Source: Naegleria gruberi (taxonomy: Eukaryota). From it: a stretch of DNA of 64,000 nucleotides. The position numbers and the translations under genes are program-made. Each line of letters starts with the position of its first letter. Within the stretch, counting starts at the first letter, position 1. Location of the stretch: NCBI GenBank assembly GCA_000004985.1, contig GG738856.1; one strand, 5' to 3'. Under the pieces are notes generated by a model. The model did not search any database and had not been told where the DNA came from. It worked only from the letters and a program-made list of their open reading frames with translations. Shown here one piece after another: positions 1-64,000 of this stretch.

Positions 1-354
1 AAGGTGAAGGCAATGTTACTTCTCAATAATTCTGGATCCTTCCCATATTATCTCTATGAAAACTTTGTAAATAGTGATACTGATATGGTTCTATATGAAA
101 AAATTGAACATTCCCTAAGAGAATTTTACATCAACTCAATGATGACAGTGTTTGACATCTTTCAACCACAAGGAGATGAATTCAATGTAGATATTAATGA
201 AACCTATGTAATAACGAAAGAACTTGCCATCAGTGCATTCAAAAAGAATCAAAGTGTTCTATTCTGTGTATTTGATAGTACTTGCCCAAGATATGAATTT
301 TCAATCATTACACAAGAAATACTCAATATGTTAACAAGAAAGAATCTTCTTTAA
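1..354 (+). CDS. 3' end of a protein-coding gene truncated by the window edge; function unknown
   Basis: Frame 1 is open from base 1 to the TAA at 352-354. The upstream GTG/ATG are probably internal. No recognisable motif. Confidence 0.5.
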   Translation, partial: KVKAMLLLNNSGSFPYYLYENFVNSDTDMVLYEKIEHSLREFYINSMMTVFDIFQPQGDEFNVDINETYVITKELAISAFKKNQSVLFCVFDSTCPRYEFSIITQEILNMLTRKNLL

Positions 355-387
355 AAACCAAATAGTTATTTATTATTTTTAATACAT

Positions 388-2556
388 TTACTTTCTATTT
401 TTCTTTCCCTTAATTGGTTCTTCAATTTCAGGTTCTTCCTCTTCTTCCATTAAATTTTCTTCAAAATCAATGTCCTTCAAATCGTCAGCACTATATGATG
501 TATAACCGTAATCTTCCACAATTTCTTCTTCTTCTTGGACTTCTTCCTTGACACCTTCACCCCAAGTTAAATCAGCACCGACTGTAATCTTACCAGCCTT
601 CTTGTGTCGTACCCAAGCTTCAAGAGCAACTTCAGCCTTAGCATCTTCATCCTTGAATCTCAATTCAGCTTGTTCCTTAGATTCAACTGGTTCAATAGTT
701 GGTACATCAGTAATGAGAGTATCAAAGCTTTCAGCAGCTCTCACCATTTCAACCAACAAGTTTTGTAAATAGTTAATATTTTCCTTTCTTGTATCATAAA
801 TACCACTGATCAATGTCACTGATTGTTTGTTATCACTGAATCTCTTCTTGTATTTAGCCTTCATGTCTCCCTTAACAATCTTGATAAAGTTTTGTCTAGC
901 AATTTCAGAAGTGAAATCAATATCAGAAAGTCTAACTGTCAGTTTAACAATCTTATCTCTTGGATATTTAATACCATCATGACCGAAACCATATGAGAAT
1001 TTAGTAGAAATATGGTGAATTGGAAGTCTTGTTTCAGCAACATATTTAGATTGATAGAATGGCAACAATTCTCTGAGTTCTGGTCCTGATCGGGAAGCTC
1101 TAGCATGACTAACAATTGAAGTAAGGTTTTCAAGGTTAAAGATAGCTTTGAATGGTGATTTACCATCTCTCAATTGCTCCTTAATCTTTTGTTGGAGATA
1201 ATTAGAGAAGAGTGAATCCTCACTTTCAGCTTCTTCGAATACTCTAATATCAAAGTTAGCATCAGTACTGAATGCTTCCAATTGTGTTTGTAAAAATCCA
1301 TAAGTATCATTATCCAACTTTTCAATATTATCCAAAATGTTAGTCTTGAACTTATTGTATTCTTCAACGCTAAAGATTGGAGTAATTTGACTCTTATATT
1401 GTTTAAATGCAGAACCAACCATTTCCATAAAGTCTGGAGTTCCTTGTTCTTGTTGATAACGAGTTTGAATATCACTAACAATATTACTTTGGAGACTGAA
1501 GAGATGAGCTTGTGGATTAGCAGTCAAAAATTCACTACGAATCTTCAAGAAGGCAGAAAGCTTTTCAACCAAAGGAGAAAGTTGTGGATATTTAGTCTTG
1601 GTCTTATTCAACATTGTTGTTTGAACTTCAGTAGAAAGAGCAACAATCTTTTGTAAAGTTTGTTCAACTTGGCTCAATCTAGTAGTAAAACATTGTTCGG
1701 CAGTGTAATGCAAAGACATTCTCAAAACTTTAACTTCTTCTAATTTGTTAAAAGTTTCAGAGAGAAGTTTAGCTTCATCCTTTGATGAAGTTGTTTGTGT
1801 GAAATGTCCATTAACATATTCGTTATGGAAGGATTGTAATTGTTGTTTAAAGTTAACAATAACATTCCATTGTTCGTTGAGCCAGTTAAGGAGAGGAGTA
1901 TGATTTTGGTGGATAGAGCTTTGGAGTTCTAATTCAATAGGAATATTATGGAGGAAATCATATGAAGGTCTAACAATATTGTTTTGAGTGATAAATTGGT
2001 CTAATTTTTCCTTATAAACACGGAATTCCTCACTATCAAAAATTCTTTCAACCAATTCATCAGCAGTTAATGTAGCTGTAGGAGACTTTTTGTGAGATTT
2101 AAACATACTAATAAGTGTTTCTGATGGAATTGTTGATTGAATGAGTTGATAATTTTCCATATTAAAGCCAGTGAATGGTGCAGCCTTGTTAATGTTGAAG
2201 AAGTTTTCAAGGTCGGCAACTTCATGTTCAATTGTTTTTGTGAGTTTTGTTCCGGTGTGTTTACCTGTTGTGTATGTTGTTTCTGTGGATGAGGTAATTG
2301 GCAAGTCTACTTTGATATTAAAATCTGGTTTTAATAAAACACGTTCGCTTGTACTTTTTCTAGAAGCAACATTTGGATTAGATTCTTGAGTTTCCTCTAC
2401 ATGAGAAGCATTGTCGAGCTTCTTTTGAAGAATTTCTTGGAATTTTGGATGAGTATTGATTGGATAAGTAATTGAAGGAGGTAAATCACTCAAGTATCTA
2501 TACTTGGCTGTAGTTTTCAAGGAATTAAAAACTTTCAGGGCAAATCTGGTAGACAT
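388..2556 (-). CDS. Hypothetical protein with an acidic C-terminus; possible mitoribosomal mS35 (MRPS35/Rsm24)-like domain
   Basis: Long ORF. The track start at 2595 is a TTG; the first ATG (MSTRFALKVF...) is at 2556 and looks like a presequence. The segment HHISTKFSYGFGHDGIKYPRDKIVKLTVRLSDIDF...ENINYLQNLLVEMV resembles the mS35 domain from memory. E/D-rich tail. Confidence 0.45.
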   Translation of the reverse strand: MSTRFALKVFNSLKTTAKYRYLSDLPPSITYPINTHPKFQEILQKKLDNASHVEETQESNPNVASRKSTSERVLLKPDFNIKVDLPITSSTETTYTTGKHTGTKLTKTIEHEVADLENFFNINKAAPFTGFNMENYQLIQSTIPSETLISMFKSHKKSPTATLTADELVERIFDSEEFRVYKEKLDQFITQNNIVRPSYDFLHNIPIELELQSSIHQNHTPLLNWLNEQWNVIVNFKQQLQSFHNEYVNGHFTQTTSSKDEAKLLSETFNKLEEVKVLRMSLHYTAEQCFTTRLSQVEQTLQKIVALSTEVQTTMLNKTKTKYPQLSPLVEKLSAFLKIRSEFLTANPQAHLFSLQSNIVSDIQTRYQQEQGTPDFMEMVGSAFKQYKSQITPIFSVEEYNKFKTNILDNIEKLDNDTYGFLQTQLEAFSTDANFDIRVFEEAESEDSLFSNYLQQKIKEQLRDGKSPFKAIFNLENLTSIVSHARASRSGPELRELLPFYQSKYVAETRLPIHHISTKFSYGFGHDGIKYPRDKIVKLTVRLSDIDFTSEIARQNFIKIVKGDMKAKYKKRFSDNKQSVTLISGIYDTRKENINYLQNLLVEMVRAAESFDTLITDVPTIEPVESKEQAELRFKDEDAKAEVALEAWVRHKKAGKITVGADLTWGEGVKEEVQEEEEIVEDYGYTSYSADDLKDIDFEENLMEEEEEPEIEEPIKGKKNRK

Positions 2557-2933
2557 CTTCGCGCACGGGTTTTCAAAATATTTTTTTTTGTACAATTAAA
2601 AATTTATTTATTTTTTAAAAAGTAATATTGAAAGTTTTCAGAGTAGCCTATTCTGAATGATGGCCTTGAAGGAAGAAGGTTTGTTGTTATCAATTATCAT
2701 CATTACTTTAAAAACTGCTCAAAATCATTTAATTTCAAGAGTATTTGCAATGTATTATTATCGATAATCAAATAGAGAGTGATGATAAAATTGAAATTCA
2801 TTTGATGATGATTTAAAACTATTAAAAGAATTCATTTTGATCATCAAAATAATTCTAAAATTTGTTCATGATTTTAAACGTACGATCTTCTTTATTGACA
2901 ATACGTTAACGTGTCAAATAGACAACAACGGAT

Positions 2934-3308
2934 TTACTTTTGCTCCTTTTGTTTCTTTCTCTCTTCTTGTTCCTCTTCTTGTTTTTGAATAATAGCATCA
3001 AAACCAGCAGTCTTCTTCAAATAAATTTGGATCTTAGCCTTTTGGAAGGATTGTTCGTTTTTACTAGACACTGGAACAGTAGAAGTTTGGATCTTTGAGA
3101 TAGTAGCGAGCTTTTGGTTCTTCAAGATTTCAGCACATGAAACAACAGTATTGATGGCACTACCTAAACCACTAAGTTCAATCTCTTCGTTATTCTTCAA
3201 GAATTTCTTGGACAAATAAACGTAGAAGGAGAGAGATTGTTTGGTAGCAGAAACTTGAATCTTGTTGTCATCTTGCTTGCCTTGTGGTACGTTGCTAGAA
3301 GTGCTCAT
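2934..3308 (-). CDS. Alba-domain DNA/RNA-binding protein
   Basis: 124-aa ORF. NKIQVSATKQSLSFYVYLSKKFL...IELSGLGSAINTVVSCAEILK matches the Alba fold signature (G-x-G-x-AI...V..AEILK). K/E-rich tail. Confidence 0.75.
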   Translation of the reverse strand: MSTSSNVPQGKQDDNKIQVSATKQSLSFYVYLSKKFLKNNEEIELSGLGSAINTVVSCAEILKNQKLATISKIQTSTVPVSSKNEQSFQKAKIQIYLKKTAGFDAIIQKQEEEQEERKKQKEQK

Positions 3309-3739
3309 TTCCTTTAATTATGATATGCTCGGTACTAGAAATAATGATGATGATGTTGATAGAGTATTATCAGACGTTGTTGATTGCCTGCACTGTTAAT
3401 GTCTACTTAGATGAACGATCGTTTTTTTTTGTGTGTAAAGACAGCAAGCCTAGCTTCTTGTTAGCAGCTTACAAAATCAATCTCGTTAGAAGGAAGCCTC
3501 ATTTTTGCCCAAGCTGAGTCTCAGGTGTATTATGAAGAGGTTGTTTTTAGACTTACTTTAGCACACGTCTCGCTTGCAATTCCGAAGTTGTCAAATCTAA
3601 AAAAAGACTTGAAGTAATGAGAAGATTAATGTGAATTCCCAATATTTGTGTTAATATTCTGGTTAAATATATTAATTTTCTGTCAAGTTAATAAGTTAAT
3701 GGTTCATCCATTATGATAGTGAATGAAAATTAAAGAAAA

Positions 3740-5355
3740 TCATGGTTTACTAATGAAAGGAATATTTGCAAATCCTAATTGAGTACTCATTCTTTCAATA
3801 ACTTTACAAATATGTTCATAATCTTCTTCATTGGATTCTATAGTATTTGAAATTTTATATTCCACAAGTTCAGTAATATACGGTATCAATAATAATCCAA
3901 TTCCAAAATAAATAATATCACACGATCTATTTTCCACTTTTTCAACTATTATAAATGATTGAATTGATAAATATATCGAGTATACTTACTTGAAATTCTT
4001 GTTTCGGTAAAGAATATATAACTTGGTTGAGATAGAATGAATAGATTAATATATCTTCTGAAACATTTATCAATAGCTCTGATAAATAGTTTCTCCTTAT
4101 GAAATTTCACACTTTTATATCTATTCCACATCTTTTTCATCAAGTTAAAGTACATTTCAGAATATTGTATGTATGGATCTTCCAATAGAGTAGCTGTTTT
4201 TGTTACATTCTCATTGAAGAGATGTTCCATTTCTTCTCTTGTTGGATAGATTGATAAATCTACATGACATGAAGTATGCTTGTTTTTCAATTTCTTGTAA
4301 ATGAAATCGATTGATTTTTGAACTCGTTTTTGAAAATATAATCTTATGGAATATGGTGTATTGAGAATGTTTCTTCCTTGATACCATGGATTATTTTCTT
4401 GATTATATAAATAGAATACTCTTGTGAGGAATGGACGAACAATACTTGTTCTAAATAAATGACTCACAAACAGTTTTTCAAATTCATTCAATAATTTAGG
4501 GTAATCTTTTGGAAGATACAGATCAGTTCCATAATTGGTGGTCAAATAAGGATATGCAGCATTATAATTATAAACATAACATCCTACTTGTTTAGTATTT
4601 TCATTAATTTTCACAAATGGATCAAAATTGATTTGTTCAGTTCTATATCGTTCATTGACCAATTCTACATTATAGGAATAAGAGGAAAATTTGTAATTTT
4701 CATCTTCCGTTGGTTTTTTACAAGTATCGAATCCAATATCCAAAAAGGAAGTAAGAGGATTATTACTATTAAACAATATCGAATAAATATACGAGTTTCT
4801 AATATTAGTAGTATCTACATCTTCTGGTTTGTCTTTAATATATCTCAATAGACGATGTACATGTGTAGATTTAATCAATCTATAAAAGAATTGAAAGAAA
4901 ATATAAAAATCCGAAACATTTTTCACTCCAAAACACTTTCCATAATTAATATCATAAAAAGCATGATTAAAATAGACACTAATCATCAATGCACAAATAT
5001 CATTTCTTGATGTTAAAAGTGCTCTTCTCACACATTTATCAACCTCCTCAAATTGATCATCAACTTGATTTAATTTCTCTCTCATTAATTTCTCTGTTGT
5101 TTGTTGAAATAATTCTTCATTTTCCCTACTCCAATATTCACCTCTTCTCCAATTTTCAATCTTTTCCAAGGCTCCGAATGGTAATTCTTGTTGAATCTTT
5201 CTCCTCCAAAAGTGATCGGATTGAAATATTAATTTTCTTATTTTTCTATTTAATTTGGACCAACAATTGATCACCTCCCGAAGAGTACAATATTCAGCAA
5301 TGAAGAAACAAAAAAAATTATCATCCTGCAGACATAAATTAATAAATGGTTGCAT
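3740..5355 (-). CDS. Hypothetical protein with an F-box-like N-terminus; two exons (5355..3990, 3945..3740)
   Basis: ATG at 5355 follows an A-run. The apparent stop at 3949 lies inside a 44-nt GTAAGT...TAG intron. Splicing joins it in frame (phase 1) to ORF 3740..3937, which has no ATG of its own. N-terminal FFIAEYCTLREVINCWSKLNRKIRKLI is F-box-like. Confidence 0.6.
3946..3989 (-). other. Intron (44 nt)
   Basis: Minus-strand GTAAGTATAC...TTTATAATAG. Frame is restored across the junction (tca a|tt gaa). Confidence 0.7.
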
Positions 5356-5458
5356 TTTTTTTGTAAAGAATTCAAATTATTATTTATTATTGTTGAATAC
5401 TTGTTCTATAATGATTAGTATTAATACTTGTTCTATATAATGATATAATATGAGTTTT

Positions 5459-7851
5459 TTATTCTTTCAATAACTTTTTAATCTTTTTGTAAAGATATTT
5501 AGCAGGTAAATCATTTGGATTATGTTCCATAAAATCTTTCATAATATTCTTGGCAACTTCTAATTGAGTTTCTTGTAAATAATATGAAAATGCCTTATTG
5601 TAATCAACCCATCGATTCTTTCTTTCCTTATCTTTCAATTCATACATCCATTCATCTGTTAAAGTATCTTGTAATTCACCAATTTCGAATAGATTAATTT
5701 TCTGACCTTTTTGCTTTGAAATGAGTGAACAACTAGTTTCTAATAAAAATTGTTTTCTTCCAACAAATCGAGAGGAGAATTGTTCAGATTGTGAATGAAT
5801 AATTTCTGAAATTATGAATGAAATGTTAAATTTCATTGCATGTTTCATCATTCGTTGTAAATTTTGTGATAAACTTGACATGATTGTGAAAACTTTTGAT
5901 TCTCTAGTTCCGTAATTACCACATTTGGAAGTTTGGCTATGAACTGCAATTCTAAATGAGAAATTTTGAATTAAATCTGAATTTTGTTCAAATATTCTAT
6001 CATTCTTCCATTTCTTTGATAATTGTTGTAATCTATCATATAATTTAAAAGAGAATAATAATGATTTCTGACAATGTTGTTTGACTTCTGACACACTATT
6101 CAATGATATTACAATGGATTGATTTTCAAAACTACCCAAATATGCTCCAGACTTTGAACTTGTTTGTTGTAAAATTTCAAATAATTCACTCATCAATCTA
6201 ATAACTTCATTGTTATCTAAAATTGAAAACCAATCTTCAATTCCATCCAAATAAATTAAACAAGCACTAATATCCTTACTTTCCATTCCAATTTTAAACA
6301 TTGATGATTTGGAATCTGAGACTGATTTTCTTAATGAGTTTTTCAAATCAACACTTGAAAACATTCCATATTTGGATTTGGCTGCAGAATTTGTTGATTT
6401 TCTATAAGTGGATTCTGAAACAGCTTCTTGTTCTACTGCTGTATTATCACCTGTGTGTTCTAGTTGACTCAATAAATGGGATGGAATAAAAGCTCTATAT
6501 TGTCTAATTTTGGTAACCATTTGTGAAAAACCTTGTTGTAATTGAGAAATTTCTGTAAATCTACTTGGAACAATTACCAAATCCAATTCCATTCTTGAAA
6601 GACTATCAAATAATTCAATTAAATTCCAAAATGGTTTTGAAATTCTATAAGAGGAATAAATTCCCAAAAATGTTCCACCCAAAATTATCATTATACCACA
6701 AACAATGCCAACAATGATGGCAATGACCATATTTCCTATAAATGTCCATCTTGGAATGGTTACTGCAAATATCCAATCCAGCCCTGTTTGTGTGCAATAT
6801 CTGTAAACACTAATTTTGTAGAACGTATTCGAAACATCACCGAATGAATTGCAAGGTAACTGAAAATTTGGATAACTTTGATTAACCCAATGATATAAAT
6901 TTCTACTGTTATCATCCATTTGATCAACTGTAGTACTAATATTGAATGAATCAGGATAGCTCGCTAAATTATTGTAAAAACTTTACAAAAACAAATTACA
7001 ATCAACTTACTTGCAACTACAATTTGTGAACTAGTTTCAATAATCAATCCAAATGAACCACTATTCTCTCCCTGAGTAACATTCTTCAAGAAGAAAGTCA
7101 AATCAGAAACTGAAATTGCCATTTTCAAATACCAATCATAACCTTTAGCTCTTTGTGAATTTTCCTTCGAGTTGACTAAACCAACAAATCTCATTGGTAA
7201 ACCATTTAATTCATATAAATGAGTAAAGAATGGTTGACCAGGTTTCTTATAAATCATATTAGCAATAGCTGAATCAGAAGTTGGTGGTAAAGTTGCTAAA
7301 TAAATTGGACATGCTGGGAATATGACACATAATTTAACTGTAATTCCACTAATTGGTGAGATGAAAACTTTGATGAGTGGTTCATTAATGACATATCCAA
7401 TGGCATTGCTTTCATAATTGTAAACTGTCAATTCTTTCATTATGGATTTGTGAAAAGTAGTTTCGGATAAAGTAAACGAAGCTATTGAGGAATCTGCAGT
7501 GTTGATATCTGAAACATTGGTGAATGAATTCATGATTTGATATTTGGCAGTTTGAGAGGCAATCACGAATTGATTAAAAGTTTGATCAACGTATGAAATT
7601 AATTTATCCTGTTTTAAGGAAACTATTGAATCTGACATTTCTTGTAATGAAATACTAAACGAAAGTATCCAAATAATACTTTGAATAAATACACTGCATG
7701 TTACTGCTATTATAATAATGGAGAGAATGCAAAATTTAATGGACACTAATTTTCTATTCGAATCTAATTCATTCATTGAACTTTCAGACGAATCTTCATC
7801 TATTGTTTTATCTCCTTTTGATAGAGTGGTAATGGGTTGAATTCTTGCCAT
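5459..7851 (-). CDS. Receptor-type cyclase-homology protein: TM, extracellular sensor-like region, TM, HAMP-like linker, degenerate class III cyclase domain, TPR-like tail; two exons (7851..7011, 6963..5459)
   Basis: Hydrophobic segments FCILSIIIIAVTCSVFIQSIIWIL and MVIAIIVGIVCGIMIILGGTFLGIY. The CHD-like block CLIYLDGIEDWFS...GAYLGSFENQ...FRIAVHSQTSKCGNYG...FTIMSSLSQNLQRM keeps the first metal Asp and the N/R pair but lacks the GD and WGD motifs. Confidence 0.65.
6964..7010 (-). other. Intron (47 nt)
   Basis: GTAAGTTGATTG...AATAATTTAG. Joins ORFs 6964..7851 and 5459..6919 in phase 1 (GCA A|CG AGC). Confidence 0.8.
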
Positions 7852-7998
7852 TTTTCTTTATGATTTTCTCTGAAATCTGTTTCAAATTCAATAAGAAGTA
7901 GTTCAACTATTATTGTAGTTTTATGTAATGTTGACTGATTGAAGTGTAGTTTATGTGTGTAGTACAAACTAAATATATATGTTTGTGCTTGGATTTCC

Positions 7999-8011
7999 TT
8001 TCTCTCTCTCT
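7999..8011. repeat. (TC)n microsatellite in a long divergent intergenic region
   Basis: tttctctctctcta read directly. Confidence 0.8.
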
Positions 8012-8915
8012 AGGGTTGAGAATATAATTTACGTTTTGGATGTTCCTGAAACATCAATAGACATCATCAACATTAATATTTTTGTCAATAGAATTAAAAA
8101 GCACTGTACTGAGTAGTAAACACGAATGAGGCACATAAAATTGAATATAAAACTTGAAGCCCCACAAGTGTGTTAACCTCTGATGAACTTGCATGGTTGG
8201 GTATATTTTATTTTCCGATCAAAACTGTTTGCAAACAATGAAAAACAATAAATTTTGTCGTCATGCACTAAATTAAAAAAATATTTATTTTCCAACCTAA
8301 TGATGAATTGATTCTTCATCTTGATAGAGAGAAGATTGTGTCAACCTCTCACAATGATCCTTAATTTATATTTGTATTCTTTAATTTCAAATTACTTGAT
8401 CAAATTTGACTTGGCCGATATTAAACTCACCCCGAATGTGCAACTTCATTTCTCAACTTCATTCTACAAGAGATTGTTTTGATTCAAAATTTGTGCATTT
8501 TCAAAGATTTAGACTTCTTAATCAATTATTTAATTTTGGAACGATTCAAAGTTGTATGAATCGAATAGTATCTTCTCAAATTATCCATCAATTTTCAAAG
8601 ATAGTGTTCATGGCTCAGAATATATTGGAGGTCTGAATCTCTATGAACCCATCAGTGTTTGTAGATAAATCACTACCTATCAAAACTTTCCAATTGAGGT
8701 ATAAATAATCACAATAGGACAACTCTATAGATTGCAAAATTTAATATTTGTGTTTTAAAAAGCTCGATTAGCACAGAATTAAACAATATCTCTTGAAATC
8801 AATCCAAAAATGTACAAAAAATTAGTTCACCGAATAATAAAAACACAAATTTTCATACACCTTTACCTTCTTTCGAATAATAATTTGTAGTTGAAAACTA
8901 GTTTCTTTCAAAAAA

Positions 8916-11900
8916 ATGTATAAAGTTAAAACCACCACTGATCCAATAACCATTACAAATAATAGTTTGATAATAGCAGAGTCAACTGAAATAAAAGAGG
9001 GAAGTGTAACAGGTGTTGATAATTCATCTCAAATACTTTCGTCTGCTTCAAGTTCTTCATTATCAGCTCTGACTGGAAAGAGTTTAGTTTCGTCTTTACT
9101 TTCTAATATTTATTCTATCATTATTACATTTCGTCCAAAAGAAAGTTTGAATAATTCAACTTCTAAAATTGTTTGGGCGATAATTTTTCATATTTATTTA
9201 ATTTATAATTCAATTGTTGTTTCGTCATTTCCAATACCTTATTCGAGACAAGACGAATCTAAATTATGGGGTTATATTCCAGCATGGATTTGGAGAGTTT
9301 TATTCTTTCCAATGAATTTTGGATGTGAATTTTATCCATATGAAGCAATTGTAACATTATCAATACTATTTCTAGTTTTGGAAATTGCAACTATTTTTGG
9401 ATTTTATTGGTGTAGATGGGCTTCTAAAAAAGGAGGTAAATTATATGAAAAAGGTTTGTTTAATGGGTATTAAAATTTAAATAATTTTTAAAATAATTTT
9501 TCAATAGTTAAACAAATCATTCAAGCAATTGTTATCTTTTATAGAATTTTTACCATTTTTATAATTTACATTCATAGTTTATTACTTTCTCCTAATATTT
9601 CAGATATGACTTCCTATTTTTATCCATCTGTTTCATTTACTAATACTCCACATATTGTATTTGCTTGTGTTGGTGTGATTGGTATTATACTAACTTTAGT
9701 AATTACCATTTTTGGAATTTATTTAACAATTGAAACAATTCCACCAACTTCATACAAAACATTCTTTTCACTTGCTTTAATTTATCCATTCTGTTCATTA
9801 ATTGTCACTAATCAAATAAGTGTCATTGCAAATATTATTTGTAGTGAAAAATTCTCCTTCATTTCCTCAATTATTAAGATTATTCTAAATATGGTAGTAT
9901 TCTGTTTAATGTTTAGAACATTTCCATTTTTTAGAAAATGGGAAAATTGTTTCTTCTTGGGAATTGTTGGTTCTAAAATTTTGGCGCCAATTGTTCCCTT
10001 AGTTTTACATTTTGTTAAGGGAAATGACATTATTGGCGGATCATTGACAGGTGTCACATTTATTGCAGCCTTAATTGGTTTCGTATTAGCAAGTCTATTT
10101 TCCTATATTTATTCCAGTTTACATTTGAGACATGTTAGAAAATTATTGGATTACAAATCAGAAACAAGTAATACTTTACAATATTTGGAACATTCAAAAG
10201 ATGTACAAAATTCAATTTCACTCTTTCTTCGATTTTCATTAACTCAAACAAGAAATTTGACAAATTTAGAAGGAAGTGATTTTGATTTTGCAAAATATTT
10301 TGTTTTACAAAATGGAAAAAACATGTCATCTGCTGAAATGTTAATTACCTGTTCAATGTTTATTGCATTTGGTCAATTGGAGGGATATGATAAAAGTCAA
10401 GCATGTGCACTTGGTTTAGCATGTTTACAAAAAGCAGCAAAGAATTCACCCAATCAAATTCAAATATTTCACATCATGCTAAGAATGGAAGAATTGGAAC
10501 ATTTAGCCTTTCATGGAAATAATTTGGAAGTTTTAAGAAGATTGGAAACTTTAGAAAAAAAGGTAAAAATTTTAGGAAGAGCTCACAAAACATTTTTTAA
10601 AGAATTATTGAATGAAAAGCCAAAAATTACAAAATTGGAAAATATCAATCGTACATGTTGTGTACTTTACAATGAATGTGATAAGATTTATGAGAATTTA
10701 TTGAATATGAGTAGAAATAATAAGGCACTTTTGAAATCTTATGCTTCCTATTTGGAAAAATATAAATGGGAATTCCAATTAGCTCAGGAATTTTATGAGG
10801 AAGCTCAAGAGGCTGAAGAAGATAAGAAAACTGCACAAATTATATTGAAATCTAGACGAAAGTCAATGAAAGGTGAAATTCCACAACCAATTCCAGAATC
10901 AGCAAGTAGAAGATTCAGTATCACCAATACTTCATATATGAATGATGAAAATTGGGATTCGGTTAGTTGTGCAGCAGCTGAAGAGAATGAAGATAGAAAG
11001 GATAATATCATTAGAAGTGCTATTAATACTCCTATGAATACTTTGATTTATTCATTATCTTTCTTATTGATTAGTTTAGTTTCAATTATTGCTTTGGCTA
11101 TCATTGCACCAATGGCATTGAGTTATTCTGCAACCATTGATATTAGAATGTCAATGCAAGAGAAAGTATGCTTAATGTCAGGTGTTCCTTACAAGATGCT
11201 TTCACAAATCAAAGCCCTCCAATCAGAACATGCCTTGAGAGGTTTCATTTCTCCTCAAATGAAAAATTCAACCTATACTCAAACTAATCTCATGTTAGAT
11301 TTAACAGAAGAAGTAATAAGTGCAGGAAGTAATGGTAAACTAATTCCAGAAGTAGTCCAAGCCTATTTAAATAGTGAATATATTGTAAGCATTCCAATTA
11401 AGAATTATTCACTTGAAAATACTTCAATTATTCCTGAATATTCACAAACTAATACTTCACTATCTTTCTATATGGGTACTATTCTAGCTCAGGGTAGAAA
11501 TGTTCTGTTACAATTTTCAGATTTGGAAACTTTGACAACTCATTTGGATAACAATTATCCATTTTTATTTTTCTATTACAATAGAATGGTCATGACAAAT
11601 GCATTTAACAAATTTTGTACAACATTTGTGAATGCTAGTGTTGATTCATTGGATCAGAATTTCAATTCTTTATTAATTGCTTCTTGTTCAGTTATGGTAG
11701 TTTATCTATTTTTGGCAATTTCTTACTTGTTAGTAATGCGTATGCATACTAAGAGAATTACTATGGAAATTAAGGGCGTATTCAAAAAGATTCCAAAAGA
11801 TGAAATTGGAAAAATTTATCATAATTTTGATAAGAAATTGGACGATACCATGAATTCATTGAATTCATCCATATTGAAACCTAATCGTTTAATTATTTTA

Positions 11901-13862
11901 TCAGGTTGTGTTACCATTCTAATAGTTTGTATGGGTATTATTTTGATTCTCATTGAGTATAAACTAAATTCAGATAGAGCTTCACTTTCAATGAATAATC
12001 TCAGTATAATTAATAGTGTATTATATAGAGTTTCAAGTGTTAATTTCAGAGTTAATGAAATGATTCAAAGATCAAAATATAGTCAATTGACTACTTTTAA
12101 TCAATTGAGAGATTCAAGTGTAACGGATATTCAAGCTATTCAAAAATATTGGTATTCCATAATTTTGGGAAATGATAAATCTGGTTATCAATCAGCAGTG
12201 GTTGGAAAATATTCAGATATTGATGCTCAATTGAGTAATACATGTAATGATACTATTGAAATGAATTTTGCAAACACTACTAATGATAACTTATGTTTTG
12301 GATTGAATGATTTCATTACTGAATTCATTTCTAGAGCTACTGAATTGAATGAAGAAGCTTTTAAACTATCTGATTCGACAAGTGACTTGACAAGAAGATA
12401 TATTGATAGACTTTTCTATCTTTCTCAAGTATTGACTCAACAATTATTAGGATTTGTATCTAAATTTGTTGCTCATGAAAAAACTGCTCAAACTTACATT
12501 ACAGCAACTTCAATTTCTGTTACAATTATTGTAATCATTGTAATGGGAGTATTGTGTTTCAATTCTTTACTTAGTTTTTGGAAGGAACGATTCTGCTTGA
12601 GAATGCTATTGAATTATCTTAATATGGAAGTGATTGAAAACACTTTCCTATTGAAGGAATATGTCATGTCCAATTCTGTTTCATTTTCAAATACTACAAC
12701 AAAAATTATGGGAAAGCTCAATAAGATTCATTCAGAGGATAGCTCAACATGTGGTGATGAATCCATTCTAATGGTCAAAACAGTACTCAATGGAGGTGTC
12801 GATGCAAGTATTCTTTGTAATAGAGAAGGAAGTATTACAATATTTAATAATGCCGCTGAGGAAATGTTTGGTTATGCAAGAGCTGATGTTTTAGGTGATG
12901 CAATTCAAACTCTATTCACAGAAGAATATTCATCTCGATTGACCAAATTAATGAGTTCAGAATCAACATGTAAAGGTGATACCTTCGAAGCTATTGGATT
13001 ACGCAAGAACAAGTCAACCTTCAACTCAAAAGTCAGTGTTTCAGTCACAACCTACGATAAGAAACCCATGTTAATTGCCTTTATTAGAGATGTAACTCCT
13101 GAAAAGAAACTAAATTTGTTAATTTGTGAAGAAAAAAAGAAGAGTGAAGATTTATTATTGAACATTCTGCCACAAGCAATGGCTTCACGATTGAAGAATG
13201 GTGAGACGAATCTGTACGAAAAATTCAATGATATTAGTGTATTTTTTAGTGATATGGTTGGTTTTACATCGATGAGTTCTGGAATGCAACCAAGTGAGCT
13301 AGTTCAAATGCTCAACTCAATTGTGCAGGGTTATGACAAGTTGACAGAAGTTCATGGAATTGACAAGATTAAAACCATTGGTGATGCTTATTTTTGTGTT
13401 GGTGGACTTCAGGCAAGCAAAACTTCTGATCATCCAGAAAAGATGTTGGCATTTTCAATTGACATTATGTCATTTTTAAGAAGAACTAATGCTTCCACTA
13501 ACAAACCAGTTAATATTAGAGCAGGAATTCACACAGGTGAAGCAGTAGCTGGCGTAATTGGATTTAAAAAGTTTGCCTATGATTTGTGGGGAGATACTAT
13601 TAACACAGCTTCAAGAATGGAGTCAACCGGAGTTCCAGGAAGAATTCAAATTTCCAGAACAACCTATGAAAGAGTTTACGATTTGGGTTTTGAATTTGAA
13701 GAGAGAGAACAGGAAGTGAAAGGAAAAGGAAAAATGAAATGTTACTTGTTATCGAGTAAACATCATGAAAATCCAATGAATTTTCAAGATGATGATGTGA
13801 ATATTAGAACATTTCAGAGTACAGAGTTTTTGAGTTTGAAAGAACATCACGATTGTAAATAA
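8916..13862 (+). CDS. Polytopic membrane adenylate cyclase with a PAS domain and a catalytically complete class III cyclase domain; two exons
   Basis: ORFs 8916..9473 and 9606..13862 share a frame and are joined by a 72-nt (or 54-nt) intron. Many hydrophobic helices. PAS-like NREGSITIFNNAAEEMFGYARADVLG. CHD motifs FFSDMVGFT, KIKTIGDAYF, AYDLWGDTINTASRMES. The K and D specificity residues are of adenylate type. Confidence 0.85.
9436..9507 (+). other. Intron (72 nt; alternative donor at 9454 gives 54 nt)
   Basis: GTAAAT (or GTTTGT) ...TTTTTCAATAG. Both donors are phase 1 and give G|TT. The sequence downstream of 9508 is open in frame to 9606. Confidence 0.65.
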
Positions 13863-13893
13863 ACAAGTATCTTGTTGGTATTCGAAAGTTTTA

Positions 13894-14286
13894 TTAGAAA
13901 CATTCAAAATTTAAAGAATACAAATTCCAAGCAGATCTAGCACCATTGACAATAACATAAATTTGATCTTTCATTTGGTCTAATCCATTGTAAACATAAG
14001 TAATTCCATTTTCAACACTTGTAGCTCTGTAATCAAATTCGGAAAAACTTGGAATTGAATTCTTTTTCACAGCGACATTGACAGCACTTCCAGAACTAAC
14101 ATTCAAAATGAATTTAACTTGAGAACATTTCAAATCAGAGATGGAAGCTTGATAATATTTTGGATTATTTTGAACATAATCTGAAATCCAATTTCCTTTC
14201 CAGTGGTTGACTTGTTGAGAGTTGACCATGAGAGTAAAGCTCATTAGAATAAAAAGGAGCAATAATACGAAACTGAATCTTGACAT
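13894..14286 (-). CDS. Small secreted protein; possible PPC-like beta-sandwich
   Basis: 130 aa. N-terminal signal-like MSRFSFVLLLLFILMSFTLMVNS. A-run before the ATG. Confidence 0.55.
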   Translation of the reverse strand: MSRFSFVLLLLFILMSFTLMVNSQQVNHWKGNWISDYVQNNPKYYQASISDLKCSQVKFILNVSSGSAVNVAVKKNSIPSFSEFDYRATSVENGITYVYNGLDQMKDQIYVIVNGARSAWNLYSLNFECF

Positions 14287-14512
14287 TTTTTAATACGAAC
14301 AATTATTGTGAGGGCTTGAAATCTGTTCATTTTTAATACTGTTAAACTCCTATAGTTCCATGAATTGTTTCCAGTTTCAATTTATTTTATCTAAATACGA
14401 TTTCCAAGTAGATTTTTAAAAGGAATTTACACATCTCTATTAGAAACTTATTCCATTTCACAAAATTGTAATTCGAACTTGTGGAAAGCTCATTTTACTA
14501 CAGTTTTACAAT

Positions 14513-15445
14513 TTAATAATAGTAATCATCATCAGAACCATAATAAGGTGATTCAATCCTATCATGAGCAAATGTAGTCATGTAATAGAATTCATCACTG
14601 TCATAATAAGTGTTCATTGATGGTTTCCTAATGAGATAAGAACACACCAAACGGAAAGCATCATCACAAATATTAGAAAGTGGATGATCTTTAAGAATAG
14701 CATTGGAGCATTCTGATTTTCTACCATTTACTCGAATCAAGTAAGCAGGTTTGACGCACTCCCATGCCAATTTTTCTCTTCTCATTCTTGAATATTTCAA
14801 TAATTCATCTTTAACTTTCTCATTATCTTTCACTCTATTTGAAAGTCGAATATAATCAGCTGCGCTTAAACAAGTACACTTGCTGTGAAGTGCTTTGATT
14901 ATTTCAAGATTTGGATTTGTAGTGCATTGATTGAATAGATCATTGTAATCTATATCCTGAAATTTGATAGTTATCAAAATATTGAAAGCTTGAACATTGC
15001 CATAAATAACAGAATAGTAAAGTGCTCTTTTCCTATCATCTTCTCTCTCCACCCGTTCAAGTAACCATTGCATGATCTCACAATTTCCACTCTTTACAGA
15101 TTTTGTGAGCGGATCTTCCTTGCCACTATCAACAATGAACAATAAATCCTTATTCTTACACTTGCTGTAGAGAAACTTGACAGCATCAAAGTTTCCACTC
15201 TCACATGCAGCAAGGAATGGTGAAGTATTTCTATTATCTTTGGTTAATAATTGTGAACCTGCTGAGAATAAGCATTGAATAATGTAAAGACTCGTGTTTT
15301 TGAAACGACATGCATGAATGAGAGGTGTTGCTCCATTTGAAGTTTTCATACTCATTAACTTTCTATTGGTTGATAGAGAAAGCACTTCAGAATACTGATT
15401 CTTTTCAATACTATTAATTAAACTAGTGAATTGATCTGCTGACAT
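14513..15445 (-). CDS. Ankyrin-repeat protein
   Basis: Repeats such as NGATPLIHACRFKNTSLYIIQCLFSAGSQL, NTSPFLAACESGNFDAVKFLY and DPLTKSVKSGNCEIMQWLL. Confidence 0.75.
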   Translation of the reverse strand: MSADQFTSLINSIEKNQYSEVLSLSTNRKLMSMKTSNGATPLIHACRFKNTSLYIIQCLFSAGSQLLTKDNRNTSPFLAACESGNFDAVKFLYSKCKNKDLLFIVDSGKEDPLTKSVKSGNCEIMQWLLERVEREDDRKRALYYSVIYGNVQAFNILITIKFQDIDYNDLFNQCTTNPNLEIIKALHSKCTCLSAADYIRLSNRVKDNEKVKDELLKYSRMRREKLAWECVKPAYLIRVNGRKSECSNAILKDHPLSNICDDAFRLVCSYLIRKPSMNTYYDSDEFYYMTTFAHDRIESPYYGSDDDYYY

Positions 15446-15586
15446 TTTTTACAGTTCAATTTGTGAAAACTTTTCAGACTTCCTTTTTCCTTATTTATTC
15501 AATTTTGAGACTTCCCATCTCTACAAAAAAGAAACTTGCTAAATATACGGGTGATGAGTGTTTACGGTCAGCAAATACAGCTGATA

Positions 15587-18001
15587 TTATTGTAAATCCT
15601 TCTCTTGTTCAGAGTGGAGGGCACGAATGAAATCTTCTTTCAATATTTGTGAAACATCACTAATTAGAAAATTTTCTTTCGTCCTTAGTGATACTCGTGG
15701 AGCAATTATTGAGACTCGAGTGAGAAGAAATAAATTCAAACGTTCAATAACTTGCTCGACAGTGTCATTCTGTGATATGTCAATTAAAACAGAAACACGA
15801 GAACCTTCCAATTTGATTTTGATTGTATGAATTTGAATTTTCTCTGTGGAAACCTTGACTGGTGTTTGATGCTGCATAGGTGGTGAATCGTTATAATATA
15901 TCAAAGTCATCTCTAGAGGAGAAAAGTTGTCAGGATAGAGAGGTCTTAACTCAATAGGAAATTCAGGAGTTTTCATTTGGTTATTAAAAACTTGTCTAAT
16001 TCTGAAATATTCTTCATTGGCTTCACTTGCATATTTGTTCTGATTACATTTTAGAAAGTAAGAAATTCGCAGTTCGTGCGCAGGTTCAAAATTTGGTTCA
16101 CTTTGCAATACTCTATCAATGTAACCAAGTACCTTTTCAGTGTGTTTCAACTTTGCATGAATGGAAGCTATGAATATTAAAATTGTAGAATTATTGGAAT
16201 AGTTTTTCAATAATTGCTCAGCATACGAAAGACCATTCTCATATTCATTGAAAATAACTGATAATTGAGAGGCAATCATACTCAAAACATCTGATTCCTC
16301 AAAATGGTCCAGCATTTGCTTGAAAATTTTCTTGGCTTTTTCAATCTCTCCAATTTCAGCATAGTACTGAACTAAATAAACATAGATTACCAAGCAATTG
16401 GGTTCCAATTCTCTTGCTTTTAGAAAATCTGGGAATGCTTTAAGCTTTTCTTCTTTTGTTTTACCAACTTGATAAATAATTATTCCTCTTTTCAAGTAAT
16501 AATGAGCTAAATCATCTAAACTGTTCCCATATTTTTCCAATATTTTAGTGTATTCAGCAATAAGGATGAATGTTGAGCCCATTTGCTCCAAAATACCCAA
16601 TTTGGCATTAATGACAGGAATGGAGAAATGTGATTTCAAGGAATTATCCAAACATTGTAGAGCTTGCTTAGTGTTACCCTTGTAGAGATGTAAGAATCCC
16701 TTCAATTGCTCCAACACATGACCACTGTTCGGATCTTGGTGTGTATTGAATTTTCTTGAGAGAAATTCCAAAGACTCAAGCAGTGTTAATGCCTTGGAGA
16801 TGTTTGGTAACTTTCCTCCATAAACTCTCTCCCAAACATGTATATCATCTCTTGATAAAAACATGGCCAAAAGCAAGCCAACACAGTATTTGATTCTAAT
16901 TTCAACAGCATCATCAATAGATAATTTCATATAATATTTGTCAAGTATTTCTATTGAATCTTCAATACTATTGGCATTCAAATGAGAAAGTATTCTATTC
17001 ATTTCTAAAACTCCTGTAAATTCTCTATCACCTATTATTTGGAGATTGTTGCATATGATTAATCTAAGATTATTAATGGTTAATATTTCCATTGCATTCA
17101 ACGATGATAATCTCTCCTTCTTATCATATGTTAGAAAGGATAATAATAGTAGCTCAAAGAATTGGTCAACCTCCCTCGTAGAGATTTCATTGATGAATTT
17201 TGCTTGAAACACTTCACTCCATGTATTCTCAATGGTTGCTTGTGTATTTTCGAGTTTTAAATTTAGAAATCGAAAATCACATTCATCTACAATATCCTTA
17301 AAACTAATTGTTGACTCGGGGAAGAGTATTTTGAAAAGTACAACACCCATACTCCAGCAATCGACTTTGTAATCATAGAGTCTATGTTTAATTGATTCAG
17401 GTGGTAAATATTCAAATGTTCCCCTATGTGTTTTCTTGGTGTTTTCAGTTTGTAAGGTTTCTCCAAAATCAGCCAATGCAATCTCAATAAATGTTTCATT
17501 TTCTTCATCAAATGATTTGACAAGAATGTTTGAAAGTTTGATATCACAATGAACAAGATTATGTTTGTGTGAAATATTGACAGCAATACATAATTGTGTC
17601 ATGATTTGACCAATTAGAAAATCAGTCAATCTCTTTCCTCTTGATGTGAAATATCTTTCAATAAATGTTTCCAAATCTCCATACTTGTAAAATGGCATTA
17701 CAATCCCAATATTGGAATGATGATTAATGTATTCCAAACTCTCTACCAAATATTCACATACAATACTCTTTCTCAAATTAAATATCTTCAATTCCTTTTC
17801 AATAATGAATTCTCTTTCCTCTTCTTCTAATAAATTAATAATTTTCAATGCAATTTCATGGTTTGAACAACGATCAAAGCATCGATATACAACTCCGTAA
17901 CCTCCTTCTCCAATAAACAGCGGATTCAAAAACCTGTCACAAAAAGAAGAAGGGAATGCATAAGGTTGACGTGACATTTTTTTGTAATGTGACACTGTCA
18001 T
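15587..18001 (-). CDS. Ser/Thr protein kinase with C-terminal TPR-like repeats (paralog A)
   Basis: GEGGYGVVY, IALKII, HCDIKLSNILV, ADFGE, YLPPES. TPR-like helical repeats in the C-terminal half. The likely true start is the second ATG at 17977, which has an A-run context and aligns with paralog B. Confidence 0.85.
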   Translation of the reverse strand: MTVSHYKKMSRQPYAFPSSFCDRFLNPLFIGEGGYGVVYRCFDRCSNHEIALKIINLLEEEEREFIIEKELKIFNLRKSIVCEYLVESLEYINHHSNIGIVMPFYKYGDLETFIERYFTSRGKRLTDFLIGQIMTQLCIAVNISHKHNLVHCDIKLSNILVKSFDEENETFIEIALADFGETLQTENTKKTHRGTFEYLPPESIKHRLYDYKVDCWSMGVVLFKILFPESTISFKDIVDECDFRFLNLKLENTQATIENTWSEVFQAKFINEISTREVDQFFELLLLSFLTYDKKERLSSLNAMEILTINNLRLIICNNLQIIGDREFTGVLEMNRILSHLNANSIEDSIEILDKYYMKLSIDDAVEIRIKYCVGLLLAMFLSRDDIHVWERVYGGKLPNISKALTLLESLEFLSRKFNTHQDPNSGHVLEQLKGFLHLYKGNTKQALQCLDNSLKSHFSIPVINAKLGILEQMGSTFILIAEYTKILEKYGNSLDDLAHYYLKRGIIIYQVGKTKEEKLKAFPDFLKARELEPNCLVIYVYLVQYYAEIGEIEKAKKIFKQMLDHFEESDVLSMIASQLSVIFNEYENGLSYAEQLLKNYSNNSTILIFIASIHAKLKHTEKVLGYIDRVLQSEPNFEPAHELRISYFLKCNQNKYASEANEEYFRIRQVFNNQMKTPEFPIELRPLYPDNFSPLEMTLIYYNDSPPMQHQTPVKVSTEKIQIHTIKIKLEGSRVSVLIDISQNDTVEQVIERLNLFLLTRVSIIAPRVSLRTKENFLISDVSQILKEDFIRALHSEQEKDLQ
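17456..17710 (-). repeat. Left arm of a 255-bp inverted near-identical tract (kinase core)
   Basis: The reverse complement matches 18321..18575 with about 5 mismatches by hand alignment. Confidence 0.85.
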
Positions 18002-18032
18002 TCTGAAAAAGAATCCAAAAAAATCTGGTCAA
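17978..18032. promoter_or_regulatory. Very short bidirectional promoter region between the head-to-head kinase paralogs
   Basis: Only 31-55 bp separate the two start codons. A-rich: aaaaagaatccaaaaaaatctgg. Confidence 0.4.
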
Positions 18033-20519
18033 ATGATCAGTCAAACTCAACTTCCCTCATGTTTTGGCAGTCGTTTTTCCAATCCTACACCAGTTGGAAA
18101 AGGAGCATATGGCACCACCTACTCATGTATTGATACACAAAATGATGATCAACAAATAATTGCTTTAAAAGTGATGCAACCAAGTGAAGGGACTGGTGAT
18201 ATTGCACTTGTAGAGAGAGAAGAAGAAATTTTCACAGCCATGAAGAATGTTCAGTGTGAATATATTGCCAAGAGTATGGAATTTCTAAATTATTTCGAAA
18301 GTGATGGTAGTGGTGGTTACATTGGAATTGTAATGCCATTTTACAAGTTTGGAGATTTGGAAACATTTATTGAAAGATATTTCACATCAAGAGGAAAGAG
18401 ATTGACTGATTTTCTAATTGGTCAAATCATGACACAATTATGTATTGCTGTCAATTTATCACACAAACATAATCTTGTTCATTGTGATATCAAACTTTCA
18501 AACATTCTTGTCAAATCATTTGATGAAGAAAATGAAACATTTATTGAGATTGCATTGGCTGACTTTGGAGAAACCTTTCGAACTGATCACACAACCAATA
18601 CAGATAAAAAGGGAACAGATGACTACTTACCACCAGAGGCCTTTGATGGCAAGTACGGATTCAAGATTGATTGCTGTAGTATGGGTGTTGTCCTTTTCAA
18701 ATTGCTTTGTCCACCAACTGATGTATCTATTAGAAACTATTTGGGAGAATGTCAAACTAAATACAAACACAAACAGCGTAACATTTTCTTTAGCCATTAT
18801 TGGTCAAAGAAGTTGGCGAAATACATGTCTGGTATTGAATATCTCAAAGATCAACCATTACTACTTTCAATGGTGAATGGATTTCTAACTTACGACAAGG
18901 AAAGTAGACTCACCATATTGAATGCTCTCGATCTATGTTGCATGATTATTATGATGCACATACATGGACAGAATAATAGTGTAAACTTAGACAATTTGGA
19001 GAATCCTTCACCTGTTTTGATACTATATGATCAATTATCATTGATTTCAGATTTCAATAATGGTTCAATGGAATTGTTATCCAAATATTACAATGAAACG
19101 AAGCAAGGAAATAGTTTAGGTATTGCATACATGGTAGGATTAATCTTTTGTAGCAGTCTATTGAAAAGAGATTTCAGAATTTGGGAATTTCAATTTAATT
19201 TACAAACACCCATTACCGATACAGCAACATTGGACAAAATGATACAAGATCTTGATCAACTATCACTGAAAATTAAGACCAATGAGCCATACTTGGGCTT
19301 TATATTTGAACAATTACATGCCATTTCACTAATGAACAAGAAAATGCCTGAAAAATCTTTACAAAGATTGGAAAACTCTACAAATTCATTCTTCACATTG
19401 GCATGCCAAAAAAAAAAGTTACTACTTGTAGAATTATTGAATGGAATGACTTATTCGTTGGTAGATGAATATTCCAAGCTAATCAAACTTTATGGTGACA
19501 AGAGTATGCTCTCTGGATACTTTTATTACAAAAGGGGTGTAATGTTATTCACCCTTTCTAATGATCATCAAAATGGTATAGCTGACTTGATACATGCAAG
19601 GAATTTATCACCAAATAGTTTGGGATTATATGCAATTATGGTAAACTGCTTTTTAACTATTGGCAGTATTGAAAATGCAAAACAAGTGTTTGAGCAAATG
19701 TTGTTATTGTCTGAGCACTTTGAGATTAATAGGTTAAACTTTATTGCAATGTTTTTATCCAATTGTTTAGGTTATTTGGATAAAGCATTGGAATATGGTG
19801 AAAAACTTACTAGTCAAGAACTGTATAGCAAGGACCCTGTATTACTTCTCTTTTTATCCAGAATCTGTAGTAATAGAGGCGATAGCTCAATGGAATTGGG
19901 TTATATAGAAACGGCATTGGATATAGATCCACATTGTTATCAAGCTCACCAAATGAAAATCCTATTTTATAGAGCAGCTTTGGATTTCACAGCAGAAAAA
20001 GAAGCTTTGCTCAAGTATACAGCTCTGAAAAGGCAAAACCTTTTGCATACCTCTGAATTTCCCATTGAACTTTTACCACTATTACCAGATGGCTCACCTC
20101 TTCCAATATTATTACTAAATGAACCTGAAAAGGATGTTACAAGAATTAAGGAAATTACTTTTAAGGAAGCTGAGAAGACTGTTCAACAATTTGAAACCAT
20201 TCAACCATCACTAATGCAAGAACCTACCACAAATGATTCAATTCTTTCACCAGAAATCATCATGCAAATCAAAGTGAAATTCAAAGGGAAAAACAATGCT
20301 GTTTTCATTGATATTTTGAAAACAGATACAGACATTCGTCAAGTATTAGATCGCTTGAATAAGATTGGAAACGAAAAGAGTACAGCATATGTTAATAGAG
20401 TGGCATTTTCAATAGTGAAAGACGATGATTGTATTTTAATTACATCAATTCATCAATTATCTAAATATGATGAAGTAGTGGCTCTCACAAGTGATGAAGA
20501 AAAAGAGTTTTGGGCGTAA
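18033..20519 (+). CDS. Ser/Thr protein kinase with C-terminal TPR-like repeats (paralog B)
   Basis: GKGAYGTTY, IALKVM, HCDIKLSNILV, ADFGE, YLPPEA. Same architecture as paralog A. Confidence 0.85.
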   Translation: MISQTQLPSCFGSRFSNPTPVGKGAYGTTYSCIDTQNDDQQIIALKVMQPSEGTGDIALVEREEEIFTAMKNVQCEYIAKSMEFLNYFESDGSGGYIGIVMPFYKFGDLETFIERYFTSRGKRLTDFLIGQIMTQLCIAVNLSHKHNLVHCDIKLSNILVKSFDEENETFIEIALADFGETFRTDHTTNTDKKGTDDYLPPEAFDGKYGFKIDCCSMGVVLFKLLCPPTDVSIRNYLGECQTKYKHKQRNIFFSHYWSKKLAKYMSGIEYLKDQPLLLSMVNGFLTYDKESRLTILNALDLCCMIIMMHIHGQNNSVNLDNLENPSPVLILYDQLSLISDFNNGSMELLSKYYNETKQGNSLGIAYMVGLIFCSSLLKRDFRIWEFQFNLQTPITDTATLDKMIQDLDQLSLKIKTNEPYLGFIFEQLHAISLMNKKMPEKSLQRLENSTNSFFTLACQKKKLLLVELLNGMTYSLVDEYSKLIKLYGDKSMLSGYFYYKRGVMLFTLSNDHQNGIADLIHARNLSPNSLGLYAIMVNCFLTIGSIENAKQVFEQMLLLSEHFEINRLNFIAMFLSNCLGYLDKALEYGEKLTSQELYSKDPVLLLFLSRICSNRGDSSMELGYIETALDIDPHCYQAHQMKILFYRAALDFTAEKEALLKYTALKRQNLLHTSEFPIELLPLLPDGSPLPILLLNEPEKDVTRIKEITFKEAEKTVQQFETIQPSLMQEPTTNDSILSPEIIMQIKVKFKGKNNAVFIDILKTDTDIRQVLDRLNKIGNEKSTAYVNRVAFSIVKDDDCILITSIHQLSKYDEVVALTSDEEKEFWA
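18321..18575 (+). repeat. Right arm of the 255-bp inverted near-identical tract
   Basis: Encodes IGIVMPFYKFGDLETFIERYFTSRGKRLTDFLIGQIMTQLCIAVNLSHKHNLVHCDIKLSNILVKSFDEENETFIEIALADFGET. Confidence 0.85.
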
Positions 20520-20585
20520 AGTTCTAGAAATGTTGGCAAATCTGAATTGTTGTTGTTCAGGAATTTTATTAATAAAGGGATATAA

Positions 20586-22937
20586 ATGGATAGAATTATC
20601 AAAACATCAAACACACAACATTATGTAATTATTGAAATTATTAAAAAAATGAAAAGAACTTTGGATGAGAATTCTGATAGCGAAACTGACGGCGAAAATA
20701 ATCCAAGAAAAAAATCTTCATCTTGCAATACTTCTTCCTACTTGGCAACAGATGCCAAGTTGTGTTATCCGTTCGGAGTGTTTGTTTCTCCCACTAACGA
20801 AATTTACATAGCCGATCAATATAATCATAGAGTGAGAAAGATATTAGAAAGTGGACGAATTGTTACAATAGCAGGAAATGGAAAAGGAGGGTTTAGTGGA
20901 GATGATGGATTGGCTACTAATGCACAGCTAAATTGCCCATCAAGTGTTTTTGTTTCTAATAAGAATGAAGTATTCATTGCTGACCAATACAATCATCGAA
21001 TTAGGAAGATATTAGAAAGTGGACGAATTGTGACAATAGCTGGAAACGGAGAGGAGGGATTTAGTGGAGATAATGGACCAGCTACAAGTGCCAGATTGAA
21101 TTGTCCTATGAGTATATTTGTTTCCAATATGAATGAAGTTTATTTTGTAGATTCGAACAATAATAGAGTCAGAAAAATATTGGAAAATGGAATTATTGTA
21201 ACAATAGCTGGAAATGAAGAGCTAGGATTTTCTGGTGACAGTATTCTTGCAACAAATGCAAAACTAAATGGACCTGTGAGTCTTCATGTTTCAGATAAGA
21301 ATGAAGTTTATTTTGCCGAGCTCAAAAACAACAAAATTAGAAAAATATTAAGAAATGGATTTCTTGAAACAGTAATGGGTGATGGATTCAGTACTACTTC
21401 TGTAAAAGTACAAAGTCCAACAAGTGTTTTTGTTTCTCCACAGAATGAAATTTATTTCTCTGATAATACCAGTAATAGAATTAGAAAAATATTGGAAAAT
21501 GGAAATGTTGTAACTGTTGCAGGAACTGGACAACAAGGATTCAGTGGTGATGGTGGACCTGCAACGAGAGCTCAACTTGCATGCCCTACAGGTCTATTTG
21601 TAACTTTGAATAATGAAATTTATTTTGCAGATTCTGCCAATAATAGAATTAGAAAGGTTTTGGAAAATGGAAATATTGTAACAATAGCAGGAAATGGAAA
21701 ACATGGATATAGTGGTGATGCACCATTTGATTTTTCATTGCATCCTCATATTGGAAGTACTAATTTGGAAAAACAAGAAACTGTGTTATTACAACGAGAC
21801 ATTTATTTCCCAAAGATTAAATTGAAAAAGTATAACAGAGATAGATTGTTTGGATTGGATATTTATGGATTTATGCCACTATTGGAAAATTTTTCACCTG
21901 AATTTAGCAAAACAGTGTTGAGAAATGAAAAACTCCTTTGTGAAATGGATTCTTCTCAACGAGAAATTGTACAAAAACTTATTGACTCTATGATTTATAA
22001 TGATGATAAGATGAATTTCAATGAAGAGTATACAGTCAATGTTTTGTATATTTTGGGATTCTTTAAAAATGCTGAATTTCTTGATTTGAAACAAGACATG
22101 GTTACCAAGTTTATCAATTCTCTTTCCTTGACATCTCTATCTTCTGTATGGGAGAAAGTTGAAGAATTATTGAAAATATGTGAAAATCTTGGACTTTCAA
22201 ACTTTATCCTTGAGAAGTTGAACAAATATTGCACAGAATATACTGCTGTTCAATTGAAATCTCCAGAAGGAAGCAAAATACTTTCAAATATTTCTATAAT
22301 ATTAAGGAACAGCGTCAGGATTTTCCCTTTAATGGCAATTTCAGAACCAAGTCCTATTATCATTGATGAAATTGTTGAAAAATTTCAGCAAGGAGTTAAT
22401 AGTTTATATAATGATAAGGGAACATATGATTTTCGTGTCAAATTGAGTGAAGATGAGTTTTTATATTGCCACAAAACTATATTAAGCTCTTCTAGCTCAA
22501 TATTCGAGACATTTTTTCAGAATCAAGAAATTGACAATATTAAAGATGGTTTCATGGTTCCAGATCCATCAGAAAATGTCGATTTGGTGAAGATTATAAT
22601 CCAAGCATGCTATAGATGTGGAAATATTGAGTTTAATTCCAATCAAAACATGTCCCTCCTCTCAACAGCAATGAAACATGAAATGAAATACCTTATCGAT
22701 TGTTGGTTGAAGAATTTTAAGATCAGTGTCGATAATTATTTCGAGGTAGTGTCTGTCTGTAAAAATTACTTACATTTACCATGTTGTGAAGAATTTTATC
22801 AACTATTACTAATGTTTGGATCAGTTTATCGTGCTAAGCTTTTCACTGATTGTGATAGAGTAGCATTGCTTCCTGATCAACTATTGAGAGCGTTACTAGT
22901 TCAGATTTCTAGTGATGGATTTATCTTTAATAGATGA
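20586..22937 (+). CDS. Six-bladed NHL-repeat beta-propeller protein with a C-terminal BTB/POZ-like domain
   Basis: Six tandem units of about 47 aa (P.SVFVS..NE.Y.AD..N.R.RKILE.G.IVTIAGNG..GFSGD). BTB-like YDFRVKLSEDEFLYCHKTILSSSSSIFETFF. The ATG at 20649 has the better A-run context. Confidence 0.8.
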   Translation: MDRIIKTSNTQHYVIIEIIKKMKRTLDENSDSETDGENNPRKKSSSCNTSSYLATDAKLCYPFGVFVSPTNEIYIADQYNHRVRKILESGRIVTIAGNGKGGFSGDDGLATNAQLNCPSSVFVSNKNEVFIADQYNHRIRKILESGRIVTIAGNGEEGFSGDNGPATSARLNCPMSIFVSNMNEVYFVDSNNNRVRKILENGIIVTIAGNEELGFSGDSILATNAKLNGPVSLHVSDKNEVYFAELKNNKIRKILRNGFLETVMGDGFSTTSVKVQSPTSVFVSPQNEIYFSDNTSNRIRKILENGNVVTVAGTGQQGFSGDGGPATRAQLACPTGLFVTLNNEIYFADSANNRIRKVLENGNIVTIAGNGKHGYSGDAPFDFSLHPHIGSTNLEKQETVLLQRDIYFPKIKLKKYNRDRLFGLDIYGFMPLLENFSPEFSKTVLRNEKLLCEMDSSQREIVQKLIDSMIYNDDKMNFNEEYTVNVLYILGFFKNAEFLDLKQDMVTKFINSLSLTSLSSVWEKVEELLKICENLGLSNFILEKLNKYCTEYTAVQLKSPEGSKILSNISIILRNSVRIFPLMAISEPSPIIIDEIVEKFQQGVNSLYNDKGTYDFRVKLSEDEFLYCHKTILSSSSSIFETFFQNQEIDNIKDGFMVPDPSENVDLVKIIIQACYRCGNIEFNSNQNMSLLSTAMKHEMKYLIDCWLKNFKISVDNYFEVVSVCKNYLHLPCCEEFYQLLLMFGSVYRAKLFTDCDRVALLPDQLLRALLVQISSDGFIFNR

Positions 22938-23068
22938 AGCTAATAAACGATCTATTTTAAATATTGGCACTTGCTATTGAGTCCTCTTAATTGTTAATAA
23001 TGATCCATTTTAAAGTTTTTAATATTTTCGTTAAGTGTAAACAAATAACAGTTTTGTGAATAAAAAAA

Positions 23069-26000
23069 ATGGTGAAAAAGGCAAAAAAACCAAGCCATCA
23101 TGATGAAGAGGAAATAACTGACGAGGATTTTATGGATATTATGGATTGCCTAAATCCCAGACAATTCGAACAAATGTCCAGATCGTTGGGATATACTGTA
23201 AGAGATTATGATCATGATTCCGATGATTCATATTTTAGTGATGAGTGTATTGTAGCACCAACACCAGAGTTGGAAACTTTGTTAATTAAAAGAGATTGTC
23301 TTGCTGAGAAATTACTTCCACCAGATAAAAACATCAAGAAGAGAATATTGGATTTGTTGGAGCAGAGTTGTGTATTGAATGGAGATTATATTACTGGAGG
23401 AAAATTGGATTCGAATTACTTGATGCCTGCTATTGAAATTCTTCTTGAGGATAATGGAAAATACAAGCCATTACCACTGCCAATTGTTTATGCGGAACAG
23501 GTCACTGAATTGATAAGGAATTGTTCTTTTGGAAGGACTGAAAATGTAAACATTACCAAATCATGGCACTTGGATCCACATAAATTCAGAATTACCAACC
23601 CTAAATGGGATTCGTCAATTGAAGAATTAGTTAGAAAGGTCAAAGCAAAGCTTGGTATTTTGAATGAAAAGAAGATTGACTTCTCACTTTCCAAAATGAT
23701 ATTGCATGAGGAGGGAGGTTTATTTGATTTTTGCACGGATATTGATAAAGAGGATGGAATAGTTGCTAACTTGTTAGTTCAATTACCTAGCTCATTCACT
23801 GGTGGTAATTTTACATTGTCTCACAGCGGAAAGGAAATGAAATTCCAATACAAAGATGAATCCACCTATTCTCCATACTATGTCAGCTTTTACTCTAATT
23901 GTGAACACAAAGGAGAACCACTAACCTCTGGATACAGATTATCGTTGGTTTATAATTTGAAATATTCTGGATCTGATAGAATTGCACCATATGACAGTGC
24001 TACACAATTGAGAGATATGCAGAATATTATAGAAACTTGGATCAAGGTTCCAATGTATACCAAGCTCTGTTACATTTTAGAAAACAAATATACAAAGGCC
24101 ACCCTTGGTCCATCTGTGTTGCAAGGAAAGGACAAAATTGCTTATCAGTTATTTTCACAACTTGAACACGTTGAGGTTCATTTAGCAACTTTAGAAAAAC
24201 ATGAAGAAACCATATGCCTCTCTGATATGAAGTATGATACTGAACTCAGGTATAAGGCTCATACAACAAATAATGTACGAATTGATTTTATCGTTGAAGA
24301 CGAAGTGCTCCCTGATGTGGCTAGAAGGAGAATGGAGCTAACTCATAAGGAAGTAAGTATTATTGAGATTCGCGCTTCAGTTTAATTATTACAGGTTGAA
24401 GATGAGGAAGATTTTACTGAATATATGAAGATAAATCGTTGCTACAAGAGTACATGTATCCTCATATATCCAAAGCAACTCAAATCACTCTGTAATCAAC
24501 TAGACCCTTTAGAAAAATTTTGGAAAGATTATAAGGAACAAAAAACAGATAAGAAGAAAAACATTTTGATGGCATACACTTCGTCTCTCCTCTGCTGTTC
24601 TGAAGACAATCTTAGTACAAGGAGTTTTGTAGACATGTCAAAGTTTTCAGATATTTGCCTTACCTTGAATTATCTTCCATTAAGCTTGAAATATGTGGAA
24701 AAGGTATTAATTGTAGATGAATTCAAGACTGAGGAAGCAACAATTTTATTAACCAAGGTAATCAAGAATCATGGCACTGAACATTTCAAGGAATTAGTCA
24801 GTAATAGTTTAGAAAAGTGTTGTAAGTTGATATTTTTGGTAATAGTACTAAATATTTTTATTCTTTTCATAATTACAGTCAAGACTAAAAACTATTATTC
24901 AAATGAAATTACAGCAATTGGAAAAATGATTTTGGAGCTGAACGAGCAATCTTGGATTACTCATTTTGTTGATAAGGTAGTATCACTAAAGTCATTAAAT
25001 ATGGAGTGGGCACATCCAGATGCTATTATGATCATTTTCAAATTGAAAGACCAATATCCAAGTTACTCAGAAAAGCTAAACCAATTTATTGATGCGTATG
25101 TCAAATCAGAGCTGTCTATTGATAAATCAAGAGTTGGTTGCTCTCTAATCAATTCAGAAGTTGTCATCAAATTGAACATGATTAACTTGGCTCTACCTTT
25201 ATTAAATAGAATGTCATGTAAAATGGACGATAAGGAATTGAATGAGGTTGTAGCAGTGATGAAACATTTTGGCATTGAAAAGACTGAACCTTTATTAGTT
25301 CTGGCTCTGAAAGATCTGCATCGATACCCCTTCACCCCAAGGAGGCTTGCTATTCTACAATTATCCATGCAGAGCAGTGCAGAAGCTAAACACTTATCTG
25401 ACAAAATATTTGAAAGTATCATCCAAAATTTTGATTTCAAATTGGAAAATGCATCAGAATACGTTGATTTATTAACCTTTTTCAGAAATAATGATAGGAG
25501 TGCAGATGAAATAAGATTTTCCAATGCACTGATTCAAAAAATATCAATTCCAAAGTATTCCTATTCCTTGGTTAAAGAAATAATCAAAACTAATGGAATT
25601 GAATGTTTTGGAACTGGAACTGGATTGCGGATGATTTTGGAACATTCCTACAAAGTATTATTTAATTCGGCTACTACACCCAATGCTTCCCATAGCTTGG
25701 ACTTGGACTTGGAAGGAACCTCTACGTGGGTTTTTAATCACATTACCCTTTCATGTTCATGTGAGCATTGTGAAAAGGTAAAAAAGTTTCTCATTTCAAA
25801 TGAAAAGGTATTTTCTCTAAAAGAGAAACTAAATGCCCGAAAACATGTAGAAACAATTCTTAAAGAACAAGTAGACCTTATCAAGGAAACAATTAAAGCA
25901 GGCTCTCCACAAACTCTCAAACTCACCAAGACGAGAATGAGCCCAGATGCAAAAAAGGCAATTACTGGCTCAATTGAAAATATCCTTAAACAATACATAG

Positions 26001-26095
26001 AGTATGCAACCAAATCAGACCAGAAAGCTCTTGCAAGACCTTCCGAATCAAATGTTGCTGATGAACCTCCAACTAAGAAAGTCAAACAAGAATAG
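23069..26095 (+). CDS. Large protein with an N-terminal 2OG-Fe(II)-oxygenase-like (P4H-like) domain; three exons (23069..24352, 24395..24821, 24879..26095)
   Basis: LHEEGGLFDFCTDIDKEDGIVANLLVQLPSSFTGGNF...FYSNCEHKGEPLTSGYRLSLVYNL resembles the double-stranded beta-helix core. Two GTAAGT...CAG introns. Confidence 0.6.
24353..24394 (+). other. Intron (42 nt)
   Basis: GTAAGTATTATT...ATTATTACAG. Removes the stop at 24383-24385. Phase 0; the downstream sequence is in frame with ORF 24425. Confidence 0.8.
24822..24878 (+). other. Probable intron (57 nt, in frame, no stop)
   Basis: GTAAGTTGATATTTTT...CATAATTACAG. If retained it encodes the hydrophobic CKLIFLVIVLNIFILFIITV. Confidence 0.55.
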
Positions 26096-26174
26096 TGATC
26101 AAGTGAAGGACTTGCCTTAAATTTTGAAAAAGTTAATTCTTCTTTTATTCAAGTTTAACAAGAGTTCTAGTTTA

Positions 26175-27453
26175 TTAATCCTCTTCATCTCTACAACAAA
26201 GACAACAGAAACAATAGGCAATAGGTAACAAAATATAACTGAAACAATTTAAACAATTTGTTCCCTGTTTTGCTTGGCTATTTTCTTGAATGAGTTTAAC
26301 ATTTAAATATTTTCTGAATGATTTCTCATTTTCTAAATTACAATTCTCAAATATAATTTCTTTCAGAGATGGATTGTTCTTAATAAATTGATGTTCATCT
26401 CCCAAAACACAACTGATGAAATGAATCCTTTCTAAATTTGGATAATTATTAGAAATTGAGAAATCAATATTTTGAGTTGTAAACTTCTTATTTCGAAGTG
26501 TCAATTCAAAGAGTGATTCCATTTTCAATGAAAATAATGAATTTAAATCCACTTCACCTTTATCCAAATCCAACTTTACAATTTTCAATTCCTTAATATA
26601 ATTAAGAATCTCCAAACTGTCATCCGTCAAAGTTAATTCCCTCAAATTCTTGTTAAATATACCAGAATAATTTAATTTTGAAAAATCCAAATTATATACT
26701 CTTCGAATTCCGAGTTTAGTCAACTTGGAAAAAGCTAAAGGAAACAACTGAGGTGCTTTTTCAATAATTTCCTTTTGATTTCTGAAATGTAGAGCCAAGT
26801 CAAGTTCTTTCAAATTTAACTTCACTACTCATAATATTGTGAAAATCTGTTTCATGGTCAACTTCAATTTTCAAGGTTTTCAAACTTTTCATTGGTGAAA
26901 TATTTGGCGTCTTGGGAAATCCAGTTAATTTGTATTCTTCCAGATTGAATGGAATTTTGTAAAATTCATCTAGAATATATTGTGGAATTGAACTATCAGA
27001 AAGGTTAATTTCCAATGCTTTCAGTTGACTATAATGAGTTTGAAACCAATTGATCAATTCATTCTTGAATGATTTCATAAATAGTTTGAGATTAGTTACA
27101 TTTCCAATATATCTTGGTAAATAAACTGCTGATCCAAGATTTGATGATTCAATAAAATTGCATTCTCCATAAAGAGAAAGAGTATCAACCCTTGAAAAAC
27201 CATTCATTTCGAATAATTCACAGGGTATGTTTCTAACATTTATCAATTTCAATTTTGTAATATTGGTCTGTTTATCTTTTAACTGATTAATAGTTTTAGT
27301 GAGTTTGGTTGCATGATCTATTTTCAATTCGAATCCGAGGTTTTGCTTTGCTTGATAGAAATTGTGATTTACGACTCGAAAACGAAATGTTTCTCTTCCT
27401 TCTAAAAAACAAAGAATCAACTGCACAACATCTACAGTCAGAAAGTGCTGCAT
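26175..27453 (-). pseudogene. F-box-like / leucine-rich-repeat gene with an apparent 1-nt frameshift near 26800-26830 (pseudogene or assembly error)
   Basis: ORFs 26800..27453 and 26175..26825 are both LRR-like and overlap in different frames. No intron of plausible length reconciles them. The C-terminus is Cys-rich (CLNCFSYILLPIAYCFCCLCCRDEED). Confidence 0.55.
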
Positions 27454-27638
27454 TTTTTTAATAGATCTATGTGAACATTTACCAGTTTGTGAAATGGAAG
27501 AATGGTTTAGGCAACTTTCAATTCTCTCATTTTGGAAGAGGAAAATGCAATCTTGCTGGATTTCTTACTTAACAAAAGAATTGAATAATAAGATTTTTAA
27601 ATTTTAGTATTTTATATTACATTGTTCCTAGAGAGAAA

Positions 27639-28412
27639 TTAGTAGTCATCATCTTCGTCATCTTCATCATAATCGAATGCGGATCTTCTGGCAGCAGTTG
27701 ACGTAGAACCAACAGTACTAGAAAAATCACCAGTAAATTTGAAACCAGAATTTCCAGCAACACGTGATGATGGTGGTTGTTTCATTTCCGATTTAACAAC
27801 ACCAATGGTTGACAAAATCCATTCCAAATCATTGGCTGTCATTTCTCTTCCACCAATTTTACCCAATCCAACAAATTGAGCAACATTATTACCTCCTCTA
27901 TAAATTAACAATGTTGGGCAATTCTTTTCAGGGAAGTTTGGAATTGCTGCACTTCCTCTAATACGAACAAATTTAACTTCTAGGAATTTGTTTGAAAGTT
28001 TTGTCAAACGATCATCTAAAATCTTACAATCTTCAATTGCAGGAGCATACAAGTGAACAACCACAAAAGTAGTCTTATCTGGAGTTTGACAAACTTCTTT
28101 CACATATTCAGTGGCGGAAATTTCTTGCACTCCTCCAAACTTGGTGGCCATTTGCTTTTGCTTTAATTCTAATAAACGTCTTGCTTTAATTTGTTGAAGG
28201 AAATCATCTTCTTCTTCATTATATTTACTATCTTGTTCTAATTCATTAATTTGTTCAAGTGTGGCTCCGGCATATTGATTTTGAAATTCTTCCTTTGCTG
28301 ATTTAAAATAAGCTACTTTATCAACTTCTTCTTCTTCTGGGAGTTCTGGCAAATTACCATGTTGTCTTTGCAAAACAGTCCATTCTGTTTCAATACCATT
28401 AATTTTAGACAT
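27639..28412 (-). CDS. Phosducin-like protein (PhLP/PDCL3-type, thioredoxin fold)
   Basis: FGGVQEISATEYVKEV...FVVVHLYAPAIEDCKILDDRLTKLSNKFLEVKFVRI...CPTLLIYRGG...DLEWIL. Acidic tail. Confidence 0.8.
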   Translation of the reverse strand: MSKINGIETEWTVLQRQHGNLPELPEEEEVDKVAYFKSAKEEFQNQYAGATLEQINELEQDSKYNEEEDDFLQQIKARRLLELKQKQMATKFGGVQEISATEYVKEVCQTPDKTTFVVVHLYAPAIEDCKILDDRLTKLSNKFLEVKFVRIRGSAAIPNFPEKNCPTLLIYRGGNNVAQFVGLGKIGGREMTANDLEWILSTIGVVKSEMKQPPSSRVAGNSGFKFTGDFSSTVGSTSTAARRSAFDYDEDDEDDDY

Positions 28413-28940
28413 TTTGATGATATGCTGATGGTTGTCTTCTTTGAGAAAAAAAGGCTTTGTTTTTTGTTATTACTAGTCGGAAGTAGATAACCCTTGAGAA
28501 AGCAGTGTGATGGCTTTTTTTTTTGAAATTTTTCGGAAGATGAGAGGAAAGGCATCAATCATGCCAATGAAAGTTTTCAATAATTTTATTGTTGTGTGAT
28601 GACATTTAATGGTGATGACTTGAAGTCAAGTTGACATTTTGGGTAAGCAAACAATTAAGAGAGTCAAGTTCCATTAAAATTTATTTTAAGGATGAAAAGT
28701 GTTAGTAATTTCCAACTTCCGATGATGGTTTTAAGAAGTAGTTTTGCTTAGTACGTTGAGCCATTGGGTTTTCAATCCCATGTATCATTAAAGTGGATAA
28801 TTTACGTAGTGATTATTGAGGAATTTTGAAAACATCATGTTTCCAATCCACCTTCTGAGTGATGTGTACATTATATTTTAATAAAATGTACAAGCAAACA
28901 TAAATGTTTATTAAGCGACCAACAGATATTGATTTCCAAA

Positions 28941-31475
28941 TTAAAAAACTATATCTAAATCCTTTAACTTGCCAAATAACTCTTTTCCAACTTTCTTTTC
29001 CAGGTCTTCTAAATCTTTGAACCCCTCTTTATCAGATGTTCTTTTCGTTATGATATCATTCGCAGCTTGTTTGCCAATACCAAAGTTTTCATATCCTTTT
29101 GCTTCACACTCATTAATATGAAGATAATTGGTGGAATATAAATATTTCATATGCTCAGATAGTGTTCCGAAATGTTTGGAAAAGTTATCTTTGTAGATCA
29201 TTATCAAATTATCGGGAAGTTTTTCTGATTCGGGCATATCTGTAATTGATTTTCCTGTTACAATAACTGTGATGTTTGTTACTGGAATTATCTTATTTTG
29301 TGTTGGTAAATCAAAACTATTGTTTTTGATTATTTCTACCTCTTCTATTGTAGAGAAATCCAGTTTTGCTGTTTTTGAATCAGCCCATTTACATTGTAAA
29401 TGAAACACACAATCACTACCATTAAGCTCATTTTTCATACCCAACACAAGAACATCACCAGCCGAGGCATCAGGGACATTTTTGATGATATAAACTCCCT
29501 TAGTGTTATTTGATGGATTATAAGTAAATGAAGTAGAACCAGATTTTAGATTAAAATATTTTCTCGTTGACATATCACTCTCCAATCTTTTGTCATGTGT
29601 ACATTTGTAACATGAGTGGATTTTCTCTATCTTTAAATTTGCTGTTGCTGGATTCATTTTAGCAAATGGAAACAATTCTTTCAATGTCAACGATTTCTGA
29701 TCCTTCAATAATGTTAAAATCAAATAATAATATTCAAGAATCACATCCTCCCAAGATGATACAGAAGAATCTGAATTAAATAAATTGTTATAAATTTCCC
29801 TTGGCTCAAGTGTCATTAATGATGGAAGAATTACTGGAGGATAAGTGATCAAAAATTCTTCCTGGCCCTTAGCCTTTTCTAACATTACCAATCCTTGATT
29901 TTCTAAATCAGACCAAGTCAAATCATCTTCTACTTTATCATTTTTTGCTACCACTCTTCTTGTAACCACAAGTTGTAATATCTTATTTTTAACTTTAGAA
30001 GAGATAAATGAAACATCATATTTTTCTAATATTTTTGTCTTTGCTTCCCACCAAGCTGCTTGAGGAAGCAAATCTCTGAACAATAATTGCACCAAATAAA
30101 ATTCTATTCCTCTTGCATAACCCCCAAATGTCCTTAAATAATGTTTAAATGAAACATTTTTTCTCCATCCTTGCAATTTGTTGTATGTTTGGACCAAATC
30201 GTCCATAATCTGATACAATTCTGTTGTTGGTAACATAGGCTTTGTTGGAATGTATTTTGGAGAATAAGCACTTCCCAAAAAACTCTTTTTTATGCCTGTA
30301 TAGTAAGTTCCCACAAATAGAGGATAAATAATGCCACAGACTGGATGCTGCATATACTGTCCAATAGACGAAATAATTACATCAAGTGGAGATGGTCTAT
30401 TAATGTGTGAATTAATTATTTGTACCTCATCCATACCAATAAAGAAGTTGGTATGTTCGTTTGGAGAAATTACAGCATTACAGGCTATTAATATAGTTTC
30501 AATATCGAGAACCTTTCTTTTCCCAAAAAATTCATTCCATTTTCGTAACAACCCAGTAAAAACAGAGGTTTCCCCTTTCGAACCTGTAAAAGCACAAAGT
30601 ATTGAATAAACAATTCTTACACACAAACCATTCATGGGGTTTGGTTCATTCATAACGTCCATCTTTGTTCCATTCCCAAATGATATAAATAACGGAAAAT
30701 ATTGTTTGTTGTTGTACATATCAAGACCAATCTCCTGCAATATCCTTGATTTTCCAATTCCAGGAGCTGCAGCTATGAATGGGAGCTCAATATTATCTCT
30801 TAGGGCCTTTTTTTCATTTTCTATCAAGGCAGTATAAGGTCTGTAGCTTTCCATAAACATATTTACAACCTCTTCTCTTCCAATAAATTTGAAATTAGAT
30901 CCAAAACCAAAAACAACAACCGAAGAAGACTCCACTATATTTTTAGGTTCAAATATACCAACAACTTTGTCAGTTCTATCAGTCATAGCACCATTTGTGC
31001 TAATTACAAGCTTGATGAACGCTGAAATATCTTCAGCGTCTATTGATTTGTTGGATTCTTCAATTTCTACTTGTTTTCTTTCAACAAACTCACTAATCAA
31101 CCAAACAGCAATGGGCTCTGCAACACTTTTCACCATTATTTTTCCTTCGTCCATCAAGGAGTCGACCATGGACTGTTTGGCTGTTTCTGGTGTTCCATTG
31201 CTTTTGATATTTGTTTCATAGGCATTAATAGCAATTAATAAATGGTTTCCGTTGAGAGCACTCAAAGGATATCTTCCATTTTGGTTTCGTTCTTTTTTTA
31301 CACAATCAATGGCTTCATCTTCAAAGTATAAATCATCCCGAAGAATTTCTAATACTTTATCATGATTCAATTTCATCATACCATTTAGTAATAAATTTGG
31401 TTTTGGTTTTTTAAACAATACCGAAGAAAACCCAATTGTTGGAGATTGACTTCTTTTCTTAATATCCTTGAACAT
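28941..31475 (-). CDS. Orphan 844-aa protein: P-loop NTPase, possible PD-(D/E)xK-like nuclease motif, C-terminal helix-hairpin-helix
   Basis: Walker A FIAAAPGIGKSRIL. Walker B-like NFFIGMDEVQ. GDVLVLG...x20...FHLQCKW (D...QxK). HhH-like FGIGKQAANDIITKR...DLEDLEKKVG. Confidence 0.55.
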   Translation of the reverse strand: MFKDIKKRSQSPTIGFSSVLFKKPKPNLLLNGMMKLNHDKVLEILRDDLYFEDEAIDCVKKERNQNGRYPLSALNGNHLLIAINAYETNIKSNGTPETAKQSMVDSLMDEGKIMVKSVAEPIAVWLISEFVERKQVEIEESNKSIDAEDISAFIKLVISTNGAMTDRTDKVVGIFEPKNIVESSSVVVFGFGSNFKFIGREEVVNMFMESYRPYTALIENEKKALRDNIELPFIAAAPGIGKSRILQEIGLDMYNNKQYFPLFISFGNGTKMDVMNEPNPMNGLCVRIVYSILCAFTGSKGETSVFTGLLRKWNEFFGKRKVLDIETILIACNAVISPNEHTNFFIGMDEVQIINSHINRPSPLDVIISSIGQYMQHPVCGIIYPLFVGTYYTGIKKSFLGSAYSPKYIPTKPMLPTTELYQIMDDLVQTYNKLQGWRKNVSFKHYLRTFGGYARGIEFYLVQLLFRDLLPQAAWWEAKTKILEKYDVSFISSKVKNKILQLVVTRRVVAKNDKVEDDLTWSDLENQGLVMLEKAKGQEEFLITYPPVILPSLMTLEPREIYNNLFNSDSSVSSWEDVILEYYYLILTLLKDQKSLTLKELFPFAKMNPATANLKIEKIHSCYKCTHDKRLESDMSTRKYFNLKSGSTSFTYNPSNNTKGVYIIKNVPDASAGDVLVLGMKNELNGSDCVFHLQCKWADSKTAKLDFSTIEEVEIIKNNSFDLPTQNKIIPVTNITVIVTGKSITDMPESEKLPDNLIMIYKDNFSKHFGTLSEHMKYLYSTNYLHINECEAKGYENFGIGKQAANDIITKRTSDKEGFKDLEDLEKKVGKELFGKLKDLDIVF

Positions 31476-31694
31476 TTTTTAATAACCGACAAATATCAGA
31501 TACAGTGAACAAACATAATCAACCCATTTTTTTTCTTAATTTAATAAATATTAAAATAATATTAAATTTTCATATTCACGTCTCTTGTATATCTATTCCC
31601 AAAGACGAAATTTTATTTGTAAATATTTTGATAACGGTAAATTTCTTGATTAAGGTGCAATTGTGGAGCATTTGATTTAGAAATATTTAAAAAA

Positions 31695-32780
31695 ATGCAA
31701 CAAGCTGTTCTTGGAGGCCAATTTCAAACACCTTCAAAGTTATTTCCCTTACTGATGAATTCGGGAGAGGAATTTTCAAATTATGATGATGAGGATTTCT
31801 ATCGGGATGATGCTAAGGAAACAACATCAAGCTCGCGACCGGATATGACTTTACTGAATTCTCTGAAGGAGTGGATTAATGTATTGGTAGGATTGGATTT
31901 GGTGGAAATTAAAACGCAAAATCCATTACAGAGTTTTTTGAATTGTTTTAAGGACGGAGTATTGCTGTGTAGAATTGTTGAAAAGATTAAATTAAAACAC
32001 ATAACTTTTAACAAACATCCTGGAGGAAAGGAAGTTGTTGAGAGGGAAAATTTTCAAACATTCTTAAAGGTAAGTCACAATCAGGCCTAAATCGATTAAG
32101 AGAATACCACAGGAATTGGTAGGTTGGGTATAATTCCTAATTATATTGAATATTTCATATAGAACATATTATTCGGATCAACTAAAATTGAGTCTGTTAT
32201 CAAATATGAACCCAGTGATTGGGCTAAATATTTCAATTCAAAAACAGAGCACTCACAACTATTGCTGGAAACTTTAATTAGAATATCCAGATGTGCTTCG
32301 AGAAGAACCAATTTCAATGGTCCATTATTGGATTTGGATCTTAATTCCTCGACAAGCTCTCAAATAATTGAAAGCACCCCTAAAAATCAGATGGAAAATT
32401 TGAATGAAGAAAACACAAAACAAATAGAACCTACTTCTGAGTCTAGGAACAATCGTATCGACGATTATCATAATACCTCAACCATAAGAAACTTTCAAAC
32501 AAAATTAAAACCAAACTCTAGAACTTTCAAGGAAACAGCACTATTCAGTTTAAGACAGTTATTGGATGATCTGGAACTTGAAGACGACGACTTTGAAGGA
32601 ACTGATATGATACCAAAGCAGAAATTTGATACCATGTGCAGTGACTACGAATTACAATTGGAAAATCTGAGATTTATCATTCAAAAAAAGAATTTGCAAA
32701 TTGAAAAGCTTCAACTGGAAAAGAAACAACTAATGAAAACATTAAGCATTACCCAAGTTGAAGTAAAATTCAATGATTAA
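31695..32780 (+). CDS. Calponin-homology (CH) domain protein with a C-terminal coiled coil; two exons (31695..32069, 32163..32780)
   Basis: LKEWINVLVG...FLNCFKDGVLLCRIVEKI...ENFQTFLK | NILFGSTKIESVIKYEPSDW...LLETLIRISRCA is CH-like. Coiled coil LQLENLRFIIQKKNLQIEKLQLEKKQL. Confidence 0.7.
32070..32162 (+). other. Intron (93 nt)
   Basis: GTAAGTCACAAT...TATTTCATATAG. Phase 0. Exon 2 is in frame with ORF 32262. Confidence 0.8.
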
Positions 32781-33829
32781 TTACCGTTTATTTCTTGATA
32801 TTTCTTGGCTTTGTACTTTCTGTAGAAAATGACACCTCCAACAATACCGCCAACAATTACACCTACAGCAATGACAGCAAAGATTATGCCAAAAGCAATA
32901 CCAACAGCATTTGAAGGTTGTTCATAATAGAATACGGATGGAAGGTAAGCAAATTCAGGCAATTCTGGAATATCTTCCTTATTGACCAAGATGTTAATAC
33001 TGTACAAGCCAGAATTCAAATCTGAAACAATTCCCTTATCCAATCTACATGTTGTAACGCCATTCAAATCAGTACAACCTTGCAAGTTGATTGGCTTATT
33101 TCTGCAACCACAGACAGAAGCAATGTTAGCAGTGGCAGAGTTTGGTGACATACAAGCAACATAAGCTGGGGTAGGAACAAGTTCATTCTTACAACCTCCT
33201 TCAGTTTCTGAAGCACAATAAGTTGGAGTGCTGAATGAGAGAGCTCTGTCATTAGGTAAAAAGTTCAATCCTCTATTGTCAGTTGTAATTAAATTAACTC
33301 TTCCAGCAATTTTAGTGGTATAACCAGATATTACAATTCTAGAAACAACACCCTTAGTAACTGGTGTAATGGCAATATAATAAGCAATTTGAGAGGTACA
33401 TTTAACATTTGGACCTCCTTGACAAATTCCTGTTGGATATTGGAAAGGAGCAGTTGGTTGAATAACAAATTGTCTATCATAATTAATTGCTGATGGAACC
33501 CATTTATCACTGAAATCACAAGGTGATTCTGGAGTAGCACTACATTCCTTAATAAAGATATTAGCTCTTCCGGAACAAACTTCAATAAAACCAGACAATA
33601 GAGTCATATTCATGGTAGCCTCAACTGATTCTAATTTGTAATAGACAACATCATCATCGTCATCAAAATTATAAGTAGCCTCCTCACCAGGATAAATAAT
33701 ATTAAAATCATCAGGATCAACACCCTTGACCACCATCACGCCAATGATGGTAAGCAACATCATCATCATCAAGAAGCGAACATTAAGGGAGAATTGTTTC
33801 ATTTTTTCGAGTGAGATTTTTTTAAGCAT
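32777..33829 (-). CDS. Type I membrane protein with a Cys-rich ectodomain
   Basis: Signal-like MKQFSLNVRFLMMMMLLTIIGVMVVKG (probable start at 33802). C-terminal TM AVGIAFGIIFAVIAVGVIVGGIVGGVIFY followed by RKYKAKKY. Confidence 0.65.
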   Translation of the reverse strand: MLKKISLEKMKQFSLNVRFLMMMMLLTIIGVMVVKGVDPDDFNIIYPGEEATYNFDDDDDVVYYKLESVEATMNMTLLSGFIEVCSGRANIFIKECSATPESPCDFSDKWVPSAINYDRQFVIQPTAPFQYPTGICQGGPNVKCTSQIAYYIAITPVTKGVVSRIVISGYTTKIAGRVNLITTDNRGLNFLPNDRALSFSTPTYCASETEGGCKNELVPTPAYVACMSPNSATANIASVCGCRNKPINLQGCTDLNGVTTCRLDKGIVSDLNSGLYSINILVNKEDIPELPEFAYLPSVFYYEQPSNAVGIAFGIIFAVIAVGVIVGGIVGGVIFYRKYKAKKYQEINGN

Positions 33830-34196
33830 TGTAGGGGCGTCCTTATATCAAATGGATACAGTAAAAAAATACCTCATTTCAAAAACCAGCGATCGCAACT
33901 CAGAAGCTCAGCAGTCAGCGCGCTAATTTTTTGAAAGCCTCAACTCTTTCTCACCTTACCAACACGAGAATCCTGCAACTCGTTATCTTGCTCTTTTTTA
34001 TTCATATGTGAACCGTAGATCGTACGTAGGTGGTAACCAGCTAATAATTCGTAGATGACATGATATTATCACTACTGTAGTGAGGATGTTTGGTTCTTTG
34101 TTACAATGTGCGAATTGACTTTTAGAGGAAAGTACTTCTATTGTGTGTTTAAAAATTTAAAATAGAATGTTAAACCAAAGTATCCATCAAGTGATT

Positions 34197-34207
34197 TCTC
34201 TCTCTCT
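34197..34207. repeat. (TC)n microsatellite in a long divergent intergenic region
   Basis: tctctctctct read directly. Confidence 0.7.
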
Positions 34208-34838
34208 TTACATGAACATCAAGTATTGGTTTTTATCATGCTTGATGTTGCCGTTGCAAAAGTAAAAAAAACAACAACACTTGAAACTGTGGTCATCATT
34301 ATAGACTCATGGACAGTCAAAAGCTTTCTTTAAATCGAGTACTATCCTACAAGTTTCATTCATGAAAATTTTTTAAATGAGCCTGTCAGTCATCATTAGT
34401 ACAAATTAGGTTTACTTGTTCGAAATAGTCCAAAAAACCGTTCGCGTTTAAGACGGTATTTTTTTTTGTACAAAAACAAAATAGGATGCCCAAATCGAAA
34501 GGTTTATTCACTGAAGAGGCACCATTAAAAACACGTATGTGGAAGATTTTCACTGTAATAAGGATGTTTCTCTTTCAGAAAAAAACATATTCCTTCCAAA
34601 TGGAAACTACCATGAATCATTTACAATGCATACATGAATTTAAATATGCAACTTTATATTGGAAATGGAAAGAAACGAAAGTATTCAGTGAACATTGACC
34701 CAGTTTATTATTAGATCTGTATAACAGTTTTTCCACTAATTGCCAGCTCTTAATTCATTTAAGAGTTAGCTGTTATTATTTAATTCTCACAAAAAAACAA
34801 AACAACAATAATCAATATATAACTAATCTGCATTCGAA

Positions 34839-35603
34839 ATGTACTTTACTAAACCTGAAGATTATGGCTTACTCGAGAGTGGTCCAACTATGAACTATTG
34901 GATTTGGGTACCAACATTCCTTACTATTGCCTCCATGATGATCTCTGTCATTTCACAATATTTCTCCTATTTGTGGCCTGCTGTAGAATATAAGAAACAA
35001 TTCAAGAATAAGACAACTCACTATGTGTTCCTTTCATATGCTGTTAACCATACACTTTCTGCTATACTGACCACATTCACAATTGCCTATGCTAGATACT
35101 ATGGTACTTGTTATGAATCTAACATTTTTGAGATGGGTGTTCTCGAGTTGATCAAGTATATCCTTACTGTGATATTATGTGCTGTTCAACAGGTGGTCAT
35201 CTATGACTTTTTAATTTACCTTTTCCACAGAAGTTGTCATGTTAATAAGTGGATGTATATTCATATTCACAAATGGCATCACGAGAATAATACTCCACGA
35301 GGAATCTGTGATGGAATTTATGGTGATGCCTTTGAGGGAACTTTGGTGGCTTACTTTGCTGTTGGTCAAATGATGTTTTTCTCATTGCCAGTCAGTTCAA
35401 TTTGTCTCTTCTTATTGTATATTAGTTTCTTTGTCCAATTGAATCACAGTGGAAGAAAGGTTAAGATTCCATATTTCTATACTTTCAAATCCCATGCCAT
35501 TCACCATCGTCATTTCAAATATAATTTCTCTGAACACATTCCTTTGTGGGATTATTTGTTTGGAACATTGAAGTTGGACGAAATCAGTGACAATCAATTC
35601 TAA
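34839..35603 (+). CDS. Fatty acid hydroxylase superfamily membrane protein (sterol desaturase / methylsterol oxidase-like), tandem copy 1
   Basis: His boxes HRSCH, HKWHH and HAIHHRH. Several hydrophobic helices. 254 aa. Confidence 0.8.
   Translation: MYFTKPEDYGLLESGPTMNYWIWVPTFLTIASMMISVISQYFSYLWPAVEYKKQFKNKTTHYVFLSYAVNHTLSAILTTFTIAYARYYGTCYESNIFEMGVLELIKYILTVILCAVQQVVIYDFLIYLFHRSCHVNKWMYIHIHKWHHENNTPRGICDGIYGDAFEGTLVAYFAVGQMMFFSLPVSSICLFLLYISFFVQLNHSGRKVKIPYFYTFKSHAIHHRHFKYNFSEHIPLWDYLFGTLKLDEISDNQF
35241..35479 (+). repeat. High-identity tract shared with 36796..37034 (offset 1555 bp)
   Basis: About 6 mismatches in 239 nt by hand alignment. The adjacent central coding region is much more diverged. 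Confidence 0.75.
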
Positions 35604-36393
35604 ATTGCAACCTGTAGAAATACTGTACATTATAATATTATTCGAAACTCTAGAGGAAGGGCGAAAGACCTTTCAATCCGAATGAGGCCAAAGAGCCACT
35701 CAAATTGCAAAGGAAATTTAACACAAAGATCCACAAACAATGAATCATGAAATAAACTTCTCACATTTCCATTCTGAAAAACGAAACGAATTTTTATTCC
35801 AATCTTGGAGAGTGACCACCTAACATTGTCATTGCACCAAATATCAATTACACTTTTTAAACAGAAGTACAATACCAATTTGGTAATTTAAAAAAGAAAA
35901 AAGGATAGTGCTACTAGTATCAGATCCTCGTTTCTTCATGGTTTCGTTTAATTAACACGTAGTTTTACAATAAGAAATGAAATTAGATAATTAAATAGTA
36001 ATACTAGTTGTGAAATCCAATAGTGTTGAAATTTTTCATTTGTTGTCTATTTGAAATTCATTGAGATTCACCAAATATTTAGAAACATTATTTGCGTTGT
36101 GTCAACTCTTTATCTTTTTAGAAGTATCCCACAAAATATGTATAAAACTCTTCACAAAATCAAGTCCTGTTTTAGTCAACTACCGAATAGTTATTACCCG
36201 CACTAAAGCGACTTCCTTCAATGAATGGGTTTTTATTCGAAAGGGCATTTAATTTTCATCTAAGTTGTGTCCTGCCAAAACTGCATCATAATTCACAAGT
36301 GGCATATAATTCTCATGAATTGTTGACCAGTAATTTTGAAACATTTTATTAATAATACTGAAAAAAACAAACACAATTCAAAACTAATCTCAA

Positions 36394-37158
36394 ATGTACT
36401 TTACGAAACCTGAAGATTATGGCTTGTTAGAAAGTGGTCCAACTATGAACTATTGGATTTGGGTACCAACAGTGCTCTTCCTGGCTTCCATGGCTGTTTC
36501 CGTTCTTTCACAATGGTTTTCCTATTTGTGGCCTGCTGTAGAATATAAGAAACAATTCAAGAATAAGACAACTCATTACGTTCTCCTTTCATATGCTGTG
36601 AATCACTTCTTGAGCGCTCTGCTGACAACTTTTACAATTGCCTATGCTAGATACTATGGTTCTTGTTATGAATCCAATATATTCGAAATGAGTTTCTTGG
36701 AAATGTCCAAGTACATTATCACAGTTCTGTGGTGTGTTGCCCAGCAGGTACTTATCTATGACTTTTTAATCTATGTCTTCCATAGAAGTTGCCACGTTAA
36801 TAAGTGGATGTATATTCATATTCACAAGTGGCATCACGAGAATAATACACCAAGAGGAATCTGTGATGGAATTTATGGTGATGCCTTTGAGGGAACTTTG
36901 GTGGCTTACTTTGCTGTTGGTCAAATGATGTTCTTCTCATTGCCAGTCAGTTCAATTTGTCTCTTCTTATTGTATATTAGTTTCTTTGTTCAATTGAATC
37001 ACAGTGGAAGAAAGGTTAAGATTCCATATTTCTACTCGTTCAAGGCACACGCTGTCCATCATCGTCATTTCAAATATAATTTCTCTGAACACATTCCTTT
37101 GTGGGATTATTTGTTTGGTACCTTAAGATTGAGTGAAATCAGTGATGACCAATTCTAA
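36394..37158 (+). CDS. Fatty acid hydroxylase superfamily membrane protein, tandem copy 2
   Basis: Same length (254 aa) and the same His boxes: HRSCH, HKWHH, HAVHHRH. Confidence 0.8.
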   Translation: MYFTKPEDYGLLESGPTMNYWIWVPTVLFLASMAVSVLSQWFSYLWPAVEYKKQFKNKTTHYVLLSYAVNHFLSALLTTFTIAYARYYGSCYESNIFEMSFLEMSKYIITVLWCVAQQVLIYDFLIYVFHRSCHVNKWMYIHIHKWHHENNTPRGICDGIYGDAFEGTLVAYFAVGQMMFFSLPVSSICLFLLYISFFVQLNHSGRKVKIPYFYSFKAHAVHHRHFKYNFSEHIPLWDYLFGTLRLSEISDDQF

Positions 37159-37304
37159 ATTAATATTATTGGAGAATGTTATTCGAATCAATATTCTCTT
37201 TGAAACACATAAAAATCTCTAAATAAAATTGTTTAATTTATAAATATTAATATTTAACAGCCATTACAACACAAAATAGTCACTCTCTACAATTATGGAG
37301 ATAT

Positions 37305-39428
37305 TTACAATTCTTCAAAGCCAGCAAGTTGATTTGAGACAACTCTACTGACAGTGTCAGTGATACCTTCACCTCCAGAAACCAATTCTCTGATACCGCT
37401 ACTTTGTGCCCATTGATCTCCTAATCTATTGATATTTTCACTTGATTGTTCCAAAAGATGATTCAATCTTTGCAATCCATCAACCATGTAATTTTGCAAC
37501 ATGTCTTGTAATTGATCCTTAAGTCTTCTTCTAACATTATTCTGAATGTAACCAGATAAAACTCTCAACAGAATTTCGTGATGTTCTGCATGAGTGAATT
37601 TCAATTTCAAGTCATCAATATCGACAGTGATAGAGTTGTATTTGAACCATTCAGTATCACCAAGTTCATTAGTGGATGTATCAACATTAATCTTCAAGTG
37701 AATCATAACACCATCATCTCCAGTATCAATATTCAATAAACCTTCATCAGAGAGTTGTGGGAAAGAGAATCTCTTGAACCAAAATTGAACATCCTTAAAG
37801 TGGAATACTATTCCACTCAAGTGCAATACAAGGGTTGATTGAGTTCCTTGGAGACTATCAGCAAGCTTATCTTCACTATAATCAATGTCTGTAACAGAGT
37901 GACCAGACATTTTAACATGTGATGGTAACAAGTCAGATGCATTCATTCTCAAGCCCTTCAGTTCATATTCAACATTCTCATCAACATAATGAATATCCAA
38001 ATCTGTAAAAGATGATACAGTTTCCTTAATCATAGACACCATCATAACCTTCAATTCATTCAGANNNNNNNNNNNNNNNNNNNNNNNNNNNNNNNNNNNN
38101 NNNNNNNNNNNNNNNNNNNNNNNNNNNNNNNNNNNNNNNNNNNNNNNNNNNNNNNNNNNNNNNNNNNNNNNNNNNNNNNNNNNNNNNNNNNNNNNNNNNN
38201 NNNNNNNNNNNNNNNNNNNNNNNNNNNNNNNNAGTATCTACGAGTGTCCTTCTCAACTTGATCTAACAATTTGGAAAGCTCCTTGTCATTGCTGAATGCC
38301 TTATAGATATCTTGCAATGATTGTTCCATATCCTTGATGATCTTTTCATTACCAACCCATTGGATTAACAACTTTTCACCATTCTCTTTCATATTGATAA
38401 AGTACTTGTCATTTTGCATTTCCTTAACCAAATCGTTAACGTTACTCTCAATGTTATCATTGAAAATGAACTTGAGTTGATCGAACATGTTGGAGAATCC
38501 CAAAACTGCCTTTCTGTAAGATCTATTTGAAGAGAATTCCTTGATAAGTTCACTAAATCTATCATAAATTTGGTCTTCTAACTTTTCTTGCTTTAATTCA
38601 GCAGATTTGACATCTGACTTGGTAGGTTCTACTGATGCAGCAACAACCTTAGTCTTTTGCTTCTTGGAAGAAGATTCAACACTGGATGATTCTAAGAATG
38701 GCTTTTCCCAATCACTCTTATTCTTTGGAGTATCTTCAGTAACATCCATTTGATCCTTAACCTTCTCTTTCAACTCATCATCATCATCATCAAGATTATT
38801 GACAATTCTTTGAATGGCAGCTCTTGAGACCTTCGTTAGCTTGTACATGAATGTTAGTGAGGCTCTTATTTGACAATACTCTCAAATAGTTCAATGTATC
38901 AACCATTAAAAGTCTAAATGAGTTGGATCTAAACAGTTCAAAAATAAAATTGGAAAAGTTCTGAACTGATTCATAGAAAGACTTGGTTTCTTGATTGAGT
39001 TGGTCATTCACATCACTTGTGGTATCCTTAACTACATGTACAACTTTATCAGAGTACTTGTCAATGAACATGTTGGTATTGTAAATGAATTGTTGCAATA
39101 CCTGATCCTTATTCTTCTCTTCAATTAATTGTTTAACAATGTCTAACAGGTGAATAGCACGTTCTTGAATATTTTGACTTGATGTGACATATTGTGATGA
39201 TTTGTCAACAATATCTTTCACCTGTTCAACACCACTCAAAAGTTGTTCATTAGAAGGAATTTCACCCTTGGTAAGAGACTTTAATCCTTCAATGGTTTGA
39301 TCAATTGCCTTATTGTCAACTGTGACATTAACAATATTCTCTTGGATGTTTTCCTTTACCTCTTGAACAGTATCAGCAATTTTAGGAGTAATAGTTGTAG
39401 ATGAAGATGGATTCTTGATTTCTACCAT
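37305..39428 (-). CDS. Coiled-coil protein interrupted by an assembly gap; C-terminal beta-rich domain possibly Ham1/TULIP-like; exons 39428..38880 and 38839..(gap)..37305
   Basis: Three ORFs (38796..39470, 38060..38848, 37305..38054) are linked by a 40-nt intron and an N-run. The frame is open on both gap flanks. The first ATG is at 39428; the track start at 39470 is a GTG. Confidence 0.55.
38065..38232. other. Assembly gap (168 N) inside a coding region
   Basis: Run of n characters read directly. Confidence 1.
38840..38879 (-). other. Intron (40 nt)
   Basis: GTATTGTCAAATAAGAGCCTCACTAACATTCATGTACAAG with a CACTAAC branch-like motif. Phase 0 junction TTG AGA|CTA ACG resolves the frame change between the two ORFs. 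Confidence 0.6.
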
Positions 39429-39767
39429 TTCCAATGTTTTGTTGTTTTTTAATTGTTTTAATTTCTTCACAATATAAAATTATCAACTTAAATTAATTAA
39501 GTGAAAAGCTAATAAGAGTAATTTCCATATCCTAGTTTTGATTAATTAATACATTTACTATTTTTTAGTGTTATCCGAGTCTAGTCTATCCACTTGTACT
39601 TTTATGAAGTATTGTACAAAATTACAAGTGAATATGAGCCTACAAGGCACAATCTTGTCATCATGATAATTTTGTATTACTGTAAAATCCTATGGATCAT
39701 CTTCATTATCATCCAAACATTTTACTAGCAAGAACAAGATAATAAAACTATCATCATCATATGAATT

Positions 39768-39791
39768 TGACTCAATTTAAGATTTGAGTCA
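39768..39791. promoter_or_regulatory. Perfect inverted repeat TGACTCAA-N8-TTGAGTCA (two AP-1/Gcn4-type TGACTCA cores) in a bidirectional promoter
   Basis: Read directly. It lies between divergent starts at 39428 (-) and 39928 (+). Confidence 0.35.
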
Positions 39792-39927
39792 TCATACTCA
39801 AGGTGGTTATCAAAATCTAATTGCTTGATGAAGGCTTTCAATCAATTTAGAGAATTTTTTAAAAATAAAAATTAAATTAAAAAAATAGACCAACAACAAC
39901 TTTCATCACACATTTTCCTCTATCAAA

Positions 39928-40221
39928 ATGAACAATCAATATAATCCTCAACAATTCAATCAAATGCAACAACAACAAATGATGCAAAATTATCAAAGAC
40001 AACAACAACAACAAATGATGCAAGAATTACAATTAAAGGAAGCTATGGAACTTTTCAATGAAATGGTTAGACACTGTGTTGATAAATGTGTTGAAGAACC
40101 AAAAGGAGACAAGTTAGATGATGTTGAAAAGGCTTGTATCACAAAATGTGGAGTTAAATATATTAAACACAATATGCGTGTTACGGAACGATTCCAAGCT
40201 GGTATGCAAAATCAAAAATAA
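39928..40221 (+). CDS. TIM9: Small Tim protein, Tim9-type (mitochondrial intermembrane-space chaperone)
   Basis: Twin CX3C motifs (CVDKC ... CITKC). CITKCGVKYIKHNMRVTERFQ closely parallels yeast Tim9 [21 protein letters not shown]. Q-rich N-terminus. Confidence 0.85.
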   Translation: MNNQYNPQQFNQMQQQQMMQNYQRQQQQQMMQELQLKEAMELFNEMVRHCVDKCVEEPKGDKLDDVEKACITKCGVKYIKHNMRVTERFQAGMQNQK

Positions 40222-40270
40222 ATTTAATCCAAATTTTGTTTTTAATTGATGAATCGGAAATGTCAAATGT

Positions 40271-40729
40271 TTAAACTTCAATGTTGAGTGGTTCTTCTGG
40301 TGGTTTGTATCCAGGTTGAGCAGGTAAATCTTTGAATGGTTGAACACCAACTTGTATTGGTATAAGATTCCAATCAATCTTTTCGGCTTCAACTCTTAAT
40401 TCCTTTGGAAGAGCTTCCAAAGCAGACTTTTTTAATTTAAGTCTTCTCTTGGCATCATTACGGGCTTTTTCTGTGATTCTCTTCTTTAATAAAGACCAAG
40501 AATTGGCCAACATTTCGTCCTTTTTAAATTGTTGTGGTGTTTTAGGAATTCTAGGTTTATCCACTGGACGAATATAGTCCTTTGCGGATTCTATTAAATA
40601 TGAAAGTTCTTGAGGTGTTGGGTTCTTTGGAATTGCGTAATTTCTAGTAGTTATTATTGATGATGAATTTATGGCCGAACATGATGAAACCTTCTTCACC
40701 AAAGAAGCCGATTTTGAAAGTGAGAGCAT
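40271..40729 (-). CDS. Mitochondrial ribosomal protein mL40 (MRPL40)-like
   Basis: Presequence-like N-terminus. SWSLLKKR...KSALEALPKELRVEAEKIDWNLIP...PGYKPPEEP parallels human MRPL40 (WALYKQ...EALEELQ...AEAIKRDPNLFP...NYQPPEG), recalled from memory. Confidence 0.6.
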   Translation of the reverse strand: MLSLSKSASLVKKVSSCSAINSSSIITTRNYAIPKNPTPQELSYLIESAKDYIRPVDKPRIPKTPQQFKKDEMLANSWSLLKKRITEKARNDAKRRLKLKKSALEALPKELRVEAEKIDWNLIPIQVGVQPFKDLPAQPGYKPPEEPLNIEV

Positions 40730-40998
40730 TTTTTTAATTTTTTGAAAATTTAAAAATGAATTTTCTCTTCTTACTTGAATTTTGGCCTCAACAGGAGAGT
40801 GAAATTCTTGATATCATATGTATTTGTTAACAAGAAAAACTATTATTAAGAGTAACAAGTAGATTCAAGTTTGTTGTTGTGTGGATATTTTCCTTTTAAA
40901 AAAGTGAAAGAACATTGTACAATTATGGCGCCAAAAAAATATTAAAATTAATAAAAAAAACAACCAATTAGGATACCTAATACTTTAAATAAGACGGA

Positions 40999-41772
40999 AT
41001 GGATTTTTCGTTTGTGTCGATCGATCTTCCCATGATTGAAAAAGAATATAACAATCAAATGGCTAGTAAACAGGAAGAAATGCTTTCGGAGACAAATAAT
41101 ACAAATAATTCAGAGTATGAAATTAATGTTTCCTTAGAACTTTCTAGGGATGAGAATACAATTCAACAAGAATTACAAGAAAATAATCAACAGAGAAATT
41201 TTGAAAAGGAAGCTAGTGAATTGCTGGTATACGTGAAGGAATTATTGGGAAGAAATGAGGAACAACAGGCTTTAATTGAGGGGTTGAAACAAGATTTGGA
41301 AAAGGAACAAACTAGGAAAATACTAAATGATGTAAATTCCTGTGTTAGGCACAAGAAGGCAGTAAGCAGGTTAATTGATGATAGTTTACGAAAAGATAAG
41401 GAAATTTTACAATACAAGACTATATTTGCTCTTTTGAGGAATGCAAAGACTGAGGAAGAGGCACAGACAATTTTAAGGGATTTTGATGAGTCAGGAAAGA
41501 AAGAGCATAGGTCTCCAAACATGAATGCTAAAAGTCCTAAAAGTGTCACACCTTCCAGGTATTCCTCTCCTAAAAGCCCTCCAACAGATACCTCCCCAAA
41601 CACTAAGATTATTGAATTGAGGAAACAATTGGCAACATCAAGTTCAAGGAATAAGAAATTACAACAGGAAGTTGAAAAGTGGAAAAATTTAGCAAGTAGT
41701 TACGAGAAGATGTTTGGAATTGTAAAAGTTAGTGTATCTTTACCAAATGAAAATAATGAAACCAATGATTGA
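40999..41772 (+). CDS. Hypothetical coiled-coil protein with an SP-rich segment
   Basis: 257-aa ORF with heptad-like E/Q/K-rich regions. SPNMNAKSPKSVTPSRYSSPKSPPTDTSP. Confidence 0.5.
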   Translation: MDFSFVSIDLPMIEKEYNNQMASKQEEMLSETNNTNNSEYEINVSLELSRDENTIQQELQENNQQRNFEKEASELLVYVKELLGRNEEQQALIEGLKQDLEKEQTRKILNDVNSCVRHKKAVSRLIDDSLRKDKEILQYKTIFALLRNAKTEEEAQTILRDFDESGKKEHRSPNMNAKSPKSVTPSRYSSPKSPPTDTSPNTKIIELRKQLATSSSRNKKLQQEVEKWKNLASSYEKMFGIVKVSVSLPNENNETND

Positions 41773-41779
41773 AATCAAA

Positions 41780-44700
41780 TTAGAAACGTCTTGTTCTTGT
41801 TCTAGTTGCTGTGGTAGTTGAACTTGTGGTCGGACTGGAGCTTGTAGCCGTGTTTGAAGAGGAAGCAGTACTAGAGGCAGTGCTGTTATTATTGGTATTA
41901 TTGTTACTTCTTGATGAGATAGTGCTAGTACTAGTGACCGTATTGTTGTTGTTTCTTGTATTGGCAGAACTGCTTGGTCTTTCGGTAGTTCTAGAAGAAA
42001 TGGAAGGACTCGAGTTATTGGAATATGGTGATGAGGTATCCTTGCCTTCATAAAAATCTTTAAAGAATTTGATTAATTGAGCAACAGAATCATTCTCCTG
42101 GGACAGCTTTTTAACAATGAGAGCAAAGTATGAATCTTCTTTGAGAACTGCAGAGCTTTCTATACCATTTAGAGCACAATATTTGGAAACCATCTTGGTT
42201 TTGAGAGTTTCACATCCTTTTCTCAAATTTTCATCCATGATTGGATTGCATACAATCTCAATGAAAACCAAATCCAATATCATGGAATTGAGTTGTAAAA
42301 CATTAATGGGATTTACCTTCAATTCAGGATCAATTTTCTTATTTTCCAGAAGATTCCAAAAGAATGGAATTTCCAACATGTGCTTGAAGTAAAGTTCCAA
42401 AAGTTTAGCTGCAATAGGTTGTTTTTGAAGTTGAGGGAAACTTTCAAACATGGATTGTGACTTTTTCACATATGATACAAACTTTGTGACAGATGAAGAA
42501 ACAACCAACTTTCCAAGATCTGTGCTTGAGAGACCTTCCGCAGTTGTGCTAGGAGAGTAGAGAGTATGAAGAGGATAATTCTTTGGTTCTCCCAATTTCA
42601 TTTGGTCCATTATAATGGCAATACGATTATCACAAAATCTCTCAATAATCTTTTGGTTAATATCGTGTGTACTCTTCAAGAAAAGAGAGAATTGAACCAT
42701 TTCAATACCAAATAATTGTTTCATCTTTTCGAAAAACTTTGGAAGTAGATGGTATCTAACACTGCTGAGGTTACAAATCATGCAACAGAATTGTTGATCA
42801 CTCAAGTGAGTATTAGCCATCTTGAAAATATCCAAAATGTATTCTTCCAGCATATCTTTGACAGGATTGACTGCTGCTTGATAAAGGAAAACATTAGCAA
42901 CTGGCTTTAAATACTCTACATATTCATTAGCAAACTTGTAGAGATATTTACCACTATCTGTTATAAATACAAGGCTACTATTGTTAGCAGAGCTTGATGT
43001 TGTTAAATTTGGTGAGTGTGAATCCCAAGCATAATTGAATCCTTTCCAACTTTCATTGGTCACTAGTTCGGTAAGATGTGAAGCCTTTAAATCCATAAAG
43101 TGTTGAATGGAAACTTCCAAGTCACGTCTAAAGAACTCTGTGAGTAAGTGTTGAACTGAGAGACCTTGAATATTCATTTTCTGTGAGTTTCTAAATGCTA
43201 TTGTGAGTGCTTGAGTCATTTTCTTGAAATCCATTTTCAAAACTGGTCCTATACCCTTTTTGAATTTCATGCAGAACTTTTCAATGGTTTGGGTGACTAC
43301 CCAATTGATGAAACCGCTGTTGTGTGCTCCGTGAGGAATATTCGAAAGGAGTTGAGCAGCCTTCTCACTCACTTTTGCTGTATTATTGGCTGTATTTCTG
43401 TGACGACTAGAAAGATTGCCAGGGTTTGATGAGGGTTCTTCTTCAACTGATTTGGAAGTTTCTTTCTTCAATCCATCTCCAAAAATGATGATATAGTTTT
43501 CGCAAACCTTGGCAACTGCATTGAAGAATCTTGCAGAAAGTTCTTCACTTAATGCCAGAGGGTCACCAATTGAAATGTGAGAAAGTACTTCATCAATCAT
43601 CTTACTTTGTGCATCCAAATAGACACTGATAGACTCCTCCTTATTGTTCAAAATGGTCAAATATTTTACAACAAGCTCACTATAGGAAGGGCTTCTAGAA
43701 TTTACAAGTTCAATAAGTAACACTTCAACAAATCGTTGAGCTGTTTGTTGGAATTTTTCAACAATTTCGACCTCAGATTCGGTATCATCTTCAATATCCT
43801 CTTTTGATTTTTTCATAGTTGGATCAGTCATGAATTGTTCAACAATATTTCTTCCAAGATCATATAATTGAATACTTGACTCAAAATCTCTGATTTGTAA
43901 GGCATTATAAAAGTCATTATTGATGTCTTTGATTTTAGTCATGACCTTATCCTTCAATTCTGATTCGCTTTGTGAACTATTTGTTGATTTTCCTTTAGAT
44001 TTGAACGAATTTGACAATTCTCCCATCAATGTTGATGTTGAATTTAAACTCACTAGCGCATCACCAACAGTACTCTTCATTTCATTCCACAAATTACCCA
44101 ACTCTACTAATTCTCCATCCATTTTTTCAATGTGTTTAGAGGTTTGAATAAAGAATCCATAGTGATTATATACATCTGTAATCAAATTGCTAGAGACAAC
44201 TTGTTCCATTTTACGAAGCACTTTTTCATTGTGACCAGAAATATTCTTACTAATTTTGGTGATTTTTTCTTGTTGAATCATTTGAAATTTCTTACCACTA
44301 ATAATAGTTTCAGCTTCATGACCAGCAACTGTTACTTCCTTTGCAATATTCTTTGTGGTTTGAACTGCCTTCTTTACAAGTTTCTTTCCAGGGTTTAAAA
44401 GTTGTTCTTTCAAATTATTATTCGAATTATTTTCCAAAAATTTACTATTTGCAGCTCCAACTATTTAAATGATATGAAATAATTTAATTCAATATTTAAA
44501 ATATTGAACAATAAGAAACAAACCTGCTGTAGGAGATGAGGGGGAAATTGGATCATCTAAATCATCATCGTCATTTAATTCATATTCTTGGTTATCCTTT
44601 TCTTGATTATCCTTTTCATTATTTGTAAATCTATTAAATACTCTCAAATTGGCCTTGTCAAAATTCAACAATTTCTTTTCCATTCTCTTGTCATATTTTG

Positions 44701-45010
44701 ATTTATCCAAAATTGTATTTACATAATAATGTGGATTAAATTCTTCGTGTGAAAATGGTTCTAATAATTCAATCATTTCATCAGTTGTTGGTGGTTCCTC
44801 TTCCGCTTTTAATTGTTTATCAATTTGAGTGACACGTGACAATGACAGAATATCCTCCAATGTTACAGTACCATCTGTATTGGCAAAGTTAAGTGCTGTA
44901 TCTTGTTTACCAACAATATTATCAACAGTATGAGTAACTGTCGATTTAATCGTTGAAATTAGTGTTTGTGGTTTGAATGACGTTCCGATATCATGTAATA
45001 ACGTTGCCAT
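41780..45010 (-). CDS. Large vesicle-tethering-complex-like subunit (Exo84/Vps51-type N-terminal motif) with an S/T/N-rich tail; exons 45010..44524 and 44460..41780
   Basis: FNPHYYVNTILDKS and ITDVYNHYGFFIQTSKHIEKMDGELVELGNLWNEM resemble CATCHR/Vps51-family N-terminal motifs. One 63-nt intron. Low-complexity tail. Confidence 0.45.
44461..44523 (-). other. Intron (63 nt)
   Basis: GTTTGTTTCTTATTG...CATTTAAATAG. Phase 1 junction GCA G|TT GGA. The downstream ORF has no ATG (track start is TTG). Confidence 0.7.
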
Positions 45011-45497
45011 TTTTTTTAATAATATTGGCCATCAAACATCAATCGAATTGGCAGAGGTCAATATTCATTCATGTAATTTAATAATTATAAATTATTTAAA
45101 ACTGTCGAATTTAAATATCTGAAGAAAAGAAATTGAAGTTAACTTTTCATTCTCTTAATTCTTAATGTTTTTGTTGGGCATTTTGTTTTTGATGCACATA
45201 AAAAGACTGTTCTAAAAATACACTACAATTTCCAATAATTTTAAAAAAAATGGCCACCGTCCCACACTCAATTTTTTCATACAAAGGTTTTGATGTAGGT
45301 TTTTGAAGATTAATAATGGATGATTGTTTATACAATTGGTGGTGATGATAATGACAAATTATGATGAAATTTATTGTTTTTTGTGAATGATTATTGTTTG
45401 ATATTAAAATTTTGGATGATCGGATCAATGAATTATTAATATTATTATTATATACAATAATTATTAGATTGATATTGCATCAAAGAATGCTGGACCT

Positions 45498-45980
45498 ATG
45501 GTTTTATTCTTGGGTTCAACTCCGAATATGGATGAATTAAAGTCTTTTGTTTCATCACTTTATGGTGAATGTAAAATAGTACCATCTCCACAAGAAAGAA
45601 AGGCCTTGCAATCTTCATTGGAACATGCTGAACCTGAATTGATTCAAGGAGATGTAACCTTTGTGCCAAAGAAACCATGGGAAGGTTTAAAGTTCCCAGA
45701 ATTGAGACCATTAAATAAGACAGAACAAGAAAAGAAATTAGATGATATTGTTGCTGAAAAGGGATCATCTGATGAATTCAAAGATGCCTATAAGGTTCAA
45801 CTTATTAAGAAGGCTGAAATTGCTTTGTACAAATTGAATCTTGCCAATAAGAGACATCAAGCTTTGATGCTTAAGAATGAGCTTGACACTTATCGTACAG
45901 TTGCTCGTGAATATGGTGAAAATTCCAGAGCTCGTGTTGAACATCAATTGAGACTTGAATCTCGTTTGGTTGATCTCTAA
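45498..45980 (+). CDS. Hypothetical small coiled-coil protein
   Basis: 160-aa ORF; alternative start at 45528 (MDELKSF). No motif recognised. Confidence 0.45.
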   Translation: MVLFLGSTPNMDELKSFVSSLYGECKIVPSPQERKALQSSLEHAEPELIQGDVTFVPKKPWEGLKFPELRPLNKTEQEKKLDDIVAEKGSSDEFKDAYKVQLIKKAEIALYKLNLANKRHQALMLKNELDTYRTVAREYGENSRARVEHQLRLESRLVDL

Positions 45981-46078
45981 ATCATGATCCTTTTGTATAA
46001 ATAATTGTAAATTTACCCAATATAATAATAGCACTATCTTTGCACTGATTATTTGATAAATTTTTCAATTTAAAAAAA

Positions 46079-46897
46079 ATGTTTTCAAATATTTCTCTCC
46101 CCAAACTTGCCAGTTCCGTACCTGTTCAATTACAATTCAATACAACAAACAACATTACATCATCAGCCGGCTCGGAAGAAGATAACATAAAATTGAGGAG
46201 AATTGTATTGATGAGCGATACTCATCAATTCTACGCTCGGCACATTGAACATTTGGAAAAGGCTTTGGAAGGATCCAACAAGGAGGAGAGAATTCTTCTT
46301 CATTGTGGTGATTTTGGTTTCTATGGAAAGGAACAACCTGTTCTTAATTTTAATCAAGAATTTTTGGCCAAGATCAAACATTTGTTTTCTTTCATTATTG
46401 TAATTATTGGAAATCATTCGAGTCCACTAATGGAGGCATTAGATTTCAATGTTGAAAAATTCAAAGAATTGTATCTTTCGAATGCTACTCATTTGTTATT
46501 TGATTCGAATGTAAAAATATGTGGTTTAACAATTCATGGAATATCATGGAAATCAAAGAAGGAAGACTCCTTTCAATTTTCCAAATTTCCAGCTTCTCAA
46601 CATCAAGCCCTTATTAACAAATTGAAAATGGAAAAGTATAACATGATTCCACAGGATGTAGATATCATTTTAAATCATGAGCCACCACAAGATATTTTCG
46701 ATGATGGATCTGGAAGCGCAGCATTCAGAAAATTCCTATTTGAAAAGGCAAATAATTTGAAAAATTTAAAATTTGTGGCATTCGGGCATGCTCACTCAAA
46801 GTATGGGCATGAGAATATTGATTTAGGAGAAGGGAAAGTCAAGTTTATTAATGCAGCTTTGAATAATACGAATGCTCCTTTCTATTTTGATTTATAA
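46079..46897 (+). CDS. Calcineurin-like metallophosphoesterase (MPP superfamily)
   Basis: Ordered motifs LMSDTH, HCGDFG, IGNHS, LNHEPP, FGHAHSKYGH. Confidence 0.8.
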   Translation: MFSNISLPKLASSVPVQLQFNTTNNITSSAGSEEDNIKLRRIVLMSDTHQFYARHIEHLEKALEGSNKEERILLHCGDFGFYGKEQPVLNFNQEFLAKIKHLFSFIIVIIGNHSSPLMEALDFNVEKFKELYLSNATHLLFDSNVKICGLTIHGISWKSKKEDSFQFSKFPASQHQALINKLKMEKYNMIPQDVDIILNHEPPQDIFDDGSGSAAFRKFLFEKANNLKNLKFVAFGHAHSKYGHENIDLGEGKVKFINAALNNTNAPFYFDL

Positions 46898-47008
46898 AGG
46901 GTAAACTAATGAAATGGGAATTGAACTTTATGCTACTAAGTGAGAACTTGAGAAACTTTGTTGAACTTGGAACTTTATATTCACTGGAACCAAAGACAAA
47001 CAGAAAAA

Positions 47009-48514
47009 ATGGTTCAAAACGAAACCGTGTCTGATACTAGTTCTACAAAATCGCAATGCAAACAGAATGATTTTAATTTCATGGCGCTGGAGTTACTATT
47101 TGAAACTGCTATTAACTTTTTAAAAGTTAATGAAATTTTTAACTTAGCCATATCATGTAATCTATTCTATTCTTCAATATTTTGTAATCCCAATATGTGG
47201 ATAAAATTAGCAAAAAGAGAAGGAATGTATGAGGATGGAAATACTTCAATCGAGTGCAAAGATATGTTTCGTATTGGTAGGTGCATATCTGATTTCTTAG
47301 ACATTGTTATTAAAAACAAAAGCTGGCATTTATCTCATGAAGAGATCACAAATATTTTCAGAGAAACTTGTCCAAACACCAAACTTGTTCATTTGGCTTA
47401 TTTATTGAGAAGTGGCTATTCTGTTGAGAAGAGAAGATTGGTTATTGGATATGTATTACCTCTTTTTAGAACTTCAGAACACTATCGCGAAACATTGCAG
47501 AAAATATTTATTGATGCTTGTTTAATGGAGCCAAATAATTCCATCCTCTCATATTCATTCACTTCCTCATATTATCATGAATTGATGGAAACTAAGGAAG
47601 TTGATGCTGCGTTGTTTACTACTGCTCTCAGACGTAATGGCAGTTTACTTTGGTTAAACGAGTTTTTATGTACTTTGATGGTTAGAAGATTCGACAAAAA
47701 CAATTTAGAGGACAGTAACTATGAAATGGCTATTTACTTACTAAAACTGAAACACCAGCCACAAAACGGAGCTATTTCAACTGTTTATCAAATATTTCAA
47801 TTATTTTATAACAGAAAGCAAGATTATATGGAACATTTCAAAGAAATTCTTAGAAATCCTAGTTCATCCAAGCTGGTAATTGAAAATTTACAAATTTTCA
47901 ACCAAGTGTTTTTAGAAGAAGTCATTACAGCACCACATAATCTTTATGTTAGAAAGGAATATTGTAAAAAGTTCTTTACCACTAAGAGGGATTATGTTTT
48001 AAATAATGAATTGGAAGAAAAGGCATTCAATTTTTTTATTAATTATGAAGGATATTCATGGGAAATTGATTATTTGTTTTCCAATTTTATTCGACTAAAG
48101 GAAAGTGCTGGAGATGAATTTTACGAAAAACACAGACATCACTTTTATGAGATTTTCTTCACTCACTGGAAAGAAGCCATAGAAAAACAAGAAATGCTTA
48201 TTGAGCTTTCGAAAATTGATCTTAAGAGAACTGTTGATGAAATGCTAAACGCTGATCCACCCATTTATCTATCATGTATTTTTTCGAAATTGAAACAAGC
48301 AACTCAAATTATTGAGATATTTAAAACCTATTCGAATGAAATTGAAAAGAAGGAGCAAGAAATATTATTTTGCAACCTGACACATGCTTTGAAAAAAGTT
48401 CTAATCAAACATTATAATGAAAAGACAAAAAAGTTTCTGTTGGATATGATAGATTGGATGACACCAGTTTATCCCAAGGCAAATGAACTATGTCAAAAGA
48501 TCTTGCAGAACTAG
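47009..48514 (+). CDS. Hypothetical protein; weak F-box-like N-terminus
   Basis: The track ORF starts at a TTG (46958). The first ATG at 47009 follows AGAAAAA. Helical, no catalytic motif. Confidence 0.5.
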   Translation: MVQNETVSDTSSTKSQCKQNDFNFMALELLFETAINFLKVNEIFNLAISCNLFYSSIFCNPNMWIKLAKREGMYEDGNTSIECKDMFRIGRCISDFLDIVIKNKSWHLSHEEITNIFRETCPNTKLVHLAYLLRSGYSVEKRRLVIGYVLPLFRTSEHYRETLQKIFIDACLMEPNNSILSYSFTSSYYHELMETKEVDAALFTTALRRNGSLLWLNEFLCTLMVRRFDKNNLEDSNYEMAIYLLKLKHQPQNGAISTVYQIFQLFYNRKQDYMEHFKEILRNPSSSKLVIENLQIFNQVFLEEVITAPHNLYVRKEYCKKFFTTKRDYVLNNELEEKAFNFFINYEGYSWEIDYLFSNFIRLKESAGDEFYEKHRHHFYEIFFTHWKEAIEKQEMLIELSKIDLKRTVDEMLNADPPIYLSCIFSKLKQATQIIEIFKTYSNEIEKKEQEILFCNLTHALKKVLIKHYNEKTKKFLLDMIDWMTPVYPKANELCQKILQN

Positions 48515-48914
48515 TTCTGATAATGTTGTAAAAACCTTTCTTTGTAACAATAAGAAAATCTGTTGTTTCTTCTAGGTTGCGATTCTACTAGAAATTGACT
48601 CAATCAAGAGAGTGTTAGACAAGAAAATTGTGGTCAACAGCCCTCTAACTAATTAATTGGCTTAATCTTTTTGTTAACCCTCAGCACACTAAATTCATAA
48701 TTCAACAAGTGTTACATGACTCTGATTGAACTCCGATTGTTCTAGGAAAATCAAAACTCACAATAATTCAACCATCTTCATCTAATACATTCTCTTTCCC
48801 AATTAGAAAGCCATTTAGAAAAAAAATGTTTGCAAGTCGGTCAATCCACAATGATGGTTCGTTTTTTAATGCATTTTCTTCCGATTTAATATTCAATCAA
48901 TATTATTGAATATG

Positions 48915-48950
48915 TTCAATATATTCAATATATTCAATATATCAATATAT
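48915..48950. repeat. Tandem 9-nt repeat (ttcaatata x3-4) upstream of the GTPase gene
   Basis: ttcaatatattcaatatattcaatatatcaatatatt read directly. Confidence 0.8.
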
Positions 48951-48994
48951 TAAATCATGATGAAATATAATTATCGGAAATCACAATATTAGAT

Positions 48995-49695
48995 ATGATC
49001 AGCAATGAAGTGGAAATGCTATTGAATGATCCTGATTTTAAAATCAAAATAGTAATGGTTGGATCTCCTAATAGTGGAAAAACATCATTAGCTACTCGAT
49101 TTGCTAAATGTGAATTTGATATGAATAAATCGTATGAACATTCTACAGATACGAGTATTCAGTTGGCTAAAATTGATGTCAATGATAAACAAGTTACAAC
49201 TGAAATTTGGGATTGTATCAGTGAATTGGGAGTTGCCCATGAGGAAAAGAGAAGATTACAATATTTGAATACTATGGCTTTTATAATTTGTGTGTCACTG
49301 ACTGATGAGTCAACTTTGGAGGATGCTCTTCATTATGTAAGTTTTTTTATTGGAAACCCAAGTTTCAAAACATGAATGGAAATTGGATTATCTCAATTTT
49401 AATTATATAGTGGATTCCTGAAATTAAGAAATATTCACCTGATACACCAATTGTCTTATGTGGATCTAAACTTGATCTTGTTAAGAATGATTCTTCAATT
49501 GGAACACAAAATCAAAATAGGTATACTACTTATGAACACATGGTTCATCAAGCTAAAAGAAGTAAATGTAAAACCTATGTGGAAACAACGTGCATATCAG
49601 ATGTGACAGTTGTTCAATTATTTGCAACAGCAATCCAATGTGCCTTAGGTCTTTACAAGGACGATGACTCTTCCAAAAAATGCTCTCTCATGTAA
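48995..49695 (+). CDS. Atypical Rho/Rac-family small GTPase with a CAAX box; exons 48995..49336 and 49411..49695
   Basis: G1 GSPNSGKT. Rho-like WIPEIKKYSPDTPIVLCGSKLDL. C-terminal CSLM. Switch II is DCISE instead of DTAGQ. Confidence 0.75.
49337..49410 (+). other. Intron (74 nt)
   Basis: GTAAGTTTTTTT...TTAATTATATAG. Phase 0. Restores the Rho motif ...LHY|WIPEI. Confidence 0.85.
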
Positions 49696-49849
49696 ATTTC
49701 ATAAATCAATTGTAATTAATTATCCTTCTCCAAACATTCCTTGAATATTCACTTGAAATGTAATTAAGAATTAAAAATCTCTCAATCAATTTAACCCTCA
49801 ATAAAAATTTACAAACAATTTTTTTTAAGCTAAAATTAGATTTAAAAAA

Positions 49850-52393
49850 ATGCTTGGACAACAACAATCGGATTCGGAACGTAAATTTCTCTCTCGTTTG
49901 ATCAGCTCGCAAAAACAATCACAACAATATGTTGATGAGGGATTGAAAGCTAAAGCAAGAGCCTTGATTCCTGTGGATCAAATTCATGAACGAGCACAAG
50001 AAAAATACAAGATGAAAAAGGAGAATGATCCAAACTCTAATCCATTGTTGGAACGTTTCATCATTCAAGAGTTATTAAATTGGTTTAAGAGTGATTTTTT
50101 CAAGTGGGTTAATAATCCTCCTTGTGATCATTGTCAAGCAACAAATACAAACGGAATGGGAGGAGTTGCTCCTAATGCTTCGGAACAACAAAATTTAGCT
50201 GGTATTGTTGAATTGTATTCATGTCCAAATTGTAGACAAACTACCAGATTTCCTCGATATAATTATGTTGGAAAATTATTGGAAACTAGAAGAGGAAGAT
50301 GTGGTGAGTGGGCTCAATGTTTCACTTTAATGGCCTCAGCTATGGGATATGAAGCAAGATATGTTCTTGATTGGACTGATCACGTTTGGACTGAGGTTTA
50401 TTTGGATGGATGGTGTCATGCTGATTCATGTGAAGGAACACTGGATTCACCAATGATGTATGAAGCTGGATGGCAAAAGAAACTCTCTTATATTATTGCT
50501 TTCTCTGCAGAGGAAGTAATTGATGTCACAAAAAGATATACTCAAAATTTCTATTCTGACGACTTCCAACAAAGAAGAAGAGCTCAAGGCATTAGTGAAC
50601 CTTGGTTAGAAAGCACATTGAAAAACATTAATGAGCAATTGCATGTATTTATGCCACCTTACAGATCTACCTTCCTTAAAAATAGACAAACAAAGGAAAA
50701 AGATCAAATTGAACAAAAGCAAAAATCCTCGTCTGACCTCACATTGGAAGAACAAAGAGGAAGAATATCCGGCTCTGAAGAGTGGAAGAAGTCTCGAGGA
50801 GAAACAGGCAAAACATCTTGTGATGACGATAGCTGTCCTGTTCCTCAATATAAGTTAGAGCAATCTGTTGTGGATAGCCTTAAGCTCTATACCAACAAGA
50901 TTGAAGTGAATAAGAAAACAAATTCTCTATCTTGTCTAGGAAATTGTAGAGTTTTGAATGATAATTCAATCATAATTACAGAAAACAAGACTTCTCAATG
51001 CGGTTCAATAGTGTTTAATGATCAGTTGGATGTGCGTGATATGGTTATTGAATTCTCGTTCCAACTTACAAAGAATGGAACTGGAGCCGATGGGTTTGCC
51101 CTGATTATGCACTCCAATGATAATGCTGCACAAATGGGAGCTCCTGGTAGTGGAATGGGATATGAAGGAATACCAAACTCTATTGCAATCGAATTTGATA
51201 CTTACCAAACCTTCGATAGAACAAGAGATCCAGATTCAAACCATATCTCTATCCAAACAAGATATGACAAACCAAACTCTGCACATCACGACTATTCTCT
51301 CAAATGTACAACAAGTCTTCCTATTACTCTTTCAGATGGAAAAATTCACAACTGTCAACTTCTTATCCAAGGAGGGAAATTATCTATTATTTTAGAGAAG
51401 GAATATTTGATACTGAAGGATGTATCTGTTGATTTTGAGAGAGTATTTGGAAAGGGAAAGAAATTTAGAATTGGCTTAACTGCTTCAACAGGTGGTTTAT
51501 CAGAAGAACACAAAATTGTAAATTGGTCCATCCTCACAAAAACAACTAGTACTTCATATGTTCTCTTTGACCAAGTGAACATTGCAGGTGTTGAGAAAAA
51601 ACTCAAGGAATTGATTTCTCGTGAACCTAGTCCTACAATTACAGATATACAAGTTCAATCGCTTTTGAATGTGAGTGGTTGGAAAATTACAGAAATTTCC
51701 TTAGTGAATTCTATCCTCAGACAATGGAAATTCGAAAACCTCTTCCCAATTATTGACTTGTTGCGTATTGCCATTGTAAACAACAAGACTGTCTCAGATA
51801 CATTCTCCAAGCTTTTCATACAGAATCAAAAGGACCATTTATTATTGAATATCTTTAACAAGACTAGTGAGGCAACAGTTGAAAATTCGTACGCCTACTG
51901 CCTTGTATCTCTTAGACTTATTAACAATCTCTTTAAGGAAAGGTTAGGTAGAGTCTATGTTAACAAGTTCACAGACAAAATCTTGGAACAGTTGACAGAA
52001 AGCAAAATTTTCACCTTACAACCAACCTCAAAACCTGCATATAGACAAACGTACGGTGCTCTCCTTCACAATCTCTCACTATTATTTGTAAATGAGCTTC
52101 CAGATGAAGAAATGATGGTTAGGTTATTCTCCACCTCCTTTGAAATGTTGGAAAAAGAGATTTCAAGAGAAGACTTTGATGAAAGTGCTTGTCAATATGC
52201 TATCAAATCGTTAACAATACTTCTCAAGGTTGATTCAAAGGAACAACCAACCGATGAAGAGGACAGTATCATGCATGGTCTTGCCTTAAGTATGGACATT
52301 CATAGTTTAGTGTTGAAATTGAAGACAAGAAACCTTGCCAATGTGGATTTGTGTTCTCTTCTCAACTCATTAGAAAAACAGTTTGGAAATTAA
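49850..52393 (+). CDS. PNG1: Peptide:N-glycanase (PNGase, transglutaminase-like core) fused to an L-type lectin domain and a PUL-like C-terminal domain
   Basis: Zn motif CDHC...CPNC. Catalytic RRGRCGEWAQCF, DHVWTEVY, HADSCE. Lectin motifs ADGFALIMH, IAIEFDTYQ, DPDSNHISI. PUL-like WKFENLFPIIDLLRIAIV. Confidence 0.85.
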   Translation: MLGQQQSDSERKFLSRLISSQKQSQQYVDEGLKAKARALIPVDQIHERAQEKYKMKKENDPNSNPLLERFIIQELLNWFKSDFFKWVNNPPCDHCQATNTNGMGGVAPNASEQQNLAGIVELYSCPNCRQTTRFPRYNYVGKLLETRRGRCGEWAQCFTLMASAMGYEARYVLDWTDHVWTEVYLDGWCHADSCEGTLDSPMMYEAGWQKKLSYIIAFSAEEVIDVTKRYTQNFYSDDFQQRRRAQGISEPWLESTLKNINEQLHVFMPPYRSTFLKNRQTKEKDQIEQKQKSSSDLTLEEQRGRISGSEEWKKSRGETGKTSCDDDSCPVPQYKLEQSVVDSLKLYTNKIEVNKKTNSLSCLGNCRVLNDNSIIITENKTSQCGSIVFNDQLDVRDMVIEFSFQLTKNGTGADGFALIMHSNDNAAQMGAPGSGMGYEGIPNSIAIEFDTYQTFDRTRDPDSNHISIQTRYDKPNSAHHDYSLKCTTSLPITLSDGKIHNCQLLIQGGKLSIILEKEYLILKDVSVDFERVFGKGKKFRIGLTASTGGLSEEHKIVNWSILTKTTSTSYVLFDQVNIAGVEKKLKELISREPSPTITDIQVQSLLNVSGWKITEISLVNSILRQWKFENLFPIIDLLRIAIVNNKTVSDTFSKLFIQNQKDHLLLNIFNKTSEATVENSYAYCLVSLRLINNLFKERLGRVYVNKFTDKILEQLTESKIFTLQPTSKPAYRQTYGALLHNLSLLFVNELPDEEMMVRLFSTSFEMLEKEISREDFDESACQYAIKSLTILLKVDSKEQPTDEEDSIMHGLALSMDIHSLVLKLKTRNLANVDLCSLLNSLEKQFGN

Positions 52394-52399
52394 AGTGGT

Positions 52400-54600
52400 T
52401 TAAAGTTTACTTGGGGTGTGAGTTCTATTATTGTTATTATTGTTGGTGTTCTGAATATTTCTTTGAGGTAAGGAAGGCAGAGGTGAGATTGGTTTAAAGG
52501 AGTATACCTCTTTAAGGGTCTGGTTTGGAGTATTGTAAATATTATTCAACTCCCTCTTAATGTCACATTTTACATTCAATATACATCTCAATAAAGGCTC
52601 CAATTGATCGATTGGGATTGAGAAATTAATGCTCGGAATTAAAAGTGGTTGCACATGACCTGATGTTCTGTCAGTAAGCTTGTACTTGACATTGCTTGTC
52701 ACTAGACCTACTAATTGTCCTTTAGCATTGAAGATTCCTCCTCCGCTATTTCCATCATGAACGTGGGCTGTTGTACAGACCATAGCTCTCTTATTTCCTA
52801 TATAAACAACCTTGGATACAATACCCTTAGTAATTGTACATTGTTTTATAGATCTTGAGGTATTCAATGGTTGCATCAATGGAAATCCAACAACATAAAC
52901 GTCCTCTCCCTCTTGAACATCACTAGAACATGGCAAAATTCCACTCGTTTCGATTAAGTTTGATTGCACTAATTGGCAAACACTTGATTCATGAATTTTC
53001 AGCAAAGCAACATCAAGCTTGATTTGGATTAACATAAGAATAGTGAAAATCAACTTACTGGACCAGAGCTGCAATAAAGAATCAAATCTGCCTGATGGAA
53101 TTTATGACTCTTTTCGTTATCCCTCAAATCATAATCCAATTGAACAACGATTGAAAGGTGATCAGGTAAGAAAAAGGTGCCATCCTCCTTCTGTTGCATG
53201 AAAGGTGCCATCACATGTGAATTAGTCATTATATCTACAAGACTATTGTTAAAATAAATGCATTAATCATACTTACAACCAGTATGGGTCAATAAGATTC
53301 CAGTTGCCCAAGTATTATTAATTATTATGAGTGCAATCTTATTTCTGGTAATATTGTAAATATCATTTGATTTATCCATAACTGGAAGAATAATATTAGG
53401 TGATGTTCCAATAAATTTTTCTCTCAATAGTTTTACAAAAGGATCAATGGAAATTACAATATTCAATCCATTACTCGAGGATATAGAACGAACAGGTAAG
53501 GTACAAAACTAGAATCATTTCCATCAAATGTAAATATTATATAATAAACTTACTCCTACACACTTGGTTTGTGTAATTACTCTCGCAAAGACTGGAGCTC
53601 CTTCACTTCCTGGATGTATCTGACAATCTGTAATGATGGCCAAATTTTGAGAATTATTATTGTTATTAATCTTGTTACAAATAATTCCTTTTGTTAAATG
53701 ATTGGAAAGGGAATGAGGTGAAAGTAATCCGAAAGGAGATGAAACAATGAATAAATCATCTCCCTGTGAAAGAAAATCTCCATTATATTCCACATCTGGT
53801 ATGGAAACTGCATAGTTTTTCAAACTTTCACAGTTTTTAATCTTGAAAACAGCCATAGTTGATGGTGTAATCAGTGAAGAAGGTATTTCCACAGAATTAT
53901 TTGGCATTTGTTGGTCATCAAATTTAGAATGAGGTTCCTTGAATGAGGATTTAAGAGTATGTCCAACATTCTGATTTCCCTTCCTCACCAATGGATGGCC
54001 CCAATACCAACCTTGTAATTGATTAGTCATTTGATGAATATATTTATCAGTAGTAGTATGTGAAAATAATCCCATTAATTGAATATCCGACTTGACAAAT
54101 GAGCTCACTGAATTATGAGACAGTTTAAGATTAGGCACTTTTCCAAATCGTTTCACTTGTGAAGGAAGAATTTCATTAAATAACATATCTCCATTTGGTA
54201 GAGTAATAGTCACTTTACAATTTAATTTTGGTATAATTTCCACAATACTTCCTTCTTCACTCTGTTTTGAAATATTAGAAATAAACGGAGACAATAATGT
54301 TCCACTCGTAATGACAAAATATGTATTTTCCTCCTTATTAGATTTAATTACAAATCCACTGGATGAATAACTCAAACTCTCTCCGCCAGCATCAGTCATA
54401 TCAGCAAGAAAGAAGGGAATTTGAAGATGTGATTTAGTAGAATTCGGAGCACATTGTCCAGTCATACAAATCATCACTGAATCTCCAAAGGATTTTTCTC
54501 TAATTAATTGTGAAGATCCTTCTTCTCCTCCCGATCCGAAATTATTGTGATGAATAAATAAATCCATGTTAGTACTATCACCCGAAGATCCATTAATCAT
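52400..54600 (-). CDS. Tysnd1/Deg15-like peroxisomal trypsin-fold serine protease ending in PTS1 (SKL); exons 54600..53554, 53508..53277, 53234..53059, 53017..52400
   Basis: Spliced product has IMTNSHV (His), LDVALLKI (Asp) and DGNSGGGIF (Ser). The N-terminal second protease-like domain has HPGSEGAPVF. C-terminus is ...THTPSKL. Confidence 0.8.
53018..53058 (-). other. Intron (41 nt)
   Basis: GTAAGTTGATTTTCAC...AATCCAAATCAAG. Phase 0 junction GGT CCA|CTT GAT. Confidence 0.75.
53235..53276 (-). other. Intron (42 nt)
   Basis: GTAAGTATGATTAATG...AGTCTTGTAG. Phase 1 junction GGT T|AT ATA ATG ACT creates G-Y-IMTNSHV. Confidence 0.75.
53509..53553 (-). other. Intron (45 nt)
   Basis: GTAAGTTTATTATATAAT...ATGATTCTAG. 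Phase 0. Confidence 0.75.
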
Positions 54601-54706
54601 TTTTTTTTAATTTTATTTTTAAATAATAAGAATAGTGTAATGTTTATTGTGTTAACAATGACCAATGACCTCATCAAAAGTGATGTGACCTATCATTAGG
54701 TATAGT

Positions 54707-56170
54707 TTAATTATTTTTGTTATCTTTTTGTACTTCAGAAATGTGTTTCATTAATTTTTTGTTGTTTTCAGCCATTGCTTCAATAATATATTTGTTATTT
54801 TCAGTTATTGCCTCAATAAGTACTTCTGTAATTTTGTCAATAATGTATTTGTTATTTTCAGCCAGCAAATTTCTGTGTTCCAAATTTTGATCCTCATCTC
54901 TTTCGACTGCCTTACTTGAAAATAAAACGCTTGAACTAGAAATAGATGTTGTATCATCTTCATGAGCGGTCTCTGTTGCTAGAAGAACATCTTGAATTTG
55001 ATTGGTGTTTGGATTTACAATTTTCAAACCTGTGAGAGCTACTTGAATTGAATGGATAACATCTGTATCTTGTCCTTGAGTTGGGTTAGTGTTTGGATTT
55101 GCAACTTGTTGACAAGGCAAGCATTCGGTATCTTCAAGGTTAGCACCTGGAATCTTTTGTTTAACAGGTGGTTGCTTCTTGATTTCCTTCTTGCTCTTCT
55201 TTGGTTCTGTTTTAAGAGGTGTGCTTTGTTCTTGAATTGGGTTGTTTGCAATAGAAACTTGAACAGTTGAAAGAGCCTTACATTGCTTAATGGTAGGTTG
55301 TTTCTTGCTCTTCTTTGGCCCATACAAGACCTTTGCGGCATCTTGAAATTCCTTTCTTTTTGCTTTCTTGGTGTCGACAACAATTCTCTTTACCTTTTCA
55401 AAATCATCTTCTCTCATGTTCAAAATATCTGACACTGTTTCAACACCCTTACATAAATCCTGTTGAATCTCTTGATGCAATTCAAAAGAGTAAAAATCAA
55501 GTTCTCTCCTAATCTTGTTAAATAATGTAATGGAAATATGAGCCTTATTGTTGCTCTCTAGGAAGCACTTGGTGATCTGTTCTTGCAATGAAGAATTAAT
55601 ATTCCAATTGAAGTACAATAGGGCTCTAACAAGACAATATCTGGAAGACTTTGAGTAGCCTAACTTTCTAAATATTTCGTCTAATTCATCATTCTTTAAA
55701 TCAACAGAAGGTTCTTCCTTTACTCTATCAGCCTTCATTGTTTCTCTAATGCAATCCATAATCACTTGTTGTTCAACACGATCAGAGCCTAATTTAATAT
55801 AATCAAGATAGTTTCCGTTATAATTGGTGATGACCTTTGTTACTACATGGTTAACCTTAGGGATGTTTGAAACCTTCTTTGGGATTATGTTAATAAGAAG
55901 ATCCTTGAGTGCTGTGCTATCAGAAAGATAATCCATTAAAATCATAACCAGTTGAGAATTACTTTTAAGCAATTCTTTCATGGTAGAAGGTTTCTTCTCC
56001 AAATTCAAATAACGTTTCCAATCTGATTGTATTTGTTGAACAGAAAGCAATATCAATACAAGTTCCTTTGGAGGAGCATAAACATTGGAGGTGGTAGTGA
56101 GGTGGTTTATAACAATTTGAAGAAGATTATTCATCTCCTCAACTCTTGAAGTGTCTTTTTGTGCTAACAT
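54707..56170 (-). CDS. Hypothetical protein; possible UBA-like segment, K-rich middle, short C-terminal repeats
   Basis: 487-aa ORF. ELDEIFRKLGYSKSSRYCLVRALLYFNWNINSSLQE. Repeated ENNKYII and NPNTN units. Confidence 0.5.
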   Translation of the reverse strand: MLAQKDTSRVEEMNNLLQIVINHLTTTSNVYAPPKELVLILLSVQQIQSDWKRYLNLEKKPSTMKELLKSNSQLVMILMDYLSDSTALKDLLINIIPKKVSNIPKVNHVVTKVITNYNGNYLDYIKLGSDRVEQQVIMDCIRETMKADRVKEEPSVDLKNDELDEIFRKLGYSKSSRYCLVRALLYFNWNINSSLQEQITKCFLESNNKAHISITLFNKIRRELDFYSFELHQEIQQDLCKGVETVSDILNMREDDFEKVKRIVVDTKKAKRKEFQDAAKVLYGPKKSKKQPTIKQCKALSTVQVSIANNPIQEQSTPLKTEPKKSKKEIKKQPPVKQKIPGANLEDTECLPCQQVANPNTNPTQGQDTDVIHSIQVALTGLKIVNPNTNQIQDVLLATETAHEDDTTSISSSSVLFSSKAVERDEDQNLEHRNLLAENNKYIIDKITEVLIEAITENNKYIIEAMAENNKKLMKHISEVQKDNKNN

Positions 56171-56342
56171 TTTTTTTAGAGTTTGATCGTAAACATATAA
56201 GCCTTCCCTTAAGCTGCTTTGTTTTCAAAGTAAGCTGATAGAGTAGGATCCATAATTACTTCTCTATTCAAGTGAGGAAGATAATCTGTAATTGGAGCAA
56301 TATAGAAATTAAATCTCATTAGTTATTAATAATTGACAAAAT

Positions 56343-58121
56343 TTATTGGGAAGCAGTTGCAGTAGGTGGGGGTGATGATTGGTTCTTTCTTTCCTCCATA
56401 AATTGAACAATCTTGGAATAAACTGCTTTGGAATAGATGGCGGCACGACGAACAATTTCAGATCTAATTCTTTGAGTTTCAACAGTAGATCCACTCAACA
56501 TATCTCCATTTTCAATGAGTCTTCTAGCCAAGTATGGCATAACATCAGTAACACTACCAAATGGAACATATTTTCCAACATTATATCCGTGATAAACCAA
56601 AGCATGAGATAAATTATCACCCATACCATAAAGTTGAGCAAACATAACACGTGGATCCTTCTTTTCAAATCCATACTTTTCAGTTAACAATCTACTACTC
56701 ATTCCCAAAGTGTCTTGGTTGTGTGAACAAATGAGGACACCAATATTTCCTTCACTATATAAATTATCGAGACAAAATTCAACTCCTCTAACATAGTTGA
56801 CGTGAGTTTCCAACAGTGTTTGTTGGAAAGGATATGGTATACCCATTTCGTTAGATCTAATTGTTTCAGATTTCATATAAGCACCTCTAACGAGCTTTGA
56901 ACCATGATGTAATCCGTTTTGAGTTAAAAAGTGATAATCGAATTGTAATCTATGGAGAGCATCCTTAAGATACATTTGATAGGTATTATAAACAACTGGT
57001 GTTTGTCTATTCTTCAAAATTTCCTTATTATTATACTTGATGCTCATCATCATGTACAATTGATCAATTGCAGCTTGATAATAAGTTTGTTCAGCATCAA
57101 CCAACAAACTCATTCCATTCTTGACGCAAGCATCACAGAGCATTGTGAGTCTTTGAATAACTCTACCCAATTTTGTTAATTCAACTTGAGAGAGAGGTTC
57201 CGGCGGTGTGTTTTCATTCAAGTTAAATGCAACAGTTCTAGGATATTGCTTGACAGTATATTCTTTCATTAAATCAAAAGTGCTGACATCAGAGGCAATA
57301 TCTCCAAAGAAATAAATATTAGTATTGAGCAATTTCTTGGCATGTTCAGATTCTGGGAATAATTGAACATAACATAAAATCTTACTCAATCTTTCCAAAA
57401 GGATACAACTAGAGATACCAGTAACTTTTACAACACCAAATGGACAAGGCAGTGGCTCATTAATACCATCTCTCTTCATGGCTCTATTTTGTTCTCCCAT
57501 AAATTCAATTGATTCAGCAATTACTTTGCAAATAGAATCTTCAACAACTTCTGAGCTATCTACATTAATAACAGAAGTTTCCAATGGTTGAACTGGACCT
57601 TCAACACTATAATCCAAGATACAATGCATTTTTTTGTTTTGAGTTACATCCACAATGGCCTTTTTGGTTTTTGGTAAAGTTTCACCTCCACAGAAATATT
57701 GGAAATAAGAATATTTAACAGCTTGAGAAACAACAGGTCCTCCTTTCTCAAGAATTTCAGCACCAATAGTTCTAACACCTGGCAATCTGCAACTTGTTAA
57801 AGCAGTATAGGTTTTCAATAATTGCCATGATGAAACTTGGTCATAATAAAGTTCAACTTTGGAAAAATCAATAGAAGTATTTCCACTAGTCCATTTCTTT
57901 TCTTGAGTAGCAATTCCTCCATCTTGTTGATTATTAACAATAGTACTTGTGGAAATATCCTCTGTTGTTGCTGATGATGAAGTTGCTTCTTGTTGTTGCA
58001 AATTTGTTCCTCTCATCATTGCCGAGCAACAGAAATTTCTACTTGTTTGAGTAGTAATAATAGAATTGGTTATCTTGTTGCTAACAGAGGCAACAACTCC
58101 TCTTGAACATTTAGTTAACAT
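56343..58121 (-). CDS. PRODH: Proline dehydrogenase (proline oxidase), mitochondrial
   Basis: C-terminal hallmark FAQLYGMGDNLSHALVYHGYNVGKYVPFGSVTDVMPYLARRLIENGDMLSG. Upstream LVDAEQTYYQAAID and RGAYM. Confidence 0.9.
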   Translation of the reverse strand: MLTKCSRGVVASVSNKITNSIITTQTSRNFCCSAMMRGTNLQQQEATSSSATTEDISTSTIVNNQQDGGIATQEKKWTSGNTSIDFSKVELYYDQVSSWQLLKTYTALTSCRLPGVRTIGAEILEKGGPVVSQAVKYSYFQYFCGGETLPKTKKAIVDVTQNKKMHCILDYSVEGPVQPLETSVINVDSSEVVEDSICKVIAESIEFMGEQNRAMKRDGINEPLPCPFGVVKVTGISSCILLERLSKILCYVQLFPESEHAKKLLNTNIYFFGDIASDVSTFDLMKEYTVKQYPRTVAFNLNENTPPEPLSQVELTKLGRVIQRLTMLCDACVKNGMSLLVDAEQTYYQAAIDQLYMMMSIKYNNKEILKNRQTPVVYNTYQMYLKDALHRLQFDYHFLTQNGLHHGSKLVRGAYMKSETIRSNEMGIPYPFQQTLLETHVNYVRGVEFCLDNLYSEGNIGVLICSHNQDTLGMSSRLLTEKYGFEKKDPRVMFAQLYGMGDNLSHALVYHGYNVGKYVPFGSVTDVMPYLARRLIENGDMLSGSTVETQRIRSEIVRRAAIYSKAVYSKIVQFMEERKNQSSPPPTATASQ

Positions 58122-58678
58122 TTTTTATTGTGTGGTATGTTCGGGTTCAGGTGCAGCTGAAGAGGATGACACACTTGGATTTTTCGTTGGAGGTGATAAT
58201 AGAGTTGGAGAAATTTGCTTGGGAAACGGTTTTCTTCTGTATGTTGGCAAGCAAAGGTTTGAAGACTATTTGGAGGCTGGTTGTTCGTGTTTGGCGAAAT
58301 TCGCGCAATTCCACCATACACAACCCGCACAATCCGGAGAACAAGATAATTGGAATGATGATTACAATGATGTTGTTTTGAGGTCTTTTAAGGAAGAGTA
58401 TTGTTTTACTTTATTTGAGAATGTGTGGTAAAAGGGAAATTATTGTTAAATGGAAAGAGAAACAATCTGGCAAAAGTTACCTCAAATGTGCAATTCTTAA
58501 TTCTTCTTTAAAAAAACAATTTCAAATAGATTAAGAAATTATTTTGGTTTCTCCCAGTTTAATTCTGATGCAAATCTCAATTGTCTTCATCATTCAATAA
58601 TTATTTTAATAATTTAAATATCATAATTATTTGCGGGAATGAAAAATACCACAAGAAGTTTTTTGATTTAAAAAAAAC

Positions 58679-59893
58679 ATGTTAACAATGCATCACTGTG
58701 TAGCACCAAAACTCGGTCGTTTGGTTTCCGATTCTAGAAATTCAATCAAATTGACATTCCGAACACTATCTCTTCTCCAACAACAACAACAACAAGGAAG
58801 AAGAAATTTTTCATCATCAATTTTGCTGAATAATAAGAGTTTTACTAATCAATTAATTATTCAAAAGATGGGTGCCATCACACCACAAATGAAAAACAAG
58901 ATGGCAAAAAAGACTAGAGTGAATAGGGAAAATCATGAATTAATTAGTGAAATGGATAATTTAGTATTGAAGGATGATTCACCTATTCTTGCTCAGTCGG
59001 ATGTTTTGAAAAAAGAATTGGTTGAATTTGTTGCAAATTCTCAAGTTAAAACAGGTTCCGAAATTATTGAACATACAGCCAATCGTCAACATTACTTTAC
59101 ACAACAAGAAATTGCCAAAATTCATGGCGTTTACAAGAATAGTGTGTTCTTCAAACATACTAAAATTAGTTTGGAAAAATACTTTTTAAATTATAATGTA
59201 CTTGTACACAAATCTAAGGAACAAAATGATTTATATTATATTGGACATCAATTATTGAAATATATACTTACTAAATATTTTAATGAAAACCTTTCGTTAG
59301 TTCAAGAATTGATGGCTGAAGGTAAAACTCTCAACATTATCAATGACAAGATTACAAAAGATTTCCAAATTAAGGAACATTTACTTGAATATTTCTTGAA
59401 TAATAATCAATTATTCTACATTTATATTCAACAAAATAACTTGAAGGAATTAGAGCCACTCTTAAAAGATATCAGTTTTACTTCGAACGATTTTATTAAC
59501 AAGTCTGCACACGAGAGAATATTCAAGGCGATTATTGGTAATATTTACATGAATATTGAATCTTTTGATATTATGATGAATCATGTTTTATATCCTTTCA
59601 TTGTTAAGGAATTTATACCTAGATTTACAGAGCTGACCGAAAGCAATCTAGCTCAAATTTCTACAAAGAAAGCGTTTGAGAAACAAATGACAATCGTTGA
59701 GCAATTTGAATACTTCCACATGAGACAATTTAAAACACTCCCAACCTATTCATCCTTAACAAACAGCTTTGAACAAACTCAAATGGTACAAATCTATTCC
59801 TCAGACCAACAACTTTTGTCAATTGGTTATGGAATTGATTACAAGACAGCTAAAGAAGATGCAGCAAGAAGAGCTATTTTACATTTTTGTTAA
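58679..59893 (+). CDS. Degenerate RNase III-like plus dsRBD protein; putative mitoribosomal mL44-type
   Basis: Presequence-like N-terminus. C-terminal dsRBD-like LPTYSSL...LLSIGYGIDYKTAKEDAARRAILHF. The RNase III signature is not conserved (LYYIGHQLLKYILTKY). Confidence 0.5.
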   Translation: MLTMHHCVAPKLGRLVSDSRNSIKLTFRTLSLLQQQQQQGRRNFSSSILLNNKSFTNQLIIQKMGAITPQMKNKMAKKTRVNRENHELISEMDNLVLKDDSPILAQSDVLKKELVEFVANSQVKTGSEIIEHTANRQHYFTQQEIAKIHGVYKNSVFFKHTKISLEKYFLNYNVLVHKSKEQNDLYYIGHQLLKYILTKYFNENLSLVQELMAEGKTLNIINDKITKDFQIKEHLLEYFLNNNQLFYIYIQQNNLKELEPLLKDISFTSNDFINKSAHERIFKAIIGNIYMNIESFDIMMNHVLYPFIVKEFIPRFTELTESNLAQISTKKAFEKQMTIVEQFEYFHMRQFKTLPTYSSLTNSFEQTQMVQIYSSDQQLLSIGYGIDYKTAKEDAARRAILHFC

Positions 59894-59923
59894 ATAAAAT
59901 TTAGTTGTGAAATATATATAAAG

Positions 59924-60887
59924 TTACAAGAAGTACATTGCCTTATTGGATGGTTGTATGTTATGGTCAATAGGAACTTCCTTAAAGCTCTTAAATTCTC
60001 TGCCCAAGTTATCATCAAAAGCTAAAATACTGGCCATGTTACCGCAACGATAACAATAGTTTGGAGCTGACCAAACTGTAACCAAGTTTTGTTCTGGGAA
60101 ATGATACTTGTATCCTTCTTGCACCAATTGATGCGCACGACAAATAAGTTCAAGATTGTTCAAATGATTGAATTCAGATGTGACACGACTTCCAAACAAC
60201 CAACCAGCACCACGAGGAGAAACAGCCCAAGTTTCAATATTTTCTGGATCAGACCACATGACATCACAGAATGGACCTTCATGTGGAATTTCTTGTCTAC
60301 GATCAATAGTTCTCATTTGATCCAAAGTACGAATATCGGGAGACAAACCTCCGTGAACACACAAAACTCTTCCATCAATAACAGCAGCAACATTGAAACA
60401 GTCAAAAACTTCACAACAATATTTCCAAGCGTTAGCATTACCATATTTACGTTGACATTCATCATAGAAACCATAGATTTGAGTAATTTGACGAGATTCG
60501 TGATTACCTATTAATAATAAGAAAACGGAATTAATATTCAAACAATATAAAATACATACCACGCAATAAAGTCATACGTTCTGGATATCTGGCCTTCAAG
60601 AGCATCAAATAAGTCAAAGTTTCCAAGCTGTTGTATCCTCTATCAACAAAATCTCCCATGAATATATATCTAGTATCTGGCAATTCACCACCTGTCTTGA
60701 ACAACTCTAACAAGTCGTGGAATTGACCGTGGATATCACCACATACTGTTACAGGGGATGAAACAGGTTGTACGTTAGATTCTTCAATCAAGATGGACTT
60801 GACCATATTACATAATTTCTTCAAATCTTGTTCAGGTAAATAATCGCACTTCTTTACCTTCTCTATCCATTGATCCAATTCAGCCAT
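59924..60887 (-). CDS. PPP6C: Ser/Thr protein phosphatase PP6 catalytic subunit (PPP6C/Sit4-type); exons 60887..60560 and 60507..59924
   Basis: GDIHGQF, GDFVDRG, LLRG|NHE (restored by splicing), [15 protein letters not shown]-terminal YFL. PP6-specific matches: [40 protein letters not shown]. Confidence 0.9.
60508..60559 (-). other. Intron (52 nt)
   Basis: GTATGTATTTTATATTG...CTTATTATTAATAG. Phase 1 junction CGT G|GT AAT CAC restores RGNHE. Confidence 0.9.
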
Positions 60888-61437
60888 TTTATATATATAT
60901 TGTTGGAGAATCTAAATATTGAATATATTCAAACAATGATGATGAGAGAGCAATAACACAATACAAAGCGGTTAAAAATCAGCAAGAAAAAAAAAAGAAT
61001 ACGCACACTGAATGCTCGGTATTTTTTTCAACTATTTTTAAAAAAATATTAAAATCAAAAAGCTCCTTTGTATCATAACTGCAAAATAAAGCCTTTTGGG
61101 AGGCAATAATATTTGTTGTTTCGAAGAGTTATTTTGAGAGGAGAACTTGGATATCGATGATAATGAATATTATTAAGAATCTTACTTGAGGAGATTACGT
61201 GGAGAGTTGTAATTAATCTAAAAAGAAACTCTTTCTCAATCTTGATGTTTGTGGCGTGATATTCTCAACCAATTATCTTTGAGAAACACCGAGAGAAATA
61301 GTTGTACTGGTAACATTATTGTAATAGTGGTAGAATAAGCGTGTCCAACATACCATCGCTGATTTTTCACCAATCAAAAAAACGATCCAACATCTAATCA
61401 TCATTGCACTACTTGCAGTTATTTATTAACACAAAAC

Positions 61438-62330
61438 ATGAACAGGGAAAAGGTTGTGGTTCTTCTTGATGAAAAAAAGTTTATGCATCGTGATGATAGA
61501 TTGATCATTCTTTTACGTCATGTTTTGAGAACACCAACCTACTCATTGAAAGATATTATTGGGAATAGATTACCGAATGCATCTAATTTTTTCCAATATC
61601 CTTGTGATGTTGTTATTGATGAGAGGAGATCATTATTATTTGTTAGTGATTGTGGAGAGTTAAATATTCAAGTTTTTGATTTACACTCTAGGGAGTTAAT
61701 GTATAATATCAAAACAGTTGATAGACCAAGATTTATGGCAATGTATTGTGACTCCTTGATATTTAGTTCCGAAGACGGATTTGTTTATAGATTCGATCTA
61801 GAAACTCGTAGTGAAATTTGGAAATCTTCTGGAAAAATGTCAAATCCTTGTGGAGTTATTGTTGATGAAATGAGAGGATTAGTTTTTGTTTGTGAATGTG
61901 GAGGTAATACCATCCAAACTCTTTCGGCCGAAACCGGAAAAGTGAGATCAATACTTGTTCTGACTCCTAAAAGGCCTACTCTTTTCTACAATAATGATAA
62001 TATTCCTTCAGTGAGCAATCCCTATGGTATTGCATTCAGTTTGGATAGAAATTATTTTGTAGTTTCTTCAGTTGTTAATGCAAAAATTTACTTGGTTGAT
62101 AAAAAGGGAAAAATTGTGCATTCCTTTGGAGAACACGGCTCAAAACCAAATCAATTCAATTTTCCATCCAGCTTGGAGGTTTCCTTAAATCATTTGGAAA
62201 CCAAGCTCCTCTATACAGCAAAGAAGCACTTTACCAGCCAAGAGGATTGTCTATCGATCATGCAACTGGTGATCTTTACGTAACTGATTATGGACAGGAT
62301 AGAATTTGTGTTTACTCTCAATTCAACTGA
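61438..62330 (+). CDS. NHL-repeat protein with a frame discontinuity near 62170-62220
   Basis: NHL-like blades (PCGVIVDEMRGLVFVCECGGNTIQ; NPYGIAFSLDRNYFVV). The last blade, EALYQPRGLSIDHATGDLYVTDYGQDRICVYSQFN, is in another frame ending at the TGA at 62328-62330. The only GT donors in that interval (62116, 62179) are phase 0 and no AG acceptor gives the phase needed to reach the alternate frame. Confidence 0.55.
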
Positions 62331-62633
62331 GTTTCTGCATGGCATTTATTACTTGTTGATATTTCATAAAAGCGATTAAGATTCAACAAAGAGTCTACCA
62401 AATCAATGAGTTATTGAGAATAGTATTTAAGTAGGAAATTGTGAAACTCAGTAAGGCAATTGTTTAGTTGTACATCATACTATTAAATACACTTCTTTTA
62501 TAGAGTTGACACACGTTGATTGAATGGAGTACAATGCTAATAGCACAACAAGTATCTCTAATGTTTTGTCAAAGCTTGTCATACTATTTTAGAAGTATTC
62601 TGCTTTAGCTTCAAATTTGCTTTAATAAAAAGA

Positions 62634-63876
62634 ATGTCATCATTAGCAAGATTAATTTCAGACCATGTAAACTTGATAGAAAGTCTTTCATCATCGAATT
62701 TATCTTTATTGGATTTTGAGAATACTGATACGAATATCACCCTTGCAGAGTTGGACCCTCTTTATCAATCAATTGTTGGAATAGTACTTTCGTCCATTTT
62801 CTTTGTTTTTTTCAATATCTTGATAATAATTGTTTCGACCACGTTAATTAGACCAAAAGCAAGAAACGAAATGAAACGAAACCAATTCATTATGGTTGCA
62901 ATGGTCTCTGTCTTATCCCTAATTCAATGTTCAGGAATTATTTCAAGGATTTTTTGTGACCTCCTAAATATTATAATCGTTTCTCAATACCAGGACTTTG
63001 TGTCAGCAAATTATTTGCCAGAATCTCAAGAGTTTATTGACACTTTTCAAAACATTAATTGCTCACTGACAACAACACAGACTGGGATTAAATTCTCTTA
63101 CCTCATCTCAATGCATGTCTTTGATTCTTTCGAATGTTTCTTCATTGGAATGAATTTATTGATGATGGTTCTGATAATGAGCTTTGTTGGAAATGTTTTC
63201 CTTGAAACTGTAAAGCAAGCTGGGAGTAGGAAGGACTGGAATTTACGTTCCACAAGATGGTTGATGATAATTCTCAATTCCTTCACATGTTTGTTTTGTG
63301 GTTCGTTTGGGGCAATTATTATGGCAGTGTCTGTTATTTATTTCTTCATCAAGATGGGAATGTTGGAGAATTTTGAGTTTATTCTATTTCTAATAGGATA
63401 TATTATTTACTTTCTTCAAATTTTTATTCACACAATTATTTCAATTGTAAGTTTCTAATTCAGTTATTCTAATCCTTTGACATTTGCAATAGATTGTTGC
63501 ATTTAAGGTTTTACAAACAATCAAAACTCAAACATCTCAACAAAACAAGCAACAAACCCAACGACCAATCATTAAGATCATTTCTCTTCAAATTGCATTA
63601 ATAGCTGCAGCTTTATCTCAAATCATTGCCTTGGCATGTATAACGGTTGTGGATTATTGGAGTTACATGTCTATATTTTACAATTTCAGCAATTCTATTG
63701 GAATTTTCTTATTTGGAATTGTCACCATTCTACTCTATCATCCAATTTTCACAGATTCTGTAAAATTTGTGAATGATTTGCCCAATTCTATTCAACCAAT
63801 TGGTTCAAGAGTGAAAAGAAATAGTCTCTTTAAAAAACAACCACAAATTATTGACAATTCATCCATTGTTGTTTAA
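62634..63876 (+). CDS. Seven-transmembrane (GPCR-like) orphan membrane protein; exons 62634..63446 and 63493..63876
   Basis: Seven hydrophobic segments after splicing, for example IVGIVLSSIFFVFFNILIIIV, FIMVAMVSVLSLIQ and IGIFLFGIVTILLY. Basic loop before TM6. Confidence 0.55.
63447..63492 (+). other. Intron (46 nt)
   Basis: GTAAGTTTCTAATTC...ATTTGCAATAG. Phase 0. Exon 2 is in frame with ORF 63631, whose track start is a TTG. Confidence 0.8.
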
Positions 63877-63975
63877 ATATTTAATTACTTTTCAAAATAG
63901 TTCCAAGAAAGTAATTTTTAATTTACTTTCTAAAAATAGGCAAATTAATTTTCTTAACTTTTTAATCAAAAAAAA

Positions 63976-64000
63976 ATGCAAGACTTGAAAATTGGTACTT
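63976..64000 (+). CDS. Possible 5' end of a gene truncated by the window edge
   Basis: ATG preceded by the caaaaaaaa A-run typical of starts in this window. Only 8 codons are visible (MQDLKIGT). Confidence 0.3.

What the first reader, a model, noticed from the sequence alone, without database searches (positions are those of the whole stretch)
8916..13862. About 1600-aa cyclase combining a polytopic N-terminal module, a second membrane/extracellular block, PAS and an adenylate-type CHD
The protein has two separate clusters of hydrophobic helices. An N-terminal block of about 10 helices spans the intron; a further TM, large loop, TM arrangement follows. A PAS-like domain sits directly before a CHD with Lys/Asp (ATP) specificity residues. 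The sensory input of the N-terminal polytopic module is not obvious from known families.
Basis: partly seen in the sequence, partly recalled or inferred. Interest (0 to 1): 0.4.

Follow-up and report, generated by a model that had tools for sequence, protein, structure and literature searches.

The report
TmcB-type receptor adenylate cyclase of Naegleria
This is one real 1630-residue Naegleria gruberi gene, split into two fragments in the public annotation, that joins a poorly understood "TmcB-type" membrane module and two bacterial-chemoreceptor-like outer helix bundles to a PAS domain and a complete adenylate cyclase; it is one of dozens of such putative cAMP-producing receptors in this group of amoebae.

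Summary
The finding is real, but its anatomy needed correcting. The window is Naegleria gruberi. The two ORFs form one gene: exon 1 is 8916-9453, a 54-nt intron is 9454-9507, and exon 2 is 9508-13862, giving 1630 aa. Public models split it into a 185-aa and a 1179-aa protein. A 44%-identical relative is a single uninterrupted ORF, and more than 30 full-length homologues align across the junction.

The architecture, in order:
- 8 TM helices plus a short helix in the first outer loop
- a cytosolic TPR domain (Pfam TPR_TmcB)
- two TM-ectodomain-TM units, not one
- PAS, a transducer helix, and a class III cyclase domain with all six catalytic residues of the ATP type (K1468/D1538)

The PAS lacks the FixL haem histidine and the LOV cysteine motif.

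Best reading: a homodimeric receptor adenylate cyclase, a new variant of a known kind. Interest is moderate.

The parts
8916..9453 (+). Exon 1 (aa 1-179 plus the first base of codon 180): cytosolic N-tail, TM1, short helix in outer loop 1, TM2
   Evidence: ORF list and sequence. The donor was chosen because homologues carry the 6 residues GKLYEK. The public 185-aa model NAEGRDRAFT_65008 is this ORF read through into the intron.
9454..9507 (+). Intron, 54 nt, GTTTGT...AATAG, phase 1
   Evidence: The joined frame is open. The junction peptide KKGGKLYEKVKQII matches RKGGKLFGRIKTFL of P0002, whose gene has no intron.
9508..13862 (+). Exon 2 (aa 180-1630 plus the stop codon)
   Evidence: The public model NAEGRDRAFT_78958 covers only aa 452-1630.
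9168..10100 (+). TmcB-type 8-TM module (aa 85-377; spans the intron). The invariant cytosolic motif P319-F-x-R-x-x-E-N326 is at 9924-9950.
   Evidence: Hydropathy. AF2 helices with pLDDT mostly above 85. Positive-inside pattern. Invariant P319 and N326. Homologous to aa 3-213 of the algal TmcB-family protein P0105 (E 4e-15). No Pfam hit, no PDB sequence hit up to E=10, no PDB Foldseek hit at E<=0.001.
10164..10853 (+). Cytosolic helical-repeat (TPR) domain, aa 399-628; the Pfam TPR_TmcB match is aa 523-620 (10536-10829)
   Evidence: 22 of 22 homologues; helices, high pLDDT.
11064..11723 (+). Sensor unit 1: TM9 (aa 699-717), ecto four-helix bundle with a beta hairpin (718-899), TM10 (900-918). 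Conserved C734/C883, R/K748, Q751, P809.
11724..11891 (+). Basic cytosolic loop, aa 919-974, with the conserved motif IPKDxxGKIYH (aa 941-951)
   Evidence: 12 K/R residues in 56. K943, G947 and H951 are conserved.
11892..12560 (+). Sensor unit 2: TM11 (aa 975-993), ecto four-helix bundle (994-1178), TM12 (1179-1197). Conserved E1030 and the Cys pair around 1092/1109.
   Evidence: Weak profile similarity to unit 1 (hhalign P 8.5e-6, probability 64%).
12561..12800 (+). Juxtamembrane linker, aa 1198-1277, with the conserved motif L-R1211-x-M-L-N-Y-x-P
12801..13097 (+). PAS domain, aa 1278-1376
   Evidence: Pfam PAS_9 53 bits. Closest solved relatives are FixL PAS domains (E 5e-8), but the proximal His position is Leu here.
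13098..13217 (+). Transducer helix, aa 1377-1416 (EEKKKSEDLLLNILPQAMASRLK)
   Evidence: Aligns to the helices that precede C1 and C2 of AC8 and AC9. 63% mean identity among paralogues.
13218..13754 (+). Class III cyclase homology domain, aa 1417-1595. Residues: D1428 and D1472 (metal), K1468 and D1538 (adenine), N1545 and R1549 (transition state), K1586.
   Evidence: Pfam Guanylate_cyc 188 bits. Residue-by-residue alignment to AC8/AC9 C1 and C2. Positions.

Best explanation
The locus encodes a receptor-type, homodimeric class III adenylate cyclase of Naegleria gruberi.

Shown:
- One gene with two exons, giving 1630 aa.
- The domain order is an 8-TM module and cytosolic TPR domain of the TmcB family; then two tandem units, each of TM, four-helix-bundle ectodomain and TM; then a juxtamembrane helix, PAS, transducer helix and a cyclase domain.
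- The single cyclase domain carries the metal, adenine-specifying and transition-state residues that mammalian enzymes divide between C1 and C2.

Inferred:
- The N-terminus and the whole C-terminal output lie in the cytosol, and the two helical bundles face outward. Support comes from basic cytosolic loops and from conserved Cys pairs that occur only in the predicted outer segments.
- The two bundles lie side by side like the two halves of a NIT domain, or like a chemoreceptor dimer built from one chain. They would bind an unidentified small extracellular ligand.
- Binding would displace TM12. The change would pass through the conserved LRxMLNYxP helix, the PAS domain and the transducer helix, and would re-orient two cyclase domains in a homodimer to turn cAMP synthesis up or down.
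- The TmcB core (8TM plus TPR) would serve as the membrane platform and partner-binding or regulatory part.
- Paralogues keep the output nearly constant and vary the ectodomains. The family would therefore be a repertoire of receptors with different ligands.
For: Gene model:
- (uninterrupted orthologue-like ORF).
- 111 relatives, 34 with E<1e-30, full-length ones aligning over aa ~30-1198.
- Naegleria gruberi, N. fowleri, N. lovaniensis, Willaertia and Acrasis.

Domains:
- TPR_TmcB in 22 of 22 members, PAS_9 in 19 and Guanylate_cyc in 17.

Catalytic residues:
-.

Topology:
- K/R-rich loops 2, 6 and 10 against K/R-poor loops 3, 5 and 7.
- conserved Cys pairs 734/883, about 1092/1109, and 208/223 in paralogues.

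Structure:
- Model A, aa 70-1265: pLDDT 85.2, pTM 0.65.
- Model B, aa 684-1222: pLDDT 86.3, pTM 0.80.
- NIT is two four-helix bundles with ligand-binding arginines at their interface, and NIT-cyclase fusions exist in animals (PMC7400543).

Regional conservation among 20 paralogues:
- CHD 64%, transducer helix 63%, PAS 37%, TPR 29%, 8TM 24%, ectodomains 20%.

Link of the TmcB family to cAMP signalling:
- Statement in PMC12750705 citing Muramoto et al. 2005.
Against: - No ligand, activity, localisation or dimer has been tested.
- The window protein has K748 and S1023 where most paralogues have Arg.
- Low ectodomain conservation could equally reflect relaxed constraint.
- The side-by-side packing of the bundles, and of TM9-12 against the 8TM module, rests on AlphaFold only. 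I could not inspect coordinates.
- N-x-S/T sequons are not enriched in the outer loops of this Asn-rich protein.
- D. discoideum TmcB itself could not be retrieved for direct comparison.
Confidence: 0.55

Rival explanations
1. The cytosolic PAS domain is the real sensor, responding to an intracellular metabolite, redox state or gas. The whole membrane part would be only an anchor, dimerisation or targeting device, for instance to the flagellar or plasma membrane.
For: PAS sits directly upstream of the transducer helix and cyclase domain. Its nearest solved relatives are the oxygen sensors FixL and DosP. One source names the public model 'FM179'; from my memory of the Naegleria genome paper, that label marks families associated with flagellar motility.
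Against: The FixL proximal histidine is Leu here, and no LOV NCRFLQ cysteine motif is present. About 1200 residues of conserved membrane and ecto architecture, with conserved outer Cys pairs, is much more than an anchor needs. PAS domains often act as transmitters between transmembrane sensors and outputs (established knowledge).
Confidence: 0.2
2. The 8-TM TmcB module is a transporter or channel. The protein would then be a transport-coupled cyclase, like the cyclases fused to P4-ATPase or K+-channel modules in alveolates.
For: Polytopic transport modules fused to cyclase domains are a recurrent theme. The profile search itself pulled up 2260-aa proteins carrying a P-type ATPase domain plus a cyclase domain (PF16212+PF00211). 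The module has invariant polar and proline residues: P319, N326, G119, G356.
Confidence: 0.1
3. The membrane part senses a physical membrane property, such as tension, osmolarity, lipid composition or voltage, rather than a soluble ligand.
For: There are twelve TM helices. Osmosensing adenylate cyclases are known in another amoeba (Dictyostelium ACG, cited in PMC9928731). No ligand pocket has been demonstrated.
Against: The two well-folded ectodomains carry conserved polar residues (R/K748, Q751, E1030), yet their sequences diversify among dozens of paralogues. That fits ligand diversity better than one physical stimulus.
Confidence: 0.1
4. The two ORFs are separate genes, as in the public annotation (a 185-aa membrane protein and an 1179-aa cyclase).
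For: GenBank and RefSeq carry them as NAEGRDRAFT_65008 and NAEGRDRAFT_78958.
Against: The 185-aa model ends by reading into the intron. Residues 180-451, covering six TM helices and the start of the TPR domain, are in no public model, although the frame is open and conserved. Full-length homologues and an intron-less relative span the junction.
Confidence: 0.02

Closest known systems
TmcB / TmcC ('tiny macrocysts') family of Dictyostelium discoideum and other protists (Pfam PF25474, TPR_TmcB)
   Same: The cytosolic TPR domain matches the Pfam model above its cut-off. The 8TM module in front of it is homologous to that of a bona fide TPR_TmcB protein from a green alga (P0105: TPR_TmcB E 2e-40, N-module E 4e-15). 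Dictyostelium tmcB is described as a regulator of the cAMP pathway (PMC12750705 citing Muramoto 2005).
   Different: Here the module is covalently fused to PAS and an adenylate cyclase. The algal relative carries PAS domains but no cyclase domain, and its C-terminal membrane region shows no significant similarity to the two sensor units. Dictyostelium TmcB itself was not compared.
NIT-domain receptors: bacterial NasR (PDB 4AKK) and NIT receptors, and the NIT-guanylate cyclases of placozoans and many bilaterians
   Different: There is no Pfam NIT match, and identity is 9%. The topology differs: NIT is one continuous domain between two TMs, whereas here each bundle has its own TM pair with a cytosolic loop between. 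The window protein has K and S at the two Arg positions. The output is an ATP-type cyclase preceded by PAS.
Four-helix-bundle sensor domains of bacterial chemoreceptors and histidine kinases (Tar, Tsr, PcaY, PilJ, McpN, TorS, NarQ, Adeh_2942)
   Different: Those sensors act as homodimers of one bundle per chain, whereas here two bundles sit in one chain. There is no HAMP domain. Unit 1 has a beta-hairpin insertion. The bundles have conserved disulfide-type Cys pairs. No sequence-family match exists, and designed bundles score equally, so homology is unproven.
Membrane-bound class IIIa adenylate cyclases: mammalian AC8, AC9 and AC5, and the mycobacterial homodimeric adenylate cyclases with solved structures
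   Same: The catalytic domain and the preceding transducer helix align at E 1e-66 to 1e-47, and all functional residues are present. It is a homodimer-type enzyme with one domain per chain, like the mycobacterial enzymes.
   Different: The membrane part is unrelated: 12 TM helices of the TmcB type with two folded ectodomains, instead of 6 or 2x6 TM anchors. A TPR and a PAS domain are inserted.
Other modular protist cyclases (Dictyostelium ACG, trypanosome receptor cyclases, alveolate P4-ATPase or channel-cyclase fusions)
   Same: The principle is the same: a lineage-specific sensor or membrane module is fused to a class III cyclase domain and expanded into a gene family (otherwise from established knowledge).
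   Different: The sensor modules differ. None of these carries a TmcB core or TM-flanked double four-helix bundles.

Membership tests
Class III nucleotidyl cyclase (Pfam PF00211), ATP-specific, homodimer type | Profile match above the curated cut-off | tested here: met
   188.4 bits against a cut-off of 21.9, covering profile positions 4-182 of 183.
Class III nucleotidyl cyclase (Pfam PF00211), ATP-specific, homodimer type | Two metal-binding Asp, the substrate-specifying Lys and Asp, and the transition-state Asn and Arg, all in the one domain | tested here: met
   D1428 and D1472 align to the C1 Asp residues. K1468, D1538, N1545, R1549 and K1586 align to the C2 residues of AC8 and AC9.
Class III nucleotidyl cyclase (Pfam PF00211), ATP-specific, homodimer type | cAMP synthesis and dimer formation | not testable with these tools
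   Needs an enzyme assay and an oligomer analysis.
PAS domain with haem (FixL/DosP type) or flavin (LOV type) | PAS fold profile match | tested here: met
   PAS_9 53.3 bits against 27; PAS 29.4 against 22.6.
PAS domain with haem (FixL/DosP type) or flavin (LOV type) | Proximal His on the F-alpha helix (FixL), or the Cys of the NCRFLQ motif (LOV) | tested here: not met
   In the alignment to FixL the His position is Leu, and the sequence has no NCRFLQ-like motif.
TmcB family (Pfam PF25474 TPR_TmcB) | TPR_TmcB profile match above the cut-off | tested here: met
   43.5-45.9 bits against 27; present in 22 of 22 homologues.
TmcB family (Pfam PF25474 TPR_TmcB) | A polytopic N-terminal module shared with family members outside Heterolobosea | tested here: met
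   The family HMM of aa 75-385 hits aa 3-213 of the Edaphochlamys protein P0105 at E 4e-15. P0105 has TPR_TmcB at E 2e-40.
TmcB family (Pfam PF25474 TPR_TmcB) | Collinearity with D. discoideum TmcB over the whole membrane architecture | not tested
   The sequence could not be retrieved. The word-index searches failed and the AlphaFold database libraries were unavailable.
NIT domain (Pfam PF08376) | Two adjacent four-helix bundles | tested here: met
NIT domain (Pfam PF08376) | Sequence-profile membership | tested here: not met
   No NIT hit for the two loops at E<=10, nor in 22 family members at E<=5.
NIT domain (Pfam PF08376) | Two conserved Arg at the bundle interface | tested here: inconclusive
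   Paralogues have R748 (41 of 44) and R1023 (23 of 37), but the window protein has K and S. Their position at the interface could not be checked.
4HB_MCP / TarH chemoreceptor sensor domains | A TM-flanked antiparallel four-helix bundle | tested here: met
4HB_MCP / TarH chemoreceptor sensor domains | Sequence-profile membership | tested here: not met

The most novel reading that the evidence does not exclude
The TM-flanked double four-helix bundle would be a eukaryotic, single-chain counterpart (possibly a very distant relative) of bacterial NIT/NarX-type small-ligand sensors. The heterolobosean TmcB-PAS-cyclases would then be the main chemoreceptor repertoire of these amoebae, each paralogue turning a different extracellular solute directly into cAMP. 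By the gene-fusion argument, the cyclase-less TmcB proteins of Dictyostelium, green algae and other protists would be receptors that act on cAMP signalling through a separate cyclase.
Probability: 0.2. Interest if true: 0.65.

Novelty: new variant of a known kind. Interest (0 to 1): 0.4.

Why it matters
1. It corrects the public gene model. Two adjacent N. gruberi entries and an unannotated 272-residue stretch are one receptor cyclase.

2. It defines the full architecture of a large heterolobosean family. The exhaustive search found at least 34 clusters at 50% identity with E<1e-30, including proteins of the pathogen N. fowleri. Databases label these proteins only as 'cyclase domain-containing' or 'hypothetical'.

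3. The fusion links the almost unstudied TmcB membrane module physically to cAMP synthesis. This fits the one genetic report that Dictyostelium tmcB regulates the cAMP pathway, and it gives a testable idea of what TmcB proteins do.

4. If the outer bundles bind ligands, these proteins would be a direct route from environmental chemicals to cAMP in amoeboflagellates. Their receptors for food, encystment or differentiation cues are largely unknown.

Tried and rejected
- First splice model (donor 9435|GTAAAT, 1624 aa): rejected in favour of donor 9453|GTTTGT, because homologues have the six extra residues.
- Paralogues inside the window: none found (tblastn).
- The search for homologous proteins with the protein, with a full-length family alignment, and with a TPR-region alignment: 1 hit, 3 family hits and 0 hits respectively. 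The word index fails on this family, so D. discoideum TmcB could not be fetched.
- Foldseek of the 1196-residue model against PDB: nothing at E<=0.001.
- AFDB libraries were not available.
- Pfam on the isolated 8TM module and on both loops at E<=10: no meaningful hit.
- PDB profile search with the 8TM module: none.
- Haem or flavin PAS: rejected.
- N-glycosylation sequons as topology evidence: dropped, because they are as frequent in cytosolic segments.
- Internal duplication of the two sensor units: only weakly supported (hhalign probability 40-64%, partly driven by the TM segments), so I mention it but do not rely on it.
- Literature searches for TmcB, 'tiny macrocyst', tmcA/tmcC and FM179 gave only one indirect statement.
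- The Naegleria genome paper is not held.
Full report
**Source and gene model**

The window is AT-rich eukaryotic DNA, about 30% GC. The long ORF is 100% identical to Naegleria gruberi NAEGRDRAFT_78958, which one source names 'FM179'.

Two + strand ORFs, 8916-9473 and 9606-13862, are separated by a short A+T-rich stretch. Two in-frame phase-1 donors are possible, 9435|GTAAAT and 9453|GTTTGT, both joining to one acceptor, AATAG|9508. Homologues carry six residues exactly where the upstream donor would delete them. The window's KKGGKLYEKVKQII lines up with RKGGKLFGRIKTFL of P0002. I therefore take:
- exon 1: 8916-9453
- intron: 9454-9507 (54 nt)
- exon 2: 9508-13862
- protein: 1630 aa

The public annotation has two adjacent models. 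EFC46971 (185 aa) is the first ORF read into the intron. EFC46972 (1179 aa) starts at residue 452. Residues 180-451 are in no public model.

Three results show this is one gene:
- An exhaustive HMMER search with aa 1-1198 found 111 relatives, 34 with E<1e-30. Many are 1400-1740 aa long and align in one stretch from about aa 30 to 1198.
- The closest relative (P0002, 44% identity, from a metagenome contig) is encoded by one uninterrupted 4821-nt ORF.
- Named relatives come from N. gruberi, N. fowleri, N. lovaniensis, Willaertia magna and Acrasis kona, which are all Heterolobosea.

**Architecture**

Pfam finds three domains (renumbered):
- TPR_TmcB at aa 523-620
- PAS_9 at aa 1278-1376
- Guanylate_cyc at aa 1417-1595

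Among 22 homologues, TPR_TmcB is present in 22, PAS_9 in 19 and the cyclase domain in 17. The members lacking a domain are truncated models.

Hydropathy gives twelve TM segments, eight in aa 85-377 and four more at 699-717, 900-918, 975-993 and 1179-1197.

The loops predicted to be cytosolic are rich in Lys and Arg:
- loop 2: 6 of 19 residues
- loop 6: 3 of 12
- the TM10-TM11 loop: 12 of 56

The predicted outer loops are poor in Lys and Arg, with 0-1 each. Conserved cysteine pairs occur only in predicted outer segments: C734/C883 at 43 of 44 and 38 of 39, about 1092/C1109, and a pair in outer loop 3 of most paralogues. This supports an N-in, C-in topology with aa 718-899 and 994-1178 outside. 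N-x-S/T sequons are uninformative in this Asn-rich protein.

**Catalytic and PAS domains**

The cyclase domain aligns to both C1 and C2 of mammalian AC8 and AC9 (E down to 1e-66). It contains, in a single chain:
- the C1-type metal aspartates D1428 and D1472
- the C2-type residues K1468, D1538, N1545, R1549 and K1586

The helix before it (EEKKKSEDLLLNILPQAMASRLK) aligns to the helices that precede C1 and C2. This is the residue set of an active, ATP-specific enzyme that must form a homodimer. The inference comes from established class III cyclase structure; activity was not measured.

The nearest solved relatives of the PAS domain are the FixL and DosP haem sensors (E 5e-8). The proximal histidine position is Leu, and there is no LOV-type cysteine motif.

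**Structure of the unknown parts**

An AlphaFold2 model of aa 70-1265, built on 45 family sequences, is confident (pLDDT 85.2, pTM 0.65) and almost entirely helical. The low-confidence segments are the acidic/basic linker at aa 632-669, one loop in ectodomain 2 (aa 1095-1105) and the C-terminal end of the construct (aa 1255-1265). A second model, of aa 684-1222, is better still (pLDDT 86.3, pTM 0.80).

In both models the TM helices run on into long outer helices. Each loop forms a four-helix bundle, and unit 1 has an added beta hairpin.

Fold searches gave the following:
- Foldseek against PDB found nothing significant for the large model.
- Periplasmic four-helix-bundle sensors follow: kinase Adeh_2942 (14.1), PcaY (13.4), PilJ (13.2), MCP2201 (12.7), HK9 (12.5), TorS (12.0), LytS (11.9), Tsr (11.4), Tar (11.2) and NarQ (10.0).
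- The large model gives the same list, so these hits come from the ectodomains.

Two cautions apply. Designed bundles score as high as natural single bundles. No NIT, TarH or 4HB_MCP profile matches any of 22 members. The resemblance is therefore one of fold and layout, not demonstrated homology.

The NIT domain is described as two four-helix bundles with ligand-binding arginines at their interface. It occurs in front of cyclase domains in animals (PMC7400543). In this family an Arg sits on the first helix of each bundle, 31 and 30 residues from the membrane: R748 in 41 of 44 sequences and R1023 in 23 of 37. The window protein has K748 and S1023. I record this as a lead only.

The two units are the same length and order. 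They show only weak profile similarity (hhalign P 8.5e-6, probability 64%).

**The N-terminal module**

The N-terminal module gave no match in any library that I could search:
- no Pfam hit
- no PDB sequence hit up to E=10 with a family profile
- no PDB fold hit that can be attributed to it

It is not an orphan, though. A family HMM of aa 75-385 matches the N-terminus of an Edaphochlamys (green alga) protein at E 4e-15, and the TPR HMM matches the same protein at 2e-24. That protein has a strong TPR_TmcB match (2e-40) and PAS domains but no cyclase domain.

So the 8TM module plus the TPR domain is a conserved evolutionary unit, the TmcB core. [quoted passage not shown] 2005).

**How it most likely works**

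Among 20 full-length paralogues, mean pairwise identity by region is:

| Region | Mean identity |
|---|---|
| Cyclase domain | 64% |
| Transducer helix | 63% |
| PAS | 37% |
| TPR | 29% |
| 8TM module | 24% |
| Ectodomains | 20% |

A constant output combined with variable, well-folded, disulfide-stapled outer domains is the pattern of a receptor family.

I therefore read the protein as a homodimeric receptor adenylate cyclase. The two outer bundles would bind a small ligand. The signal would travel through TM12, the conserved LRxMLNYxP helix, PAS and the transducer helix to the catalytic dimer. The TmcB core would act as membrane platform and TPR docking site.

The gene model, domains, residues and predicted folds are shown. 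The topology, the dimer, the ligand and the signal path are inferred.

**Rivals**

| Rival | Confidence |
|---|---|
| PAS as the true sensor, with the membrane part as an anchor | 0.2 |
| A transport-coupled cyclase | 0.1 |
| A sensor of membrane physical state | 0.1 |
| Two separate genes | 0.02 |

**Novelty**

The sequence is public, and automatic annotation already lists TmcB-TPR, PAS and cyclase domains for relatives. Still, the gene is mis-modelled here. In the searchable library I found no paper describing this architecture or the nature of the two ectodomains.

It is a new variant of a known kind: protist receptor cyclases with lineage-specific sensor modules. Interest is moderate, at 0.4. 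The Naegleria cyclase expansion is well known. The TmcB-cyclase fusion and the NIT-like single-chain double bundle are the unexpected and testable parts.

Noticed in passing
window 8916-9473 and 9606-13862: The public N. gruberi annotation splits this gene into NAEGRDRAFT_65008 (185 aa) and NAEGRDRAFT_78958 / 'FM179' (1179 aa). Residues 180-451, which cover six TM helices and the start of the TPR domain, are left unannotated.
   Followed up: yes
window 3949-7851, minus strand (ORFs 6964-7851, 5459-6919, 3949-5355): Three consecutive long ORFs look like exons of one large gene. It has an N-terminal TM segment and no Pfam match at E<=0.1, so it may be another uncharacterised membrane protein next to the cyclase.
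   Followed up: partly
window 15587-18001 (-) and 18033-20519 (+): A divergently oriented pair of protein-kinase genes; the first also has TPR repeats. They are followed by an NHL-repeat plus BTB protein at 20586-22937 (+). An ankyrin-repeat protein (14513-15445, -) and a small protein with a signal-peptide-like N-terminus (13894-14286, -) lie just downstream of the cyclase.
   Followed up: partly
window 11211-11222 (aa 748-751) and 12036-12059 (aa 1023-1030): Paralogues conserve an Arg on the first helix of each ecto bundle, 31 and 30 residues from the membrane, together with Q751 and E1030. The window protein has K748 and S1023. This recalls the two interface arginines of NIT domains, but the geometry could not be checked.
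   Followed up: partly
locus L001 (ENA metagenome contig, 5240 bp), gene 253-5073: A 44%-identical relative of the window protein is encoded without the intron. The intron was therefore gained or lost within this lineage.
   Followed up: partly
protein P0105 (Edaphochlamys debaryana, 2625 aa): A green-algal TmcB-family protein shares the 8TM module and the TPR domain, then carries PAS domains and, near its C-terminus, further hydrophobic segments flanking long helical stretches, but no cyclase domain. This hints that the TmcB core with PAS is older than the cyclase fusion.
   Followed up: partly
tool behaviour: The word-indexed protein search missed nearly the whole family, including sequences that were rows of the query alignment. 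The exhaustive HMMER search found 111 relatives. 'No homologues' from the indexed search should not be trusted for such low-complexity, AT-rich proteomes.
   Followed up: yes

Follow-up and report, generated by a model that had tools for sequence, protein, structure and literature searches.

How can two paralogous genes, diverged to saturation over most of their length, be nearly identical along one short segment in their middle, silent sites included? The question is raised by a pair of head-to-head protein kinase genes of Naegleria gruberi, found in the 64-kb stretch of contig GG738856.1 that we have analyzed (here called the window).

A head-to-head pair of kinase paralogs

Gene A (15587–18001, minus strand), identified from its open reading frame and Pfam matches, codes for a Ser/Thr protein kinase of 804 aa with a TPR-like C-terminal region (Pkinase, 4.7e-40, plus TPR_19/TPR_14) and has the same length as the N. 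gruberi "predicted protein" P0002. Gene B (18033–20519, plus strand), delimited in the same way, is its divergently transcribed paralog, a Ser/Thr kinase of 828 aa (Pkinase, 6.5e-30). The Pkinase (PF00069) scores, 138 bits for gene A and 105 bits for gene B, compare with a gathering cut-off of 31.7, the alignment of the two proteins contains the kinase motifs GEGGYG/GKGAYG, ALK, HCDIKLSN, DFG and PPE, and CDPK, ULK3 and DCLK1 are the best relatives among solved structures. The two proteins align colinearly over their full length with about 38% amino acid identity.

The public model of gene B (P0001) has only 781 aa and starts at Met48 of our reading frame, to which it is 100% identical from residue 48 onwards. 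It is devoid of the Gly-loop and of the beta3 Lys, and the reading frame that starts at 18033 brings both back. Besides, the N-terminal motif located upstream of the P0001 start is conserved with gene A and with Naegleria lovaniensis. The public start of gene B is therefore probably mis-annotated. Exact-protein look-ups of both reading frames in public assemblies gave no match, the public gene B model being shorter.

A nearly identical inverted tract in the catalytic core

A repeat finder detected two inverted arms, 17425–17710 and 18321–18606, of 286 nt each, 95% complementary and separated by 610 nt; no other inverted repeat in the window is as long as 60 nt. The maximal stretch of high identity, with 252 matches out of 257, is the core formed by 17454–17710 in gene A (minus strand, codons 98–183) and 18321–18577 in gene B (plus strand, codons 97–182), the looser repeat reaching 17425 and 18606, respectively. 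The initial annotation had described the reverse complement of 17456–17710 as equal to 18321–18575 apart from about 5 substitutions, and we indeed count 250 matches over these 255 positions. The tract represents about 10% of each gene and its arms occupy homologous, in-frame positions in both kinases. Translated in frame, both arms read IGIVMPFYK[Y/F]GDLETFIERYFTSRGKRLTDFLIGQIMTQLCIAVN[I/L]SHKHNLVHCDIKLSNILVKSFDEENETFIEIALADFGET. When aligned to solved CDPK kinases, this segment corresponds to beta5/hinge, alphaD, alphaE, the HCD catalytic loop and DFG; the extent first proposed was thus right for the catalytic loop to DFG, but the tract starts at beta5/hinge and not at beta4.

The arms differ at five positions (in gene B coordinates). 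Those at 18326 (GGA/GGG) and 18563 (GAC/GAT) are synonymous, the one at 18349 exchanges F and Y, and the two at 18456 and 18458 fall in a single codon (L/I). A foreign origin of the tract was considered and rejected, its composition (GC 0.30, GC3 0.21) being similar to that of the host genes. A word-indexed search among 5.8 billion protein clusters gave no match other than the two N. gruberi proteins, hence neither a third protein with the tract nor a second assembly.

Divergence inside and outside the tract

Outside the tract, the DNA of the two genes is 50% identical and the third positions only 0.385. The dS of the flanks is larger than 1.7 or undefined, i.e., saturated, with dN between 0.59 and 0.71, and inside the tract the values fall to about 0.05 for dS and 0.017 for dN. 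Divergence along the codon alignment is thus not uniform but collapses in the tract, and the identity extends to synonymous sites, as had been claimed from the sequence alone. Of the 81 residues shared in the tract, 79 have the same codon in both genes, versus 104 of 227 (46%) outside it (P ~1.6e-24). As also claimed, the flanks are weakly similar even as protein (34–36% identical), yet they are homologous and colinear.

The identity of the tract is far beyond chance. At a background identity of 0.50, the binomial probability of 252 matches in 257 positions is about 6e-68, and that of 82 identical third positions out of 86 against the background of 0.385 is about 3e-29. A GENECONV-type test agreed with these figures. 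The longest perfect run was 106 nt, whereas in 10,000 permutations of the string of matches and mismatches it never exceeded 26, and the maximal-segment scores were 207–239, against 33 at most in the permuted strings.

The single ortholog of Naegleria lovaniensis

An exhaustive profile search over 1.84 billion representatives indicated that, besides A and B, the family has a single additional cluster, N. lovaniensis C9374_002966, all other matches being generic kinases with no more than 184 bits. A metagenome scan with degenerate patterns of the tract found nothing beyond kinases that were 23–26% identical. The N. lovaniensis gene is single-copy and lies at a non-syntenic locus, at which we looked for a head-to-head partner and for synteny and found neither. 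The one intron annotated in this gene follows residue 434 and bears no relation to the edges of the tract; an exon-boundary explanation of these edges was rejected.

Amino acid identities along the three proteins show where the two paralogs depart from their relative. In the N-terminal flank they are.35 for A–B,.32 for A–N. lovaniensis and.30 for B–N. lovaniensis; in the C-terminal flank within the kinase domain.36,.42 and.32; and in the C-terminal region.34,.28 and.26. The distance between A and B in the flanks is thus similar to that of either gene to the ortholog. Over the tract the values are.976 for A–B and only.45 and.43 for A and B against N. lovaniensis. Relative to this one outgroup, and by distances only, the paralogs appear to have split recently over the tract but long ago over the flanks. 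The best explanation for the pair is that A and B are the arms of an old head-to-head duplication, in N. gruberi, of a Naegleria-specific kinase-TPR gene. The initial annotation had advised a comparison of orthologous pairs in related strains or species; N. lovaniensis has a single-copy gene rather than such a pair, and no pair was found in any in-group species or strain. At the two amino acid differences of the tract gene A shares the N. lovaniensis state, which does not fix the direction of transfer.

Edges of the tract and the spacer between the arms

The 5' edge adjoins an 18-nt insertion specific to gene B (18303–18320, plus strand), apparent in the protein and codon alignments, the precise position of the gap varying with the alignment used. 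It reads GAT GGT AGT GGT GGT TAC (DGSGGY), a short GGT/AGT run, and is probably the heterology barrier that ended the tract at this side. At the 3' edge the identity decays gradually over about 30 nt, with 20 of 29 positions still identical at 18578–18606, as the density of mismatches rises and a 1-codon indel is found. The sharp boundaries first described are therefore accurate for the 5' side but not for the 3' side.

Further downstream in both genes, a secondary patch of 45 nt (17325–17369 in gene A, minus strand, and 18662–18706 in gene B, plus strand) was found among the repeat pairs and by codon comparison. It codes for DCWSMGVVLFK in gene A, is 84% identical, and has the same codon at 8 of its 9 shared residues; it may be what is left of a conversion that was older or longer. 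In a post hoc test, identical codons were more frequent near the tract (23 of 33) than in the rest of the flanks (81 of 194; Fisher P=0.004), and the identity of third positions near the tract was not significantly raised (P=0.19). The codon excess and the secondary patch may hint at older, longer tracts.

The spacer between the arms (17711–18320, 610 bp) contains codons 1–97 of gene A (17711–18001, 291 nt), a gap of 31 bp (18002–18032) that is the whole distance from ATG to ATG, and codons 1–96 of gene B (18033–18320, 288 nt). The arms are nearly symmetric, with the centre of the repeat at 18015.5 and the midpoint of the two ATGs at 18017. The two arms had been described as lying 610 bp apart around a shared promoter; the distance is correct, but the spacer is 95% coding and the intergenic part only 31 bp, so a shared promoter could be at most a very short region. 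As for the formation of a cruciform, the arms are long and highly identical (257 nt at 98%) and the single-stranded fold of the 1231 nt gives one long stem (MFE −369 kcal/mol), but a cruciform-prone or fragile repeat would be expected to have a spacer of tens of bp or less, and a spacer of 610 bp is expected to make extrusion unlikely. On its geometry alone, the inverted repeat could be recombinogenic.

Probable gene conversion and the alternatives to it

We consider it likely, with a probability of roughly 80%, that the 257-bp segment of the catalytic core was homogenised by interlocus, arm-to-arm gene conversion between the old inverted paralogs. The last event is recent, as the dS of the tract amounts to less than about 3% of the divergence of the flanks. 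Directly observed are the tract with its statistics and silent-site identity, the relative age of the duplication as judged by the ortholog, and the indel next to the 5' edge; the recombination pathway, its repetition and any direction of transfer are inferred from these. A break or a stalled fork in one copy would have been followed by resection, and the 3' end would have invaded the inverted paralog about 0.6 kb off, on the same chromatid or on the sister. The DNA of the paralog would then be copied in an SDSA-type repair and the end would return, the tract stopping where homology fails, i.e., at the 18-nt indel on the 5' side and, on the 3' side, at the rising density of mismatches and the 1-codon indel. 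After the duplication the process probably recurred, and the island open to conversion would have become smaller as more of the flanks escaped it. Since strand invasion requires homology to begin with, and the DNA of the two flanks is by now essentially no more alike than random sequence, repeated conversion is the most coherent history, and the weak post hoc signal in the flanks is consistent with it. Conversion frequency drops steeply as divergence grows (PMC3966223), so a first event would be difficult to initiate if the copies were already as divergent as the flanks are today.

The same difficulty speaks for replicative template switching, by quasi-palindrome correction or a microhomology-mediated process, in which a nascent strand would have copied about 260 nt from the inverted paralog some 0.6 kb off and then returned. 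No long prior homology is needed, and the outcome would be that of a gene conversion reached by a pathway other than homologous recombination. From the known mechanisms, inverted copies 610 bp apart have a geometry that would favour a switch between strands, and if this was the first event the flanks, with 50% nucleotide identity, would be too diverged for classical strand invasion. We regard this route as improbable, though the least so of the alternatives, given that no microhomology is shared past the tract edges at the junctions, that the replacement is in exact register and frame at both ends, which is easier to obtain by homology-guided repair, and that the excess of identical codons in the flanks favours repeated events driven by homology. 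Known template-switch events mostly involve tens of bases and short spacers.

An artefact of assembly or cloning, with one arm built from the reads of the other copy and true genes that are uniformly diverged, is less likely still. The genes are present in one public assembly only, each protein cluster having a single member from a single contig, which leaves some room for it. However, the arms differ at five positions and are not a simple copy, both reading frames are open and in register, the assembly gap closest to the pair (38065–38232) lies 20 kb off, and the gradual decay of identity at the 3' side is unlike a mis-join. Sanger reads, of about 700–800 nt, are longer than the 257-bp repeat and would span it together with unique flank. 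The N. gruberi genome is listed as Sanger-sequenced (PMC9928731), and this, together with the five differing sites and the two copies in frame, makes assembly chimerism unlikely.

We give even less credit to the idea that the inverted repeat is kept in place as the substrate of a reversible inversion, in which a crossover would flip the 610-bp spacer, swap the 5' ends of the N-lobes with their start codons between the genes and give two chimeric kinases, both in frame. If true, two loci would yield four kinase combinations (N-lobe of A or B with C-lobe and TPR tail of A or B), and a free-living eukaryote would have a domain-swap switch based on recombination. The idea draws on geometry only: the inverted arms keep the frame, occupy homologous codons and are placed symmetrically around the 31-bp gap. 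Conversion fully accounts for the pattern, there is no evidence of a second orientation, and the distances to the ortholog do not suggest that the N- and C-terminal parts have exchanged histories. A scan of ten large reading frames of the window and of three neighbours of the kinase pair detected no recombinase domain.

Selection acting on nucleotides or protein to keep the segment identical with no transfer of DNA, through an embedded RNA element or a constrained catalytic core, has in its favour only that the tract covers the hinge, HCD loop and DFG, and it is effectively refuted by the dS contrast, by the identity of synonymous sites (same codon at 79 of 81) and by the N. lovaniensis ortholog, whose tract residues are just 43–45% identical, so that the protein is free to vary and its constraint cannot explain the identity. 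An embedded RNA element was also rejected, as the tract has ordinary composition, a fold z-score of −1.3 and no Rfam match, the sole match in 17000–19000 being a sub-threshold snoRNA outside it. The collapse of dS, the codon identity and the comparison with the ortholog all agree with the initial annotation in attributing the tract to recent ectopic gene conversion rather than to selection.

A second pair of adjacent paralogs in the window (34839–35603 and 36394–37158) also shows mosaic identity. With it, conversion between neighbouring paralogs looks routine in the N. gruberi genome.

Comparison with known systems

Interlocus conversion between adjacent inverted paralogs is known from Drosophila Hsp70Aa/Ab. 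In Caenorhabditis elegans it is documented for the head-to-head hsp16-1/hsp16-48 modules and for hsp70-7/hsp70-8 (PMC3966223). The A/B pair resembles the C. elegans genes in that its members are adjacent, in opposite orientation, hundreds of bp apart and identical at silent sites in spite of an old duplication. However, the hsp16 and hsp70 examples are homogenised over whole genes or modules, and in A/B only 257 bp are, with the rest saturated (about 38% amino acid identity). The ampliconic palindromes of the human Y chromosome, of 9 kb to 1.45 Mb, are 99.9% identical along the whole arm; as is probable for A/B, non-reciprocal intrachromosomal recombination maintains the identity of inverted arms on either side of a spacer, but the 2.4-kb arms of A/B have almost wholly decayed and an island is left.

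Partial or exon-scale conversion tracts that end at simple sequence or heterology are known for human HBG1/HBG2 and RHD/RHCE. Short tracts have also been described for C. elegans fog-2/ftr-1, with a KS of about 0.28 (PMC3966223). A/B is like all three in having a short tract within diverged duplicates and a boundary at an indel or simple repeat, here the 18-nt GGT/AGT run, although its flanks, with saturated dS, are far more diverged than fog-2/ftr-1. In the yeast Alu-IR model long inverted repeats are fragile and form cruciforms, and fragility falls steeply with spacers above tens of bp. The A/B arms are comparable in length and identity (at least 250 bp at 98%), but their spacer is 610 bp and nothing indicates instability.

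Implications for Naegleria

The event proposed here, ordinary gene conversion, is of a known kind and involves no new kind of system. In the literature on Naegleria gene conversion and on concerted evolution of paralogs we found no description of conversion between Naegleria nuclear paralogs or of the A/B locus. What the pair offers is a textbook-clean and very short island of conversion inside otherwise saturated duplicates in Naegleria, a member of the Heterolobosea. It sharpens the mechanistic question of how conversion starts, or is kept up, once the flanks share no usable homology. It is also a warning for phylogenies of the Naegleria kinome and for the dating of duplicates, as trees or Ks values that include the tract would mislead.

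Near-identical tract shared by two divergent kinase genes

Two Ser/Thr kinase paralogs of Naegleria gruberi are found head to head here, gene A (15587–18001, minus strand) and gene B (18033–20519, plus strand), long ORFs of 804 and 828 aa that point away from each other and carry one arm each of an inverted repeat. A repeat finder placed the arms at 17425–17710 and 18321–18606 (286 nt, 95% complementary, 610 nt apart), and the 64-kb window holds no other inverted repeat that is 60 nt or longer. The initial annotation had described an inverted identity of 255 bp, and over exactly this stretch we counted 5 mismatches in 255 nt; the maximal core, 17454–17710 against 18321–18577, is identical at 252 of 257 positions. 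In gene B coordinates, the differences at 18326 and 18563 are synonymous, the one at 18349 is F/Y, and those at 18456 and 18458 give L/I. The last two share a single codon (18456–18458 / 17573–17575), TTA Leu in B and ATT Ile in A, a double difference that may have arisen as one multinucleotide change, may be a relic that patchy repair left in place, or may be under selection. The boundaries, originally described as sharp, are so at the 5′ end, where identity falls immediately to background before 18321 and the tract directly abuts an 18-nt insertion that only gene B has (18303–18320, a GGT/AGT run encoding DGSGGY), but not at the 3′ end, where it fades over ~30 nt (20/29 identical past 18577, then background) until a one-codon indel.

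Both proteins are far over the Pfam Pkinase threshold, gene A also matching TPR models in its C-terminal half, and the protein alignment has GxGxxG, the beta3 Lys, HCDIKLSN, DFG and PPE in both. The nearest solved structures are the kinase domains of CDPK, ULK3 and DCLK1. By alignment to solved kinases the tract starts at beta5/hinge, takes in alphaD, alphaE and the catalytic loop, and ends at DFG, a minor correction to the start proposed before (beta4/alphaD). An N. gruberi "predicted protein" of 804 aa, from the same contig (602 kb), is the counterpart of gene A, and gene B from residue 48 on is 100% identical to a public "serine/threonine protein kinase [Naegleria gruberi]". This public model (781 aa) starts at Met48 and lacks the Gly-rich loop and beta3 lysine; the ORF that begins at 18033 (segment 18033–18173) includes these two elements and can be aligned to gene A as well as to the N. 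lovaniensis ortholog. The annotated public start is probably wrong.

Divergence inside and outside the tract

In a codon alignment of A and B, nucleotide identity was 98% inside the tract and 50% outside, with third positions at 0.385. The longest perfect run was 106 nt, against a maximum of 26 in 10,000 permutations. By the Nei-Gojobori method the tract had dS ~0.05 and dN ~0.017, while the three flank regions gave dS >1.7 or undefined and dN 0.59–0.71. Where A and B share the residue, the same codon was used in 79/81 cases in the tract versus 104/227 outside (P ~1.6e-24). Selection at the protein level is unable to yield such a contrast in dS and codon use. Identity at synonymous sites, weakly similar flanks and non-uniform divergence, as first proposed, are all borne out.

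When 1.84 billion representative proteins were searched exhaustively with a profile, the family members recovered were A, B and one more, Naegleria lovaniensis C9374_002966 (981 aa); the next-best matches were generic kinases (<=184 bits). The N. lovaniensis gene has no paralog beside it, and its surroundings are not syntenic with the window. Protein identities (A-B, A-N. lovaniensis, B-N. lovaniensis) were.35,.32 and.30 in the N-terminal flank,.976,.45 and.43 in the tract,.36,.42 and.32 in the C-terminal flank of the kinase domain and.34,.28 and.26 in the C-terminal region. These values indicate that the A/B duplication is nearly as old as the split of the two Naegleria lineages, and that at the protein level the tract is not exceptionally conserved. 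With silent-site identity inside and saturated flanks, they favor gene conversion over selection alone, as had been suggested. At both amino acid differences in the tract gene A carries the N. lovaniensis state, which does not resolve the donor. No third tract-bearing protein was found among 5.8 billion clusters, and a metagenome scan with tract-derived patterns returned only distant kinases.

The sole annotated intron of the N. lovaniensis ortholog (L001 11303–11542, PYSW02000017.1; 240 nt) comes after residue 434, where both N. gruberi proteins carry ~40 extra aligned residues. Perhaps this "intron" is really coding; alternatively, the region could be a lineage-specific insertion.

Origin of the tract

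The ATGs of A and B are 31 bp apart, the arms start 97 (A) and 96 (B) codons into the genes, and the centre of the repeat (18015.5) is almost at the midpoint of the intergenic gap (18017), as in a palindrome that has decayed. The tract is best explained by gene conversion, arm-to-arm or interlocus. Short mosaic tracts with heterology at their bounds are classical, and heteroduplex or synthesis tracts limited by heterology would give edges like those at the 18-nt insertion and the fading 3′ end. Because conversion frequency drops with divergence (PMC3966223) and the flanks no longer have homology that could be used, we weakly favor a history in which conversion recurred after the duplication, with a convertible island that would have been shrinking, over a single first-time event. 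In the 40 codons next to either end of the tract there was an excess of identical codons (23/33 vs. 81/194, P=0.004, post hoc), and a secondary patch of 45 nt has 84% identity; third-position identity close to the tract did not rise significantly (P=0.19).

A rival mechanism is replicative template switching between the nearby inverted copies, which would not need long homology; no microhomology was present at the junctions. An assembly artefact could also produce near-identical arms but is unlikely. Sanger reads are longer than 257 nt plus flank. Five differences distinguish the arms, neither reading frame is broken, identity tails off at the 3′ edge, the sole assembly gap in the window is 20 kb off, and Sanger sequencing is given for this genome (PMC9928731). 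An embedded RNA element (no Rfam match in the tract, fold z-score -1.3), foreign DNA (GC and GC3 like host genes) and an exon-boundary effect (the N. lovaniensis intron lies far from the tract) were discarded.

The arms had been described as lying around a shared promoter; such a promoter has at most 31 bp of intergenic DNA in the spacer (17711–18320), whose other 579 bp are the N-lobe-coding segments of both genes. Folded as single-stranded DNA the region forms one long stem, trivially so for any inverted repeat, and with a 610-bp spacer cruciform extrusion and palindrome-type fragility are unlikely. On geometry alone, a crossover inside the tract would flip the spacer and so exchange the N-lobe segments between the genes, in frame. 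No recombinase domain was detected in the ORFs scanned.

Other features of the window

The window has ~32% GC and dense, intron-poor ORFs, and no tRNAs were found in it. Its only N run, the assembly gap at 38065–38232 (168 nt), lies inside or beside ORFs at 38060–38848. A 783-aa protein (20586–22937, plus strand) combines NHL repeats and BTB/POZ, its NHL blades being encoded by five 168-nt direct repeats (20742–21725; 63–74% identity), and a 1418-aa protein (9606–13862, plus strand) has TmcB-type TPR, PAS and adenylate/guanylate cyclase catalytic domains, an architecture characteristic of the cyclase family that is expanded in Naegleria.

Two tandem fatty-acid hydroxylase paralogs (34839–35603 and 36394–37158, both plus strand, 254 aa each) are 89% identical in amino acids and differ at 111/765 nt. 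They form a mosaic, with ~240 nt nearly identical (~35240–35480) and patches at ~65% (~35130–35200), and identity is at random level right outside the coding sequences. On this pattern they are a candidate second gene-conversion pair, mosaic like A and B.

Conversion of adjacent head-to-head paralogs is well documented, for example in the hsp16 modules and hsp70-7/8 of C. elegans (PMC3966223), whose arrangement A and B share. Our data support that the A/B tract is real and its reading as gene conversion, one more case of a process already known, unusual only in the small size and sharp definition of the island against the saturated divergence around it.

Follow-up and report, generated by a model that had tools for sequence, protein, structure and literature searches.

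A single-exon gene, NAEGRDRAFT_65017, occupies the minus strand near the middle of the 64-kb window, the whole stretch of Naegleria gruberi nuclear DNA (64,000 nucleotides) that was analysed, which is AT-rich (about 32% G+C). The gene is an uninterrupted open reading frame of 844 codons plus a stop that begins with ATG (ORF list), and its translation matches GenBank EFC47111.1 / XP_002679855.1 and UniProt D2V837 residue for residue over the full length. GenBank labels the product only as a 'predicted protein'. The identity of the deposited model EFC47111.1 with the ORF agrees with the single-exon structure proposed in an earlier, sequence-only reading of this locus. A metagenome contig that is 99.7% identical to the gene carries a frameshift near codon 59-63, probably because of faulty assembly or a lesion confined to one strain. 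The surrounding genes are ordinary eukaryotic ones, encoding a phosducin-like protein, a calponin-homology-domain protein and a fatty-acid hydroxylase, along with kinases, a PAS-cyclase and a proline dehydrogenase. Scans of the whole window for tRNAs and Rfam families gave no matches. The description of the gene as flanked by comparatively long spacers stands in part: the 3' and 5' spacers, at 528 bp and 219 bp, are longer than many of the intervals between neighbouring long ORFs, which measure 30-190 bp, yet they are not extreme; other intervals in the window span 650-1750 bp. The gene and the domains assigned to its product are listed in Table 1.

Table 1. Coordinates, in the window, of NAEGRDRAFT_65017 and the predicted domains of its product.
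Feature	Coordinates	Strand	Evidence or remarks
Whole gene NAEGRDRAFT_65017	28941..31475	-	ORF list; exact look-up
Head domain, aa ~22-165	30981..31412	-	AlphaFold2 helices 30-162; 44% identity to NAEGRDRAFT_52188
AAA+ ATPase core, aa ~184-415	30231..30926	-	Conservation; Foldseek; AAA_22, AAA_16, ATPase_2 in homologues
Helical lid, aa ~416-505, and winged-helix-like domain, aa ~506-555	29811..30230	-	AlphaFold2; R455; Foldseek; boundaries inferred
Putative REase-fold (PD-(D/E)xK, Mrr-like D...QxK) domain, aa ~556-785	29121..29810	-	Putative catalytic E576, D674, Q694, K696
ComEA-type helix-hairpin-helix tail, aa ~786-844	28944..29120	-	GIG 799-801; second hairpin degenerate

An AlphaFold2 model built with an alignment of 81 sequences (pLDDT 88.4, pTM 0.81) divides the protein into a disordered N-terminus (residues 1-24), an all-helical region (30-162), a P-loop α/β core (~225-410), a helical lid (417-505), a small helix/strand domain (~514-553), a second α/β domain (556-780) and a terminal set of short helices (786-844). 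Conservation was counted among the 81 aligned homologues. The Walker A motif AAPGIGKS at 235-243 and the Walker B-like motif FFIGMDEVQ at 344-352, both recognized in the sequence-only reading, are borne out by near-invariant cores, PGIGKS (238-243) and GMDE (347-350), in which G239 is found in 64/66 homologues, G241 in 67/67, K242 in 66/66, D349 in 64/65 and E350 in 60/65; S243 is also conserved. Ahead of Walker A lies a conserved SFGxxFxFxGR pre-motif (190-200). G389-T390 is sensor-1-like, with T390 in 59/65 homologues, and R455, which ends a GGxxR motif in the lid and is present in 57/61, takes a sensor-2-like position. R287 is conserved in 66/68 homologues, and no arginine finger candidate could be assigned from the conserved positions.

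When the whole model was compared with the PDB using Foldseek, ORC1/Cdc6 and ORC subunits dominated the matches (E 1.7e-5, probability 1.0, 420-470 columns). The matched ORC/Cdc6 chains contain base, lid and winged helix, and the composition of the list therefore points to an AAA+ base, lid and winged helix of the ORC/Cdc6-STAND type. Next in the list were RuvB, FtsH and the NB-ARC proteins NRC1 and NRC3, likewise at probability 1.0, and TnsC (E 1.2e-3). Sequence similarity to ORC/Cdc6 is negligible (family profile versus PDB, E>0.1). The GGxxR motif that ends in R455 resembles the 'GDAR' sensor 2 of Cdc6.

The second α/β domain is the candidate nuclease. The sequence-only reading had taken the strand pair GDVLVLG (673-679) and FHLQCKW (691-697) for a restriction-endonuclease core, and conservation favours that assignment: D674 is kept in 51/57 homologues, Q694 in 53/60 and K696 in 49/57. 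A further acidic residue, E576 (55/63), lies inside the first helix (575-589). In the model, D674 directly precedes the strand 675-682, while Q694 and K696 fall at the end of the strand 688-695; N666, E714 and K717 are conserved as well, the last two on the helix that follows this strand. Residues 556-785 are predicted to contain the α-β-β-β-α-β core of the PD-(D/E)xK fold, with its upstream helix Glu, an acidic residue where strand 2 begins and (D/E/Q)xK on strand 3, and all of the putative catalytic residues are retained in NAEGRDRAFT_65017. Structural comparison of this domain matched AF1548 (score 7.2), VC1899 (6.7), the LlaBIII nuclease domain (6.4), N.BspD6I (5.8), the R.BspD6I small subunit, Cap4 and Can2 (5.6 each), MspJI (5.5), NgoMIV (5.3), FokI (5.2), AspBHI (5.1), EcoT38I (5.0) and Avs3 (5.0). 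Foldseek, which is not significant by itself on this question (best match MspJI, E 0.043, probability 0.75), returned a list in which REases are over-represented. The D...QxK variant is the Mrr-type signature that Bujnicki and Rychlewski reportedly described in 2001, and its presence in NAEGRDRAFT_65017 fits with the two best-defined of the leading matches being Mrr-like. Taken from the model and these comparisons, an REase fold for aa ~556-785 is a prediction of moderate strength.

The terminal helix-hairpin-helix (HhH) motif of GIG type that had been proposed for this protein is present, with GIG at 799-801, and the family profile compared with the PDB matched the HhH regions of EEPD1 (3.8e-9) and ComEA (3.5e-5). 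On its own, the NAEGRDRAFT_65017 sequence is below threshold for HhH (TIGR01259 comEA, E 0.055). It nevertheless keeps I787-N788, the GIG, A805, R812, F819 and D824-L825, so that the pattern I-N...L...GIG...A..II..R...F...DL, which is diagnostic for HhH, is preserved.

The head has no known family: a profile of six heads found no match in the PDB, and Pfam returned noise only. At residues 22-149 it shares 44% identity (E 3e-22) with the N-terminal part of a second N. gruberi protein, NAEGRDRAFT_52188; beyond that part, NAEGRDRAFT_52188 (~460 further residues) is unrelated to NAEGRDRAFT_65017 and has no family match. Because residues 22-58 are homologous to this second protein, the N-terminal extension of the ORF is coding. 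The helical head also occurs in Willaertia paralogues and some others, and there are paralogues with a different N-terminal region. One N. lovaniensis protein shows 56% identity from aa 178 on, but its N-terminus is weakly PB1-like (E 0.016), and UniRef names it 'PB1 domain-containing'; more distant members have Crinkler or SAM heads. The Crinkler effector N-terminal domain (PF20147) is absent from NAEGRDRAFT_65017, which has no Pfam match even at E<=10 and lacks an LxLFLAK motif. A word-indexed homologue search with the head alone returned nothing, missing even the 44%-identical P0067. A SAM-like identity for the head was an impression by eye that no test supported, and it was set aside.

The protein had been called an orphan, and querying Pfam, PADLOC, NCBIfam and PDB sequences with it alone was unproductive. 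Word-indexed homologue searches recovered only a metagenome copy at 99% identity and a single protein of N. lovaniensis, and even with the family alignment as query gave only 2-4 proteins. When 1.84 billion representatives were instead searched exhaustively with a HMMER profile, the result was 86 relatives at E<=1e-3, 10 of them at E<=1e-30, which removes the orphan status. Close relatives that carry an organism name (28-56% identity, full length) are all heterolobosean: C9374_014550 and C9374_013474 of N. lovaniensis, FDP41_004768 of N. fowleri, plus fragments, and three proteins of Willaertia magna. N. gruberi itself has one full-length copy and one 243-aa fragment on a tiny scaffold. Distant relatives, which are full length and colinear at about 20% identity, are all eukaryotic where the source is identifiable, and include proteins from Haplosporangium, Mortierella, the chytrid Gaertneriomyces, Synstelium and Jimgerdemannia, a Rhizophagus irregularis protein named 'Crinkler family protein' in UniRef, and another on a metagenome contig whose adjoining genes are eukaryotic. 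The distribution is patchy and limited to Heterolobosea, fungi of early-diverging lineages and a small number of additional protists, and identity between the heterolobosean clade and its fungal counterparts is just about 20-22%. Within the family, there is turnover of paralogues, some of them truncated, and heads are exchanged. Phage records, IMG/VR viral contigs and GTDB one-per-species genomes held no relatives, the last two having been covered by pattern-seeded scans of limited sensitivity; within the reach of these searches, a recent acquisition from prokaryotes or viruses was rejected.

The relationship of this family to Crinkler proteins emerged from its distant members. Among 50 homologues scanned with Pfam, AAA_22 was found in 12 (best E 3.2e-5), HHH_3 in 10 (1.4e-12), AAA_16 in 5 (3.1e-6), ATPase_2 in 3 (4.3e-5) and PF20147 in 4 (2.7e-15). 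One of the Crinkler-headed proteins, P0028 of Haplosporangium (857 aa; found by hmmsearch at E 3.3e-9), carries a Crinkler domain (9-110) and an HHH_3 domain (803-856), and the sequence between them aligns with residues 187-831 of NAEGRDRAFT_65017 (BLASTP E 1e-14). Another, P0026 of Mortierella, matches NAEGRDRAFT_65017 at a BLASTP E of 1e-18. Their PF20147 scores, 56.8 bits for P0028 and 57.5 bits for P0026, are both above the cut-off of 24.6. Aligned against each other by hhalign, the profiles of the heterolobosean and fungal/other clades gave a probability of 100% and an E of 3e-75 over 627 columns, spanning aa 184 to 832 of NAEGRDRAFT_65017. As this alignment is colinear, the similarity reaches past the P-loop through the lid, winged helix, nuclease and HhH tail. 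The C-terminal module is therefore homologous to that of PF20147-headed proteins, as the BLASTP and hhalign results establish for the Crinkler/CR-type lead given by the sequence-only reading, and the closest homologues outside Heterolobosea have Crinkler heads. No classical oomycete CRN was seen among the matches with an identifiable source.

These observations bear directly on how the protein should be classified. What defines Crinkler/RHS-type (CR) proteins is an architecture in which different heads combine with different enzymatic bodies (PMC5289972). According to the same source, citing Zhang et al. 2016, more than one quarter of CR C-termini consist of a P-loop NTPase plus REase, non-Ubl α-helical headers exist, and CR proteins are found in free-living eukaryotes. 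Such modularity is evident in this family, in which one head is found on different C-termini while Crinkler, SAM, PB1-like or helical heads are found on homologous modules. The absence of a PF20147 head means that NAEGRDRAFT_65017 is not a 'classical CRN', but the wider CR class stays open to it because Zhang et al. accept unrelated α-helical headers (PMC5289972). We regard it as likely that NAEGRDRAFT_65017 is a CR modular protein, in which a swappable helical head precedes a conserved ~660-aa module of ATPase, lid, winged helix, Mrr-like nuclease and HhH. It belongs, so far without annotation, to a heterolobosean sub-clade of the CR NTPase-REase-HhH class already described, and its helical head is non-canonical; the current picture of the class is unchanged by it. 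The earlier interpretation thus holds for its domain calls and its Crinkler lead but not for the orphan status or the new kind of protein that it envisaged: an 'undescribed eukaryotic DNA-targeting NTPase' is not what this is, since the module is shared with described Crinkler-headed proteins.

A mechanism with four steps can be proposed from this domain content. The HhH tail and winged helix would grip double-stranded DNA regardless of its sequence; the AAA+ domain, by binding and hydrolysing ATP, would power oligomerisation or a conformational switch; this switch would position or license the Mrr-like nuclease for DNA cutting, the damaging activity; and the head would set the partners or the destination of the module. 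On balance we consider this scheme probable, and it agrees with the literature reading of CR NTPase-REase modules (PMC5289972). The nuclease and ATPase activities, their coupling, the target and the delivery route are elements that we infer. The most likely role is one in conflict: a DNA-damaging toxin aimed at other cells, or a cell-autonomous nuclease serving defence or suicide.

The proteins of Naegleria might instead act inside the amoeba rather than being delivered into other cells. We judge this rather unlikely, and it is kept alive by three observations: no signal peptide is evident in the NAEGRDRAFT_65017 sequence, relatives have adaptor-type heads (PB1-like or SAM), and STAND and Avs proteins are among the structural matches. 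One form of it is an NLR/Avs-like immune sensor, in which a STAND-like NTPase would oligomerise once an invader is sensed, the protein's own nuclease would destroy DNA in an abortive infection, and the heads would serve as intracellular adaptors, not in delivery. This alternative is unlikely: no repeat or sensor domain (LRR, TPR, WD40) follows the NTPase, the best Foldseek matches are to ORC/Cdc6 and not to STAND proteins, PADLOC gave no match, and relatives that bear a true Crinkler head fall in a class that has been described as effectors (PMC5289972). Extended to the whole heterolobosean clade, as a cell-autonomous counterpart of bacterial Avs/NLR-type defence and not an exported toxin, the proposal is likewise unlikely. 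In such a defence system, the ORC/STAND-like ATPase would oligomerise on sensing an invader (e.g., a giant virus of amoebae) and free its own Mrr-like nuclease, and the interchangeable helical, PB1-like or SAM heads would be signalling or assembly adaptors. If true, the protein would be an immune NTPase with a nuclease effector in a eukaryote that branches deeply, and its module would be the one that serves pathogens in their Crinkler effectors.

Derivation from a mobile element had also been raised for this locus. An active or recently active element with an ATPase and nuclease like TnsC and TnsA would fit the appearance of TnsC in the Foldseek list and the proposal, reported from Zhang et al. 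(2016, NAR 44:3513), that CR NTPase-REase modules are transposon-derived; the N. lovaniensis locus is not syntenic within ±10 kb, which carries little weight. Copy number and flanking repeats speak against it. Terminal inverted and flanking direct repeats amount to short matches at chance level, the window holds no second copy and N. gruberi has just the one full-length copy and the fragment, the ordinary eukaryotic neighbours include no transposase or integrase, and prokaryotic genomes, viral contigs and phages yielded no relatives in searches that were partly pattern-seeded and of limited sensitivity. With no meaningful repeats, no paralogue in the window and no transposase nearby, this reading was rejected as highly improbable. 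A housekeeping role in replication or repair, as a divergent ORC/Cdc6-like initiator or a repair nuclease, would account for top structural matches to ORC1/Cdc6/ORC4 with a winged helix and for DNA-binding HhH and nuclease domains, but it is made very improbable by the patchy distribution, the paralogue turnover, truncations and head swaps, the negligible ORC/Cdc6 sequence similarity, and the Crinkler heads of the closest homologues outside Heterolobosea.

Classification as a CR protein gives NAEGRDRAFT_65017, and with it the N. fowleri, N. lovaniensis and Willaertia relatives, a testable annotation: a predicted Crinkler/CR-class nuclease that is ATP-regulated and DNA-anchored. Pfam, PADLOC and NCBIfam miss the NTPase-winged helix-REase-HhH module, and the family alignment could seed a profile for it. 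Helical and PB1-like heads in closely related Naegleria species make a compact case of CR modularity in a free-living lineage, and this head swapping bears on what Crinkler-like proteins do in non-pathogens.

Several known systems share parts of this architecture. Prokaryotic ATPase-nuclease conflict systems (McrBC, Avs3/4, Tn7 TnsC+TnsA) likewise couple an NTPase to a REase-fold nuclease, and McrC, Avs3/Avs4 and TnsC are all among the structural matches; NAEGRDRAFT_65017 differs in being one polypeptide with a eukaryote-type head and in having no sequence relatives detected in prokaryotic genomes, viral contigs or PADLOC. Mrr-like nucleases (AF1548 / PDB 1y88; the nuclease domain of the Type ISP enzyme LlaBIII) are 7-14% identical in sequence to its predicted nuclease domain, which is distinguished by ~70 residues inserted after the first helix and ahead of the core strands (aa ~590-655) and by fusion to an AAA+ ATPase, not to a helicase/methylase or a DNA-reading domain. 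ORC1/Cdc6 initiators and STAND NTPases have in common with it the AAA+ base, lid and winged helix and the Walker A and B motifs, with T390 and the lid R455 at plausible sensor-1 and sensor-2 positions, whereas its ATPase is joined to a nuclease, shows no significant sequence similarity to theirs and has no identifiable arginine finger, and its family is patchy and lineage-specific. The nearest parallel is with the CR effectors (Zhang, Burroughs, Vidal, Iyer & Aravind 2016, NAR 44:3513; PMC5289972). Although NAEGRDRAFT_65017 is without the ubiquitin-like Crinkler head and LxLFLAK, and secretion or translocation is unsupported, it shares with them a modular head joined to an enzymatic C-terminus, the order NTPase, winged helix/HTH and REase, an HhH tail in many family members, and occurrence in free-living eukaryotes.

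The all-helical N-terminal domain of NAEGRDRAFT_65017, the predicted Crinkler/CR-type ATPase-nuclease encoded in the window, is also present in a second N. gruberi protein, NAEGRDRAFT_52188, residues 43–172 of which are 44% identical to it. This helical head is the only region common to the two proteins. Searches of Pfam, NCBIfam and the PDB with the ~460 residues of NAEGRDRAFT_52188 that lie outside the head gave no match, and this protein may be another in which the head is joined to an unknown effector. The closest homolog of NAEGRDRAFT_65017 in another species, C9374_014550 of Naegleria lovaniensis, is 56% identical to it from residue 178 onward and carries a PB1-like β-grasp domain at its N-terminus, replacing the helical head. 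The DNA span of the C9374_014550 gene model exceeds its coding length, which indicates that the gene probably contains an intron. Its neighbors (Arf, patatin, glutathione peroxidase and kinase genes) are unrelated.

A copy of the NAEGRDRAFT_65017 gene that is 99.7% identical was found on metagenome contig ERZ929261. This copy contains a frameshift near codons 59–63, because of which the called protein, 791 amino acids in length, begins at an internal ATG. The part upstream of the frameshift is 93% conserved and lies in a different frame.

Coordinates of the features discussed (window positions unless a contig is named)
Feature	Position	Strand	Size
Protein-kinase gene	15587-18001	-	~800 aa
Protein-kinase gene	18033-20519	+	~800 aa
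Unassigned ORF	26175-26825	-	216 aa
Unassigned ORF	26800-27453	-	217 aa
Spacer 3' of NAEGRDRAFT_65017	28413-28940		528 bp
Head region matched by NAEGRDRAFT_52188	31029-31412	-	
Equivalent of ERZ929261 frameshift	~31290-31310		
PNGase-like ORF	49850-52393	+	847 aa
C9374_014550	10001-12680 of N. lovaniensis locus L001		

The spacer 3' of the NAEGRDRAFT_65017 gene, which exceeds many neighboring gaps, may simply be 3' UTR. Its only ORF of at least 80 amino acids overlaps the start of the phosducin-like gene, and it contains no tRNA, Rfam match or notable repeat.

Elsewhere in the window, the two overlapping same-strand ORFs, which had no match in a family search, are probably a single gene in which a frameshift or short intron breaks the reading frame. 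The two protein-kinase genes are arranged head-to-head and separated by only 31 bp, which suggests that they share a bidirectional promoter. The PNGase-like ORF carries, besides its transglutaminase-core and Rad4 domains, both an L-type (legume-like) lectin domain and a PUL domain, a combination that seems unusual for a peptide N-glycanase-like protein.
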